NCBI GenBank assembly: GCA_030390025.1 | Contig: CM059431.1 | Span: 143,842,001 to 143,906,000, forward strand | Length of the DNA: 64,000 nucleotides | Direction: 5' to 3' | From: Squalus acanthias | Taxonomy: Eukaryota | Shown here: positions 1 through 64,000 of the stretch, one piece after another | How positions within the stretch are numbered: the stretch's first letter is position 1 | How the letters are laid out: each line of letters starts with the position of its first letter | Notes under the pieces: generated by a model | The model's database searches: none | Told to the model about the DNA's origin: nothing | What the model saw: only the letters and a program-made list of their open reading frames with translations | Program-made: the position numbers and the translations under genes

Positions 1-1360
1 GTCCGGGGGGAAGGAAGGCGCGTAGGAAAAATAAACACCTAAGGGCGGAACCCCTCGCGGAGGAAACATCAGAGTTGACCGAACTCACGCCCGAGTACAT
101 CGCGGAGTTGGTCGGGATGCATGAGACTGGGGGGGTCCTCGTGACCGGGCCCATGACCGTGACCGCAACTGCTGAGGCAGCTAAATCAAGACCTGCGGCC
201 GGGCTCGGGCCCGAGGGGCCCAAGAAACCCAGTCGTCGGAAGGGGGCAGAGAGGGAGGCCCCAGCAGACATGGAGGCCTCCCCCTCTCCGGGCCCCAATA
301 TGTTAAAAAGAAAGCTCCGCCCCTAGGAGGAGGAGGACTGCGAGGAGGAAGGTCCCTCCGCAGAAGGGGGGGAGTCGCCCGCCGCGGGTGCTGCGCCCAA
401 CCCCACCACCGTCATCATCGCGCGCGATCGGCGGGGGTCGTCTGTCCCTCGGGAGGGTGAGACAGCCGAGTCTGTCCGACCTGTGCCTCCCGGGGATGGG
501 GAAGAGACCCTGCCCGTGGGGGGGGGTGCGGCACAACCCGCGGAGGGAAATGTAGTTCCGGAACCGTTGCTCCTCGCCGGGTCGGGCGTCCTGGGGACTG
601 GGGCGGGCGAGGCCAAAGAGGCTGAAGCCGAGTCCGCCTTTTATAACCCAGACATCTCCCAGGGACTGCTCGACCTGGTGGAGGAGTGTAGCAGTCCCCG
701 GCCCGCTGGGTCGGAGGTTGGTGGCGGGGAGACGGAAAGCCCCCTGACTCCGTCTCTGTTGTTGGCGCCGGACGTGCTGGAGGAATTTGGGATTATTTTC
801 TCCCCGGTTTCTCCGGTCGCCCCGGCGCCTGAGGCGGGGGGGGGGCCCGAACCGCCGCCGCCGCCTTCCGGCCGGCGCCCCTGAAGGAGCCCAGGGTGGA
901 CTCCTCTGCCACCGATCCTGGGGGTGGGATCATGACGGAGGCGGGGCCAGCCGGTGCGGCCGAGCCGTTCGCTGCACCCTGTGTGATGGACGGGTTGGCC
1001 GCCGGTGACGACCTCCCGGAGGAGGACGGGGACTCGGTGTTGGGCATCGAGGACGATTTGGATTCCATCGGCAGCGAGGTGATGGACGCCCTCGTGCCCT
1101 TCACCGACTCTCCCCTCATCCCCGTAGGGGAACTCCGGGATTTTATGGCCATGAGCCAGGGTCGTCACAAGAAGATCCGGCTGGCCCTCGACAAGTGGTC
1201 GGAACTGGCGCTGCTCGTCGTGTCCGTCCGCGCCGCCGTTAAAATCATGGGCGCGGACAAGGACGTTGGCCGGCTCGAGCTGCGTCAGCTCAAGAGTTTC
1301 CACACTGGGCTGCTGAGGGAGTGGCGGTCGTCAGTGACCGCGCTCCCTCCCCTCCGTTAG
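1..1360 (+). pseudogene. Tx1 ORF1 C-terminal half, copy 1 (stop at 324-326, frameshift near 866)
   Basis: ORFs 75..326, 483..884 and 896..1360 match the ORF1 C-terminus of copies 3/4 (…ELRDFMAMSQGRHKK…SSVTALPPLR*). Confidence 0.85.
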
Positions 1361-1385
1361 GTAGAGGTTGCACTATGCTTCTGAG

Positions 1386-4300
1386 ATGAAGATAACCATA
1401 GCCAGCCTCAACATCAAGGGCAGCAGGGAGGCGCGCCGTAGAGTCAATAACTTCTCGGTCCTTCGGGACGGGAAATATGCGGTGTGCTTCCTGCAAGAAA
1501 CCCACACCATTCCGGGAGACGAGGCCATGTGGCTCCTGGAGTGGCAAGGAGGGGTCAGCATGAGTCACCTCTCTAACAATTCCTGCGGGGTGGCTGTCTT
1601 GCTGGCCCCGCATTTTCAGTCGGAGATCTTGAGGGTCAAGGAGCACGTGCCGGGCCGCTTGCTCCAGGTCACTGTTCGCCTGGGAGGCGTGCCGCTCCAT
1701 TTAGTGAACGTGTACGCCCCCCGGACCGGTGCGCAGCAAGTGCGCTTCTTCGGAGAAGTGTTCGCTCTTCTGGGCTCCATTGACGTGGGCGAGTGCGTCA
1801 TCCTCGGGGGGGATTTCAATTGTACCCTCGAGGCGCGGGACCGGTCGGGTCCCCCGCGAAGCCCGGAGGCGATGGAGAAGTTGCGGGACCTGGTCGGGTC
1901 CTTCGACTTGGTGGACGTCTGGCGAAATCTCCATCCCGACTCCAGCGCCTTCACGAGCGTGAGGTCTGGAGGAGGAAGGTCCAGAATTGACCGCCTTTAC
2001 ATTTCCCGGGCGTACGTCTCCTGCGTTCCGGCGGCTTCCATGCGGCCGGTGCCGTGCACGGACCACCACCTGGTGTGGGCGGAGCTCGCTCCGCTGCGCA
2101 CGCGGGGGGGGTCCGCGTACTGGCATTTTAACAACCTGCTGCTGGAGGACACGCGGTTCCGGGATTCGTTTCGCCGGTTCTGGGCCGACTGGAGAAGGAA
2201 TCTGGGAGGCTTCCCCTCCTTGAGGCTATGGTGGGACGTGGGCAAGGCTCACGTCCGCGTCTTCTGTCAGGAGTACGCGAAGGGGTCGACCAAGAGGCGG
2301 GAGGCCCGGGTCGGGCGATTGGAGAAAGAAGTGCTCGACCTGGAGTCCCGTCTCGGTCAAGTCGTCGAGGACCCGGCCCTGCGGAAGGTGTACGAAGAGA
2401 AGAAGGGCGCGCTGAAGGACCTGCAGCTGGTCGGGTCCCGAGGCGCGTACGTGAGGTCGCGGATCCAGTTCCTGCGGGACCTGGACCGCGGCTCCCCCTT
2501 CTTCTAGTCGCTGGAAAAAAGACGGGGGGTCCGTAAGCAGCTCTTGGGGCTGCTGGCCGATGACGGATCTCTGGTCTCGGATCCGGAGGGCATCAGCGCG
2601 GAGGCTCGGACCTATTACGGGGCTCTGTTCTGTTCGGATCCGTCCAGCGAGGATGCGCGCAGAGTTTTGTGGGAGGACCTGCCGAAGTTCGGCCCGGAGG
2701 GTGCCGAGAATTTAGAAGCTCCACTAAGCCTGGCGGAGCTGACCGGCGCCCTGCGCCAGCTCTCGAGGGGCAAGTCCCCGGGGCTGGACGGGCTGACCGT
2801 GGAGTTCCACAGGGCGTTCTGGGACGTCTTGGGGGACGACTACGCGCGGGTCCTGGGGGAAAGTCTGGCGACCGGGGAGATGCCCCTCTCTTGGCGCAGG
2901 GCGGTCATCGTCCTGCTGACCAGGAAGGGCGATCTCCGCCTACTTAAGAACTGTCGCCCGGTCTCCCTCCTCAGCACGGACTACAAAATTTTCGCCAGGG
3001 CTATGTCTGCTCGCCTTGGCACCGTGCTGGCCCGCATGATCCACCCCGACCAGTCCTACACGGTCCCGGGCCGGAGCATCCACGATAACATCCATCTGGT
3101 CCGGGACCTGGTCCACCATTCCCAGAGGGCTGGTCTGTCGGTTGCCAACCTTTCCCTGGATCAGGAGAAGGCGTTCGACAGGGTGGATCACGAGTATCTT
3201 TTCGGGACTCTGCGCGCATTCGGGTTCGGGACGCATTTCGTCGCCCGGATCCGACTTCTGTACGCCGCCGCGGAGTGTCTGATTAAAGTTAACGGGTCTT
3301 TGATGGCGCCCCTTCGCTTCGGGAGGGGGGTGCGTCAGGGATGCCCCATGTCCGGTCAGTTATACGCCGTTTGCGTGGAGCCTTTCCTGCGCCTCTTGCG
3401 GAAGAGGTTGACGGGACTGGCTCTGCAAGGGCCGGGCATGGAGGTGGTCCTCTCGGCTTACGCCGATGACGTGCTCCTCGCGGTCACGGATCCCGTCGAC
3501 TTGCGGAGGATGCGAGAATGCCAGCAGATTTACTCGGACGCATCCTCCGCCAAGATCAACTGGGAGAAATGTTCTGGACTCCTGGTGGGCCCATGGCGGG
3601 TGGACTCCCTGCCGGAGGAGTTCGGGACTTTCGCCTGGAGCACCACGCACCTCCTCTACCTGGGAGTCTACCTCAGCCCGGCCGAGGACGCCTTGCCGGC
3701 GAACTGGCAAGAGCTGGAGGCCAAAGTCACCGCTCGTCTAGGACGCTGGACAGGACTGCTCCGAGTGTTGTCATACAGGGGTCGAGCGCTGGTCATAAAC
3801 CAGCTGGTGGCCGCCATGTTGTGGTACCGGTTGATCACTTTGATCCCTCCCCCTGCGTTTGTCGCCAAGATGCAGAAGAAGCTCGTCGACTTCTTCTGGG
3901 ACAGAAGGAAGCACTGGGTCTCTGCCGCGGTTTTGAGTCTCCCGCTTAGGGAGGGCGGTCAGGCGCTGGTGTGCCTTCGCACCCAGGCGGCGACTTTCCA
4001 TCTTCAGACGCTGCAGAGATACCTGTACGTAGAGAATCCTCCTAGGTGGCGTGCGCTGGCGACGTATTTCTTCCGCCAGCTGCACAGCCTCAATTACGAC
4101 ACGCAGCTCCTGTTTGTGAGAGTGGGTGGCACGTGTGCCAGCCTGCGGGAGCTGCCTGTCTTCTACCAGGAACTGCTATGGGTTTGGAACAGCGTCGCCT
4201 CCGAGCGCAGTTCTCCCCCGTCAGGAGCGGCGGCCGTCCTTCGGGAGCCGCTGTTCAGGAATCCGCACCTCCACGACCGTGGGTTCGGCTGGCTGGCGGA

Positions 4301-5285
4301 GGGCAGGGCTGTGCCCGGTAAGGTGACCAGAGTCGGGGACCTGCTCGATGGCGGAGGAGCGGGCTGGATGGCGCCGGAGGAGTTGGCGAGGCGCATGTCC
4401 TGGGTCAACGTCCGGCTCGTGGTCAAAGCCATCGAGTCGCTAAAAGTGGCACTGGGCCCCGTCTCCACTAGGTGTGTCGAGGAGGCTCAAGCACGTGGGG
4501 CGATCCCGTCCGAACTGACCCCCGCTCGGACGGAATTACTTATCGGCGCCCGGCCCCAAATCCTCCCTCGGGAGCCGCCGCCTCAGCACTTGAGCCTTCT
4601 CGGAGAAATACCCTCCGTGCCCTTTCAATCCGCACGGAGGCGTTTCCTGTACGGGCTGGTCCTGCACACTCTCCACTTTGCCATCTTCGTCTGCCGTCCG
4701 GACACGCCTTGGCGTTCCATCCTGCCGTCCGGCGGAGGCGAAGGTCCCCATTGGAAGGCTCTCTACGCGGGAGTCTTCCCTTGTTCTATTGGGGACTTGG
4801 CCTGGACGTTGTTGCACGGAGCAGTCCCGTGCAATAGGGTTTTAAATAGGTTTATGGACTCCCAGGCTGCTTGCCATTTCTGCGGCCTGGAGGAGTCCGT
4901 CTATCACATTTATATTGAGTGTGAGAGGTTGCAGCCCCTCTTTCATTATTTGAAGGGGCTGCTCCTCAATTTCTGGTTGCACTTCAGCCCCACGCTCCTG
5001 ATCTACGGTCACCCGGTGCGGAGGGGAGCGGGTAGGTCAGAGGACCTCCTCGTAGGACTGCTCCTGGGCCTGGCCAAGAAAGCCATTAATTGGTCCAGGC
5101 AGCGGGCGGTCGAGGGGGTCGTTCGGCCCGATTGCCTGCCTCTCTTCCGCGGCCATGTTCGCGCCCGGGTGGCCCTGGAGATGGAGCACGCGGTGTCCGC
5201 CGGCACGCTTGAGTTTTTCCGCGACCGGTGGGCGCCGCGGGGGCTGGAGTGCATCGTCACCCCGGACTTCCAAATTTTGATTTGA
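1386..5285 (+). pseudogene. Tx1 ORF2 (AP endonuclease + reverse transcriptase + C-terminal CCHC), 1299 codons, one nonsense change TAC>TAG at 2505-2507
   Basis: ASLNI, LQETH, GGDFN, RIDR, TDHH (APE); KSPGLDG, LDQEKAFDRVDH, GVRQGCPMS, YADD (RT); CHFC…H…C; ORFs 1368..2507 and 2544..5285 share one frame. Confidence 0.93.
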
Positions 5286-5330
5286 TTTATTAAGTTTCAT
5301 TTAAAGTTTTAATTGATTTACAGTAAATTT

Positions 5331-5372
5331 TGATTTGTCCAACCTGATTTGTCCAACCTGATTTGTCCAACC
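5331..5372 (+). repeat. 3 x 14-bp TGATTTGTCCAACC at the 3' end of Tx1 copy 1
   Basis: Directly visible; absent from copies 3 and 4. Confidence 0.9.
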
Positions 5373-5381
5373 AAAAAGAGC

Positions 5382-8300
5382 AACACCAGGTTATAGTCCA
5401 ACAGCTTTATTTGAAATCACAAGCTTTCGGAGCTGCTGACGAAGCAGCAGCAGCAGCAGCAGAGTGGTGGTCTCTGTGACCAGGAAGAGGAGAAGGAGAA
5501 GGGGACCAGACAGCAGGCCACCACCAACAACCAACAACCACTACTGAGGTGCCTGGAGAGAGAGGACAGGAGAGGAGAAAGAGAAGAAGGGAAGGCCAAG
5601 GCCATCAAACATCAGAGGAGAGGCCTTTCCACACTGCCTCCTCAATTGGCCTCCATTTTAGGCGAGGGAGAGAGGGGAGAAAACATCACACCATCAACTG
5701 TTTGGAAGGAGGAAGGAAGGAAAGAACAACAGCTACAAGTGGGTGTGATTCTGGGGCACTCTCCCAGAGACTTTGTTTTGTAGGTCGGGGGAGGAAAGAA
5801 GAAAAGAAGAGGGCCGGAACATCCAAGGGGTGTGTGTGTGTGTGTGTGGCTTCTGTAAAAGCTAGGCCGCACACACCATATTAAACACCCCTTTCCCATT
5901 GCCTGACCTGGGACAGCTGGAGCTGCTTAGGTGAAATCCCCAATTAATTTAATCTTATTGGGCATCGTTAAGACCTGGTGCAGGACTGAGCCTGGGCATC
6001 TCCAGCTGTCCCAGGTGAAGACATCTTCTCCCCCCACCAGAAGACCACCACCAAAGACTTTTATTACATCGGAGAGTGCACCCCCCTGCCAACACCCACC
6101 CACCCACCATCCTGAGTGGCGACCCTGCCCTTGCGGCTTCCCTCCTTCCCACCCCCTCTCTCTCTCTCTCTCTTTGTCTCTTGTTTCTCTCTGCCTCTCT
6201 CTCGAAGAGGCACCTCAATTTGCTTATAATTAAGTACCCATTGAGCAGAGGGGAGAAGGCCCCTCTCCCAACTCAATCAACTAAAGGGAGAGGTGTGCCT
6301 TCAATTTAAGAGCTCCCTCTGCTCAGGGGAAAACAAAAACAAAAAAAACCGAGGCCATTAACACCTTCAGGCCTGTGACTTGGGGTGAGTGTAGCCCTTA
6401 AAGAACCCCCCATTATGGCGGGTACATCTTAGTCGGTGGCGGGGGCAGCGTGGACGTATGCGAGCGCGCCAGCCGCGGCCACGGCCGCAGCCACGAGTCC
6501 TCCTGTTACCCCGTCACCTTTTACCCTCCTTACGAGGAAGAATGGGGTCAAGAGCTACACTCACCCCAATATGACAATAGAGGCGTGCGTAAAAGCCATG
6601 GCTGGGGTTGTCGGCCCTTCAGCCATCGTCGCCGCCTCTAAAATGTACGGCAAGGCTGTGTTCTTCCTCGGGTCGGAGCGGGCGGTGTCCCTGGCCATCG
6701 AGAAGGGGCTCACCGTGGGCGGGACCTTCCTGCCGGTGGACGCCCTTGAGGCCACCGCGCAAAGGATTGTGGTTTCCAACGTCCCGCCCTTTGTTCCGGG
6801 TGAGCTCCTCCTCCCCCACCTACGTCAACTGGGGGAGGTGAGGTCGGGGATCACACCCATCCCGCTCGGCTTCCGGGAAGCCAGCCTTCGGCACGTCTTC
6901 TCCTTCCGGCGCCAGCTTTTCGTCCGGCTGGCGCGGGAGGAGGACGCGGATGGCGGGTTCACGGTGCTCCACGGGGGGACCGCCCACCGCGTCTTCTGGA
7001 CCTCGGACGGCGTGCGGTGCTACGCCTGTAAGGAGGTGGGGCACGTCCGCAAAAACTGCCCCGCCTCCAAGACCGCCACGACACCTGGCGCGGCCAGGGT
7101 TGGCGCCGCCGCCCCCCCTCCCCATGATACTGTCCGCGCGTCGACGGCGACGGATGCGTGGTCGAAATCGGAGGCCAACACCACCACGGCCTCCGGCGGG
7201 GGGGAGGGAGAGCGTCCGGGGGGAAGGAAGGCGCGTAGGAAAAATAAGCACCTAGGTGCGGATCCCCTCGTGGAGGAAACATCGGAGTTGACCGAACTCA
7301 CGCCCGAGTACATCGCGGAGTTGGTCGGGACGCATGAGACTGGGGGGGTCCTCGTGCCCGGGCCCGTGACCGTGACCGCAACTGCTGAGGCAGCTAAATC
7401 AATACCTGCAGCCGGGCTCGGGCCCGAGGGGCCCAAGAAACCCAGTCGTCGGAAGGGGGCAGAGAGGGAGGCCCCAGCAGACATGGAGGCCTCCCCCTCT
7501 CCGGGCCCCAACTTGTTAAAAGAAAGCTCCGCCCTCAGCAGGAGGACTGCGAGGAGGAAGGTCCCTCCGCAAAAGGGGGGCAGTCGCCCGCCACGGGTGC
7601 TGCGCCCCACCCCACCACCGTCATCGTCGCGCGCGATCGGCAGGGGTCGTCTGTCCCTCGGGAGGGTGAGACAGCCGAGTCTGTCCGACCTGTGCCTCCC
7701 GGGGATGGGGAAGAGACCCTGCCCATGGGGGGGGGCGCGGAACAACCCGCGGAGGGAAATGTAGTTCCGGAACCGTTGCTCCTCGCCGGGTCGGGCGTCC
7801 TGGGGACTGGGGCGGGCGAGGCCAAGAGGCTGAAGCCGAGCCCGCCTTTTTATAAACCAGACATCTCCCAGGGACTGCTCGACCTGGTGGAGGAGTGTAG
7901 CAATCCCCAGCCCGCTGGGTCGGAGGTTGGTGGCGGGGAGACGGAAAGCCCCCTGACTCCGTCTCTGTTGTTGGCGCCGGACGTGCTGGAGGAATTTGGG
8001 ATTATTTTCTCCCCGGTTTCTCCGGTCGCCCTGGCGCCTGAGGCGGGGGGGGCCCCCAAACCTCCGCCGCCGCCTCCCGGCCCGGCGCCCCTGAAGGAGC
8101 CCAGGGTGGACTCCTCTGCCACCGATCCTGGGGGTGGGATCGTGACGGAGGCGGGGCCGGCCGGTGCGGCCGAGCCGTTCGCTGCAACCCTGTGCGACGG
8201 ACGGGTCGGCCGCCGGGGTGACGACCTCCCGGAGGAGGGAGGGGACTCGGTGGTGGGCATCGAGGACGATTTGGAGTCCATCGGCAACGAGGTGATGGAC

Positions 8301-8569
8301 GCCCTCGTGCCCTTCACCGACCTCTCCCCTCATCCCCGTAGGGGAACTCCGGGATTTTATGGCCATGAGCCAGGGTCGTCACAAGAAGATCCGCTGGCCC
8401 CGACAAGTGGTCGGAGCTGGCGCTGCTCGTCGTGTCCCGTCCGCGCCGCCGGTTAAAATCATGGGTGCGGATCAAGACGTTGGCTGGCTCGAGCTGCGTC
8501 GGCTCAAGAGTTTCCACACTGGGCAAGCTGAGGGAGTGGCGGTCGTCAGTGACCGTGCTCCCTCCCCTC
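5382..8569 (+). mobile_element. Tx1-like copy 2: 5' UTR and disrupted ORF1, cut by assembly gap
   Basis: Starts AACACCAGG; ORF1 ATG at 6415 with TAG at 6430; zinc knuckle CYACKEVGHVRKNC; many indels towards the gap. Confidence 0.9.
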
Positions 8570-8769
8570 NNNNNNNNNNNNNNNNNNNNNNNNNNNNNNN
8601 NNNNNNNNNNNNNNNNNNNNNNNNNNNNNNNNNNNNNNNNNNNNNNNNNNNNNNNNNNNNNNNNNNNNNNNNNNNNNNNNNNNNNNNNNNNNNNNNNNNN
8701 NNNNNNNNNNNNNNNNNNNNNNNNNNNNNNNNNNNNNNNNNNNNNNNNNNNNNNNNNNNNNNNNNNNNN
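8570..8769. other. Assembly gap (200 N)
   Basis: Run of N. Confidence 1.
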
Positions 8770-9825
8770 TGAGAAGTCGCACAACACCAGGTTATAGTCC
8801 AACAGCTTTATTTGAAATCACAAGCTTTCGGAGCTGCTGATGAAGGAGCAGCAGCAGCAGCAGCAGCAGCAGAGTGGTGGTCTCTGTGACCAGGAAGAGG
8901 AGAAGGAGAAGGAGACCAGACAGCAGACCACCACCAACACAACCACAACCACTACTGAGGTGCCTGGAGGGAGAGGACAGGAGAGGAGAGGGAAAAGAAG
9001 GAAAAGAAGGCCAAGGCCGTCAAACACCAGAGGAGAGGCCTTTCCACACTGCCTCCTCAATTGGCCTCCATTTTAGGAGAGGGAGAGAGGGGGAGAAAAC
9101 AACACAACATCCATCATCTGTTTGGAAGGAGGAAGGAAGGAAAGAACATCAGCTACAGGTGGGTGTGATTCTGGGGCACTCTCCCAGAGACTTTGTTTTG
9201 TAGGTGGGGGGAGGAAAGAAGAAAAAGAAGAAGGCCAAGGGGTGTGTGTGTGTGTGTGTGGCTTGTGTAAAAGCTAGGCCGCACACACCATATTAAACAC
9301 CCCTTTCCCATTGCCTGACCTGGGACAGCTGGAGCTGCCTAGGTGAAGTCCCCAATTAATTTAATCTTATTGGGCATCGTTAAGACCTGGTGCAGGACTG
9401 AGCCTGGGCCTCTCCAGCTATCCCAGGTGAAGACATCTTCTCCCCCCACCAGAAGACCACCACCAAAGACTTTTATTACATCGGAGAGTGCACCCCCCTG
9501 CCAACACCCACCCACCCACCATCCTGAGTGGCGACCCTGCCCTTGCGGCTTCCCTCCTTCCCACCCCGCCCTCTCTCTCTCTCTTTGTCTCTTGTCTCTC
9601 TCTGCCTCTCTCTCTAAGAGGCACCTCAATCTATTTTTAATTAAGTACCCATTGAGCAGAGGGGAGAAGGCCCCTCTCCCAATTAAATTCATATAAAGGG
9701 AGAGGTGTGCCTTCAATTTAAGAGTTCCCTCTGCTCAGGGGAAAACAAAAACAAAAAAACCGAGGCCATTAACACCTTCAGGCCTGTGACTTGGGGTGAG
9801 TGTAGCCCTTAAAGACCAACCCATC

Positions 9826-11987
9826 ATGGCGACCACATCTTCGCCGGTGGCGGGGGCAGCGAGGACATACGCGAGCGTGGCAGCCGCGGCCACGGCCGCA
9901 GCCACGAGTCCTCCTGTTACCCCGTCACCTTTTACCCTCCTTACGAGGAAGAATGGGGTCAAGAGCTACACTCACCCCAACATGACTACAGAGGCGTGCG
10001 TTAAAGCCATGGCTGGGGTTGTCGGCCCTTCAGCCATCGTCGCCGCCTCTAAAATGTACGGCAAGGCTGTGTTCTTCCTGGGGTCGGAGCGGGCGGTGTC
10101 CCTGGCCATCGAGAAGGGGCTCACCGTGGGCGGGACCTTCCTGCCGGTGGACCCCCTTGAGGCCACCGCGCAAAGGATTGTGGTTTCCAACGTCCCGCAC
10201 TTTGTTCCGGGTGTGCTCCTCCTCCCCCACCTACGTCAACTGGGGGAGGTGAGGTCGGGGATCACACCCATCCCGCTCGGCTTCCGGGAAGCCAGCCTTC
10301 GGCACGTCTTCTCCTTCCGGCGCCAGCTTTTCGTCCGGCTGGTGCGGGAGGAGGACGCGGATGGCGCGTTCACGGTGCTCCACGGGGGGACCGCCCACCG
10401 CGTCTTCTGGACCTCGGACGGCGTGCGGTGCTACGCCTGTAAGGAGGTGGGGCACGTCCGCAAATACTGCCCCGCCTCCAAGGCCGCCACGACACCTGGC
10501 GCGGCCAGGGTTGGCGCCGCCGCCCCCCCTCCCCCTGATACTGTCCGCGCGTCGATGGCGACGGATGCGCGGTCGAAATCGGAGGCCAACACCACCACGG
10601 CCTCCGGCGGGGGGGAGGGAGAGCGTCCGGGGGGAAGGAAGGCGCGTAGGAAAAATAAACACCTAGGGGCGGATCCCCTCGTGGAGGAAACATCGGAGTT
10701 GACCGAACTCACGCCCGAGTACATCGCGGAGTTGGTCGGGACGCATGAGACTGGGGGGGTCCTCGTGCCCGGGCCCGTGACCGTGACCGCAACTGCTGAG
10801 GCAGCTAAATCAAGACCTGCGGCCGGGCTCGGGCCCGAGGGGCCCAAGAAACCCAGTCGTCGGAAGGGGGCAGAGAGGGAGGCCCCAGCAGACATGGAGG
10901 CCTCCCCCTCTCCGGGCCCCAACTTGTTAAAAAGAAAGCTCCGCCCCCAGCAGGAGGACTGCGAGGAGGAAGGTCCCTCCGCAAAAGGGGGGCAGTCGCC
11001 CGCCGCGGGTGCTGTGCCCCACCCCACCACCTTCATCGTCGCGCGCGATCAGCAGGGGTCGTCTGTCCCTCGGGAGGGTGAGACAGCCGAGTCTGTCCGA
11101 CCTGTGCCTCCCGGGGATGGGGAAGAGATCCTGCCCGTGGGGGGGGGGGGGCGCGGAACAACCCGCGGAGGGAAATGTAGTTCCGGAACCGTTGCTCCTC
11201 GCCGGGTCGGGCGTCCTGGGGACTGGGGCGGGCGAGGCCAAAGAGGCTGAAGCTGAGCCCGCCTTTTATAACCCAGACATCTCCCAGGGACTGCTCGACC
11301 TGGTGGAGGAGTGTAGCAATCCCCAGCCCGCTGGGTCGGAGGTTGGTGGCGGGGAGACGGAAAGCCCCCTGACTCCGTCTCTGTTGTTGGCGCCGGACGT
11401 GCATGGAGGAATTTGGGATTATTTTCTCCCCGGTTTCTCCGGTCGCCCCAGCGCCTGAGGCGGGGGGTGGCCCCGAACCGCCGCCGCCGCCTCCCGGCCC
11501 GGCGCCCCTGAAGGAGCCCAGGGTGGACTCCTCTGCCACCGATCCTGGGGGTGGGATCGTGACGGAGGCGGGGCCGGCCGGTGCGGCCGAGCCGTTCGCT
11601 GCACCCTGTGCGACGGACGGGTCGGCAGCCGGTGACGACCTCCCAGAGGAGGACGGGGACTCGGTGGTGGGCATCGAGGACGATTTGGAGTCCATCGGCA
11701 ACGAGGTGATGGACGCCCTCGTGCCCTTCAGCGACTCTCCCCCCATCCCCGTAGGGGAACTCCGGGATTTTATGGCCATGAGCCAGGGTCGTCACAAGAA
11801 GATCCGGCTGGCCCTCGACAAGTGGTCGGAGCTGGCGCTGCTCGTCGTGTCCGTCCGCGCCGCCGTTAAAATCATGGGCGCGGACAAGGACGTTGGCCGG
11901 CTCGAGCTGCGTCGGCTCAAGAGTTTCCACACTGGGCTGCTGAGGGAGTGGCGGTCGTCAGTGACCGCGCTCCCTCCCCTCCGTTAG
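9826..11987 (+). pseudogene. Tx1 ORF1, copy 3 (~720 aa nucleic-acid-binding protein with CCHC knuckle), frameshifts near 11145 (G-run) and 11403
   Basis: MATTSSPVAG… ASKMYGKAVFFL, IVVSNVP, FSFRRQLF, CYACKEVGHVRKYC; continued by ORFs 11009..11458 and 11403..11987. Confidence 0.85.
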
Positions 11988-12012
11988 GTAGAGGTTGCAC
12001 TATGCTTCTGAG

Positions 12013-15000
12013 ATGAAGATAACCATAGCCAGCCTCAACATCAACGGCAGCAGGGAGGCGCGCCGTAGATTCAATAAATTCTCGGTCCTTCGGGACGGGA
12101 AATATGCGGTGTGCTTCCTGCAAGAAACCCACACCGTTCCGGGAGACGAGGCCACGTGGCTCCTGGAGTGGCAAGGAGGGGTCAGCATGAGTCACCTCTC
12201 CAACAATTCCTGCGGGGTGGCTGTCTTGCTGGCCCCGCATTTTCAGCCGGAGATCTTGAGGGTCAAGGAGCACGTGCCGGGCCGCTTGCTCCAGGTCACT
12301 GTTCGCCTGGGAGGCGTGCCGCTCCATTTAGTGAACGTGTACGCCCCCCGGACCGGTGCGCAGCAAGTGCGCTTCTTCGGAGAAGTGTCCGCTCTTCTGG
12401 GCTCCATCGACGTGGGCGAGTGCGTCATCCTCGGGGGGGATTTCAATTGTACCCTCGAGGCGCGGGACCGGTCGGGTCCCCCGCGAAGCCCGGCGGCGAT
12501 GGAGAAGTTGCGGGACCTGGTCGGGTCCTTCGACTTGGTGGACGTCTGGTGAAATCTCCATCCCGACTCCAGCGCCTTCACGAGTGTGAGGTCTGGAGGA
12601 GGAAGGTCCAGAATCGACCGCCTTTACATTTCCCGGGCGTACGTCTCTTGCGTTCCGGCGGCTTCCATGCGGCCGGTGCCGTGCACGGACCACCACCTGG
12701 TGTGGGCGGAGCTCGCTCCGCTGCGCGCGCGGGGGGGGTCCGCGTACTGGCATTTTAACAACCTGCTGCTGGAGGACGCGCGGTTCCGGGATTCGTTTCG
12801 CTGGTTCTGTGCCGACTGGAGAAGGAAGCGGGGAGGCTTCCCCTCCTTGAGGCTATGGTGGGACGTGGGCAAGGCTCACGTCCGCGTCTTCTGTCAGGAG
12901 TATGCGAAGGGGTCGACCAAGAGGCGGGAGGCCCGGGTCGGGCGATTGGAGAAAGAAGTGCTCGACCTGGAGTCCCGTCTCGGTCAAGTCGTCGAGGACC
13001 CGGCCCTGCGGAAGGTGTACGAAGAGAAGAAGGGCGCGCTGAAGGACCTGCAGCTGGTCGGGTCCCGAGGCGCGTACGTGAGGTCGCGGATCCTGTTCCT
13101 GCGGGACCTGGACCGCGGCTCCCCCTTCTTCTACTCGCTGGAAAAAAGACGGGGGGTCCGTAAGCAGCTCTTGGGGCTGCTGGCCGACGACGGATCTCTG
13201 GTCTCGGATCCGGAGGGCATCAGCGCGGAGGCCCGGGCCTATTACGGGGCTCTGTTCTCTTCGGATCCGTCCAGCGAGGATGCGCGCAGAGTTTTGTGGG
13301 AGGACCTGCCGAAGGTCGGCCCGGAGGGCGCCGAGAATTTAGAAGCTCCGCTAAGCCTGGCGGAGCTGACCGGTGCCCTGCGCCAGCTCTCGAGGGGCAA
13401 GTCCCCGGGGCTGGACGGGCTGACCGTGGAGTTCCACAGGGTGTTCTGGGACGTCTTGGGGGACGACTACGCGCGGGTCCTGGGGGAAAGTCTGGCGACC
13501 GGGGAGATGCCCCTCTCTTGGCACAGGGCGGTCATCGTCCTGCTGCCCAAGAAGGGCGATCTCCGCCTACTTAAGAACTGGCGCCCGGTCTCCCTCCTCA
13601 GCACGGACTACAAAATTTTCGCCAGGGCTATGTCTGCTCGCCTTGGCACTGTGCTGGCCCGCATGATCCACCCCGACCAGTCCTACACGGTCCCGGGCCG
13701 GAGTATCCACGATAACATCCATCTGGTCCGGGACCTGGTCCACCATTCCCAGAGGGCTGGTCTGTCGGTCGCCTTCCTTTCCCTGGATCAGGAGAAGGCG
13801 TTCGACAGGGTGGATCACGAGTATCTTTTCGGGACTCTGCGCGCATTCGGGTTCGGGACGCATTTCGTCGCCCGGATCCGAATTCTGTACGCCGCCGCGG
13901 AGTGTCTCATTAAAGTTAACGGGTCTTTGACGGCGCCCCTTCGCTTCGGGAGGGGGGTGCGTCAGGGATGCCCCATGTCCGGTCAGTTATACGCCGTTTG
14001 CGTGGAGCCTTTCCTGCGCCTCTTGCGGAAGAGGTTGACGGGACTGGCTCTGCAAGGGCCGGGCGTGGAGGTGGTCCTCTCGGCTTACGCCGATGACGTG
14101 CTCCTCGCGGTCACGGATCCCGTCGACTTGCGGAGGATGCGAGAATGCCAGCAGATTTACTCGGACGCATCCTCCGCCAAGATCAACTGGGAAAAATGTT
14201 CTGGACTCCTGGTGGCCCCATGGCAGGTGGACTCCCTGCCGGAGGAGTTCGGGCCTTTCGCCTGGAGCACCACGCACCTCCTCTACCTGGGAGTCTACCT
14301 CAGCCCGGCCGAGGACGCCTGGCCGGCGAACTGGCAAGAGCTGGAGGCCAAAGTCAGCGCTCGCCTAGGGCACTGGACAGGATTGCTCCGAGTGTTGTCC
14401 TACAGGGGTCGAGTGCTGGTCATAAACCAGCTGGTGGCCGCCATGTTGTGGTACCGGTTGGTCACTTTGATCCCTCCCCCTGCGTTTGTCGCCAAGATGC
14501 AGAAAAAGCTCGTCGACTTCTTCTGGGACAAAAGGAAGCACTGGGTCTCTGCCGCGGTTTTGAGTCTCCCGCTTAGGGAGGGCGGTCAGGCGCTGGTGTG
14601 CCTTCGCACCCAGGTGGCGACTTTCCGTCTTCAGACGCTGCAGAGATACCTGTACGTGGAGAATCCTCCTAGGTGGCGTGCGCTGGTGACGTATTTCTTC
14701 CGCCAGCTGCACGGCCTCAATTACGACACGCAGCTCCTGTTTGTGAGAGTGGGTGGCATGCGTGCCAGCCTGCGGGAGCTGCCTGTCTTCTACCAGGAAC
14801 TGCTATGGGTTTGGAACAGCGTCGCCTCCGAGCGCAGTTCTCCCCCGTCAGGAGCGGCGGCCGTACTTCGGGAGCCGCTGTTCAGGAATCCGCACCTCCA
14901 CAACCGCGGGTTCGGCTGGCTGGCGGAGGGCAGGGCTGTGCCCGGTAAGGTGACCAGAGTCGGGGACCTGCTCGATGGCGGAGGAGCGGGCTGGATGGCG

Positions 15001-15912
15001 CCGGAGGAGTTGGCGAGGCGCATGTCCTGGGTCAACGTCCGGCTCGCGGTCAAAGCCATCGAGTCGCTAAAAGTGGCACTGGGCCCCGTCTCCACTAGGT
15101 GTGTCGAGGATTCTCAAGCACGTGGGGCGATCCCGTCCGAACTGACCCCCATTCGGACGGAATTCCTTATCGGCGCCCGGCCCCGAATCCTCCCTCGGGA
15201 GCCGCCGCCCCACCACTTGAGCCTTCTCGGAGAAATGCCCTCCGTGCCCTTTCAATCCGCACGGAGGCGTTTCCTGTACGGGCTGCTCCTGCACACTCTC
15301 CACTTTGCCATCTTCGTCTGCCGTCCGGACACGCCTTGGCGTACCATCCTGCCGTCCGGCGGAGGCGAAGGTCCCCATTGGAAGGCTCTCTACGTGGGAG
15401 TCTTCCCTTGTTCTATTGGGGACTTGGCCTGGAGGGTGTTGCACGGAGCAGTCCCGTGCAATAGGATTTTAAGTAGGTTTACGGACTCCCAGGCTGCTTG
15501 CCATTTTTGCGGCCTGGAGGAGTCCGTTTATCACATTTATGTTGAATGTGAGAGGTTGCAGCCCCTCTTTCATTATTTGAAGGGGCTGCTCCTCAATTTC
15601 TGGTTGCACTTCAGCCCCACGCTCCTGATCTACGGTCACCCGGTGCGGAGGGGAGCGGGTAGGTCGGAGGACCTCCTCGTAGGACTGCTCCTGGGCCTGG
15701 CTAAGAAAGCCATTAATTGATCCAGGCAGCGGGCGGTCGAGGGGGTCGTTCGGCCCGATTGCCTGCCTCTCTTACGCGGCCATGTTCGCGCCTGGGTGGC
15801 CCTGGAGATGGAGCACGCGGTGTCCGCCGGCACGCTTGAGTTTTTCCGCGACCGGTGGGCGCCGCGGGGACTGGAGTGCATCGTCACCCCAGACTTCCAA
15901 ATTTTAATTTGA
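12013..15912 (+). pseudogene. Tx1 ORF2, copy 3 (APE-RT-CCHC), nonsense codons at 12550 and 15718
   Basis: Same 3900-nt frame as copy 1; CGA>TGA and TGG>TGA stops. Confidence 0.92.
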
Positions 15913-17015
15913 TTTATTAAGTTTCATTTCAAGTTTTAATTGATTTACAGTAAATTTGGGTTCAACCAAAAAGATGAACACCAGGTTATAGTCCAACAGC
16001 TTTATTTGAAATCACAAGCTTTCGGAGCTGCTGACGAAGGAGCAGCAGCAGCAGCAGGAGCAGCAGAGTGGTGGTCTCTGTGACCAGGAAGAGGAGAAGG
16101 AGAAGGAGACCAGACAGCAGGCCACCACCAACAACCAACAACCACTACTGAGGTGCCTGGAGAGAGAGGACAGGAGAGGAGAAAGAGAAGAAGGGAAGGC
16201 CAAGGCCATCAAACATCAGAGGAGAGGCCTTTGCACACTGCCTCCTCAATTGGCCTCCATTTTAGGCGAGGGAGAGAGGGGAGAAAACATCACACCATCA
16301 ACTGTTTGGAAGGAGGAAGGAAGGAAAGAACAACAGCTACAGGTGGGTGTGATTCTGGGGCACTCTCCCAGAGACTTTGTTTTGTAGGTGGGGGGAGGAA
16401 AGAAGAAAAGAAGAGGGCCGGAACATCCAAGGGGTGTGTGTGTGTTTGTGTGGCTTCTGTAAAAGCTAGGCCGCACACACCATATTAAACACCCCTTTCC
16501 CATTGCCTGACCTGGGACAGCTGGAGCTGCTTAGGTGAAGTCCCCATTTAATTTAATCTTATTGGGCATCGTTAAGACCTGGTGCAGGACTGAGCCTGGG
16601 CATCTCCAGCTATCCCAGGTGAAGACATCTTCTCCCCCCACCAGAAGACCACCACCAAAGACTTTTATTACATCGGAGAGTGCACCCCCCCTGCCAACAC
16701 CCACCCACCCACCATCCTGAGTGGCGACCCTGCCCTTGCGGCTTCCCTCCTTCCCACCCCGCCCTCTCTCTCTCTCTTTGTCTCTTGTCTCTCTCTGCCT
16801 CTCTCTCTAAGAGGCACCTCAATCTATTTTAATTAAGTACCCATTGAGCAGAGGGCAGAAGGCCCCTCTCCTAATTAATTCATAAAAAGGGAGAGGTGTG
16901 CCTTCAATTTAAGAGCTCCCTCTGCTCAGGGGAAAACAAAAACAAAAAACCGAGGCCATTAACACCTTCAGGCCTGTGACTTGGTGTGAGTGTAGCCCTT
17001 AAAGACCAACCCATC

Positions 17016-19173
17016 ATGGCGACCACATCTTCGCCGGTGGCGGGGGCAGCGAGGACATACGCAAGCGTGGCAGCCGCGGCCACGGCCGCAGCCACGAGTC
17101 CTCCTGTTACTCCGTCACCTTTTACCCTCCTTACGAGGTAGAATGGGGTCAAGAGCTACACTCACCCCAACATGACAATAGAGGCGTGCGTAAAAGCCAT
17201 GGCTGGGGTTGTCGGCCCTTCAGCCATCGTCGCCACCTCTAAAATGTATGGCAAGGCTGTGTTCTTCCTGGGGTCGGAGCGGGCGGTGTCCCTGGCCATC
17301 GAGAAAGGGCTCACCGTGGGCGGGACCTTCCTGCCGGTGGACCCCATTGAGGCCACCACGCAAAGGATTGTGGTTTCCAACGTCCCGCCCTTTGTTCCGG
17401 GTGAGCTCCTCCTCCCCCACCTACGTCAACTGGGGGAGGTGAGGTCGGGGATCACACCCATCCCGCTCGGCTTCCGGGAAGCCAGCCTTCGGCACGTCTT
17501 CTCCTTCCGGCGCCAGCTTTTCGTCCGGCTGGCGCGGGAGGAGGACGCGGATGGCGCGTTCACGGTGCTCCACGGGGGGACCGCCCACCGCGTCTTCTGG
17601 ACCTCGGACGGCGTGCGGTGCTACGCCTGTAAGGAGGTGGGGCACGTCCGCAAAAACTGCCCCGCCTCCAGGGCCGCCACGACAGCTGGCGCGGCCAGGG
17701 TTGGCGCCGCCGCCCCCCCTCCCCCTGATACTGTCCGCGCGTCGATGGCGACGGATCCGCGGTCGAAATCGGAGGCCAACGCCACCACGGCCTCCGGCGG
17801 GGGGGAGGGAGAGCGTCCGGGGGGAAGGAAGGCGCGTAGGAAAAATAAACAGCTAAGTGCGGATCCCCTCATGGAGGAAACATCTGAGTTGACCGAACTC
17901 ACGCCCGAGTACATCGCGGAGTTGATCGGGACGCATGAGACTGGGGGGGTCCTCGTGCCCGGGCCCGTGACCGTGACCGCAACTGCTGAGGCAGCTAAAT
18001 CAAGACCTGAGGCCGGGCTCGGGCCCGAGGGGCCCAAGAAACCCAGTCGTCGGAAGGGGGCAGAGAGGGAGGCCCCAGCAGACATGGAGGCCTCCCCCTC
18101 TCCGGGCCCCAATATGTTAAAAAGAAAGCTAGACCCCCAGGAGGAGGACTGCGAGGAGGAAGGTCCCTCCGCAGAGGGGGAGTCGTCGCCCGCCGCGGGT
18201 GCTGCGCCCCACCCCACCACCGTCATCGTCGCGCGCGATCGGGGGGGGTCGTCTGTCCCTCGGGAGGGTGAGACAGCCGAGTCTGTCCGACCTGTGCCTC
18301 CCGGGGATGGGGAAGAGACCCTGCCCGTGGGGGGGGGGCGCGGAACAACCCGCGGAGGGAAATGTAGTTCCGGAACCGTTGCTCCTCGCCGGGTCGGGCG
18401 TCCTGGGGACTGGGGCGGGCGAGGCCAAAGAGGCTGAAGCCGAGCCCGCCTTTTATATCCCAGATATCTCCCAGGGACTGCTCGACCTGGTGGAGGACTT
18501 TAATAATCCCCAGCCCGCTGGGTCGGAGGTTGGTGGCGGGGAGACGGAAAGCCCCCTGACTCCGTCTCTGATGTTGGCGCCGGACGTACTGGAGGAATTT
18601 GAGATTATTTTCTCCCCGGTTTCTCCGGTCGCTCCGGCGCCTCAGGCGGGGGGGTGCCCCGAACCGCCGCCGCCGCCTCCCGGCCCGGCGCCCCTGAAGG
18701 AGCCCAGGGTGGACTCCTCTGCCACCGATCCTGGGAGTGGGATCGTGACGGAGGCGGGGCCAGCCGGTGCGGCCGAGCCGTTCGCTGCACCCCGTGCGAC
18801 GGACGGGTCGGCCGCCGGTGACGACCTCCCGGAGGAGGACGGTGACTCGGTGGTGGGCATCGAGGACGATTTGGAGTCCATCGGCAGCGAGGTGATGGAC
18901 GCCCTCGTGCCCTTCACCGACCCTCCCCTCATCCCCGTAGGGGAACTCCGGGATTATATGGCCATGAGCCAGGGTCGTCACAAGAAGATCCGGCTGGCCC
19001 TCGACAAGTGGTCGGAGCTGGCGCTGCTCGTCGAGTCCATCCGCGCCGCCGTTAAAATCATGGGCGCGGGCAAGGACGTTGGCCGGCTCGAGCTGCATCG
19101 GCTCAAGAGATTCCACACTGGGCTGCTGAGGGAGTGGCGGTCGTCAGTGACCGCGCTCCCTCCCCTCCGTTAG
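17016..19173 (+). pseudogene. Tx1 ORF1, copy 4 (early TAG near 17139, G-run frameshift near 18335)
   Basis: ORFs 17172..18437 and 18199..19173. Confidence 0.85.
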
Positions 19174-19198
19174 GTAGAGGTTGCACTATGCTTCTGAG

Positions 19199-22100
19199 AT
19201 GAAGATAACCATAGCCAGCCTCAACATCAACGGCAGCAGGGAGGCGCGCCGTAGATTCAATAACTTCTCGGTCCTTCGGGACGGGAAATATGCGGTGTGC
19301 TTCCTGCAAGAAACCCACACCGTTCCGGGAGACGAGGCCACGTGGCTCCTGGAGTGGCAAGGAGGGGTCAGCATGAGTCACCTCTCTAACAATTCCTGCG
19401 GGGTGGCTGTCTTGCTGGCCCCGCATTTTCAGCCGGAGATATTGAGGGTCAAGGAGCACGTGCCAGGCCGCTTGCTCCAGGTCACTGTTCGCCTGGGAGG
19501 CGTGCCGCTCCATTTAGTGAACGTGTACGCCCCCCGGACCGGTGCGCAGCAAGTGCGCTTCTTCGGAGAAGTGTCCGCTCTTCTGGGCTCCATCGACGTG
19601 GGCGAGTGCGTCATCCTCGGGGGGGATTTTAATTGTACCCTCGAGGCGCGGGACCGGTCGGGTCCCCCGCAAAGCCCGGCGGCGATGGAGAAGTTGCGGG
19701 ACCTGGTCGGGTCCTTCGACTTGGTGGACGTCTGGCGAAATCTCCATCCCGACTCCAGCGCCTTCACGAGCGTGAGGTCTGGAGGAGGAAGGTCCAGAAT
19801 CGACCGCCTTTACATTTCCCTGGCGTACGTCTCCTGCGTTCCGGCGGATTCCATGCGGCCGGTGTCGTGCACGGACCACCACCTGGTGTGGGCGGAGCTG
19901 GCTCCGCTGCGCGCGCGGGGGGGGGTCCGCGTACTGGCATTTTAACAACCTGCTGCTGGAGGACGCGCGGTTCCTGGATTCGTTTCGCCGGTTCTGGGCC
20001 GACTGGAGAAGGAAGCGGGGATGCTTCCCCTTCCTGAGGCTATGGTGGGACGTGGGCAAGGCTCACGTCCGCGTCTTCTGTCAGGAGTACGCGAAGGGGT
20101 CGACCAAGAGGCGGGAGGCCCGGGTCGGGCGATTGGAGAAAGAAGTGCTCGACCTGGAGTCCCGTCTCGGTCAAGTCGTCGAGGACCCGGCCCTGCGGAA
20201 GGTGTACGAAGAGAAGAAGGGCGCGCTGAAGGACCTGCAGCTGGTCGGGTCCCGAGGCGCGTACGTGAGGTCGTCGATCCAGTTCCTGCGGGACCTGGAC
20301 CGCGGCTCCCCCTTCTTCTACTCGCTGGAAAAAAAGACGGGGGGTCCGTAAGCAGCTCTTGGGGCTGCTGGCCGACGACGGATCTCTGGTCTCGGATCCG
20401 GAGGGCATCAGCGCGGAGGCCCGGGCCTGTTACGGGGCTCTGTTCTCTTCGGATCCGTCCAGCGAGGATGCGCGCAGAGTTTTGTGGGAGGACCTGCCGA
20501 AGGTCGGCCCGGAGGGCGCCGAGAATTTAGAAGCTCCGCTACGCCTGGCGGAGCTGACCGGCGCCCTGCGCCAGCTCTCGAGGGGCAAGTCCCCGGGGCT
20601 GGACGGGCTGACCATGAAGTTCCACAGGGCGTTCTGGGACGTCTTGGGGGACGACTACGAGCGGGTCCTGGGGGAAAGTCTGGCGACCGGGGAGATGCCC
20701 CTCTCTTGGTGCAGGGCGGTCAACGTCCTGCTGCTCAAGAAGGGCGATCTCCGCCTACTTAAGAACTGGCGCCCGGTCTCCCTCCTCAGCACGGACTACA
20801 AAATGTTCGCCAGGGCTATGTCTGCTCGCCTTGGCACCGTGCTGGCCCGCATGATCCACCCCGACCAGTCCTACATGGTCCCGGGCCAGAGTTTCCACGA
20901 TGACATCCATCTGGTCCGGGACCTGGTCCACCATTCCCAGAGGGCTGGTCTGTCGGTCGCCTTCCTTTCCCTGGATCAGGAGAAGGCGTTCGACAGGGTG
21001 GATCACGAGTATCTTTTCGGGACTCTGCACGCATTCGGGTTCGGGACGCATTTCGTCGCCCGGATCCGACTTCTGTACGCCGCCGCGGAGTGTCTCATTA
21101 AAGTTAACGGGTCTTTGACGACGCCCCTTTGCTTCGGGAGGGGGGTGCGTCAGGGATGCCCCATGTCCGGTCAGTTATACGCCGTTTGCGTGGAGCCTTT
21201 CCTGCGCCTCCTGCGGAAGAGGTTGACGGGACTGGCTCTGCAAGGGCCGGGCGTGGAGGTGGAGATGCCCCTCTCTTGGCGCAGGGCGGTCATCGTCCTG
21301 CTGCCCAAGAAGGGCGATCTCCGCCTACTTAAGAACTGGCGCCCGGTCTCCCTCCTCAGCACGGACTACAAAATTTTCGCCAGGGCTATGTCTGCTCGCC
21401 TTGGCACCGTGCTGGCCCGCATGATCCACCCCGACCAGTCCTACACGGTCCCCGGCCGGACAATCCACGACAACATCCATCTGGTCCGGGACCTGGTCCA
21501 CCATTCCCAGAGGGCTGGTCTGTCGGTCGCCTTCCTTTCCCTAGATCAGGAGAAGGCGTTCGACAGGGTGGATCACGAGTATCTTTTCGGGTCTCTGCGC
21601 GCATTCGGGTTCGGGACGCATTTCGTCGCCCGGATTCGACTTCTGTAAGCCGCCGCTGAGTGTCTGATTAAAGTTAACGGGTCTTTGACAGTGCCCCTTC
21701 GCTTCGGGAGGGGGGTGCGTCAGGGATGCCCCATGTCCGGTCAGTTATACGCCGTTTGCGTGGAGTCTTTCCTGCACCTCTTGCGGAAGAGGTTGACGGG
21801 ACTGGCTCAGCAAGGGCCGGGCGTGAAGGTGGTCCTCTCGGCTTACGCCGATGACGTGCTCCTCGCGGTCACAGATCCCGTCGACTTGCGGAGGATGCGA
21901 GAATGCCAGCAGATTTACTCGGACGCATCCTCCGCCAAGATCAACTGGGAGAAATGTTCTGGACTCCTGGTGGGCCCATGGCAGGTGGACTCCCTGCCGG
22001 AGGAGTTTGGGCCTTTTGCCTGGAGCACCACGCACCTCCTCTACCTGGGAGTCTACCTCAGCCCGGCCGAGGACGCCTGGCCGGCGAACTGGCAAGAGCT

Positions 22101-23670
22101 GGAGGCCAAAGTCACCGCTCGCCTAGGGCGCTGGACAGGACTGCTCCGAGTGTTGTCCTACAGGGGTCGAGCGCTGGTCATAAACCAGCTGGTGGCCGCC
22201 ATGTTGTGGTACCGGTTGGTCACTTTGATCCCTCCCCCTGCGTTTGTCGCCAAGATGCAGAAGAAGCTCGTCGACTTCTTCTGGGACAAAAGGAAGCACT
22301 GGGTCTCTGCCGCGGTTTTGAGTCTCCCGCTTAGGGAGGGCGGTCAGGCGCTGGTGTGCCTTTGCACCCAGGCGGCGACTTTCCGTCTTCAGACGCTGCA
22401 GTGATACCTGTACGTGGAGAATCCTCCTAGGTGGCGTGCGCTGGCGACGTATTTCTTCCGCCAGCTGCACGGCCTCAATTACGACACGCAGCTCCTGTTT
22501 GTGAGAGTGGGTGGCACGCGTGCCAGCCTGCGGGAGCTGCCTGTCTTCTACCAGGAACTGCTATGGGTTTGGAACAGCGTCGCCTCCGAGCGCAGTTCTC
22601 CCCCGTCAGGAGCGGCGGCCGTCCTTCGGGAGCCGCTGTTCAGGAATCCGCACCTCCACGACCGCGGGTTCGGCTGGCTGGCGGAGGGCAGGGCTGTGCC
22701 CGGTAAGGTGACCAGAGTCGGGGACCTGCTCGATGGCGGAGGAGCGGGCTGGATGGCGCCGGAGGAGTTGGCGAGGCGCATGTCCTGGGTCAACGTCCGG
22801 CTCGCGGTCAAAGCCATCGAGTCGCTAAAAGTGGCACTGGGCCCCATCTCCACTAGGTGTGTCACGGAGGCTCAAGCACGTGGGGCGATCCCGTCCGAAC
22901 TGACCCCCGTTCGGACGGAATTCCTTATCGGCGCCCGGCCCCGAATCCTCCCTCGGGAGCCGCCGCCTCACCACTTGAGCCTTCTCGGAGAAATGCCCTC
23001 CGTGCCCTTTCAATCCGCACGGAGGCGTTTCCTGTACGGGCTGCTCCTGCACACTCTCCACTTTGCCATCTTCGTCTGCCATCCGGACACGCCTTGGCGT
23101 ACCATCCTGCCGTCCGGCGGAGACGAAGGTCCCCATTGGAAGGCTCTCTACGTGGGAGTCTTCCCTTGTTCTATTGGGGACTTGGCCTGGACGTTGTTGC
23201 ACGGAGCAGTCCCGTGCAATAGGGTTTTAAATAGGTTTACGGACTCCCAGGCTGCTTGCCATTTCTGCGGCCTGGAGGAGTCCGTCTATCACATTTATAT
23301 TGAATGTGAGAGGTTGCAGCCCCTCTTTCATTATTTGAAGGGGCTGCTCCTCAATTTCTGGTTGCACTTCAGCCCCACGCTCCTGATCTACGGTCACCCG
23401 GTGCGGAGGGGAGCGGGTAGGTCGGAGGACCTCCTCGTAGGACTGCTCCTGGGCCTGGCCAAGAAAGCCATTAATTGGTCCAGGCAGCGGGCGGTCGAGG
23501 GGGTCGTTCGGCCCGATTGCCTGCCTCTCTTCCGCGGCCATGTTTGCGCCCGGGTGGCCCTGGAGATGGAGCACGCGGTGTCCGCCGGCATGCTTGATTT
23601 TTCCCGCGACCGGTGGGCGCCGCGGGGACTGGAGTGCATAGTCACCCCGGACTTCCAAATTTTAATTTGA
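19199..23670 (+). pseudogene. Tx1 ORF2, copy 4 (frameshifts near 19920 and 20335, stops at 21646 and 22402, duplicated RT segment)
   Basis: Fragment ORFs 19181..19945, 20052..20351, 20359..21648, 21685..22404, 22414..23670. Confidence 0.9.
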
Positions 23671-23739
23671 TTTATTAAGTTTCATTTAAAGTTTTAATTG
23701 ATTTACAGTAAATTTGGGTTCTGTCCAACCAAAAAGAGG

Positions 23740-23829
23740 AACACCAGGTTATAGTCCAACAGTTTTGTTTGAAATCACAAGCGATTTCAAATAAAACTGT
23801 TGGACTATAACCTGGTGTTGTGCGATTTG
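23740..23829. repeat. 37-bp inverted repeat with 6-nt loop; resembles collapsed Penelope-like element termini; Tx1 target
   Basis: AACACCAGGTTATAGTCCAACAGTTTTGTTTGAAATC-acaagc-GATTTCAAATAAAACTGTTGGACTATAACCTGGTGTT, one mismatch; Penelope attribution is from recall. Confidence 0.8.
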
Positions 23830-24199
23830 AGATTTGAGCCAATCTCCGCCCTCTGACTGGAAGCTGCTGTTTAAAAATACTAATCGAACCAGTTTGATAA
23901 CTCATTTACTTATGAACATAGTTAGTTAAAAACAATTCTTTATGAAGTATTATCCCAATAAAAGAGACCCAGCTCTAGGAATGAATTGTAACGCCTCTAT
24001 CTGGGACTTTAGGAACCGTTCCACGGATTCCCTGATGTTTGATCTTTCAGACCAACAGCTCAGAGCCAGTGTCTGGTGTTTCAGTGCGGGGAGGGCGAGC
24101 CGCCTCGAAGGGCAAACACATTAACCATTTAACTGCTGAATGAAGGTGTCCTTGAATGGGGAGGAGATGATGTCTCCATGGTCACTTCTCTCCTGTGAC

Positions 24200-24628
24200 T
24201 GGATGGTATTCAGTGCCGCTCCCTGTTCACCCATCACCCCTGTGCTCACTGACCTACATTGGCTCCCGGTCCAGCAACGCCGCGATTTTAAAGTTCTCAT
24301 CCATGGCCTCGCTCCTCCCTATCTCGGTAACCTCCTCCAGCCCAACAACCCTCCGAGATCTCTGCGCTCCTCCAATTCTGGTCTCTTGTACATTCCCGAT
24401 TTCCTTCATAACACTATTGGCCATCAAGTGCCGAGGCCCTAATCTCTGGAATTCCCTCTCCACCTCTCTCTCCTCCTTTAAGACTGTCTTTAAAACCTCC
24501 CTCTGTCAACAAGCATTTGTTCACCTGTCCGAATATCTCCTTACGTGACTTGGAGTCAATGATTTTTCAGATTACGCTCGAGACATTTTAATTCATTAAA
24601 GGAGCTACCGAAATTTCTATTTTTGTTC
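24200..24628 (+). mobile_element. L2-clade LINE 3' fragment
   Basis: PITPVLTDLHWLPVQQRRDFKVL… typical L2 ORF2 C-terminus, followed by an L2-like 3' tail. Confidence 0.8.
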
Positions 24629-24660
24629 TGAGACAGAGAAACGACAGGGAGCGGATTAGA

Positions 24661-27600
24661 CCGAGACAGAGGGTGGTTCAGTCTGAGAGAGGGTGGTTCA
24701 GTCTGAGAGAGGGGACGGTTCAGTCTGAGACAGAGGGTGGTTCAGTCTGAGAGAGGGGGCGGTTCAGTCTGAGAGAGGGGGGGTTCATTCTGAGAGAGGG
24801 GGTGGTTCAGTCTGAGAGAGGGGGGGTTCATTCTGAGAGTGGGGGTGGTTCAGTCTGAGAGAGGGAACGGTTCAGTCTGAGAGAGGGGACGGTTCAGTCT
24901 GAGAGAGGGGACGGTTCAGTCTGAGAGAGGGGACGGTTCAGTCTGAGAGAGGGGGCGGTTCAGTCTGAGAGAGGGGGCGGTTCAGTCTGAGAGAGGGGGT
25001 GGTTCAGTCTGAGAGAGGGGGCGGTTCAGTCTGAGAGAGGGGGGGGTTCAGTCTGAGAGAGGGGACGGTTCAGTCTGAGAGAGGGGGTGGTTCAGTCTGA
25101 GAGAGGGGGCGGTTCAGTCTGAGAGAGGGGGGGGTTCAGTCTGAGAGAGGGGACGGTTCAGTCTGAGAGAGGGGACGGTTCAGTCTGAGAGAGGGGACGG
25201 TTCAGTCCGAGACAGAGGGTGGTTCAGTCTGAGAGAGGGGGCGGTTCAGTCTGAGAGAGGGGACGGTTCAGTCTGAGAGAGGGGACGGTTCAGTCTGAGA
25301 GAGGGGACGGTTCAGTCTGAGAGAGGGGACGGTTCAGTCTGAGAGAGGGGACGGTTCAGTCCGAGACAGAGGGTGGTTCAGTCTGAGAGAGGGGACGGTT
25401 CAGTCTGAGAGAGGGGACGGTTCAGTCTGAGAGAGGGGACGGTTCAGTCCGAGACAGAGGGTGGTTCAGTCTGAGAGAGGGGGCGGTTCAGTCTGAGAGA
25501 GGGGACGGTTCAGTCTGAGAGAGGGGACGGTTCAGTCTGAGAGAGGGGACGGTTCAGTCTGAGAGAGGGGACGGTTCAGTCTGAGAGAGGGAGCGGTTCA
25601 GTCTGAGACAGAGGACCGTTCAGTCTGAGAGAGGGGACGGTTCAGTCTGAGAGAGGGGACGGTTCAGTCTGAGAGAGGGGGCGGTTCAGTCTGAGAGAGG
25701 GGACGGTTCAGTCTGAGAGAGGGGGCGGTTCAGTCTGAGAGAGGGTGGTTCAGTCTGAGAGAGGGGGTGGTTCAGTCTGAGAGAGGGTGGTTCAGTCTGA
25801 GAGAAGGGGGGTTCAGTCTGAGAGAGGGGACGGTTCAGTCTGAGAGAGGGGGGGTTCAGTCTGAGACAGAGGGTGGTTCAGTCTGAGAGAGGGGGGGTTC
25901 AGTCTGAGAGAGGGGACGGTTCAGTCTGAGAGAGGGGGGGTTCAGTCTGAGACAGAGGGTGGTTCAGTCTGAGAGAGTGGGTGGTTCAGTCTGAGAGAGG
26001 GTGGTTCAGTCTGAGAGAGGGGGGGTTCAGTCTGAGAGAGGGTGGGTTCAGTTTGAGAGAGGGGGGGTTCAGTCTGAGAGAGGGGGCGGTTCAGTCTGAG
26101 AGAGGGGCCGGTTCAGTCTGAGTGAGGGGCGGTTCAGTCTGAGAGGGGGCGGTTCAGACTGAGAGAGGGGCCGGTTCAGTCTGAGAGGGGGGACGGTTCA
26201 GTCCGAGACAGAGGGTGGTTCAGTCTGAGAGAGGGGGTGGTTCAGTCTGAGAGAGGGGACGGTTCAGTCCGAGACAGAGGGTGGTTCAGTCTGAGAGAGG
26301 GGGGGTTCAGTCTGAGAGAGGGGGGGATTCAGTCTGAGAGAGAGGGGGTTCAGTATGAGAGAGGGGATGGTTCAATCTGAGAGAGGGGATGGTTCAGTCT
26401 GAGAGAGGGGACGGTTCAGTCTGAGAGAGGGGACGGTTCAGTCTGAGAGAGGGGGGGTTCAGTCTGAGAGAGTGGGCGGTTCAGTCTGAGAGAGGGAACG
26501 GTTCAGTCTGAGAGAGGGGGCGGTTCAGTCTGAGAGGTCGGTTCAGTCTGAGAGAGGGGCGGTTCAGTCTCAGAGAGGGGGGGTTCAGTCTGAGAGAGGG
26601 GACGGTTCTGTCTGAGAGAGGGGGCGGTTCAGTCTGAGAGAGGGGGCAGTTCTGTCTGAGAGAGGGGGCGGTTCAGTCTGAGAGAGGGTCAGTTCATTCT
26701 GAGAGAGGGGGCGGTTCAGTCTGAGAGAGGGGACGGTTCAGTCTGAGAGAGGGGACGGTTCAGTCTGAGAGAGGGTGTGTTCAGTCTGAGAGAGGGGGGG
26801 TTCAGTCTGAGAGACTGGGGGTTCAGTCTGAGAGAGGGGGCGGTTCAGCCTGAGAGAGGGGACGGTTCAGTCTGAGAGAGGGGACGGTTCAGTCTGAGAG
26901 AGGGTGTGTTCAGTCTGAGAGAGGGGGGGTTCAGTCTGAGAGACTGGGGGTTCAGTCTGAGAGAGGGGGCGGTTCAGTCTGAGAGTGTGGGCAGTTCAGC
27001 CTGAGAGAGGGGGCGGTTCAGTCTGAGAGAGGGGCGGTTCAGTCTGAGAGAGGGGGCTGTTCAGTCTGAGAGAGGGGGCTGTTCAGTCTGAGAGAGGGGC
27101 GGTTCAGTCTGAGAGAGGGGGCGGTTCAGTCTGAGAGAGGGGGCGGTTCAGTCTGAGAGAGGGGGCGGTTCAGTCTGAGAGAGACGGCGGTTCAGTCTGA
27201 GAGAGGGGCGGTTCAGTCTGAGAGTGGTGGCGGTTCAGTCTGAGAGAGGGGGCGGTTCAGTCTGAGAGAGGGGGCAGTTCTGTCTGAGAGAGGGGGCGGT
27301 TCAGTCTGAGAGAGTGTCAGTTCATTCTGAGAGAGGGGGCGGTTCAGTCTGAGAGAGGGGACGGTTCAGTCTGAGAGAGGGGACGGTTCAGTCTGAGAGA
27401 GGGTGTGTTCAGTCTGAGAGAGGGGGGGTTCAGTCTGAGAGACTGGGGGTTCAGTCTGAGAGAGGGGGCGGTTCAGCCTGAGAGAGGGGACGGTTCAGTC
27501 TGAGAGAGGGGACGGTTCAGTCTGAGAGAGGGTGTGTTCAGTCTGAGAGAGGGGGGGTTCAGTCTGAGAGTCTGGGGGTTCAGTCTGAGAGAGGGGGCGG

Positions 27601-27863
27601 TTCAGTCTGAGAGTGTGGGCAGTTCAGCCTGAGAGAGGGGGCGGTTCAGTCTGAGAGAGGGGCGGTTCAGTCTGAGAGAGGGGGCTGTTCAGTCTGAGAG
27701 AGGGGGCTGTTCAGTCTGAGAGAGGGGCGGTTCAGTCTGAGAGAGGGGGCGGTTCAGTCTGAGAGAGGGGGCGGTTCAGTCTGAGAGAGGGGGCGGTTCA
27801 GTCTGAGAGAGGGGGCGGTTCAGTCTGACAGAGGGGGGGTTCAGTCTGAGAGAGGGGGCGGTT
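24661..27863 (+). repeat. G-rich minisatellite, 21-22 bp unit GGTTCAGTCTGAGAGAGGGG(AC/GC), roughly 145-150 copies
   Basis: Directly visible tandem array. Confidence 0.97.
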
Positions 27864-27867
27864 AAGA

Positions 27868-28115
27868 CTGACAGAGTGAGGGATTCACCAGTGCTGTGTG
27901 ATAATTCTCACTGTTAATTATGTAAATGTGGTTCCAGTACCAGCACTGACAGAGTGAGGGATTCACCAGTGCTGTGAGATAAGGCTCACTGTTAATACTG
28001 CAGGAGTTGGACCAGTACCAGCTCTGACAGAGTGAGGGATTCACCAGTGCTGTGAGATAAGGCTCACTGTTAATACTGCAGGAGTGGTACCAGTACCAGC
28101 ACTGACAGAGTGAGG
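27868..28115 (+). repeat. 78-bp tandem repeat, ~3.2 copies
   Basis: CTGACAGAGTGAGG recurs at 27868, 27946, 28024 and 28102. Confidence 0.92.
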
Positions 28116-28129
28116 TATTCCTTGAGAGT

Positions 28130-28612
28130 GAGTCTGGCGCAGGCGCACTGGGCGTGGCTCCGACCTTCAGGAACGGCAACCGCTGTGGGAGAAGCTATGA
28201 TGTCATCCGCGCGCTCCCGCTGAGGCGGTTGAACGGCCGCGCGGGAGGACATGTCAGGAGACACGTGACTCCGGCCCGACTGCGGCCCTTCAGCACAGTG
28301 GGCGGCGCCCTGTGGCGGTCCGGTCTCCCATTGGTCTATGCGGCAGTCAATCTATGAGTCACACCCAATAGAAGAGACGAGCTCAGTGATCGACGTTATT
28401 TATTGCTCTTGCGGACACTGTGGCCGCAGTGCGCATGCTCAGTACTGCCCCCACCCCAGTCCAGTCCCCGGATGATGTAAAATTCCTTGAGGAAGAAACG
28501 GTCCCGGAGATAAAATGTCCGAGTTACCGGGGAGAGGCTGGGAACCAGACTGAGGAGTGGCGGATGGAGCCGGATCAGAGACTGGGCGGGCGGCGATGGT
28601 GCGGGTGAGTTT
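28130..28612 (+). promoter_or_regulatory. CpG-rich promoter-like island with candidate first exon and donor site
   Basis: NRF1-like GCGCAGGCGCA (~28137) and TGCGCATGCTCA (~28429), E-box CACGTGAC (~28262), CCAAT/ATTGG boxes (~28330, ~28365), donor-like G|GTGAGT at ~28605. Confidence 0.55.
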
Positions 28613-28715
28613 GGGGATCAGAGAATCAGAGACATTTACACCACAGAAGGAGTCTTGTTCCCGCCGGCCGGCCGGCAGAGAGCGATCCTCCCCAGGCCCA
28701 CTTTCCAGCTCCTTC

Positions 28716-29035
28716 AGAACATCAGAACACCAGGAGCAGGAGTGGGTGACCCGGCCCCGAGCCTTTTCCACCATTCAATCAGACCCAGCAATCCATCTCT
28801 CTCAGAACATCAGGAGCAGGAGTGGGTGACCCGGCCCCGAGCCTGCTCCAACATTCAATCAGATCAAACAATCCATCTCTCTCACAACATCAGGAGCAGG
28901 AGTGGGTGACCCGGCCCCGAGCCTGCTCCACCATTCAATCAGATCAAACAATCCATCTCTCTCACAACATCAGGAGCAGGAGTGGGTGACCCGGCCCCGA
29001 GCCTGCTCCACCATTCAATCAGATCCTGGCTGATC
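28716..29035 (+). repeat. 80-bp tandem repeat (~4 copies) derived from a CR1 3' terminus
   Basis: CAGGAGCAGGAGTGGG at 28731, 28811, 28891 and 28971; the last copy runs into the CR1 fragment. Confidence 0.85.
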
Positions 29036-29390
29036 ATCGAGCTCACTCCCCTCTCCCACCCCCGCCCCTGCCCCTTACCTTGAAACTATGCCCCCAGGTT
29101 ATTGACCCCTCTACTAAGGGGAAAAGTTCCGTTCTATCTACCCTATCTATGCCCCTCATAATTTTGTACACCTCAATCAGGTCCCCCCTCAGCCTTCTCT
29201 GCTCCAAGGAAAACAACCCCAGACTGTCCAGTCTCTCTTCATAGCTGAAGTGCTCCAGCCTGGTGAATCTCCTCTGCACCCTCTCCAATGCAATCACATC
29301 CCTCCTATAGTGTGGCGACCAGAACTGCACACAGTATTCCAGCTGTGGCCAACTAGCGTTTTGTACAGTTCCATCATAACCTCCCTCCTT
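29036..29390 (-). mobile_element. CR1-clade LINE 3' fragment
   Basis: PQLEYCVQFWSPHYRRDVIALERVQRRFTR…RRLRGDLIEVYKIM. Confidence 0.9.
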
Positions 29391-30607
29391 GGATGGGCCC
29401 AATGATATCAGACAGTGTGTAACCCCGGGAGGATGGGACCAGTGAGATCAGACAGTGTGTAACCCGGGGAGGATGGGCCCAGTGAGATCAGACAGTGTGT
29501 ATCCGGGGAGGATGGGCCCAGTGAGATCAGACAGTGTGTAACCCGGGGAGGAAGGGCCCAGTGAGATCAGACAGTGTGTAACCCGGGGAGGATGGGCCCA
29601 GTGAGATCAAACAGTGTGTACCCCGGTGAGGATGGGCCCAGTGAGATCAGACCGTGTGTAACCCGGGGAGGATGGGCCCAGTGTGATCAGACAGTGTGTA
29701 ACCCGGGGAGGATGGGCCCAGTGAGATCAGACCGTGTGTAACCCGGGGAGGATGGGCCCAGTGAGATCAGACAGTGTGTAACCCGGGGAGGATCGGACTA
29801 GTGAGTTCATACAGTGTGTAACCCTGGGAGGATGGGCCAAGTGTGATCAGACATTGTGTAACCCGGGGAGGATGGGCCCAGTGAGATCAGACAGTGTGTA
29901 ACCCGGGGAGGATGCGCCCAGTGAGATCAGACCGTGTGTAACCCGTGGAGGATGGGCCCAGTGAGATCAGACCATGTGTAACCCGGGGAGGATGGGCCCA
30001 GTGACATTTGTCAGTGTGTAACCTGGGGAGCATGGGCCCAGTGAGATCAGACAGTGTGTAACCCGGGGAGGATGCGCCCAGTGAGATCAGGCAGTGTGTA
30101 ACCCGGGGAGGATGGGCCCAGTGAGATCAGTCAGTGTGTAACCCGGGGAGGATGCGCCCAGTGAGATCAGTCAGTGTGTAACCCGGGGAGGATGGGCCCA
30201 GTGGGATCAGACAGTGTGTAACCCGGGGAGGATGCGCCCAGTGAGATCAGGCAGTGTGTAACCCGGGGAGGATGGGCCCAGTGAGATCAGTCAGTGTGTA
30301 ACCCGGGGAGGATACGCCCAGTGAGATCAGACAGTGTGTAACCCGGGGAGGATGCGCCCAGTGAGATCAGTCAGTGTGTAACCCGGGGAGGATGGGCCCA
30401 GTGAGATCTGATGTGTGTAACCCGGGGAGGATGGATCCAGTGAGATCAGACAGTGTGTAACACGGGGAGGAGGCGCCCGGTGCGATGGGACAGTATGTAA
30501 CCCGGGGCGGATAGACCCAGTGAAATCAGACAGTTTTTTAACTCGGGGGGGATGAGCCCAGCGAGATCAGACAGTGTTTAACCCGGGGAGGATTGGCCCA
30601 GTGAGTC
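29391..30607 (+). repeat. 40-bp minisatellite CAGACAGTGTGTAACCCGGGGAGGATGGGCCCAGTGAGAT, ~30 copies
   Basis: Directly visible tandem array. Confidence 0.97.
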
Positions 30608-32169
30608 AATGCAGCATCTGTCTAAATCACAGAGAGAAAGCGCCACATTACTGCCCCGAATGTTTGGTCTTTCCAGGAAGTCCAGGCGGCTTCTAGCTGG
30701 CCTCGGTGTAAGGTGGCACAATAGAACTGAAATACTCGGCCCTGTACCTGAAGAGGCGGAGGATCCCCCCACTGATTGAGGCTGCTGTTATCTGTGCAAT
30801 CCGGGATACTTTGTCAGATACAGCACTGGATTTCCTGTTGTATAATGTAGCTAGACATAGAGTTTCATAAACCTCAGTATTCGACAGGGCAGAAGCCTGG
30901 CGGTGGGTGAAATAAGAAGGGTTTGTATCATTTTGAGCGGCTCTGGGAGGGAATAGCTGTCAGTTAATGCAGGAAGATACCTGGGAAATGGAGCTGTCCA
31001 TGATTAGCTCTGAGTTTGCGGCACTCAGTGCGGCAGTGACGGGACCCCCGCTACAATTCCCATTGATTTCTCCAGGCCGCCGAGTGTAAATGTCAGCCAG
31101 TGTTCCCGCTCCTGCTCGGGATCCAGTGTCTCCTGTGAGAGGGTGTGTGTGCGGCTCGGGATATGGGACAATACAGATTATTCCATTCTGCACAAACATC
31201 AGCGCCGTGGGCGTTATTTGTGTTTGATTTGTGAAATCGGATAATCCGGAGTTCAACATGAAGACAAATGTAACCGCACATGAAGGGAGCTGATCAGCTA
31301 AAGTCAGATTAAAGGAGCTGACAGAAGGCGGGCGGTAACTATGATATTTAATGGTCCGTTCTCCAGATAGCGTAGATAATCAGACAGGAATTGAGAGGGA
31401 ATTTGATCTTAATTGTTAATTCTTCAGACAAAGTAGAGAGCTCTAGACAGTAGTAGGAAGACACCAGTTGTCAATCAGTGTAATTAAAACAGGGCAACGC
31501 TCCAGGAAAGTTGCTGGGTTGTATGAGCTGAATATATTGTCTGTCCGCTCGCTCTGCCTAAGATTCCACTGAAAGAAAACAAAACGCGAGAGAAAGAAAG
31601 ACACGTGGAGACTGGGCGGATGGGTCCTGGGTGGACTTCAGACAGGAATATAAATGAATGGCAGTGATTACAAACAGCGGGGAAAGTCCCCAAAATATGA
31701 GCTACTCCTGGAAAACGTGCGGCCATTATATGAGAAGTCTCCAACTGCGGACTGGGGAAATAATGTTTTAGTTCAATGTTTTCGTTTTTAAGAATAACTA
31801 CGGGATAAATTTATATTATATTCCACTACACTCCGTCAATATTGTTCTCCTTTTCAGCCCTGCCAGGATTAGATTACCCGATGAATGACGGTGTGATTGA
31901 GAAAGGTCCAAGTGATTGAGAGCACCAACCAGAGAGAACCCTTCCAATTCAAAGAACTTCCACAGATCGATCTGGGTGAAAGGTAAGAGAATGGCCCATT
32001 GTCTCAGATAAACACTGATCCTGTAGACAGTACACAAAGGTTTCAAAGTAAGGCAGGAACTGGTGAGAATGAGACTGGGAGAGTCTGACCACAATTATCC
32101 AGCATGAGGCCGTGCAATGGGATGTGAAGTGAGATCAGTCTGTGTCTCTAAACACACAATCACAGTGAA

Positions 32170-32670
32170 GCTATATTAGGAGATATTAGGGCAATGACCA
32201 AAAGCTTGGTCAATGAGTTACGTTTTAAGGAGCATCTTAAAGGAGGAAAGAGAAGAAGAGAGGCGGAGAGGTTTAGGCAGGGAATTCCAGAGATTAGGAC
32301 CTAGGTAACAGAAGGCACGGCCACCAATGGTTGAGTGATGATAATCAGGGATGCTAAAGAGGGCTGAATTAGAGGAGCGCTGATATCTCGTGGTTCTGTG
32401 GGGCTGGAGGAGATTACAGAAATCAGGAGGGTCAGGCCATGGAGAGATTTGAAAACAAGAATGAGAAATTTGAAATCGAGGTGTTGCTTAACCGGGAGCC
32501 AATGTAGGTCAGCGAGCACAGGGGTGGTGGGTGAACGGGACATGTTGCGAGTTAGGAAACAGGCAGCCGAGTTTTGGATGACCACAAGTTTACGTAGGGT
32601 AGAATGTGGGAAGCCAGACAGGAGTGTGTTGGAACAGTCAGGTCTAGAGGTAACAAAGGCATGGATGAGC
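32170..32670 (-). mobile_element. L2-clade LINE fragment
   Basis: LIHAFVTSRPDCSN…QNSAA…TPVLADLHWLPVKQ. Confidence 0.85.
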
Positions 32671-33069
32671 CTATGCAACCTTCCCATATAATTTAACCAT
32701 TTTAGCCTTGGTATTGTTCAGATGAATTTGAAACAGAAGCTACAACCGTTGTGTAACCTGTGACAACTGTATAATTTGAACGCTCGTTTTTTTTTGAGTT
32801 TTCATCTCACACAGCGGGGCACAAACATACTCACAGAATTTCTGTGGTTTACCAATTAATGTACTAGAAGCTTTTGTGAATTTTACTCGAGCATTGTTTC
32901 AAATTATTTCAGGAAATATTAAAACTGCAGCAATTGACACAGCTGACGAAACATTCCTCAATACAGCTGATTGAAGTGTAGTGGTGCATCTGGGAAATGA
33001 GGAACATGATTGTGCACAGCCAGCACATTTCAAATTGAGTCACAGGTTTAGGTAAAAATATCAGCTCCT

Positions 33070-34900
33070 TAGAATCATAGAATCTTAGCTTGTCATGCCT
33101 GTGCCAGCTCTTTGAAAGAGCTGTCCAATTTAGTTATACACAACAGCTTTCCCCCCATAACCCTGCAAATTAGTACACTGCAAGTACATTTGCAGTTGCC
33201 TTTTGAAAGTTCCTTTCATTAGTGCGTTTCAGATCTTAAAAAACCTGTTTGAAAAATAAGTCTCCTCATTCCCCCTCTAGTTCTTTTGCCAATTATATTC
33301 AATCTATAACAACTGATTACAGACCCACTTACCAGTGGAAAGTTTATTCCCTATTTGCTCTATCGAATCCCCTTATTATTTTCAATAACTTTATAAGCTC
33401 TTCTCAGCTCTAAGGGGAACAATGCCAGCTTCTCCAATCTATCCACATGATTGAAGTCCCTCATCCCTGATATAATCCTGATAAATCATGTCTGTACCAT
33501 CTCCACGGCCTTCACATCCTCACCAAAATGTGGTTCTCACATGGTACACAATATTCCAGCTGAGGCCTCACCATTGATTTATAAAGATTTGGCATGACTT
33601 CCTTGTTTTTGAATTCAGTGCCCCTGTTTACAAAGCTAAGAATCCCATACGCTTTTTTAACCATCTTATCAACTTGTTCTGCTACTTTCGAATATTTTTG
33701 AATAAGCACCGCCAGGTCCTTCTGCTCTTGTCACCCCCCCAACTCAAATTAGTACCCTGTAGATTTTACAGCATCTCCATGTTCTTCCTCCCAAAGTGCA
33801 TAACTTCACACTTATCAGCATTAAATTGTATTTTCCCATGTGTCTGCCCAGTTCACCAGTCTGTCTATGTCATTTTGAAGTCTGCTATTATCTTCCTCAC
33901 ACAGTACTACGTTGCCAAGTTTTGTATCCATCCACAAACTTGGAAATTGTACTCCCTATACCCAAGTGCATGTGCTTTATATATAACAAGAAAAGCAATG
34001 TTCCTAATATCGACTCTTGGGGGACCACACTGCATAATTCTCTCCAGTAAGAAAAACATCACCACTGCTCTCTGCTTCCTAGCCCTTAGCCAATCTCAGA
34101 AAAAAGTTACTACCATCCCTCTAAAACTATGCACTTCTGTTGTCCGAATAAGTCTGTTATGTGATACTTTAACAAATACCTTTTGTAAGTTCATATATAC
34201 AGCTTCAACTGCCCAACCTTCATCATCCCTCTCTGTTACTTTATCTAAGAACTCACGCAGGTTACTCAGATACGATTTGTCCTTAACACATTCTTGCTGT
34301 CTGTAATTATTAAACCATGCTTCTCCAAGTCAGAATTAATTTTGTTCTTGAAAATGGTCTCCAGTTGTTTTTACATCACAGATGTTAGACTGATCGGCCT
34401 GTTTTTATCAGGTTCATCCCTCTCCCCTTTCTTGAACAGGGGTGTACGATTTGTAATCCTCCAGTCCTTATGAACTACTCCCAGATCGAAGGAGGATTGA
34501 AAGATTGTGCTCAGGGCTTCTGATATCTCCACCCTAGCTCCCGTCAGCAACCTAGAATGTATCCCATCTGGACTATGTGATTTGTTAACTTTGACTGTTG
34601 CCAACATATTTAGCGCCTCCTTTGTATCTATTTTTATCCTATCCAATATCTGTAGTCCCTCCTCCTCTACTGCGACATTAACTTCTTCCTCTTTTGCGAA
34701 CACACATGCAAAGTACTCATTCAGTACCTCGGTCATGTCTCCTGCCTTCACAAGAAGAATTCATTCTTTGCCCCTGGTCGGTCCTACCATTCCTTTAACT
34801 GTCCTTTTAAATGTTATGTGTTGATACAAGATTTTTGGTTTCCATTTTATGTTACCCGCTAATCTATTCTCATCTCCACTCATTCCATTCTTATATCATT
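33070..34900 (-). mobile_element. Decayed CR1-clade LINE (RT region and 3' end)
   Basis: EVLNEYFACVF…SPDGIHSRLL…PLFKKG…RPISLTSV; YKSMVRPQLEYCV; 3' tail AGAATCATAGAATC near 33071. Confidence 0.85.
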
Positions 34901-35514
34901 TTTCAATTTCCCCCTGCAATCACTGTATCATGCCTGCTTTTCTATTCTTTTGTATTCTGTACCTGACATTTCTCAAAAATTTCAATTCAATTTTCTTTGT
35001 TTTAGAATTTCTATTTCCTTTTTCCTCCAGGGAGCTCTATGAATGTCCCATCTTTCCTTCTTATCGGATTATGATACAAGGCTAGGATTTTGGGAGGTGC
35101 AGAGTCCTTCAAGTAAAAACTTTAATGACAAAATTACAAGTCACAAACATTAATTGAAAAATCTAATCATGCTACTGAGAAATATCTAAATTTCAGGCTT
35201 TTTAAAAATGTTGTTTAAATCCTTAATTTGAACATTAGATTGTTCTTACTGATGGATTTTCAGGAAGCATTTTGAGGGAATTGCGGGAGCTCGGTGGCCA
35301 GATATAGGGCTCACATCGCTAAATCAGAGAGGCAGGTTTACATGGCGAAGCATATTATAAATCAGAAGATAGCAATATATAATAGGAAAATGTTGACACA
35401 AAAACTATGACCAAAATTTGACAGGAGGAAGTAAGTTCCCAAATATACAAGACTCTCATATAACATAGATATTCAAACTCATATTCTTGTTGCATGCACC
35501 GTAATAGACTTATA

Positions 35515-35630
35515 TTTGTGTTCTACATTACAACAGTGCCTAAACTTCCGGAGCACTTATTTGACTGTAAAGCGCATTGGGACGTCCTAATGTGCTGAAA
35601 GGCGTTATATAAATGGAAGTTTTATCTTAT
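35515..35630 (+). mobile_element. SINE 3' fragment (AmnSINE1/SacSINE-like)
   Basis: CTACATTACAACAGTG…TGTAAAGCGCATTGGGACGTCCT…GAAAGGCGTTATATAAATG resembles the recalled consensus. Confidence 0.6.
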
Positions 35631-35641
35631 TATTTCAGGAA

Positions 35642-38600
35642 ATGGAAGAATCAATTCACAGAGAAATGATTTGTTCCGTTCATTCTCGGAATTCGGATCA
35701 ACGTGCTCGCAGTTCTGTGGAAAACACAGATGCCGAAACATGTACCTGTGCTCGGTGTAAATTTACACAGCTACTGACAGACCTGGGGCTGCAGGAATTC
35801 TATCCCAACAGACTGTCCCTTAGCAAAGTACTGGAGATTAATACGGAGAAACTGGAAGATAAAGTACCAGCCCGTCCTACAGATATTCCCTGGCATTTCC
35901 TCAGGATGCTGATGGGGGCGAATTCCGCCGCGAGAACCATCGATCTTCTGCCAACAGTGGAAGTAACAGAAAATACGATGGATAAAAATGCTATTAACTT
36001 TTTCTCACAAAGTACAAAGACGACGGCAGCGTCTTTCAACCCGTTAGACATAATTTCTGCCGTCTTCGTTTGTGCAGATACCTTCCTGCAACAGGAGCTG
36101 GTTTTGAAAATGTCCTTGTGTCAGTTTGCACTGCCAATATTATTGCCCCATCTTGAATGGAGACAAACTTTCTTGCTGCGGCCGATGCGTTCCATTGTGA
36201 GAAGGTATCGGCCTCAGTCAATGAGAAAGAAGGATGGATTCCTAGAGGAATGCATGGCAACGTCAGATATTCCAACCTTTGCTTTCGTTCGACTTGGTCG
36301 CTGCTCGTTGTCAAAATCAAAAATGCTAAATTACATTCTTAGCAACTCCCAACAGCAGCAGAATTATTTTGTCCATTCAGGTATGGCATCTGGCGATATA
36401 CCTAGAATAGTTTCAGACGGACTGATCGAAATGTGCTGGTACGTACCTTATGGCAGTGAAGATGTCGATGTCATTCCAGAAGCGCTGGGCATAATGAACC
36501 TCCGGGGAGATGCCGAATTGTTCCCCGAACAAATCCAGTTCCTGACAAAAGTTGCTACTGCTGTGTTCGTTTTTATTGATCATTTAAACAAAGATATAGA
36601 AACATTTCTGTCATCCAATTTCCAGGTTCCACAGAAACTGTTTCTATTAGTCAATCCCGATTCTAATCTAATGGAAATAACAAACCGCCTTTTAAATAAG
36701 TTTTGCAACTCAAAATTTATAGAAATAGATCACATTTTATCAGCATTCCAAAAGAATGAAGCAGCTTTGGCAAAACTGTTTAGATCTAAATTAGTCGATA
36801 TCTTAAGATCAAGGTCAGGAGAACAGGAGAAAGCATTGAGCTTGCAAGCGATGGCCTCAGTGGCCAGAGAAGTTAACTTTCTGGTGGATGAAGACGAGAT
36901 TGAGTTTTCGGAAGCTAGGAAAACGTCAGAAGAAATTCTCCATTCGATTCTGAGTGAAAATATTAAACAGTTCAAAGAAACACATTTATATTTCCAGGGG
37001 GTTGTTTGGAAAGAGATTTCTGATATAGAGAAGGAGCTGTGTCGGCTGAGGCGCCTCAGAGGGCAAATTGTGGCGGATTATGTCGCTGATCTGAAGAAGC
37101 AGAGACATGATCTTTGTAAACGGCTGGTAAATAGGGGAATGTCAGATGTGATGAGTAAAATGATCGTAGTACTCCAGATCCCGAGCAACAAAAGGAAACA
37201 TTTCCTAAACTGCCTGAAATATGAACTGGATTCCAGGTCCCGCACATTACTCCATGATCTACATGAACGGTACATGGAATTAAATCTAGAGTCTCAGAAT
37301 CAAAATCCAGATATTCAGAATCAACAAACCGAGCTCAATAAGAAGCTTATGGACAGTTCATTGGGTTTGGAGCATTTCCTCCGTGAAATGGGGCTCATTT
37401 ATGAAGTGTTCCAGACATCAGCGACAATTCCTCCAGATATCAAAACGTTTCCTTCCATAGCTGCTGATCTGATGCTGGACGGTTTCCCACTGGAGCTCAT
37501 GGATGGAGATGTTTCCAACATACCCGTGGAGTGGGTCACCGCCGTGTTCAAAGAACTTGAAAAGAAAGTTGGACCTTGCCGTATTTTTGTTCTATCGGTG
37601 CTGGGAGTACAGAGTTCAGGCAAGTCCACTCTTCTGAACACAATGTTCGGCTTGCAGTTTGCAGTAGGATGTGGACGATGCACTCGTGGTGTCTACATGC
37701 AGCTCATTAAAACTACCGGAGCGATACAGAAGTGTGGTTGCGAGTTCATTCTGATCCTCGACACAGAGGGTTTGAAATCTCAGGAACTAGCCCGTGTTGA
37801 TGGCACACACGAACACGACAATGAATTGGCGACACTAGTGTCTGGTTTAAGCGATTTAACATTGATTAACATGTCAACAGAAAGTGATTCAGAAATGAAG
37901 GAGGTCCTGCAAATTGTGGTCCATGCCTTTATTCGCATGAGAATAGTCGGGAAAAGACCTAATTGTCAATTTATCCACCAAAATATCGGAGATGTGTCTG
38001 CACATCAGAAGAACGCGATCAATCGGAAGCTCGTGCAAGAAGAGCTGGACCAGATGACCAGGATCGCGGCTGAAGCTGAGCAAGAAGATTGTCATTTTTC
38101 AAAGTTCTCGGATGTATTAGATTATGATTCTGAGACAAACAACTGGTACATCCCAGGTCTGTGGTGTGGGACACCACCGATGGCGGCAGTTAATACTGGG
38201 TATAGCCAGGCGGTGCGAGAACTCAAGCAGAACATTGTAAAGTGTTTTCTCAGCAGGAGACTTTCAACCGTCACCGACTTCATCAGTTGGATGAGAAGCA
38301 CGTGGAATGCTGTGAAACATGAAAATTTCATTTTCAGTTTCAGGAACTGTCTCATTGCGAACGCTTACAATCAACTTTCCATGAAATACTCGGACTTGGA
38401 ATGGAAAATGCAGAGTGAGGTAAATTCCTGGTTGGAGACAGCGCAAAACCGAATCAGAAACTATAAAGGAGACCTTCAAGAACTAAGAGAAACGTTGAAC
38501 AACGAACTTTTCAAAGTGATCGCCGAAAGGAAATACCAAATGATCAATGAAATGGAAGAATATTTCAACAGTGACACTGACCAGGCGCATCTGATTGAGA

Positions 38601-40608
38601 ATTTTAAGGCAGAGATGATGGCGAGTTTTAAGTCAGTTTGTCTGAATCTTGAAACTCACACAAATAGGAAATGCGGGGAAGCAGTGATCAGATACGAAGG
38701 TCTAAATCAATTGAACCATATCATACGTGGCTACATGAATAAGATACAAGAAGAAGTTGATCAACTTTTACACGTCTTGAAACTGGAATCAACAGAACAA
38801 ACTGACAGCGAACTGAGCGAAGCGTTTGGAAAGATGTGGACAGAAACAATGTCGTCAGTACATTACAAGCCCGTGGTAATCAATATCAACAGAGATATGG
38901 AAAATAGTTTGATAGAAAATATGAGAACACATGGAAGCATACTTACCGAGAAACTCGCGTCCGGGAAAAGCCTCCTTGAGATGAGCAAAATGGAATGGAA
39001 AATTACTAAACAGCATATTGATGTAACCAAAGCATCTTATCTGAAAAGATTTGCAAAAAAGACATGTAAAGTTTCTAGCCATGTTATGGATGGGGTAAGT
39101 TATATGTTGGGGCAAAAGAAAGGACACGTGCAAAAAGATGAAACTGAAGCATGGGTGGAAACCGAATGTTTATTAGAAGCAGAGAAGAACGCTGGAACAT
39201 TGATATCACAATGCAAGGAATATGTGCAAGAGATGGTGCGGAAAGGGAAAGAGTACAATCCGCTCCTTTGCACAGAACTTCTAAGAGAACTGGATGAACA
39301 ATTACAGAAAGTCGATGGTGAAATATTCAAGGTCAATGAGCTGTTCAGGACAGATGTGAAAATCCACATCTGTGGCTTTGCAGTTCAGAGATTTCAGGAG
39401 ATGCACGACGGCTTCTGTGATGAACATAATCACCGGAAGAAGCTCGAAGATGACAGAAAATATTACTTTGAAATTTTTAAATATCTATACTCTGAAAAGG
39501 ACCAGAGTGAGGCCTGTGCCAAACTCTTCTGTGAATCCTGCCTAACACCCGCCTTGTTGGATGATCTTGACCAGCGACTGGGAGGAGCGATTGTAGATCA
39601 CATCAGGAAAGAAAGAAAAGAAGAATTTAAATCGCGCAGAAACTTCAAGTGGGAATTATGCTAGATCTGAAAAAGCAGAACAGCTTCGCAGAGTATTCTC
39701 GATACATTGGACAGACCCGAACCTTCGAACAAGATTGGGTGAAGAAACAAGTACTGAATCATTGCAAAATCTTAAACAGCAATCAGTCCGTCCTTTACTG
39801 GATAGCTGCGGAAATTCTGCAAAGAAAAATATATCTAATGCAACAAACTATTAAGGACATTATAAAGGATTTTGCTGAAGATGTTGAAAACTTTTTGGAT
39901 GAATTCAAACTGAGACTTGGAGATCACATTGTATTTCCACCGAACAAGCTGGAAAACAAAAGCGCTTTCAAAAACGCCCCGAGCTTTGTGACTAAATTGA
40001 CCAATTCAATCCCCGATTTGGAAAAGCTTCTCCTGCAAAGTATTGAACAATGGGACGTTGAACAGAAAGTGTTAGGTCTTCCAACAGATCCTTCCAAGGA
40101 GCTCTACCAGATGCTGTCTGGGTGCGGGGAGCATTGCCCATTCTGCCAAGTACCCTGTGACCTCACAAGCAACAACCATGAGAAGCACTTGGCTACATAT
40201 CACTGGCCGCAGGGGATTGGAGGTTGTTGCTGGAGATGGAGTAAAGCACTAGTGACGGAAAGCTGCGCAGCTACAAGTGCCGAATTGTATTTGTACCGAG
40301 CAGAAGGTGACTCTTTCTTGGAACGAGTTGTGCGAAACTTTAAGGAACTAGTTTTTCGCATAGCCTATATAGAAACGCAGTGCAAACGATGTGATTCCTG
40401 GAAAATCCCCACAGTTCCGGAAGCTGAGATACCATCTTATTGGAAATGGGTGTTCCACACCTATAACACGGAGTTCGCAAAGAAATACAAACTGGAACCT
40501 GCAGCAAATATATCAGATTGGAACATCCCGTGGGAGAAGATAAAGAGCGACCTAGAAACGGAATATGATGTGAAGGTTGATGAATTCTCTTTGTCTCCTC
40601 AACCTTAG
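35642..40608 (+). CDS. GVIN1: Interferon-induced very large GTPase 1-like (GVIN/VLIG, URGCP-related), one giant exon, ~1655 aa if the frameshift near 39655 is repaired; possibly a pseudogene
   Basis: G1 GVQSSGKS, G2 region GRCTRG, G3 DTEG, HDNELAT; family motifs FNPLDII…FLQQELVLKMSLCQFALP, LGLEHFLREMG, PLELMDGD; C-terminal CPFCQVPC…HWPQG and YWKW; acceptor TTTCAG at 35633-35638. Confidence 0.88.
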
Positions 40609-40760
40609 ACTGAAGTTATTTTGGTGAAAATAATCCTCTCTGATAAACTGCTGACGAAAGTGCTATTATTCACACAATTCCGCTTAGACCACGTCAGTAC
40701 AGATTGGCCGATACTTTTCCCTCTGTTTTCCATTAGATAACTACGAGCAGCCCGCGATAA

Positions 40761-40915
40761 TCTACCCCTCAAAGTTCCTGGACTCATTCCCTCTCCCCAG
40801 AGCCTGCTCATTGGTTCCATTGATTCCCGGAGCAGTCCGTGATACTCTACCCCTCAAAGTTCCTGGACTCATTCCCTCTCCCCAGAGCCTGCTCATTGTT
40901 TCCAATGATTCCCGA
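40761..40915 (+). repeat. Direct duplication, period 85 bp
   Basis: TCTACCCCTCAAAGTTCCTGGACTCATTCC… at 40761 and 40846. Confidence 0.85.
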
Positions 40916-40989
40916 AGCTACTTCATCCCACCACAAATGTTCAGACCTTATCTTTCGAACCTCTCATATCAACTCCTCCTTATCCTTGC

Positions 40990-41307
40990 TGGGGAGTGTA
41001 GATCCAAGCGTCACAGTTTTATAATAAGGGGTCGGTCATTTAGTACTGAGATGAGGTGAAATTTCTTCACTCAAAGGGTGGTGAATCTTTGAAATTCTCT
41101 ACTCCAGAAGGCTGTGGAGGCTCAGTCGTTGAGCATATTCAAGACAGAGATCGATATAATTTTGAATATTAATGGAATCAAGGGATATGGGGATAGTGCA
41201 GGACAGTGTAGATGAGGTAGAAGATCAGCCATGATCTAATTGAATGCCGGAGCAGGCTCGAAGGGTCAAATGGCCTACTCCTGCTTCTAATTCTTACGTG
41301 CTTATGT
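40990..41307 (+). mobile_element. CR1 LINE 3' end
   Basis: GAAATTTCTTCACTCAAAGGGTGGTGAATC…TGGCCTACTCCTGCTTCT… typical CR1 3' terminus. Confidence 0.8.
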
Positions 41308-41684
41308 CCTCTGTTTATAACCAGGACATGTCTGCCCTAGTCTTTGACACGCCAGTGTAACCCAAATTTCCTCTGTGTCCAGTGACGTGCACCTTTTCGC
41401 TGCTGCTACCGACCTGACCCATTAGTTTAATCACAATTGTTTTCTCTCAGTCTCTCTCGTGTCCTTTCTTCCTCTGTCCCAGTCATCCCACCTGTCATTT
41501 TTTCCTCTCGGGTACTTTGCCCCGTCCATCCGTACCCAAACCATCACTGCTCCCCTGCCAATCCTAATACCCTGCCGCTGTCCATGGCTTGAATTGCCCT
41601 TGGATAAACTCACAGCTTCCCTCTGGGCCTCTCAGAATTTTCCGAGGGGTCCATTGAAGCACTTGTCGCTCCTTCATTGTGAGC

Positions 41685-44600
41685 TGTAGAATAGAGCTTA
41701 TCTGTATGATTTGATAATGTTTCAAATGTAATGATTTTCTTAAAATTACTATGATATATAATAATGCAAACTAGAAGCATAAAACCTTTGTTGCAATATG
41801 TATAACCTTAGTTAAAAAGACACAAGGCGGAGAAGCAAAGCATGATGGTAAAATTAAGCCAACATTATGTTAACTGCGTGAATAGTGCTAAAGTAGATAG
41901 AAGTTCTGTTATATTAAAAACAAAAAGCCAGTGAAGGACAAAACATTAATTAAGTCTCAAAATCAGATAAAGAGTTTTCAATACCGAACATCCCATATCG
42001 CTGAAGTTTCAGACCAGTCTAGATAAAGGGCTATGCGAAAGGCAAAATACATCTTTCGTAATTCGTGGGAAGTCTGTTTATGTAAAGGTTCTCATAAAAA
42101 TCTCATAGCAAAAAAAGTAAGGAAATCATCGCCTATTGAAGGTCAGAATTGTGAGATAGCCCAAGCTGCTGCAAGTTGCCAAATATTTTGAGGGAAGACA
42201 TAGGTATAAATGAACAGTTATTGAACACTGGAGGCAGCGCAGAACCAGAGGAAGAGAAACTTCAGTCAACAGAACATAGGAAGACAGAGAAAAAAGGCCG
42301 TGCCACAGTCACCCAGTGGGCACACTATTGGGGTTTCAAGAAACAGATTGCGACTATCATGTTGTTAAGTATTACTTCTTTGTACTGGAGGTAAAGTGCT
42401 TAATAAATCTGTTGTACTTATGCACAATATACCTGCACCACGAACGGTCTGTTATAGTCATGGACAATTCAAATATGCATTACAGATTTTGTACATATCA
42501 CAAAACTTGCAATTGGGATTTGTAAATCTTTGCAAATCTTATAATTGGCGGCCACGAAAGGATGTTGACTATTAACTAAAAGCAAGTATTATTGTGGATA
42601 AGGAAGCTGGGTTATCGTCTGGCCAATGGTGAATTCAGGTGGATTGTTGGAATTCTCAGACAAAGTCACAATGGATTCTATTCTTTCTTTTGTTATTAGG
42701 AAGTTACCTTGTAAATTAATTGTAGCACTTCTCTCTCTAATGTTAAAACACCGTGTAAACCACCTACCCTGGGAATCACTTGTTTCTGAAATTGGAATTG
42801 ATAAGATAAATTGATAGAAATGAAATTGAACACTGACAAAACCTCTCAGTTGAACAATACTGCTGTTTGGATTTTGGGGTAATTTTGAAATGACAAAATG
42901 GTCTTAGGCACCATATATTGGGTTACTTTTGGGAAAATAAATGATCCTCTAAAATAATGATAAATAAAAAGTGTTAATAACTTGGACCAAGTGAGAACAT
43001 TTGATCTATTTTTCTAAAATATTGTACTGTACTGTAAAGATCCTCCAGGGCTCATGAATGAGATAGGACTGGTAATTAATGGGATGTGTAAAATGGAGAG
43101 AGGAAGTGATTGAGTGTGGATGATAGAAACAGGAAAATTACATAACCAAATGAGAATTTTCCAAACTTTCTAGTGAAAGTCCGGAAAGTGTAGCTACAAA
43201 TAGTAAATTGATAGCTTTCTCTTGGAGACATTTGTGTCCCTGCATAGAATGAACCTTTTTAAGAAAACTGAATTTGACAGTCCGGCCACTACCTAAGACA
43301 GCGTGACCCTGCAGAGGTAGATGAGCAAAGTTCTCCAGACGATTAAAATCTTTTGATAGGATCACCTGAAAGCCCAATAATGGCTTTACTCGGATGTCAT
43401 GTGTGGTATGATATGGAGATGCCGGTATGAGTGTGCAAATGTGATTTGTGACGTATGAAGCAATTACCATCTGGAAATGCATGGTGAATTTGCACGGAAT
43501 AACAGGTCTCAGACATGCTCAGTTACTTGACAACAGCAAGACATGAAATGGTTAATGTGGCTCAGGAGCGTGAGCAAAGATTTAATGCATTGACACATAC
43601 TCCATCGAGAAACTATCTAATTAATGAAACAATCAGAATAGATTTAAACACACTGGTACGTGATAGAGGGATTGAAATAGAGGTTTAAGCACAGAATTAC
43701 ATGGAATTTGGATTGGGACAATTGAGGCTAAGGAGAAATCATGTTTAGTAAGAATTATCCACAAGATGGATACGAGTAAGAGAGATCAGGAGAATCTTTT
43801 AAGTCCATGATTTCTTGATTCAATGTTAAACTGTAATGTCACGTGAAACGATTGTAAGACTGAATTAAAATTTGTAACTGTAATAATAGTGTTTTGTAGA
43901 TAACAGAGTGTGGGAAAAAACATTACGAATCCAGTATGAGGTGATTTTGGTGCTGCCTCCTGTGTCACTACTACTGCAACTACCATGCATTATGGGTCTA
44001 ACAGGACCTGTCCCATCATCCAACGCATTTTACTCAGTATCAAAACCTATGCTCATGTGAAACTGACAGTAAATTAGATACTTAACTATGAGCTGCACAA
44101 TTATGTGGCACAATTATGATACTACATTCCCATGTTGCCTGAGGGCCTCAGTAAGATCGTGATGCATCTGAACTTCTCCCTAAAGCATTTTTATGTTTTG
44201 GCGCAAGACAACTCGAGAATAGATATTGAAATTGACAGTTTAAGGGACAACTCACACTGGTGGGCTTAATGCATCAGCACGGCCTTAGCTTCGTATTATT
44301 TCACACGCTCTGGTAGTTCTCCAACTGGTAATGATAGTGTATTTGATATATGTAACCCGTGTAGTAAGACTTTGAACTATGTAAGATCAGAAGTTTGAAT
44401 ACGATCTACACAGTCAAACACGAATGAAACAAGGTAGGGAATCAAAAATTGTTAGGACTAATAATCCAAATTCTGAGTCTAATGAATCGAAACAGACCTA
44501 ACCCTCTGTTTAGAGTAGAACATATAGGAGTGGCGAAAAGAAATCCCCCCTTGGATTAGAATAATTTCACACGTACTGGTCATAACCCAACTTATGGTAT

Positions 44601-45648
44601 TACTGTGCTTACTGCTCCACACCTGCTATTTAAGGCACATAATGCACAAGACAAGATCACAATTGGAAATAATCACACCACAGAACCTGTTAGAACTAAG
44701 CAAACGTGGTACAGCAAACCCATACAATAGAGCTTATAAAATTGACGGGTCAGCAAAAATGCCTCGCCCTCAAGTTAGGGATATTGTAGAATAGAGCTTA
44801 TCTGTAAGATTTGATAATATTTTAAATGTGATGCTTTTCTTAAAATTACAATGATATATAATAATGCATGTTCGAAGCTTGAAACCTTTGTTGCAATATG
44901 TATAACCTTAGTTAAAAAGACACCAGGCTGAGTAGCAAAGCATAATGTTAAAATTAAACCAACATTATGTTAACTGCGAGAATAGTGCTAAAGTAGATAG
45001 AAGTTCTGTTATATTGAAAACCAGAAGCCAGTGAAGGACAAAACATTAATTAAGTCTCAAAGTAAGATAGAGGGTTTGCAATACCTAACCTCCCTTATCA
45101 CTGAAGTTTCAGACCAGTCCAGATAATGGTCTATGTGAAAGGCAAAAGACATCTATCGTAATTCGTGGGAAGTTTGTTTATGTAAAAGCTCCCATAAAAA
45201 GCTCATAGCAGAAAAAGGCAGGAAACCATAACCGTACTTTTGAAGATCAGAATGGTGAGATATCCCAAGCAGCTGTAAGTTGCCAAGTATTCTGAGGGGA
45301 GAAAACGGTATAAATGAACAGTTATTGAACACTGGAGGCAGCGCAAAACCAGAGGAAGAGAAACTTCAGTCAACAGAACACAGCAAGCCTGAGAAAAGAG
45401 ACGGCACCGCAGTCACCAGGTGGGCACACTACTGGGGTTTCAAGGAACAGATTGCGACTATCATATTGTTAAGTATTACTTCTTTGTACTCGATGTAAAG
45501 TGCTTAATAAATCTGTTGTACTTATACACAATATACCTGCACCACGAGTGGTCTGTTATAGTCATGGACAATTCAAATATATATTACGGATTTTGTAAAC
45601 ATCACAAAACTTACAATTCGGACTTTGTAAATAATTGAAAATCTTATA
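41685..45648 (+). mobile_element. Internally deleted LTR retroelement with env remnant; LTRs 41685-42543 and 44785-45648; TSD GAGC
   Basis: ~860-bp direct repeats starting TGTAGAATAG and ending CTTATA; GAGC on both flanks; PBS-like TGGCGGCCACGAAAGGA at 42546; purine-rich tract before the 3' LTR. Confidence 0.9.
44090..44340 (+). pseudogene. env C-terminal remnant homologous to the env at 60100-62434
   Basis: ELHNYVAQL*YYIPMLPEGLSKIVMHLNFSLKHFYVLAQDNSRIDIEI aligns without gaps to NLQTYVTYFGYKIPPLPEHLTILLKAVEISQKHFYTLEQKTVEIGAEI (20/48 identical by hand). Confidence 0.8.
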
Positions 45649-45652
45649 GAGC

Positions 45653-47305
45653 AGAAAAGCCAACTTTCCCATTTTCCTGTCTTGTTGAACTTCCCACCCA
45701 GCGCATGCTCTGGGGACTAAGCTCCCAACTTCCTTCCCCTCTCGCTCACCCAGTTTACCACTTACCCCTGCGACTCTGCCAGCAGATCAATGGTCACAGC
45801 CAGTGCCTGTATTTCCCTCCAGTTCACTCATGGATCACGCCCCCTCTGTGCAAGAAATTATCGTGGACAACTGCCTTGACATCCTGGCTTCGACTGAAAC
45901 TTGGCTGACGGGTGCAGAGAAAAAAGTGCTCCTCTCCACCTGGCTATACCTTCCTGACCCACCCAACCAGTCACGGCTGAGGTGTGGCTCTAATTACCAA
46001 AACGCATCTTGGCCTCGCTCTATACTCTCTGTCACCTTTCCTCCTTGGAACATCTCACCTTGACACACCCCACTCTCCACTTCAATAAAATCCTCGTTCT
46101 ATATCGCCCACTCAAGACCCACAAGTTTATCACAGAAATATCCTTACTCTTTTCCTCCCTCAGCCTCTGCACTGAGACACTCATCACCTTTGGTGATTTC
46201 AACGTCCATCTCATCTCTCTTTATCTTCTCTCCTCTGAATTCATTCTGCCTTTATACTTGCCGAAACTTCTCCCTCTATATTAAACATACTACCATTGCT
46301 CACAACGATCCTTCCGATGTTGACATTTTCACTGGCCTCTCTACACCCATGGTCTCTATCACAGACAAAGCCATCTCTGACCACTTCTTCACAACCCATA
46401 GCCCCTTACGCTCTCTCAAACTCACGTCCTTCAGCAACTCTGGCTGGGAAGAAAATGACACCAAGTTACTTACAGCTGCTCGTTCTCAGTCTCAACAGCT
46501 CATCCTTTGGCGCACCATTCATCAAGAAGTATCTGCAGTCATCGGTCTGTTCAGCAACTCCATTGTCTTTACCCTTCCGAATCTAAGGTCATCACTTCAC
46601 CTAAAGAAGGAATACCTCGATCCTGCTATCCTTGCTAATAAACGCATCATCTAGCACCTCTCTTTCCTCTCAAAGGTCCATGAACGTGATATTACCTCCC
46701 ATATCCGCGCCCATCTTTATGTCACTCCATGGCATCCTCTGTGATTGGCGGGTGAATTATCACGCCTTCTTCTCTCATAGACCTCTCTGCAGGTTTGACA
46801 TGGTGGACCACAACATACTCTTCCAATGCCTCTTTCCTGTTGTCCAGCTCAGTGCGACAGCTCCGGCCTGGTTGTACTCTCCCCTATCTGAAACTAGAGA
46901 CATCATCCTAAAACATGAGGTCAGTTTGCACTGATAGCACCCACTTCTATCTCTCCACCACAACTCCCGAACTGCCTCTGTGTTGTCACGCTGCTTGTTC
47001 GATTTCCAGCCTTGGATGAGTCAAAATCTCCTCCAGTTAAACATTGGAATTCGGAAGTTATATTCTTCACCACAAACTCAGTAGTTTCTCCATCGATTCC
47101 ATGCCCCTCCCTGGCCACTTTCTCGTGCTGAACCAGAATAATTGCAACCTTGTTGATCAATTCAAACCCAGGTTTGGCGTCCAGCCCGATTTCATTCCCA
47201 TCAGAAAGACTTCCAGCTCCACAATATCGCCAGTCTCCGCACCGGCTCAATTTATCTGCCACTGAAAACCTTATCCATGCTTTTGCCTTCTCTATACCCG
47301 ACTTT
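45653..47305 (+). mobile_element. Decayed L2-clade LINE (APE and RT fragments)
   Basis: LDILASTETWL, LVLYRP, GDFNVH, ISDHF, FDMVDHNIL, ENLIHAF. Confidence 0.8.
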
Positions 47306-48283
47306 TCCGTGGAACAAGTAGATTTATTGATAGTTTATATAATCATGGATAGAGAATTCACTCTAATCACAGTTAACTCTTTAAGAAATCTTAATTGAAA
47401 GAGTTAGATGCAGTAAACTGTAATCCATATAGTCTGTCTTGTTTAAAATATGCTTGTAAACTCATAACACATAAGATGGTCCGAACAAAAATGACAGCGA
47501 CAATGAACCAGCAGAATTAATTTGTAAAGGGAAGACTAGTTAACCATAATTTAAGCACATAGTTAGCATTCAGAAATTGAGTCCGCAATTATTTTCACCA
47601 AGATCCAACACGATCCTGACATTGGATGTTAAAATAACCTGAAATAAGTTGAAGTTGGTTCTATGTTGTAAAAGAGTTGCTTTTTGTACTTTTTGTTACT
47701 TCGATCAATTACAATAATTTGCCAATTGCGTTACTTGAAACAGGATGTTAATAATTGCAGGTTCCGTAATTGGCACTTGCGTAAAGTGAACCGATGATGT
47801 GCGTGATTACTTCGGATAGGGAGATTGTTATCTCTCTGTAGACTGTCTTCACAATTACCCACGAATAGCTAAATTGCTGATATGTGAATTGCCATATATA
47901 TTTCTACACTTTTATTCTATTATTTTTACTCTGTCCGGGTAATTTGATTTCATGAGTTGATGGATAGAGTACAAATCCAAAAGCTATAGTTATAGCAATG
48001 TCAGTACAGCCGGACGACCATTTAGCCAATTGTGCCCTGCCAAGTCAGAGACATCGGTCTGGTAATTCGGCAGCCCCCGAAAACGAGCGTGTGTATCGCG
48101 ATGCAACAACTGAACGCTGCTGAGTGGCTGAACGCTCAACAGGGGGGCCAAGTTCGTGCGAGGCTAGCACCAATTAAAGCTAACCTGCACTACTTAAAGA
48201 CAGTCTGCATTTCTTAAAGGTGAGTACATTTTGCCCGCAACAGGTGATAGAATTGGTTGGGAAGGGAGTGGACAAGATCAATG

Positions 48284-50134
48284 ATGGCTCAACAGGTGAG
48301 AGAGCGTGCACTAAGGTTCTCCGATACAGCTCTTGAGGCCTTGGTCCAGGAGGCTAACTCAAGGAGACAAGTCCTCTTTCCACAGGCAGTATGAGGCCTC
48401 CAGTTAACATACCAGAGTTCAGTGTGAGCTGATAGCCACTGTGGTAAATGTCAGTAATACAGCCCCGAGGAACTGGAAGCAGTACAGGAATGAGTTTAAC
48501 GACCTCACAGGAGTAGTCAAGGTCAGTGATTTCATGTTCGAATATCCCACCATCTAATCCAGTAGGTTTACACACTGCTCAATGCACCACACCCCCATCA
48601 ATCACCTACCAATAATCTGTACCAAGCACGACTCACACCTCACATTCATAGCTTCAACTCACCAGCACACATTTACCACTGCTGTAAGCCTCACACACAC
48701 ATCTCACAGCTTGAACGCACTGTCAGCTATTGTATCATGACAGCCACATCACTGAAACACATTAAATCACACTCACTGACACACTTCCCTTTCTCTTGAA
48801 GTAAGAGTTTGCCCATAACTGGCGCCAGCAGAAATTAATCGGCAGCGGTCAGGCTCGCCTGCATGATCTCGGCCCTATGGAGGAGACGGTGCTGGTTATC
48901 TTGGCAGGGGCATGGCTGATGCCGTGGCCAGGGGCGGGGCTGAAAGAATAGAAGATTCTGGTAGCGTCATAGGTTATCCTCCTTCTAACATCCCACATCC
49001 CCCTCAGTCGTCAATCTCTTCTGACATACAAGCTGCACGTGGTGTTATTATGCACCTCTTGCTTTCCCCCCGCCCCTCAGCATAACCCTACTCTTGTGCC
49101 GTTCTCATTTCAGACTCCAAAGAAACTCAGCCTACCCAGCCAGTGCTGGAACAAGAAGGGGGAAAGGCCAGTGAAGAAGAAGAAGAAACACCATCATTAG
49201 ATTTCACACTCCCAGCCAACAGTTCATATACTGCCACTCTGCCTACTTTAGAGGTCAGGTTAGACACGGGATCTGCATCTGGTGAGACACGGGGCACGAG
49301 CGGGCTGCAGCCACAGCAGGGGAAAGGTTTGTGTAGGTGCCAGCTCTCCGGAGGGCTCTGCTGCACAGGACTCAGATGAGGAATCTAATGGTGCTCTGCA
49401 CAGAAGAAGGATGATGGGATTGCACAATTAAATGCTTGGTGCATTTGCAGGCCTGACAGAAAGTCTGAATGCAATATCAAGGAGCATGGAGGAGAGAATT
49501 TCCAGCCTTGCCCAGGGCTTTGGGAACAGTTTTGAGCCCATCCTTTGGAAGAGGTGGGCAGATCCATTTTGGCACTTGTGGACCCAATCATCATGCCACG
49601 TCTGATGGCCGAATCTCATCTTCCATTGCAGTACAAGCAGAAGACACCCAACGTCTGAGTGCTGCAATGGACTCTCAGTATGAAGACATGCCAGCTCAGC
49701 TTGCTGCCACACTGTCACAGACTGCTGCCATCATGGCTGAGCTTACCAGTGTTGAAAGGGCCTTGCAGGGTGCCACAGCAGTCCAGCAATCTGTACTCAA
49801 GATGATTTCTAGGATTGCTGAGGCGCTGCCCCGGGAGAGTTGCAATGGATCCGTGGTGGCCTAACCTGCTGTCCTCTCTCAGGATGAAAGCATTCATACT
49901 CCAAGCATTGATACTCCGCCAGTGCCCTTGGGGTTGTCTGTCAGCCTGCCAGCCCAGAATGCTGCCACCGATGCCGAGTTGATACAGTCTACAGCCGGGT
50001 CTAATAGCCACAGAGCTCCTCGAGGTCGTCCTGCAAGGCCATCCTCATGCTTCCCTACTGAATGTCAGCAGCTTTCCACCAACCAAGCTGCAGCCACTGG
50101 GGTAGCACTTTGTAGGAGCACTAGCGTAGTCTAA
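48284..50134 (+). pseudogene. Harbinger Myb/SANT-like DNA-binding protein remnant (intron-containing)
   Basis: MAQQVRERALRFSDTALEALVQE…; donor AAG|GTCAGT at 48521; acidic/coiled-coil later exon. Confidence 0.6.
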
Positions 50135-50304
50135 GACACTCGCAAGACAGGCACTAAGGGAATGAACAAGCGTGATTAGTTGGTTATTTGATGTAATATT
50201 GGATAGATAGATGTATAAAGGAGATTGGAATGCTTGGTGTGTGATAACTTTTATTTCGGCATTGTGACCAAAAGGATATTCTGATGGTCCATAACAGTGG
50301 GAAG

Positions 50305-51490
50305 CTAAGTTGTCGGACTAATGCTGAATGGGGAATTGGGGTTGTGTTCACTGGTAGCGCAGGTTGATGATTCAATTCCGGACATCCCGGCCAGAAAGGA
50401 GATGACTGGATTTCCTCCTCCCTTCCAGTTCCTCTTCCCCTTTCCCGCTTCCCCCACTTCTTCTTCTTCCTCCTCTTCCTCCTCCTCCTGCTCCTGCTCT
50501 GATTGTTGTATATCTGGATGCAAGTGCTGTGCCCTCATGATGGCCAGATTGTGGAGGATACAACAGACCACCATGAATCGGGACACACGCTCCGCTGAGT
50601 TCAGTAGGCCTCCTACAGAGCGGCCCAGGCAGCGGAACCGCTGCTTCAGCAGCCCAATGGTCTGCAATATAAGCTTGTGTGTGGCAGCATGGCTCGCATT
50701 GTACGCATGCTGGCCACTTGTGGTTGGGTTGTGGAGCAGAGTCATGAGCCAGGTGGTCTGGTTTGACAAAGTGGCTCAAAGACAGAGGGAACAGCGGACT
50801 GGTGCAAAATAAAAGCATCATTACTGTTGCCAGGTTACTAGGCATTCACCATCTTGATCAGCTGAGCATGGTCGCAACCCAATTGCACAATCAGTGACTT
50901 GAAAACTTTGCAGCTGCATTAAATCTCAGCATTTAGCAGTGGCGCCCACAAAGCCCCGTGCATGCAGTCGATGCCCTGCACTATGAGGAAGCCCACAATC
51001 CTAACATACAACGTGCACACTCCGCCTGCTACTCTCTGTTCAGAGAGAAGACAATGAAGTCCGCTCTCCTTTCATAAAAAGCCTCTGTCACCTCTCTTAT
51101 GCAGCAGTGGACGGCGGACTGCGAGATGTTACAGTTGTCGCCTGCACCAGCCTGGAAGAATCCCAACCCAAAGAAATGCAGGGCCGCGGTAACCTTCACT
51201 GCCACTGGCAGCGCTGTCCTTGCCCTGGTGTGAGGCTCTAAGTTTGGTATCAAGAGGTGGCAGAGTTCTGTGAGCACCTCCTTCGTAAAGCACAGATGCC
51301 TCACACACTGCTCCTGGTTCAGACTGAGGTAAGATAGTTGCTCTCGGAAGAACCTCGCTGGGTAAGGCCTCTTGCTGAAAGCCCTTCTCCTTTCCTCATC
51401 CTCCTTCTGCGAGCATCTTGTCCTCAACATTGCTGCCTCTGCTCCATCTCGCTTTCATGCTGCAGGCCAAGGGCGATGACAACCAGAACA
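50305..51490 (-). pseudogene. Harbinger (HARBI1-like) DDE transposase remnant
   Basis: LPVAVKVTAALHFF…ISQSAVHCCIREVT; GIDC; YNASHAATHKLILQTIGLLKQRFRCL; CCILHNLA. Confidence 0.85.
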
Positions 51491-52559
51491 CACTTGACTC
51501 GGAGCAAGTGGTCTGACCAGAACCCTTGAATTCAGAACCACTTGCAGCATCACTCCCTGTCACCTCACCAACCTCAAACAACTCTGGAAAGCACCAAACA
51601 CTTCTACGAACTTACACAGAGCTAGTAGAAATCAAAGACAAGTCACCTGAAAGTTGGTGATGATCCCTTTAAATAGCCCTGGTGGGGTTCCTTCCTGCTG
51701 CTGAACGCTGTGTGCTGTTTAGACAGGGCGTTAGGAAGCAATCTTACACTCAAAGGGTATGGAAAACTGGAACACTGCCACCCAAATATCTGTTCTTTCA
51801 TTGTGCTCATTTGAAAATTGAAAAACTGAGATTGATAGGCTTTTGTTAGGCATAGTTATTAAACGTTATGCAACCAAGGCGGTTAGATGGAATTAACCAC
51901 GATCTAATTGACTGGCAGAACAAGGGCGTGGAGCTGAATTGCCTCCTCCTGTGCCAAATATTCCCTTTTAACAGCCGGAGACGGTGATAAGAGTGCATGG
52001 GTTAAAAATGCGGCTGCGTAGAGACCGTTGTTTATGGTCTACGGGTGCCAAATTGGGTCCAAAATGACGTTCGAGCAGTGCGCGAACAATTTCTGTGTGG
52101 GCCGGCACAGGACGCCATATTGACGAGGGTGGAAGGGCGGCCATTAGGAGCGTCCACTGGAAATTTGGCAAGTAGGCTAATCGTAACGTCAATCAGCATT
52201 CAATGCTTAGTTGAAGCCAACGCTGCCATTTTCGTCGTCACTGCAGATGCAGGCAATCTGAAATAAAAACAGAAAATGCTTGAAATACTAAGGAGGTCAG
52301 GCAGTAGCTGAATGCAGTAATTCTGATGGCAGTGAACAAGGTTCCATACAACTGACGCATAAGCTCCTCCTCCATGTCCAGCCCCCTTGAGATAAAGGGC
52401 AGGATAACATTAGACTTTTGACTGATGGCTGTACATGTCTACTAGTGTTTAATGATTTGGGAACTGGCACTCACACACGTCTTTTCTCCTCAATCATTTA
52501 GATTATAAACCGACTATCTTACTTGGCTCCAAATTGGATGAGGTCACACTTGCGCACAA

Positions 52560-53815
52560 TGTAGGCTTCGCAAAATCCCCCAGAAACTCGAACAGAGCCC
52601 TAAAGGGAGTGATTTTTGGACCTTTCATACAAACTTGGGATGATGGGACCTAAGTGCAGTGATTTGATGTAAAAACCTCAGTTTTGGACATTTTAAAGAT
52701 CAGGGAAGAAAAAAACCCTGAGGAAAATGACTTTTGAATCATACTGTTGGGAAAGACACCTTTCACAGACGCAAGACAGGCTGCGGAGGGGCGTGGCCCG
52801 GCAGTGGACAGCTTTGGGTATTGGGGCCCAATCAAGCTGTCTGGGAATTGTTTACACTGCAATCCTAACAAGGAGGAAGAGACAAACCCAAAGCCTCACA
52901 CAAACATCGAAATATGAATAATCCAAGACCCCCTTTTGAAATTCCCAGGCCCAAACAGGATACCAGAAGCCTGAAATCAATAAAACCTTTAGTACTTAAT
53001 CAAAAACCAATCAACCAGGTATCCACAGGACAGATTTAAAAGCCCGCCAAAAGACTTAGGACAATAAGGTTGAGATTTGGCACTTAGATAAGGCTGTGTT
53101 AAATCGGAAAATGATCAGGACATGTTTAACACTGAGCTAAAGCCATCGGAACTGGCAAGCCCGCCAAAACTAGACAATGGACTTTGCAAGGCTCATTTGC
53201 AACCTAAAGGAAACCGTTTTAGTGAGGGGTTTTTGGGCGCGAAATAAAAGACAGTATAATTGAAAGCCTGTCCCAAAACTCTTTCTCTTTTGGACTCGCT
53301 GACAACGCCGGTACAGCTCTACCCTGCTCCAGCAAAACCACCACAAGCCACGAGGAGGAAGGCCAGCAAACAGACCATCACACAAGAAGAAAACAGAGAG
53401 ACTGTCTCAGTGACCATCGGACACCTCGCAGCAACAAGGACCTTACAGAATCTTTTAATCAAAAGACTCTAAAAGCCTGTCAAGGATTCGTTGGTGAGCA
53501 TTATCCCTGATCTCCTGAAACCAAAAACCTAGTTAGATAGTAGGATCTTTGGGAGGGATAAGGTTTTTGTTTGGTATATCGTCATTCTCCCTCGCCTGTA
53601 CCGTGTGCTCCCCAATCTGTGTTTAAGTATTAAGTGTGTTTTAAGTTTGTTACCTTTTTCTTTTAATAAAGTAAAAATTCTTTCATCAGAACATGTTGTC
53701 TACTGCATTTTTGTTCACAACACCTAAATAAGTCCAAAGTCTAGGAACCAGGGGCGTGGGAGCGAGTCGAACCGCTCACTGAGTCCGAAGGCTGACCCCA
53801 TTACCACCCCCTGCA
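52560..53815 (+). repeat. 5' LTR (TG…CA)
   Basis: Direct repeat of 62715-63972; AATAAA at ~53665. Confidence 0.92.
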
Positions 53816-53818
53816 TAA

Positions 53819-53836
53819 TGGCGACCGCGGCAGGAC
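53819..53836 (+). promoter_or_regulatory. Primer binding site, tRNA-Arg(TCG)
   Basis: TGGCGACCGCGGCAGGAC is complementary to the recalled vertebrate tRNA-Arg(TCG) 3' end …GTCCTGCCGCGGTCG-CCA; 3 nt after the LTR. Confidence 0.85.
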
Positions 53837-53889
53837 TTTGGCGAAAGGGTTGTGAAGCAGTAAATGCTGGTTTTGAGGAGAGAACAAAA

Positions 53890-55620
53890 ATGGAAGAGAG
53901 GATGTCATCCTATGTATATAAAAAAGTCAATATCACCAAGAAATGGATCCTCAGGCTGTTGCATGCTAATCGTCCTATGCATGCTGCAGCTTCATGGACT
54001 GAGAGCAAGGAATACAATAAGTCTGTGGAGAAAGCCATATGGTTGGTCTGCTCCTAGAAACAGATGCAACTTATGGGGAAGCGCATTCAGGTTCTCACAG
54101 AAGAGCTAACGGAAGAAAGCCAACTGTCCCGTTCCAGAGCTATAGCAGGAGACAGGTTGTTAGCAGAGCTAGGCAAAAAAAATCAGGAACAGTCACAGAT
54201 GCTGGAGGAACACCGTGCCAGTAAGGGATACCTCCAGTGTCAGGCCCGAGGCCAAAAGTAGTGAACTGGCATTGCGGGAAGAGAACACCCGCCTTGCCAA
54301 GCAATTACGGGAACTCAGAGAGAAGTTAAACGATGTTCAGGCAGCTTACAGAGCAGCCAGTACAAGGGAGTTTGAGGTAGGGGACCACGGCCCCTGTCAG
54401 AAGCAGATTGAGAGTCTGAACCTTGCTCTGTCCAAGACAAAAGGCATGCTGTGCCTGATAAGCCCGGGTGCGGCCCAGGGAGACCTGGAGGAGCAGGGGC
54501 AGACTGTTCGAACACCACCTGTGGCGCCAAGGAGAAGCTTGGTTAGGCAGCAGGAGGGGCAGACAATCTGTGAGGCTGACAGGAGTGCACACCAGCAACC
54601 CTGGCGCCGAGTTTTGACTCGGTCTGGCAGCAGGGAGAGGGGAGAAAACAGATGCAGAAGTCGGAGCCAGGGCCAATGTGCCCAGCTCGACAGCAAAAAT
54701 TCGACTCGCCCGCCGGTGGTGGAGGTCAGGGCCACCTTGAAAATCAATTCTTGGCTCCCCACGGTACACAACAGCTTAGGGCTATGGTAAGCCACCTGAG
54801 TAAACTTACCCAAAAGAATGACCCCTCAGTCCACTTCATGGAGGTGGAGCAATCAGCAGCCATCAACGATTGTGACTATGCCGAAATGGCAAAATTGCTC
54901 CTGTTCTCATTAGATGGCAAATTGTACAAGTCACTCTCTACTGAGAGCAAGAGAGGGCAGACCGGGTATGCTGCCGTAAGGGAGGAAGTATTAGAGGCCA
55001 TGGGAATGAATGAGGGAAGTCCTTTCTCCCGGGTGGAGAAAACAGTGCAGCTCGCAGGGGAGACCCCACAGGCTTTCGCAGACAGGATGTGGCCGGTGCA
55101 CAGGGGTGCTTGTAATGGGGCTCTCGAAAGGGCTAACCTGAACAGTGACGAGCTGGCCCACTGGCTCCGTAGCCTAGTGGCAAACAGCTTGCCACGAATC
55201 AAAGCCAAGTCTGAGCTCTGGTTTGACTCAAGAGATCCCCGGGTCACCGAGGAGGCAGTGGTCAGGCAACTGACCCTAGCCTACCGGAACGGTAGGGGCC
55301 TGAAAGGGAAGGTGCATGAGATAAAGCCCAGTCAGGATAAGAAGGAGTGGCACCAGGAAAATGGTTAACCTTCCGACACGAAGCGTAGCTGCTTTGGGTG
55401 TGGGAAGACTGGGCACTGGAGAAAGGACAGTAGGAATCCCTGGAAGGATAGCTTAGCAAAGAAGTCCCCAACTCCTGTCCCAAAAGTAGAGTCACCGACC
55501 TCTTCCCCCACACTGGACACAATAGTAGCGGCCATCAGCGTCCTGTTTGATGGCCCAGGGAAGGTGGCTACAGCCACTGGCGCTCTAATCCCATCTGCCC
55601 CACCCAACCCAGAGGCATGA
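53890..55620 (+). pseudogene. gag: gag (coiled-coil N-terminal region, capsid-like region, degenerate zinc knuckle)
   Basis: Heptad-rich ELALREENTRLAKQLRELREKLNDVQ; QLAGETPQAFADRM; CFGCGKTGHWRKDS near 55390; several stops and frameshifts; start codon uncertain. Confidence 0.75.
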
Positions 55621-58600
55621 CTAGAGCTAGCACAGCCGGTCTACCTGTGTCCCCTCGAGTATAATGCCTGGAAGCGACCGCATGTTAAGATGGAGGTAGA
55701 AAAGGTAGGACGGACATTTCTGTTAGACACAGGAGCTTCGAGCACCCTTATTTATTCAGATAACACAGCCACTTCACCTCTGTCTAACGGGGTCCCGTGC
55801 AGCCTAGTGGGATTCACAGGTAACGTGCAGGCTGGCTCATACTCCATCCCGCTGTCCATTCATTTGGGAACGCTCCACACCAAGTGGACCTGTGTCCTAA
55901 TGAAGTGGGAGCAAGAAGGGAAGGGGATCCTGGGGGCCGACTTTATCACAGGCCACAGGATTTTAGTGGATTTAAGGAACCACTGTCTATGGGGAGCATG
56001 TACCCAAAATGGTAGTGAGGTAGCAGTCATCACGGAGGCACAAGGCAAGGGGACCTTGTGCAAAGTAAAACCAAAGGAGGGTTACGACCTCGAACTCATG
56101 GTCAGTAACACTCCAATGGAGTACCAGGCATTTGTGCAGGAAAACCTCGCAGCATTTGCCACTCACAAGTACGTCTGTGGGAGGGTACCGGGGTCGAGGT
56201 TAGTGTGAGTGGGGACCCCATGAACCGCCCACAAAAGCAATATAACTTCCCCAGGGAACCTGAGACAGACTTGAAAACGGCGTTGACTTCTTTAGTCAAG
56301 CAGGGGGTATTGAGACCTATAGTTGCCCACGTGAACTCCCCACTGTGGCCGGTTAGAAAACCAGACAACTCCTGGAGGGCCACAGTAGACTATGGAGTAC
56401 TCAACCGAAACATCCCCGCCTGTGCCCCCACGGTTGCAGCCGTAGCCGACCTCATTGGAAGTATCCCAGCATCTGCGACCACCTTTACAGTGCTGGATAT
56501 TTCCAACGGGTTCTGGTCCATCCCTCTAAGGAGAGAGGATCAGTACAAGTTCGCCTTTACATTTAAAGGCCAACAGTACACATGGAACTGTCTGACCCAG
56601 GGCTTCCACAACAGCCCAAGCATTTTTCACCAATGTATGGCGAATTGCTTGAAGGGCTTCAGCAGGCCCCATCAGCTGGTCCAGTATGTGTACGACCTAC
56701 TCCTCTTTACCGATGAGGGAGAGGAACATGGTCCCCTTCTGGCAGAACTGCTGGAACTGCTCAGGCAAGAAGGCTTTAAAGTAAACCCCAAGAAGGCACA
56801 GATTGGCCAGCGGGAAGTCAAATTCCTGGGTCTGGCTGTGCGAGCAGGAAGAGGGCCATTGACAAACCTAGAAGGGAAGCAGTTCAGGAGTTACCAGCCC
56901 CCAACACAGTTACAGGAGTAAGGTCTTTTCTAGGGCTAACTGGGTACTGCAGTGATTTCATTGAGGATTACGCAGCCACAGCAGCCCCTCTGCTCCGACT
57001 CCTACACAAGGGAGTGGAGTGGGTTTGGGATGAGGGTTGCGAGGCTGCCTTTGTGAAACTCAAGAGAGATCTTCAAACCGCACCGGCTCTAGGGGCCATT
57101 GATGGAGGGGAAGAGTTTTTCCTGGAGGTAGCAGCCAGTGGGGACAGTCTGAGTGCAGTGCTGCTCCAAGAGAGGCATGGCAAGCTGAGACCAGTGGTTT
57201 ACTCCTCCAGAATACACACTGATGTGGAGAGGAGATACTTCAACTGTGAGAGGCACCTCCTAGCCACTCACTTGACTGTGAAAAGATCATTGATCTTCAC
57301 AGGCACCTCTCCCATCACACTCCTCACTCACCAAACTCCCACCCAGATGCTCTTGGATGGGAGAATTAAAGATGGGACAGTGAGCAGTGCCCGCATTGCT
57401 CGCTGGACCCTGCTTCTCTCACAAATGTATCTGAGGGTAAAAGGTCTCTGCGAGCCAAAGCTCGCAGCCAACATGATTTACTCAGGGACAGCCCACCGGT
57501 GTTCCGTTGAAGGGGTATGGGAAGTCAACATAGGTTTGCGAGCTGGGATACACCCCACAGGCCGCGAAATCTATGTGGAAGGTTCAAGCACAGTATCAGC
57601 TGGAAAACGACTCACAGGGTGTGGGATTTATGACCCAGAGGCAGCCATTGCTCTGGCATTCAAGCTCTCTAGCACCATGAGTGCGCAGCAGGCTGAACTA
57701 TCTGCGGTGGTGTATGTAGTCACACACCCCGAGGAATTCACTACCCCATACACGATTTGCTCGGACAGCATGTTCACATGCAATTCGCGTACAGAGTACC
57801 TGGCCATCTGGTCCCGTCGTGGATACACCTCCGCTGATGAGAGACCCCTGGCCATCAAGCCTCTGTTGGAGAAAATCATGAGGGCAGTAGGGGAGGAAGG
57901 TGGGGTCTACATCCAAAAGGCGAAGTCCAATTCCAAGGTAGAGCCCCGCGCAGAGGGCAATCCCAAGCCGACATTCTGGCCAAAGAGGGCGCCAGTACAG
58001 GCACGTTGGAATCAAATGGGTCCATGTGGATCAAACCCGGTAGCAGCAATCAGAGGCAGAGGAGGGACCCAAGGGAGTGCAAGGGTCGCATTGACCCCGG
58101 ACCTAAAGGCGGTCCAGGCACAGGATCCCATCCTAAAAACTGTCCTGGAAACGCTGGCTAGAGGGGAGAAGGTAAAGGGCCCATCCGGCGCAGCGGCCAG
58201 CACCCACAAAGAAGGCATGCTGTTCAGGGGGGAACAATGTGTAGTGCCGCAGTAGCACCGAAGGGAATTCCTCCAACTGGCCCATGAGGGTCCAGGAGCG
58301 GGGCATCCCGGGCCTGAGACCACCTGGCAGCGGGTGGAACAGGCAGGATGGTGGCCAGGACTGAGGGAGGATGTCAGCGAGTTCTGTGCAGGTTATCTGG
58401 TGTGTGCTGCTAACAACCCTGACCCCCAGAAAAGGAAGGTATCTATGGGACACATCAGGAGGGTAGAGGGACCATGGCAGTCGATCCTGGTCGACTACAT
58501 CGGGCCTCTACCCACCGCTCAGGGAGGCTACAAATACTGCCTAGTCCTGGTGGATGTGTTCTCAAAGTGGGTGGAAGCTTTTCCATGTCGAACAGCTACC

Positions 58601-59302
58601 GCTTTGGGTACAGCCAGGATCCTGGTCAGGGAGGTGTTCTCACGATGGGGGCTCCCACAGTATGTGGAGTCAGATCAGGGGAGTCACTTTACTGGGAATG
58701 TCATGCAGGAGACCCTCAGGGTACTCGGAATAGAAGGGAAATGGCACGTCGCCCACAACCCACAGTCATCAGTGATTGTGGAGCGTTTAAACCGTACCAT
58801 CAAAGAAAGGCTGCGAAAGGACATGGGAAACTCACCCAAAAAGTGGGTAGAAGCATTACCGTTGGTCCTAATGGGGATCCGGGCCAGCCAGTCAAAAAGC
58901 ACGGGGTATTCCCCACACCAGCTCATGACTGGCAGGATTATGCGGACCCCCACCCATGTGCTAGCCCCGGTGCTCACGGAAGGGCAGCTCAGGGAGGTGA
59001 ACCGGGACAGATTCGTCAGCAATCTGTTGGACCACCTTAAACAGGTCCACTGGCAGGCTGCGAGTAACATGGGAAAACAGCATCGGGGTAAACGATTGCT
59101 GCTGGAACCCCGCAAGCACCACGAGTGGGAGGTTGGAGATCAGGTCATGGTGAGAAATTTTGCCCGTGTAGGGAGTTTCGAACCATTGTACATGGGGCCC
59201 TACAACATTGTAGACAAGGCACGCCCCATGGTCTATGCCATAAAGATGCCCCGCCGTACAAAGTGGTTTCACATCAACCAATGCAAACTGTTTTTTACCT
59301 AA
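55621..59302 (+). pseudogene. pol: pol: protease, RT, tether RNase H, RNase H, integrase
   Basis: LLDTGA and ILGADF; QKQY, NSPLWPVRKPD, LDISNGFW, QGFHNSP, YVYD (YxDD mutated, 56685-56696); IYVEGS…SAQQAEL…SDS; IN HHCC remnant, VDYIGPL, SDQGSHF, ERLNRTIK, YMGPY. Confidence 0.92.
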
Positions 59303-60099
59303 AAGGGAACAGCCAGCAAAGGTGGACTGCCCCCAAGTTAGAAATCCTCAGCCAGCAGCAGCTGTGGCAGACGCACAAGCTGCAGCGGGAGGAATAGTGT
59401 GTTGTTTCACAGGAGAGGTCACTCCACCGATTATGTGGGGCTCAAGCACACCCCCAGTGGCCAGAGCCCTAAGAAGGTCTCCCCGCACACCACAGCCAAG
59501 GCCACTGTGGCCACAGGTGTATCTGTTTAGAGGGTCCCACCCAAAGAGGGTTGCAACCCCAAAAAGAGCGCCCAAGAGCAGAGAGCGTTCTAAAGTTGGG
59601 GATTCCCAGCCTACAGCCTCAAACAGTGAGGGTTTCACAGGAGAGGTAGTACTGGGAGAAGAGAGAGAGAAGGGTCCCCCGCCTGCAGCCTCAGGCTGGG
59701 AGGAGCCCACAGATATGAACGAGGGCGCTGCAGCCACACCAAAGGGGGTAGTGTGCTGCAGAACAGGACGCAGCTGGGATGTTAAGATACCCCCAGCGGT
59801 TTTCAGGAAGGCCTTCTGGGTCCGGCGGTACAGGCAGCATTACACCCAGGTGTACAAGCCATCCAGAGGCCAGCTAAGGCAGAGACTAAACAGGATTTAA
59901 CCTGGCCGTCCGGAGACGGGCGGCAAATGTACAGAATTTTCGGTTTTAAGTAATTGCAGTTTTGGTGATTATGGGTTATCATTAGTTTAGTTGTTTGTAG
60001 AGTTTTTTTAAGTTTAAGGGCTTGATTAATTATCCAGCCAGAAACTTTCTGGGACATGGATATATGTTTTGTGTGTCCCACTACAGAAAGGACTTCGGA

Positions 60100-62434
60100 A
60101 TGACAAGATTTCTGTTCCTGCTCGCCCTGGTAGGGGTGAGCATCGGTGACCGAGGTGACGTGGAGGACTCCCACATCTATGGGTGCTCAGGAGTGAGAGC
60201 ACCAGTCGTCACTGCAGGGGGTGGCGAGCGGGGACTGGAGGAGCTCGCCATCTACTTCCACGAGGGAAGGTGGCCAGGGTGGCTGGGGTCCAACTCTACT
60301 AAATACTCCAACCAGCCCGGGTTCACGTACGGGGATGCCTCCCTCCCATGCCCCAGAATACAGGTCGTTGCCACAAGGGTCAGTGTCACCGAGGGGAAGC
60401 GTGTGTGCCTTACCTGTAAGGGATTAATTTCCCTTAATAGGTGGTGGCGGCTCAGGAATCTGAGCAGGGACGCAGGGGACCATACAGCCGACTGGGAAAG
60501 ATTTGGGAACGACACCCATCGGACAATCACAGGGACCCAAGGAGGAGTGTGTGTTTGTTGGGATAAGTGGTGGGAGTCGGAACAGGGAGTCTATGTTTGT
60601 ATGTGGGGATCAGAGGAAGCCTGCCCCACAGGGGTATCCATCATCTTCTCCAGCCAATGGCAAGATGCCGGGGAGGGGATAGGGTGGGATTCTAGCCTCC
60701 ATGGGTGCGTGGTCCCACACATTCCGGTCTCAGTTAATGCCACTGAACTCGTGGCACACACCCGAAAGCCCCTACCCACGACCCAGGTACCGAAAACCCT
60801 GGAAGAAAAGTGCCCTACCACCACCAAGGGACCAGGGAATTGGTTAGTCCGAGTACCAACCGAAAAGGTACTATACCAGGGGGTACACTATGCAGTAGCT
60901 TCAGTAATATTAAACCTTACCGAGGTATACTTACCTGAGCGGTTTCATAAGGAGACGGAGCAGCTGTACCAGGCCCTGCTAAAGGAAATGTTTAGGACAT
61001 TTTACGAATTTGATTTTTTAATATAGACAAGGTAGAGCTATACAGAATACACCCTGAGAACCCTATGGGCACGGGTAGACAAAGAAGGGGAGCCTGGAAT
61101 GATGTTTTCACTGCCTATAGTACAGGGTCCTCTGTAATAAATAGCCTGGATGACATGGAATTACAGACACAGATAAATGGTTTAAAAACCCAGTTAAGAA
61201 TGATCCTGAAGGATGGAAACACAGTGGTAGGCTCAGAGCTACATGAGGACCAAGCTATGATGGTTCATTTAAAGGAAATTATTGCAGAATTGGAAAGGCA
61301 TGCCAAAACAGTAAATGCACTCATACGGGCGGATAGGAATGCATCGGATCAGGCTGCAGAGAATGAGGTGTGTGTGCTGTACGGGGCATAGTTGCTGGGC
61401 GAGGGCCGTAGCAACCTGGAGGATTTAAAACAAGGTTTAGTCCCCTCCTGGATCAGCAACAAGCACATCGCAGCCCTCCACCCGTTTAGTAATTAGCTGA
61501 GCCCATGCTAATTTCGTCTAGCCTCTGAAGCCTACCCTGTCCCAATAGATTGTGGCCGTTCCAATCACACTATCATGGGGATAGTAGTGAGAATGCCGGT
61601 CATGAGTGGGACAGCGCGACCCATACCGGTATACAGGGTGGAGAATATTGGAGTCATTCAAGGGGGTGCACACATCCGTTTTACAGCGGTCCCACCTTAT
61701 GTCATAAAGTGGGAGCACGCCATGACAGGTACTGACGTCTCCAGGTGCCGGAGCCGGGGTTCACACATGATACTGTGTCCCTAGCACTTGAACGCCTATT
61801 CCAAACGACAGTGCGAGTTTAAAGCTGCTGGCGCACGACCTATCAACTGTCCCATGGAGGTGATGGCACACGGCCATGTTTCCCCACAGGTAGCATATAT
61901 AGCGGGTGGGACATATTGTGTCACCACAGTTGCGTCCCACTACCAGCATGGACACTTCTGGTGTCCGCTAAGTGACAGCAGTTTCTGCTTTAAGCCCGAG
62001 GCAGAAGTCCAAGCGGCCCAAGAACGGATTGTCCCCATTCCTGAAGCCTCCACAGAAAACATCACAAACCTGCAAACGTATGTGACTTACTTTGGATATA
62101 AAATTCCCCCTCTCCCCGAACATCTTACCATCCTACTTAAAGCTGTAGAGATTTCACAAAAACATTTCTACACCCTGGAACAGAAAACAGTTGAAATAGG
62201 GGCAGAGATTTTGGATATAGTAGTTCCACCCTGGTGGGATATTTTCGAGAATATAGAGGTGCCTTCCTGGATCAGGATGGCTTCCCATCTTTTGGTGGTC
62301 TGACAGCTCGGGATAGTTCTCTCCTGCTGTGTACAAAGTGCAGGAGAAGGGACGGGGAGCTCCGCTCCAGACACGAAGGGTCTTGGGAAGTGCATCAAAA
62401 TAAAGGCTATGGCCAGGGATGGAACGAACCTTGA
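60100..62434 (+). pseudogene. env: env-like class I fusion glycoprotein with N-terminal Ig-like domain
   Basis: Signal peptide MTRFLFLLALVGVSIG; furin site RQRR|GAWNDVF at 61077-61088; heptads; Cys-rich region; WW then hydrophobic TM; frameshift near 61020 and several stops. Confidence 0.8.
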
Positions 62435-62714
62435 ATTTTGTCTTTTAATAAAAAAATGTGTATGTGTGTTGTGTTATTTTATGATGTGTATGGTGTGTTT
62501 TTCCAAGCTGTGCAGGGGTGTCAGACCCTCTCCATGCTTGGATGTGAAATAAAGATTGATTCTTACCTGTATGTACCTGAAACAGCACTTTCAAAAGGGG
62601 AATGTATTTTTGGGTTTTTAGTTAAGGTAATACATGGGAAGGTTGGTTTTCAGGGATCGGAAATTTTGCTCACCTGTTAATGATACTAATTCAGTTTTAG
62701 TATCAAAATGGGAA

Positions 62715-63972
62715 TGTAGGCTTTGCAAAATCCCCCAGAAACTCGAACAGAGCCCTAAAGGGAATGATTTTTGGACCTTTCATACAAACTTGGGATGATG
62801 GGACCTAAGTGAAGTGATTTGATGTAAAAACCTCAGTTTTGGAAAGATCAGGGAAGAAAAACCCTGAGGAAACTGACTTTTGAATCTTACTGTTGGGAGA
62901 GACACCTTTCACAGACACAAGACAAGCTGCGGAGGGGAGTGGCCAGGCAGTGAACAGATTTGGGTATTGGGACCCAATCAAGCTGTCTGGGAATTGTTTA
63001 CACTGCAAATCCTACCAAGGTGGAAGAGACAAATCAAAAACTCACACACACATCGAAATATGAATAATCCAAGACCCCCTTTCGAAATTCCCAGGCCCAA
63101 ACAGGATACCAGAAGCCTGAAATCAATAAAACATTTAGTACTTCATCAAAAAACAATCAACCAGGTATCCACAGAACAGAATTAAAAGCCCGCCAAAAGA
63201 CCGAGGAAAATAGGGTTGAGATTTGGCGCGTAGATAAGGCTGTGTTTAAATCGGAAAACAATCACGAATTGTTTAACACTGAGCTAAAGCCATCGGAACT
63301 GGCAAGCTCGCCAAAACTAAACAATGGACTAAGCAAGGTTCATTTGCAACCTAAAGGAATCCGTTTTAGTAAGGGGATTTATGGGCGCGAAAAAGAAACA
63401 GTATAATTGAAAGCCTGTCACATAACTTCTCTCTCTTTCGGACTCGCTGACTACGCTGACACAGCTCTCTCCCTGCTCCAGCGAAAACCACCACAAGCCA
63501 CGAGGAGGAAGGCCAGAAAACAGACTAGCACGCAAGAAGAAACCAGAGCGACTGCCTCAGTGATCATTGGACACCTCGCAGCAACAAGGGCCTTACGGAG
63601 TCTTTTAAACAAAAGACTCTAAAATCCTGTCAAGGCTTCGTTGGTGAGCATCATCCCTGATCTCCTGAAACCAAAAACCTAGCTAGATAGTGGAATCTTT
63701 GGGAGGGTTAAGGTTTTGTTTGATATGTTGTCTTTCTCCCTCGCTTGTATCGTGTGCTCACCAATCTGTGTTTAAGTAATAAGTGTGTTTCAAGTTTGTT
63801 ACCTTTTTCTTTTAATAAAGTAAAAATATTTCATCAGAACCTGTCGTCTACTGCAATTTTGTTCACAACCCCTAAATAAGTCCAAAGTCTAGGAACCAGA
63901 TGGGTGTGGGAGCGATTCGAACCGCTCACTGAGTCAGAAAGTGAAGGCTGGCCCCATTACCACCCCCCTACA
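62715..63972 (+). repeat. 3' LTR (TG…CA), preceded by purine-rich AAAATGGGAA
   Basis: Direct repeat of 52560-53815. Confidence 0.92.
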
Positions 63973-64000
63973 TGCTGTACCTGAGCTGGGACTGTTTGAT

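Follow-up and report, generated by a model that had tools for sequence, protein, structure and literature searches.

Tandem arrays of a Tx1L-like LINE in a Penelope-like element end: shared front ends and a possible route of array growth

In the 64,000-nt stretch of Squalus acanthias DNA analysed here (the window), copies of a LINE lie head to tail, which raises the question of how a retrotransposon builds tandem arrays of itself. A sequence-only reading had proposed a sequence-specific Tx1 element that carries its own target in a short 5' head, so that arrays can grow by repeated insertion.

The element, its target and the array in the window

The element, a young LINE, resembles Tx1L and by its coding content belongs to the Tx1 clade. 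In pairwise protein identity ORF2 is nearest to Tx1-group proteins, and that of Xenopus Tx1L (YTX2_XENLA, P0022) is 50% identical to it over the full length of 1,299 aa and 55% over residues 1-800. ORF2 comprises an N-terminal APE endonuclease, a reverse transcriptase (RT) and a C-terminal zinc motif, with Pfam matches above the cut-off for PF03372 and PF00078 and slightly under it for PF13966, and the catalytic motifs are kept in one intact natural copy. ORF1 carries a CCHC knuckle (PF00098, cut-off 20.8 bits: 22.2 bits in U7, 16.9 in U8). Rfam gave no matches in the window.

A genome-wide count of 3' junctions, which the earlier reading had suggested as a check, found that 979 of 1,103 element 3' ends continue into AACACCAGG, bearing out both a sequence-specific Tx1 element and the insertion point exactly as proposed. 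The exact tail followed by 15 nt of target occurs 934 times genome-wide and the reversed pattern not once; of 30 copies chosen by their 3' end alone, 25 sit in the same site and all have flanks beginning with AACA. LINEs have been classed as sequence-specific when more than 20% of their flanks lie in one repeat (main text of PMC4494074); with 979/1,103 and 25/30 flanks in one repeat and a fixed base at the junction, the element belongs to this class.

The target, which the earlier reading did not name, is, judging from sequence features, the antisense 3' end of a Penelope-like element. Open reading frames of 273-389 aa read toward the site at four loci (L033-L036), two of them (L035, L036) with a YIDD motif; among three target proteins scanned, all from partial ORFs, none matched the RT Pfam model and one gave a GIY-YIG match (E=4e-4, 20.9 bits, cut-off 22.6). 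Terminal repeats of Penelope-like elements are described as carrying a minimal hammerhead motif (PMC4209133, text available in part), and the repeat of the target has a CUGANGA-stem II-GAAA motif predicted to be such a hammerhead, with the insertion position 39 nt past it. A stem of at least 5 bp is kept in 25 of 28 variants, with varying loop lengths; the fold z-score is only -1.25, and Rfam detected no hammerhead in the window or in seven flanks, the flanks giving only sub-threshold hairpin matches. Inverted, truncated terminal copies form palindromic ends in the flank of the window array and in many others. The genome holds 90,712 intact target sites.

The window array consists of at least seven units, an assembly gap and two further units (U8 and U9; Table 1), and begins 37.7 kb upstream of the window, so that the first copy within it is the sixth unit. 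All three junctions of a tail with AACACCAGG that had been read (at 5382, 15977 and 23740) were recovered, as was the inverted target copy, which lies on the minus strand, ends at 23819 and, as the second arm of the palindrome, is an empty site. The site placed at 8771 does contain GCAC directly before AACACCAGG, with the target from 8783, but it is the 5' junction of the third copy rather than an uninterrupted site. Likewise, the single contiguous array of four copies did not hold: 200 N interrupt the second copy, and the third is preceded by upstream target sequence instead of a tail.

Table 1. Features of the window (positions within the 64,000 nt)
Feature	Position	Strand	Remark
U6 (first copy), 3' part	1..5381	+	start of unit lies 1,819 nt before the window
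U6/U7 junction: 14-nt duplication and Penelope-derived head, 52 nt in total	5382..5433	+	
U7 (second copy): head, 5' UTR, broken ORF1	5382..8569	+	ends at contig end
Assembly gap, 200 N	8570..8769	.	array possibly continuous across gap
Target sequence upstream of U8 (Penelope-like end, antisense)	8770..8782	+	
U8 (third copy), full length with head	8783..15976	+	
U9 (fourth copy), full length, frameshifts, older tail type	15977..23739	+	
14-nt target-site duplication, 3' end of array	23740..23753	+	length taken from truncated and off-target copies
Target: palindromic remnant of Penelope-like element end	23740..23829	.	

The units in the window are decayed to varying degrees. U6 has a broken ORF1 and an ORF2 (1386-5282) with one stop; U8 has a frameshifted ORF1 with the zinc knuckle (from 9826), an ORF2 (12013-15909; APE endonuclease, RT, zf-RVT) with two stops and a short tail without poly(A); U9 carries an internal duplication of 572 nt (20691-21832). 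Private changes amount to 0-0.03% in U1-U4, 0.44% in U5, 1.05% in U6, 0.81% in U8 and 1.09% in U9, a gradient that makes growth toward the 5' side clear in this array. U7 is not an allele of U9, from which it diverges by 4.2% in nt 1000-2600. A duplication of one insertion as the source of the whole array was also ruled out, in agreement with the earlier reading, as U1 and U2 are closest to units on another contig (0.05% apart over the 3' 3.9 kb).

Target regeneration and the frequency of arrays

Target-site duplications of 14 nt were found at six loci (L037, L038, L045, L053, L099, L152). The head at the 5' end of the copies varies from 15 to about 52 nt and is just 15 nt in many of them. The earlier reading held the heads to be identical among copies, different from the final flank and borne by the element. 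The three window heads indeed have C at position 24 where the flank has T, but their identity stops at about position 59, with differences just beyond; and the head is element-borne at no fewer than 8 of 25 testable loci, while in array A3 it is local target sequence. Association of head and flank at position 24 is a trend only (p=0.08), and a census of 115 heads, from a biased sample with duplicates imperfectly removed, shows only that several head types exist. The head is also unnecessary for arrays, since an off-target array of four units (L152) has neither head nor Penelope sequence; the 14-nt duplication by itself regenerates the site, and self-targeting by way of the head, as proposed earlier, finds no support.

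Regeneration of the target fails, however, to explain the arrays, because 90,712 intact sites are available and yet 16 of 63 loci (25%) hold several units. From the number of intact sites 1.2-2.4% would be expected, an excess of 10-21 times over chance if all intact sites are presumed equally available. Simple re-insertion predicts some 1-2% multi-unit loci with independent truncations, in contrast to the 25% and the shared truncations observed. Thus, of the proposed growth by repeated insertion, differing source copies are upheld by the tails, which differ in 16 of 16 multi-unit loci, but simple re-insertion does not suffice.

Shared front ends and mixed back ends

The feature that sets these arrays apart is that neighbours share their front ends and not their back ends. 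Among the 14 sequence-selected arrays of truncated units, derived from all 31 tail-14nt-nonG junctions, neighbours have the same 5' break point in 12, and an inherited break point was found in five of seven additional truncated arrays; break points differ in L206, L157, L160/L161 and one unit of L197. Source lineages are nevertheless mixed at the 3' end in every one of the 14, and at least two tail types occur in all 16 multi-unit loci read, including all eight dimers. Rare 5' alleles are common to neighbours, with a lineage switch further 3', in L152 (8 sites, shared in a patchy manner), L196 (2 sites), L158 (3 alleles; switch between +262 and +509) and L054 (1 allele; switch between +237 and +244), and were absent from four of the eight arrays examined for them. 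In full-length arrays odd heads recur inside one array whose tails differ, and six of seven neighbour pairs outside the window show 0-1 differences in nt 15-400, compared with at most 0.1% of 1,910 background pairs; in the window pairs U1/U2, U3/U4, U6/U7 and U8/U9, 5' sharing does not exceed the background level. Some neighbours are nearly identical throughout: L021/L022 (0 differences in 1.5 kb), A11 (0.08% divergence), L195 units 1-2 and L152 units 1-3. Over all arrays, growth toward the 5' side was not significant (19 against 11 neighbour pairs, p=0.20; 11 against 5 arrays, p=0.21). No RNA dataset was listed among the sequencing runs, and contigs of four runs cover element and target, no listed piece spanning the tail-target junction.

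We consider it rather probable that a new cDNA is completed by homology on the copy already resident. The insertion site and the 14-nt stagger are directly visible; the Tx1L-like endonuclease of the element itself would presumably make the cut in the antisense 3' end of the abundant Penelope-like element. Reverse transcription would begin there on fresh RNA, so that every unit has its own 3' end, as the differing tail lineages show. Joining of the front end may be the limiting step, and homology could solve it by either of two means. Where the site is still virgin, full-length cDNA would end in a head of 15-52 nt captured from the target, able to pair with the overhang of 14 nt or with sequence downstream of it; such pairing would account for the abundance of full-length copies (18 of 30, two others extending to nt ~460). 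An occupied site remains cuttable because of the duplication, and there the cDNA would pair with the resident immediately downstream and be finished on it; the new unit would thus combine the front end of the resident (the same break point, duplication or head variant, and private mutations) with the back end of the RNA. The chimeric product is observed, its route being probably strand invasion or annealing, and cDNA annealing at 5' junctions has precedent in R2 (PMC11331408) and R1/R2 (PMC2718515), as far as the available text of these studies goes. Growth would take place mostly at the 5' side, with internal junctions hit too and some units plain duplicates. Integration of a circle was rejected by reasoning, as a second unit would receive the break point of its donor, and template jumping cannot copy the locus-specific duplication between units.

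The near-identical neighbours, the patchy alleles of L152 and the weak polarity of growth would also be expected if nicks at the junctions led to tandem duplication from the sister chromatid or to unequal exchange, by which large R1 arrays are generally accepted to form (10.1101/158386, in the text available), and if 3' ends were later converted by cDNA or dispersed copies. With at least two tail types in all 16 loci, all eight dimers among them, conversion would therefore be needed after nearly every duplication, and the first duplication would depend on only 14 nt of homology; we regard this route as unlikely. In the model of the earlier reading, units complete in themselves would re-insert independently at the regenerated site, and enrichment would arise only from open chromatin at occupied loci. 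Such re-insertion has been reported for R1 (PMC2718515) and SINEU-3 (PMC4494074), in the parts of both papers available. It accounts for L206, L157 and L160/L161, for the head changes along the window array and for a 38-nt insertion behind a full unit (L099), and holds for a minority of the junctions. The data already contradict it as the main route, and we give it a low probability: it expects independent break points, against 12 of 14 loci, and mostly full-length newcomers, although a unit much longer than its neighbour occurs in only one of 14 loci, and it leaves the shared private alleles unexplained.

Pairing of the RNA with resident DNA, guiding the complex so that homology acts in target choice as well as in 5' joining, would account for the 10-21-fold excess as well as for the chimeras, and would fit the growth of promoterless truncated and off-target arrays (L152, L153). 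There is no direct sign of it, and homology acting only in 5' joining would suffice; LINEs are not known to be guided by RNA to resident copies, and we judge it very improbable. That the arrays are falsely duplicated haplotypes is scarcely credible: gaps do lie inside the window array and array A4, and U8-U9 could represent the other haplotype of the U1-U7 locus, but exact tail-duplication junctions link the units, whose tails and ages are not the same, and many of the arrays are shorter than 3 kb.

Completion on the resident copy might be extended, with somewhat less than even confidence, to the view that most attempts at empty sites fail at front-end joining, that homology in head or resident rescues them, and that any insertion becomes a trap and arrays are recombination products. 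If so, a copy that is dead and only 200 bases long, or one that lies off target, would still be hit again at least 10 times more often than an empty site, each insertion would stamp its own front end on newcomers, and within arrays the family's 5' lineages would be reshuffled against its 3' lineages. Front-end joining of LINEs (second-strand priming) is an open question that limits R2-type gene-insertion tools; the arrays offer hundreds of natural junctions with a readable source of each part, which suggest that a homologous resident beside the cut greatly raises completed insertion and would turn one LINE insertion into a tandem array in a single step.

Relation to known systems

In the literature covered, with Repbase, Dfam and most subscription papers outside its scope, neither a Tx1 element aimed at Penelope nor inherited truncation points in arrays were found; the combination of inherited neighbour front ends and own back ends in LINE arrays thus seems to be new here. 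Tandem insertion into a duplication is already known from Drosophila R1 and crocodilian SINEU-3. Tx1L of Xenopus laevis is likewise a two-ORF APE-type LINE that inserts into another transposon, Tx1D (main text of PMC4494074), which is a piggyBac-type DNA transposon and not, as here, a Penelope-like retroelement end. Tx1-Mar/SINEU-3 of crocodilians also belongs to the Tx1 group and aims at another transposon; its tandem copies flank a 16-nt duplication, interpreted as sequential insertion, and the available text describes no inherited break points, which are present here. The crocodilian Tx1 targets given there are Mariner, Harbinger, LTR elements and microsatellites, Penelope being unmentioned in the main text (all PMC4494074); the present element adds a retroelement terminus to the Tx1 targets.

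Parallels are also found in Drosophila R1, where, in the available text of PMC2718515 and 10.1101/158386, a 14-bp duplication is made, arrays form as new copies insert into the duplication that borders a resident's 5' end, and RNA of melanogaster-type R1 carries 5' target sequence that anneals. That sequence is upstream 28S sequence and its annealing leads to deletion, unlike the head here, which comes from the downstream side of the cut and matches the overhang of the duplication. The units of our arrays are separated by the duplication as in R1-type re-insertion, but do not each have their own 5' end, and the Drosophila non-LTR dimers in these reports have distinct truncations instead of truncations common to neighbours. 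In R2 'anneal' junctions insertion is finished by pairing of the 3' end of the cDNA with homologous DNA close to the cut (PMC11331408), and L1 templated insertions involve an SDSA-like step with such DNA (10.1101/2024.08.27.596794). As described in the accessible parts of these studies, R2 and L1 use short homology or show a rare outcome (22 cases), whereas here completion on homologous DNA is apparently the usual route at occupied sites and takes hundreds of bases from the resident copy.

The target site of the family

The Tx1 family is real and site-specific. In the 3.7-Gb genome, AACACCAGG directly follows 979 of the 1,103 pattern-defined 3' ends (reversed-pattern controls gave 4 and 0); three of the first 100 listed tails did not belong to the family and were left out of later counts. 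In a second sample, 30 copies chosen by 3' end alone, 25 reside inside the target site, two are flanked 3' by a look-alike on the opposite strand of the target repeat and three are off target, and AACA starts all 30 flanks, those of the off-target copies included. Antisense reading of longer flanks enters ORFs that contain a YIDD motif and finish in a GIY-YIG-like region (weak Pfam support), and a minimal hammerhead motif of the kind described in PMC4209133 is located 39 nt before the insertion point on the strand of these ORFs. Because of the ORFs and the hammerhead motif, the best reading of the target is that it is a Penelope-like element's 3' terminal repeat. Intact target copies, defined by an exact 30-nt match, number 90,712 in the genome.

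On its opposite strand, the Penelope repeat has a second AACACC motif at the far end. This motif forms the 3' flank at three loci (L046, L155, L194), apparently by deletion between the two AACACC motifs; in L054 it holds a genuine insertion. At three further loci (L125 at C2:164562432-164566606, C2:164776946 and C4:152277725) a single palindromic Penelope remnant has an insertion in each of its arms, the two LINEs lying tail to tail with about 90-130 nt between them.

The ORFs are broken in all four copies in the window (C7:143842001-143906000), and copies elsewhere retain an intact ORF2 (1,299 aa) and an intact ORF1 (about 718 aa); family ORF2 is 50% identical to that of Xenopus Tx1L. Re-inspection of the sequence bore out the junction positions first proposed. 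The array is not, as had been assumed, a contiguous one of four copies: five further units lie upstream, and a 200-N gap cuts copy 2. The first unit (U1; the window copies are U6-U9) starts at about window position -37,668 behind upstream target sequence, by which copy 3, after the gap, is again preceded. U8-U9 may be either a second haplotype or another target in the vicinity.

Duplication, head and copy length

The target duplication measures 14 nt in truncated or off-target copies (L037, L038, L045, L053, L099, L152) and 67 nt at a palindromic site (L044). Full-length copies start with a target-like head of about 52 nt plus an inverted hammerhead scrap, of 45-49 nt or of 15 nt. The origin of this head is mixed, and the earlier view that it is element-borne holds in part. 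At the polymorphic position 24, the head of the 3'-most unit matches its own flank at 17 of 25 loci and differs at eight, the mismatches indicating an element-borne head; in array A3, a private variant is common to all four heads and the flank, and this head was therefore copied from the local target. Variable-length pairing of the cDNA end with the target would give both origins; cDNA-end annealing is known for R1 and R2 (PMC2718515, PMC11331408).

At position 11 of the 15-nt head, L180 and L191, which lie on different contigs, have one and the same base that departs from the target, the L180 flank having the usual base; the RNA may carry even the 15-nt head. Of the 30 copies chosen by 3' end, a sample skewed toward one tail type, 18 are full length, two more reach nt ~460 and ten are truncated, a full-length share above what is usual for a LINE. 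In three of 30 stretches (L165, L186, L188), a related Tx1-like element, 70-75% alike, lies in opposite orientation at nt ~460-467, the GT repeat of the LINE 5' UTR.

Array growth

The first 97 family tails, taken in genome order, fall into 63 loci, 16 of which have 2-7 units, whereas re-hits are expected in 1.2-2.4% (about 1,100 insertions over at least 90,712 sites). Multi-unit loci are thus 10-21-fold above chance, and the suggestion that a regenerated target alone builds the arrays fails to explain them. This model is also not new, since R1 arrays arising by insertion into a 14-bp duplication are described in PMC2718515; likewise, PMC4494074 describes Tx1 elements targeting other transposons and tandem copies sandwiching a duplication. 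The head is not necessary: the array L152 lies off target, and its four truncated units are joined via the 14-nt duplication alone. Tail-only insertions of about 20-40 nt, each with its own duplication, are stacked beside longer units at L099/L111, L196 and L205.

Chimeric units occur in the arrays, with front ends shared by neighbours and mixed back ends. All 16 multi-unit loci contain at least two tail types. The junction pattern of tail, 14-nt duplication and non-G base has 31 matches genome-wide, ten of which are uninformative (eight run into flank or scrap, two were left out), the other 21 representing 14 loci. At 12 of these, neighbouring units have the same 5' break point (within 1 nt); at L197 it is common to two of three units, and at L206 the neighbours differ. 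Seven arrays found by other means have a common break point in five cases and differing ones in two, and every array tested for break points mixes tails or lineage-marking changes. When eight arrays were compared with 83 background copies, neighbours in L152, L158 and L054 had rare alleles in common in the 5' part and switched lineage further 3', and four of the eight arrays were uninformative; L196 likewise has such shared alleles and a switch. Along full-length arrays unusual heads recur and tails change; nt 15-400 are almost identical in six of seven neighbour pairs outside the window. In the window array, three of the seven pairs (U2/U3, U4/U5, U5/U6) are more alike than background pairs, the remaining four no more so.

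These patterns provide evidence for array growth through homology with resident copies, which is what the present analysis adds. A new RNA would probably undergo target-primed reverse transcription at the regenerated site, and its cDNA would then pair with the resident copy and be completed on it. According to the main rival explanation, tandem duplication comes first and the tails are converted separately later. Plain duplication of some units does occur; duplication followed by conversion must account for two tail types in every dimer read. An SDSA-like step is a rare outcome for L1 (10.1101/2024.08.27.596794), and the comparison also covered 10.1101/158386 and 10.1101/2024.12.14.628481. Neither a Penelope target of a Tx1 element nor inherited break points in arrays were found in the literature searched, Repbase being outside its scope.

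With regard to direction, private changes increase along U1-U6 and again along U8-U9 in the window array, and the same trend across 17 arrays was not significant. The older tail type is that of the 3'-most unit in all seven truncated arrays read by eye, with private changes of 0.33% versus 0.06% in the other type (13 versus 46 copies, the grouping being partly confounded with sampling). The units of L160/L161 are ordered long-short-full-short, and an internal junction was therefore also hit.

Other features of the window

Positions and properties of features in the window
Feature	Position	Strand	Properties
LINE copies (four)	1-23739		of a 7.2-kb LINE with two ORFs
Minisatellite	24663-27876		22-nt units
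Minisatellite	28722-29025		80-nt units
Minisatellite	29391-30605		40-nt units
Intronless 1,357-aa ORF	35591-40608	+	URGCP/very-large-GTPase domains (Pfam PF25683, PF25496)
Direct repeats, 860 nt	41685-42543 and 44785-45648		89% alike, about 3.1 kb apart
LTR retroelement	52558-63967		1.25-kb direct repeats, 90% alike

Neither the 325-aa ORF after the URGCP/very-large-GTPase ORF nor a 341-aa ORF downstream in the LTR retroelement had a Pfam match. The LTR retroelement encodes a fragmented RT, two RNase H-like domains and an integrase and is possibly an endogenous retrovirus, and the pair of 860-nt repeats is perhaps a small LTR element.

Follow-up and report, generated by a model that had tools for sequence, protein, structure and literature searches.

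A tandem array of Tx1L-like LINEs in Squalus acanthias, joined at one fixed base to a probable Penelope-like repeat end

We analyzed a 64,000-nucleotide stretch of the Squalus acanthias genome (hereafter, the window) in which four head-to-tail Tx1 units (U1 to U4; mutual identity, 95 to 97%) fill bases 1 to 23739, the last tail directly adjoining the left arm of a hairpin. The array is Tx1L-like by sequence, and the family it represents is probably sequence-specific and aimed at the end of a Penelope-like element (PLE). Targeting of the repeat is supported and recognition of a cruciform is not; the hairpin is probably incidental to targeting and not an insertion guide. The hairpin itself is best read as two 5′-truncated ends of one repeat lying head to head, a by-product of PLE activity. 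We regard the following three-step account as rather likely. First, an abundant PLE-like element would have inserted two copies of its 3′ end, about 45 to 55 nt each, head to head, both copies ending no more than 4 nt from a predicted hammerhead cleavage site; the product would be the hairpin. Second, a Tx1L-type LINE would nick the sense strand of the repeat, always at the same base, its APE endonuclease reading a short linear duplex, and would insert by target-primed reverse transcription, antisense to the repeat. Third, a 52-nt head carried by the element would supply homology for 5′ joining and rebuild the target, so that later elements would insert ahead of the rebuilt target and build head-to-tail arrays.

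The array has the gene content of a Tx1-clade LINE. ORF2 consists of an N-terminal APE endonuclease (EN), a reverse transcriptase (RT), and a C-terminal zinc finger, the layout of this clade, with Pfam matches PF03372, PF00078, and PF13966 (PF13966 below cut-off) in U1, U3, and U4; it is interrupted in all three units that show it. The CCHC zinc knuckle of ORF1 (PF00098) was found in U2 and U4 and not in the U3 frame tested (two of three). Tx1L of Xenopus laevis, the type element of the clade, likewise has two ORFs, an APE endonuclease, an RT, and a zinc finger, and a 1,055-aa piece from U3 is 50% identical to Tx1L ORF2 over 98% of the query (EN region, 46%; RT, 64%). In an RT tree built from 27 of 28 rows (P0003 was omitted for short coverage; midpoint root, no other LINE clade included), the U3 sequence falls in a well-supported set of six (100/99) with Tx1L, a sturgeon protein, two turtle proteins, and one unnamed protein, a grouping with Tx1L that places it in the Tx1 clade. 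The 570-bp tandem duplication in U4 lies inside the RT region (20691-21832), its copies 95% identical. Only 13 nt separate the contig start from U3, and U2 is cut at the other side of the gap (8570-8782); the two sides may be two arrays scaffolded together.

The hairpin that follows the array is real, but known from this assembly alone. Its arms (23740-23776 and 23783-23819) form Watson-Crick pairs at 36 of 37 positions and a G·T pair at the remaining one, around a 6-nt loop (23777-23782). As DNA, 23730-23840 folds at -39.4 kcal/mol (z, -13.2; 0 of 200 shuffles equally good), and inverted repeats of such quality are expected by chance about 2e-14 times per 64 kb of uniform random DNA. Pairing and fold thus bear out a preliminary description of this DNA, which had noted an inverted repeat with a 37-bp stem and a 6-nt loop right after the array. 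It had also claimed that the array replaced the left-arm bases matching the right arm's continuation (GTGCGATTT, 9 nt, at 23820-23828). Those bases are indeed absent beside the left arm but were not lost: the partner, matching at eight of nine positions, lies at 8774-8782, now 15 kb off, and the bases at the array's 5′ junction (8770-8782), just past the 200-N gap, lengthen the stem to 46 nt at 96%. The stem was therefore about 46 bp long before the array split the hairpin. The first 23 nt of the left arm have four exact plus-strand sites in the window and one inverted site, in the right arm (23797). Because these 23 nt and a longer sequence, ending TTTCGGAG, recur at the heads of Tx1 units, the left arm is not unique to the hairpin; the longer sequence, earlier placed at the hairpin, belongs instead to the 5′ heads (5382, 8783, 15977). 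An Rfam search of the window gave 0 matches at gathering score. A microRNA precursor was considered and rejected: 17 Rfam matches, all on the stem and all far below gathering, were generic hairpin matches.

Table 1. Features of the Tx1 array and of the hairpin in the window, in order of position.
Feature	Coordinates	Strand	Remarks
Tx1 unit U1	1..5381	+	Cut by window start; EN, RT, and zf-RVT domains; stop in ORF2
Tx1 unit U2	5382..8569	+	Cut by assembly gap
200-N assembly gap	8570..8769	.	Masks the end of U2 and whatever lies to the left of the hairpin locus
Upstream half of split target (outer end of left arm)	8770..8782	-	5′ junction of the U3-U4 array, after the gap
Tx1 unit U3	8783..15976	+	Full length (7,194 nt); stop interrupts ORF2
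52-nt element-borne head, copying the target on the downstream side of the insertion site	8783..8834	+	Identical at 5382-5433 and 15977-16028
Inverted 16-nt piece after head, then AGC microsatellite	8837..8852	+	Also at 16031; shortened at 5436
Tx1 unit U4	15977..23739	+	Full length; ORF2 broken; internal tandem duplication of 570 bp
Left arm, 5′-truncated PLE-like repeat end, occupied Tx1 target	23740..23776	-	Insertion at 23739/23740; from pairing, depth, and loose ends
Loop, six more bases of the left-arm copy	23777..23782	-	Runs across the predicted hammerhead cleavage site
Predicted hammerhead cleavage	between 23779 and 23778	-	Inferred from the core rule as given in PMC4209133
Right arm, second 5′-truncated copy of the repeat end	23783..23828	+	Intact, unoccupied target site at 23819/23820

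Beyond the hairpin, the window contains a minisatellite cluster at 24663-30605 (22 nt × 148, 78 nt × 3.3, 80 nt × 3.8, and 40 nt × 30), an inverted repeat pair (24222-24541 and 32178-32539, 69%), and a direct repeat pair (41685-42543 and 44785-45648, 89%). An uninterrupted 1,357-aa frame at 35591-40608 carries URGCP and URGCP-GTPase domains; the next frame, of 325 aa and overlapping it, has no Pfam match. A long terminal repeat (LTR) retroelement occupies 52558-63967, bounded by direct repeats (52558-53811 and 62713-63967, 90.5% identical), with matches to a protease, an RT, two RNase H-type domains, and an integrase spread over several frames.

We compared bases 23450-24200 with 4 of 23 sequencing runs (X1, X2, X7, and X21, of which X7 is from a second organism). 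Summed contig depth, a rough order-of-magnitude proxy and no copy number, peaks on the right arm at 3.1 million in X1 and 2.5 million in X2, which is 3,983 and 8,019 times the median depth over 14 flank bins, the flank itself being multi-copy. At some 4,000 to 8,000 times the flank by this rough proxy, the arm behaves as the high-copy repeat end it had been taken for. The last two Tx1 bins reach 1.2 to 3.1% of the peak, which sets a rough upper limit on occupancy. In X7 the peak on the arm is 14,699 against 0 to 7, with zero depth on the Tx1 tail. In about 6% of the raw-read run X21, the right arm drew four partial reads, a number too small to yield a ratio. At 23594-23604, within the Tx1 array, many contigs (X1, X2, X7) depart from the reference with a common variant sequence, which points to related Tx1 families; ORF2 depth is far above that of this tail.

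At the loop, 76 contigs in X1, 86 in X2, and 3 in X7 leave the reference and continue like the head. On the other strand, the consensus of the X1 and X2 loose ends (among the best 18 of 393 rows) reads as a CUGANGA-type core, an unpaired A, and a stem no longer than 5 bp with a G-C closing pair, followed by GAAA and a palindromic 15.2-16.2 pair (read by eye); agreement is 0.72 and median length 10, and the motif's far half rests on few contigs. The X7 loose end agrees with the consensus for the first 9 nt only. The minimal hammerheads of metazoan PLEs, as described in PMC4209133, have an extra base before stem II, a G-C closing pair, and a palindromic 15.2-16.2 pair, and the core, the unpaired base, and both pairs are common to the consensus here. 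Unlike those hammerheads, the window holds no complete motif on one strand. The X1/X2 consensus thus supplies the minimal type I hammerhead of a PLE end (pLTR), both halves of which are also present in the Tx1 head, and the depth peak and hairpin anatomy supply the high copy number and the 5′-truncated, head-to-head inverted junction of a pLTR. The likeness to a PLE terminal repeat that had been proposed gains from the arm sequence running on into this motif. The preliminary description had called the quoted sequence the inverted terminus of an abundant shark Penelope-like repeat, which it may be. The 23-nt start of the arm has 0 loci in the metagenome, viral, and prokaryote collections and no occurrence in the open-licence literature.

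As known here from motif and abundance, then, the repeat is probably a PLE-like end. We consider it unlikely that the target is instead a hammerhead-bearing non-autonomous repeat (retrozyme- or SINE-like) and not the end of a coding PLE: although no linked PLE ORF was seen in the data (Pfam in the window; 0 loci in three collections) and animal retrozymes carry the same ribozyme type, retrozymes are, in the same account, themselves derived from PLE terminal repeats (10.64898/2026.07.22.740005), and head-to-head stubs are a PLE signature (PMC8557442, PMC3846280).

The window's three Tx1 3′ ends all join the arm sequence at one and the same base, with a single base of ambiguity at 5381. The three tails are unlike one another and the units 95 to 97% identical, a pattern to be expected of separate insertions. 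In run X2, one contig spans 23660-23758 with six differences from the window and is therefore another copy with the same junction. The junction sample thus consists of three 3′ ends, all in one window, plus one X2 contig; for comparison, PMC4494074 calls a Tx1 family sequence-specific when >20% of its flanks are one target. With one fixed base at every end in the window, the earlier claim that Tx1 targets this repeat is supported; an old tandem duplication could be the source of two of the three 3′ junctions. Each tail (5331-5381, 15960-15976, and 23717-23739) contains GTCCAAC, which recurs in the target 15 nt beyond the junction. In U1 a 14-nt unit that includes this motif is tripled, and in U3 it is shortened, variation that possibly reflects slippage or re-priming as reverse transcription starts.

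The heads carry information of their own. The 52-nt heads of U2, U3, and U4 are identical. Position 24 sets them apart from both arms, position 28 from the left arm, and they extend 9 nt further along the repeat than the hairpin target does. Position 24 and the extra 9 nt indicate that the head came with the element. Provided that U3 and U4 are a single locus, which the unbroken sequence between them implies, the diagnostic position 24 means that no more than 23 bp of the 5′ junction came from the target. Where the head runs on beyond the arm, it matches the loose ends of contigs at the loop. The inverted 16-nt piece corresponds to the 5′ half of the hammerhead (core CUGANGA, then A and the first strand of stem II) and, in a comparison by eye with the loose ends, to the bases that come next in the repeat, reverse-complemented. 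The Tx1 head (8826-8852; also 16020-16046 and 5425-5448) has both hammerhead halves, one on each strand: antisense sequence leads into stem II, and the inverted sense piece comes after it, so that the whole resembles a small head-to-head junction. A sense-strand hammerhead in the head was rejected; GAAA is absent within 45 nt after the core in all three heads.

One could dispense with repeated targeting if a single ancestral Tx1 in the repeat had been multiplied together with its flank by read-through, hitchhiking, or unequal crossover. The shared heads and the placement of all junctions within one window would suit such a history, but neighboring units are 3 to 5% apart with unlike tails, the outer target and the heads disagree at positions 24 and 28 as well as in the sequence that follows, and X2 holds a differing copy with the same junction, which together make it very unlikely.

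On the repeat's sense strand, both hairpin arms are 3′ ends facing outward, fused at their truncated 5′ ends. By the predicted cleavage site, the left copy would retain 4 nt before the cut and the right copy would begin 2 nt after it. The arms share their base at position 24, which suggests one event. Their outer ends are unequal: the left copy follows the X7 loose end for at least 4 nt more than the right copy does, the outer 7 nt of its upstream half matching that loose end beyond 23825, and only 13 nt of flank remain before the gap. Such an anatomy would result if two short cDNAs stalled at the ribozyme and were then linked at their ends. PLEs leave inverted 5′-truncated copies, mostly head to head, with palindromes at the junctions and a tail on one end only (PMC8557442, PMC3846280), and purified PLE protein nicks and extends both strands, begins reverse transcription at two adjacent sites, and does not need ribozyme cleavage in vitro (PMC11167929). 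The head-to-head pLTR junctions described in these three papers likewise have an inverted 5′-truncated copy abutting an end, a palindrome at the junction, and unequal outer ends; unlike them, both copies here are only about 45 to 55 nt long, without an ORF, and end at the hammerhead core, and any full 30- to 40-nt PLE tail would be hidden here by the gap. A 7-nt tandem repeat beginning ATT (23825-23838) overlaps the outer end of the right arm, and ATT is reportedly preferred by a PLE endonuclease (PMC11167929); the overlap may be chance.

A hairpin at this position might also stem from fold-back as Tx1 integrated or during repair, or from a chimera in the reads or the assembly. X1 and X2 do not confirm the locus (window letters are absent at 23873, 23891, 23909, 23919, and 23929), none of the best 24 of 10,990 pieces bridges the loop, no strand-change joint occurs among the rows listed, and an assembly gap lies 13 nt ahead of the array. 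The mirror nevertheless ends exactly at the insertion point, without a copy of the Tx1 tail, which makes a read chimera unlikely, and the pairing of the right arm's further 9 nt with bases 15 kb away is a pattern that a read chimera cannot give. From that partner, the right arm is older than the insertion or was made with it. We consider an artifact or fold-back highly unlikely and retain the reading of two repeat ends head to head.

The preliminary description had further suggested that Tx1 may recognize a cruciform, and here the junctions speak against it. In the 131 nt surrounding 5382 and 15977, the longest inverted repeat is 8 bp, compared with 37 at 23740. An inverted arm is thus present at one of three insertion junctions, the other two preceding the 52-nt element-borne head, a distribution other than that of structure-guided insertion; if the two are separate insertions, plain duplex suffices. 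The best-supported loose ends at the loop also continue as plain repeat. The Tx1L endonuclease nicks linear duplex almost solely at its own site (PMC1950540) and reads about 10 bp (PMC1919474). That the endonuclease requires or strongly prefers an extruded hairpin is scarcely credible: the array's outer target being a near-perfect hairpin would be mildly surprising if such hairpins are rare among repeat ends, but two junctions have no inverted arm, the nick falls within the stem some 9 bp above what was originally its base, a point at which a hairpin stem reads nearly the same as linear duplex, the right arm's mirror site is unoccupied, and the Tx1L enzyme cuts linear duplex. Hairpins may still be preferred as first landing sites. 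The "safe haven" reading of a high-copy target, also proposed earlier, is reasonable in evolutionary terms; the targeting of repeats is customarily interpreted as a strategy for survival (PMC4640811).

Insertion into other transposons is an established habit of Tx1 elements. Tx1L has a fixed site inside another transposon, the piggyBac-type Tx1D (PMC4494074, PMC1950540). Unlike Tx1L, the family described here has a hammerhead-bearing retroelement end as its target, bears a 52-nt target copy as the head of each unit, and has a DNA-reading hairpin loop of 8 residues in its endonuclease (in all three units) compared with 11 in Tx1L, which, judged from sequence, is in keeping with an altered specificity. 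The crocodilian families Tx1-Mar, Tx1-8_Crp, Tx1-4_AMi, and Tx1-9_AMi are Tx1-clade LINEs that prefer other transposons, as here, with targets among Mariner, LTR retrotransposons, and Harbinger (Kojima 2015, PMC4494074); Tx1-8_Crp and Tx1-4_AMi insert in LTR retrotransposons. Tx1-Mar differs in clustering with Keno and in its looser preference, with two preferred regions. The SINEU elements mobilized by crocodilian Tx1 form tandem insertions, and some of their 5′ extensions resemble the target (PMC4494074). The idea that one retrotransposon here parasitizes another is upheld by the presence of Tx1 at a repeat end, but the habit was already published for Tx1 in that study, whose main text contains the word Penelope 0 times. 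Within the open-licence literature (Repbase and Dfam lying outside this scope), we found no Penelope-like target for Tx1. An abstract reportedly names Penelope as a Tx1 target; our search for such an abstract returned no match. What is new is thus probably a further target, a PLE-like end, added to the known Tx1 habit of targeting other transposons.

A bolder and unlikely extension of the account is that head-to-head stubs cut at the hammerhead are a regular PLE product, made when two cDNAs primed on opposite strands stall at the ribozyme, that the Tx1 head, an antisense end with an inverted half-hammerhead behind it, was taken from one such stub, and that stubs are favored as seeds for arrays. 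If so, transcripts reading through from the final Tx1 unit would form an RNA hairpin of 37 bp. Its 3′ arm would be antisense to the heads of all members of the family and would give them an inbuilt supply of silencing RNA.

With these elements, the list of Tx1 targets would gain a Penelope-like end. A relative of Tx1L that differs from it in both DNA-reading loop and target would form with it a natural pair for studying how APE endonucleases change specificity, and the inherited head with its diagnostic base, which limits the true duplication to at most 23 bp here, offers a way into the question of how LINEs join their 5′ ends. The hairpin, in turn, may be a compact snapshot of the formation of PLE inverted junctions, a step that goes unexplained in the available text of the papers cited here.

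Follow-up and report, generated by a model that had tools for sequence, protein, structure and literature searches.

A probable immunoglobulin-like domain joined to the F-type envelope protein of an endogenous retrovirus family of sharks and skates

An endogenous retrovirus of Squalus acanthias encodes an envelope protein (Env) that carries an insert of about 220 residues, with a probable Ig-like domain inside it, between the signal peptide and the F-type Env moiety. The window analysed here is a stretch of 64,000 nucleotides, to which all nucleotide positions refer, and amino acid (aa) positions are those of its Env. As far as the accessible literature goes, an Ig-like head on an F-type retroviral Env would be a new variant of the F-type Env design.

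The env gene with the insert belongs to a broken provirus of about 11.4 kb (52560-63972, + strand), in which gag, pol and env are all present between two LTRs and all three are broken. Its features are as follows:

52560..53815, + strand: 5' LTR (TG...CA), aligned to the 3' LTR, ends placed by eye
just 3' of the 5' LTR, + strand: TGG primer-binding-site-like motif, read by eye
54173..55620, + strand: gag, in pieces, with a CCHC knuckle near its end (Pfam zf-CCHC, E 0.0025)
55621..59302, + strand: pro-pol, frameshifted, with aspartyl protease, RT, tether (RT_RNaseH_2), second RNase H and integrase (Pfam)
59244..59900, + strand: open frame of 218 codons between integrase/pol and env, with no Pfam match
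62715..63972, + strand: 3' LTR, from the alignment to the 5' LTR

The two LTRs are 90.5% identical across 1268 alignment columns (they differ by 9.5%), and no matching target-site duplication was seen by eye at the flanks of 52560-63972; given both observations, the provirus is an older member of its family or possibly a recombinant. Pfam recovers a dual RNase H (RT_RNaseH_2, E 1.5e-18; RNase_H, E 1e-09), a trait that other retroviruses have too, and among solved structures the RT is nearest to foamy-virus Pol (E 9e-43, versus 1e-29 for MLV and 5e-22 for Ty3). The Pfam scan recognised no separate attachment gene in the provirus. The 218-codon frame, which has an Arg/Tyr-rich stretch at its end, is a possible accessory gene.

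The env gene starts at 60100, and its first open reading frame (60100-61026; P0001) has 308 aa. Its parts are:

60100..60150, + strand: predicted signal peptide, aa 1-17, the strongest hydrophobic window of the reading frame
60151..60348, + strand: conserved N-terminal flank of the insert, aa 18-83, with Cys29 (35-45 of 62-63 residues identical in five relatives)
60349..60654, + strand: probable Ig V/I-set-like domain, aa 84-185, with Cys106 (B strand), position 117 (C strand), Cys167 (F strand) and the extra Cys84, Cys103, Cys153 and Cys175
60655..60726, + strand: Trp-rich C-terminal flank, aa 186-209, with Cys203, resembling a V-domain C-C' hairpin
60727..60810, + strand: Thr/Pro-rich linker, aa 210-237, where conservation among relatives is lowest
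60811..61088, + strand: F2-like segment with an RQRR furin-type site at 61077-61088 and a frameshift at about 61014-61026
61089..62333, + strand: F1-like segment, by read-through, with the fusion-peptide position, heptad region, Cys-rich domain and a transmembrane helix that forms the hydrophobic peak at its end

The env copy in the window is dead, as it contains the frameshift and five in-frame stops in the F1-like segment (61389, 61494, 61509, 61782 and 62301). Three relatives (P0004, P0011 and P0016) cross the F2-like segment in a single frame. The N-terminus and the C-terminal helix are hydrophobic, the coiled coil was judged by eye, and the cleavage site reads RQRR, not RXKR. The GP motif that starts F2 lies at about aa 243, and the insert and linker together contain four N-glycan sequons (aa 65, 120, 137 and 213).

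An Ig-like fold of the domain is probable. The Ig register comprises Cys106 in the B strand, position 117 as the column of the C-strand Trp, an E strand at 152-157, and Glu161-Gly163-Tyr165-Cys167. The two canonical cysteines are 61 residues apart, within the spacing of about 55-75 typical of V/I-set domains, and the B-strand Cys is kept in 5/5 relatives and the F-strand Cys in 6/6; P0008 has Phe in place of the B-strand Cys. Position 117 falls within the 10-15 residues beyond the B-strand Cys where the core Trp is expected; seven of the eight relatives with a residue there have Trp, and the eighth (P0007) is out of homology at this point. The window copy has lost this core Trp, which may explain why Pfam and the PDB searches are blind to its own domain. 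A further pair, Cys103 (kept in 5/5 relatives) and Cys153 (6/6), lies three residues before the B-strand Cys and fourteen before the F-strand Cys, at positions that we take to face each other between the B and E strands of a V domain. Cys151 is private to the window copy (0/6 relatives), and Trp at aa 154 and 157, in E-strand and EF positions, is unusual for Ig.

An earlier note on this stretch had proposed an Ig V/I-set motif, and the peptides that it quoted are indeed present in the reading frame, at aa 85-106, 114-118 and 159-167, in the register just described. Its outline of the domain needs revision in several places, however. The domain does not directly follow the signal peptide, as about 65 conserved residues (aa 18-83) lie between them; it cannot end at 60610, as the G strand needs the sequence up to about aa 185 (60654); and the quoted Trp pair, read there as the C-strand Trp, sits one and two places upstream of the core column at aa 117. 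The claimed DxGxYxC motif is found with Asp in 5/6 relatives, but it reads ExGxYxC in the window and in P0002. The Thr/Pro-rich linker followed by an F-like part is present as described, but the linker is short, with 16 Thr/Pro/Ser among the 41 residues of aa 205-245 and 9-16 identical residues among 15-28 aligned positions in relatives.

The full pattern (B-strand Cys, Trp, E strand, [DE]xGxYxC) occurs at aa 102-167 of the window Env and in 5/11 relatives scanned; these five are all those that span the whole domain, and the register is intact in each of them. In shuffles of aa 18-237 the full pattern arose in 0/200,000 and a looser one in 7/200,000, odds that are optimistic as the patterns were composed after the sequence had been viewed. 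Among the 12 true relatives scanned, Pfam Ig_3 matched P0014 (E 0.0027, 18.6 bits), P0005 (E 0.0085) and P0003 (E 0.58), all with scores below the curated cut-off of 30 bits. Neither the window reading frame nor its domain alone gave a Pfam Ig match up to E 10, a PDB sequence search with the window's own sequence gave no Ig match (in one search three of four weak matches were non-Ig), and P0004 had neither a Pfam nor a PDB match. Two family profiles both had the Ig domain of CRTAM as their top PDB match (E 0.71 and E 0.9, not significant), aligned with both cysteines and the F-strand motif in register, and the PDB matches of P0014 were both Ig domains (basigin, E 0.59; CRTAM, E 1.3).

In the ESM Atlas, the named neighbours of window aa 80-190 were Ig clusters at 0.90-0.91, with 9/10 of the best in one clan and the top three without a family, and for P0014 10/10 neighbours were Ig at 0.90-0.92; a score of 0.9 is also reached by 4-10 of every 100 shuffled proteins. 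AlphaFold gave a pLDDT of 31 for the domain alone and of 43 with nine sequences, the latter model placing a helix on the expected C strand. Fold searches with these low-confidence models (Foldseek against PDB and BFVD, and a wide VIA-align search) returned no significant match, and scFv entries among the weak Foldseek rows were not taken as evidence for Ig. The Ig fold that had been proposed is made probable by the sequence evidence from the family; Pfam on the window reading frame does not support it, and the structure models were too poor to bear on it.

The insert is a trait of an ERV family of sawshark, skate and whale shark and, judging from sequence comparison, not an accident of the window locus. 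A single-sequence search of 1.84 billion representatives yielded 12 matches, nine of them true relatives and three spurious (P0009, P0012 and P0013, repeat proteins without a motif match), and two word-indexed searches added P0014, P0015 and P0016. Seven of the nine come from named species, namely Pristiophorus japonicus (two), Rhincodon typus (two) and Rhinoraja longicauda (three near-identical proteins, which are not independent). No longer relatives (540-2000 aa) were present among 467 candidates, and none of the 121 pattern matches in metagenome contigs and of the 18 in viral contigs was confirmed as a related locus. Part of env was found in 20/24 sequencing runs, from labelled organisms A-G, and in each of the four runs examined env was covered in 30/30 bins.

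The junction between insert and F2 is bridged by contigs covering 60151-60921 (run X12, organism F) and 60151-61105 (run X14, organism A). Four relatives (P0003, P0004, P0014 and P0015) continue from the insert into F2; in P0004 a single frame, with a gap inside it, takes in the insert, the cleavage site and the transmembrane helix. The presence of the same insert in relatives, the bridging contigs and the single frame of P0004 argue that the layout is not peculiar to one locus, and together with the order of motifs they support the fusion to an F-type fusogen that had been claimed from the window alone. Identity to the window is lower in the domain than in F2, both for P0004 (53/102 versus 46/63) and for P0014 (62/102 versus 45/63), so the insert varies more than F2 in these relatives, as would be expected of a host-facing part.

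Some variants of the gene were also observed. Contigs of X12 and X14 join 59933 to 60151 and omit the signal-peptide region, and one X12 contig spans a 59931-62501 join that omits the whole env; these joins may be splice forms, deleted copies or other subfamilies, in runs that are only guessed to be RNA. Two sawshark gene models, P0002 (a C2H2 zinc-finger array) and P0011 (a Niban-like protein), contain pieces of env. They may be annotation artefacts or exonised ERV sequence, and are tentatively taken as gene models running into an ERV, not as domesticated fusions.

The element as a whole is likely to be a lokiretrovirus, judging from its sequence layout. It has in common with the published elements (Wang and Han 2020, PMC7947760, in the parts accessible) the LTR-gag-pol-env layout and the tether with a second RNase H. 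By eye, its Env motifs are collinear with those of the published loki Env, in the order signal peptide, GP-containing F2 start, basic cleavage site, heptad region, Cys-rich segment and transmembrane helix. A Pfam match to F (PF00523) was obtained on one window fragment at E 0.13, and the F-type identity of the window Env rests on this value and the by-eye comparison; neither the F moiety read through with X nor a four-row profile gave a Pfam or PDB match. The F2-furin-F1 class I architecture is also that of paramyxovirus and pneumovirus F0 (PF00523) and of the errantivirus F-type ENV (PMC13524379, accessible text).

There are differences as well. The published loki Pol has a long protease-RT stretch that the window element lacks, and the fusion-peptide region of the window element is less hydrophobic than that of the loki Env (PMC7947760, parts accessible). 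The insert of about 220 residues between signal peptide and GP motif is found in the window element and not in the loki Env of that paper. In the accessible part of its supplement, which covers 23 of 24 consensus elements, 0/22 Envs with an N-terminus contain such an insert by eye, and in these 22 the signal peptide leads to the GP motif within about ten residues; Loki-Lch, whose Env lacks its N-terminus, was left out of this count. The insert is therefore no universal loki feature. In its accessible text, the paper that defines the group lists no cartilaginous fish among the hosts, and with the present family sharks and skates would join the hosts of F-type retroviruses.

The accessible literature yielded no account of an F-type Env with an Ig domain fused to it; subscription journals, Repbase, bioRxiv supplements and the end of the loki supplement could hold one. 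In the parts of the texts available, the word 'immunoglobulin' has 0 occurrences in PMC7947760, PMC9040795, PMC12440569, PMC4422223 and 10.1101/2021.11.23.469661, 'immunoglobulin' and 'Ig-like' have 0 occurrences in the F-type ENV paper PMC13524379 and its preprint, and the available passages of PMC11089739 do not cover such a fusion.

The order of the parts, their linkage in one chain in relatives, the conservation in sharks and a skate and the absence of the module from published loki Envs can all be read from the sequences, and it is the position of the module on F2 that suggests a function. The ancestral env would have encoded one precursor consisting of a signal peptide, the Ig-core module, a short Thr/Pro stalk and an F2-furin site-F1 class I fusogen. 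The Ig core would be wrapped by N- and C-terminal extensions tied to it by disulfides, with 106-167 as the canonical bond, 103-153 as cross-strand neighbours of B and E, and 84-175 and 29-203 as guesses, all pairings being deduced from sequence. After furin cleavage the module would remain on F2, and each trimer would display three Ig heads, held on flexible stalks. Such a head would most likely bind a cell-surface partner, probably another Ig-superfamily protein, a reading that we would give about an even chance.

Paramyxoviruses use a separate attachment protein, and here one chain would do the job of that protein or of alphaherpesvirus gD. The latter offers a working analogy, as its IgV-like core is wrapped by extensions at both termini, held in place by extra disulfides, and serves in receptor binding (PMC5453625, accessible part); unlike the one-chain window Env, it is a separate protein that works with a class III fusogen, and no match of gD to the window insert was found in sequence or fold. 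Against an attachment role stands the observation that published loki Envs without such a module spread between hosts, and therefore F alone can attach.

It is also conceivable, but rather unlikely, that the module is an Ig domain that serves immune evasion, as a decoy ligand of an inhibitory or adhesion receptor or as a glycosylated cap hiding the fusogen, while attachment is left to F. Large DNA viruses use captured Ig domains for this purpose, the four sequons would fit a cap, 22/22 published loki Envs with an N-terminus do without the module, and the 59933-60151 joins in the two runs guessed to be RNA omit the signal-peptide region, so that other forms may exist. However, immunomodulatory viral Ig proteins usually are encoded by separate genes, whereas all relatives that cross the junction have the module in one chain with the fusogen, and the searches brought up no specific immune ligand that resembles it. 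A slightly less probable reading is that the insert is not Ig at all but a viral beta domain, rich in Cys and Trp, whose fit to the Ig pattern is chance; this would accord with the lack of a significant profile match and of a confident fold, with the two unusual Trp residues and with the post hoc nature of the motif statistics. Yet Pfam, the language model and the PDB searches independently point to the Ig clan in several relatives, the spacing from the E strand to the F-strand Cys is exact, and the extra Cys pair falls into the Ig register. Least probable is that the module, instead of binding a receptor, helps folding or clamps the F trimer in its pre-fusion form and is freed on triggering. 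The strongly conserved flanks and cysteines would fit a part packing on a partner, and retroviral SU subunits do clamp TM, but the poorly conserved Thr/Pro linker before F2 suggests a tethered, independent domain, and the loki F folds without the module.

The earlier note had called for the nearest host Ig-superfamily donor, and none was significant in any search; the single-sequence search of the 1.84 billion representatives and a profile search (8000 candidates scored) gave members of the ERV family and the three spurious repeats. Ig V/I-set adhesion domains (CRTAM 4h5s, E 0.7-1.3; basigin 7y1b, E 0.59; DIP-eta 6eg0, E 0.15) and antibody VH or VHH (E 0.012-0.023, in the N-terminal flank) matched weakly, none of them significantly, and identified no donor. 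We infer an origin from a host gene, and the module may have been taken from the host, from another virus or in the very distant past. An Ig-superfamily sequence at the env position of an ERV has a precedent in CrocERV31 (Chong et al. 2014, PMC4299795, accessible part), in which env has given way to a whole, recognisable three-Ig host gene, nectin3 (about 76% identity with the host protein), and whose authors speculate on receptor binding by the captured protein. In the window family, by contrast, a strongly diverged module, with no donor found in the searches, is fused in frame to a fusogen that has been kept.

The flanks of the insert may be weakly Ig-derived, and a donor with several Ig domains is a possible lead from the sequence. 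The N-terminal flank of P0005 matches the F-G strands of antibody VH/VHH at the E values given above, and an alternative alignment of the same protein to DIP-eta would have aa 40-120 cover the end of one I-set domain and the passage into a second; the two alignments are incompatible, and the family profile did not recover antibodies. The likeness of the C-terminal flank to a V-domain C-C' hairpin stems from a weak PDB match. Flank patterns, composed post hoc, match the window and 3/11 and 5/11 relatives, and arose in 2 and 30 of 200,000 shuffles. Decay of the flanks from duplicates of the Ig core was considered and rejected, as hhalign scores were no better than those of column-shuffled controls, of which 102, 25 and 182 out of 200 scored at least as high. 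A possible, and on balance somewhat doubtful, history is that an undescribed elasmobranch lineage of F-type retroviruses joined part of a multi-Ig vertebrate receptor to a paramyxovirus-like fusogen, where it served as the receptor-binding head; the graft would comprise a whole V/I-set domain and relics of neighbouring Ig domains, possibly from an antigen-receptor-like V region. If true, this would be a natural example of a class I F protein that gained its own host-derived targeting domain.

F-type loki-like envelopes must find their cells without the help of a separate attachment protein. An Ig module on F2 that is discrete and soluble-sized could be expressed alone for a receptor search, and it would show how a bare fusogen can gain an SU-like binding domain.

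The window contains several further elements. A second LTR element (41685-45648) is decayed and internally deleted, with LTRs of about 860 bp that are 89% alike; what it retains of a related F-type env comes from the C-terminal part (31% identical, E 1e-5 to 4e-7) and seems to have been rearranged, and no matches to insert, gag or pol are left in it. At 35591-39664, a single frame of 1357 codons resembles a URGCP / very large GTPase-like host gene (E 6e-158), and a relic of a Harbinger-type DDE transposase (DDE_Tnp_4, E 6e-10) lies on the minus strand at 50305-51454. The region 1-23800 consists of nested GC-rich copies of a non-LTR retrotransposon that are 95-97% identical (endonuclease, RT, zf-RVT and an upstream CCHC ORF), and minisatellites occupy 24663-30605, with a 22-bp unit repeated 148 times and a 40-bp unit repeated 30 times.
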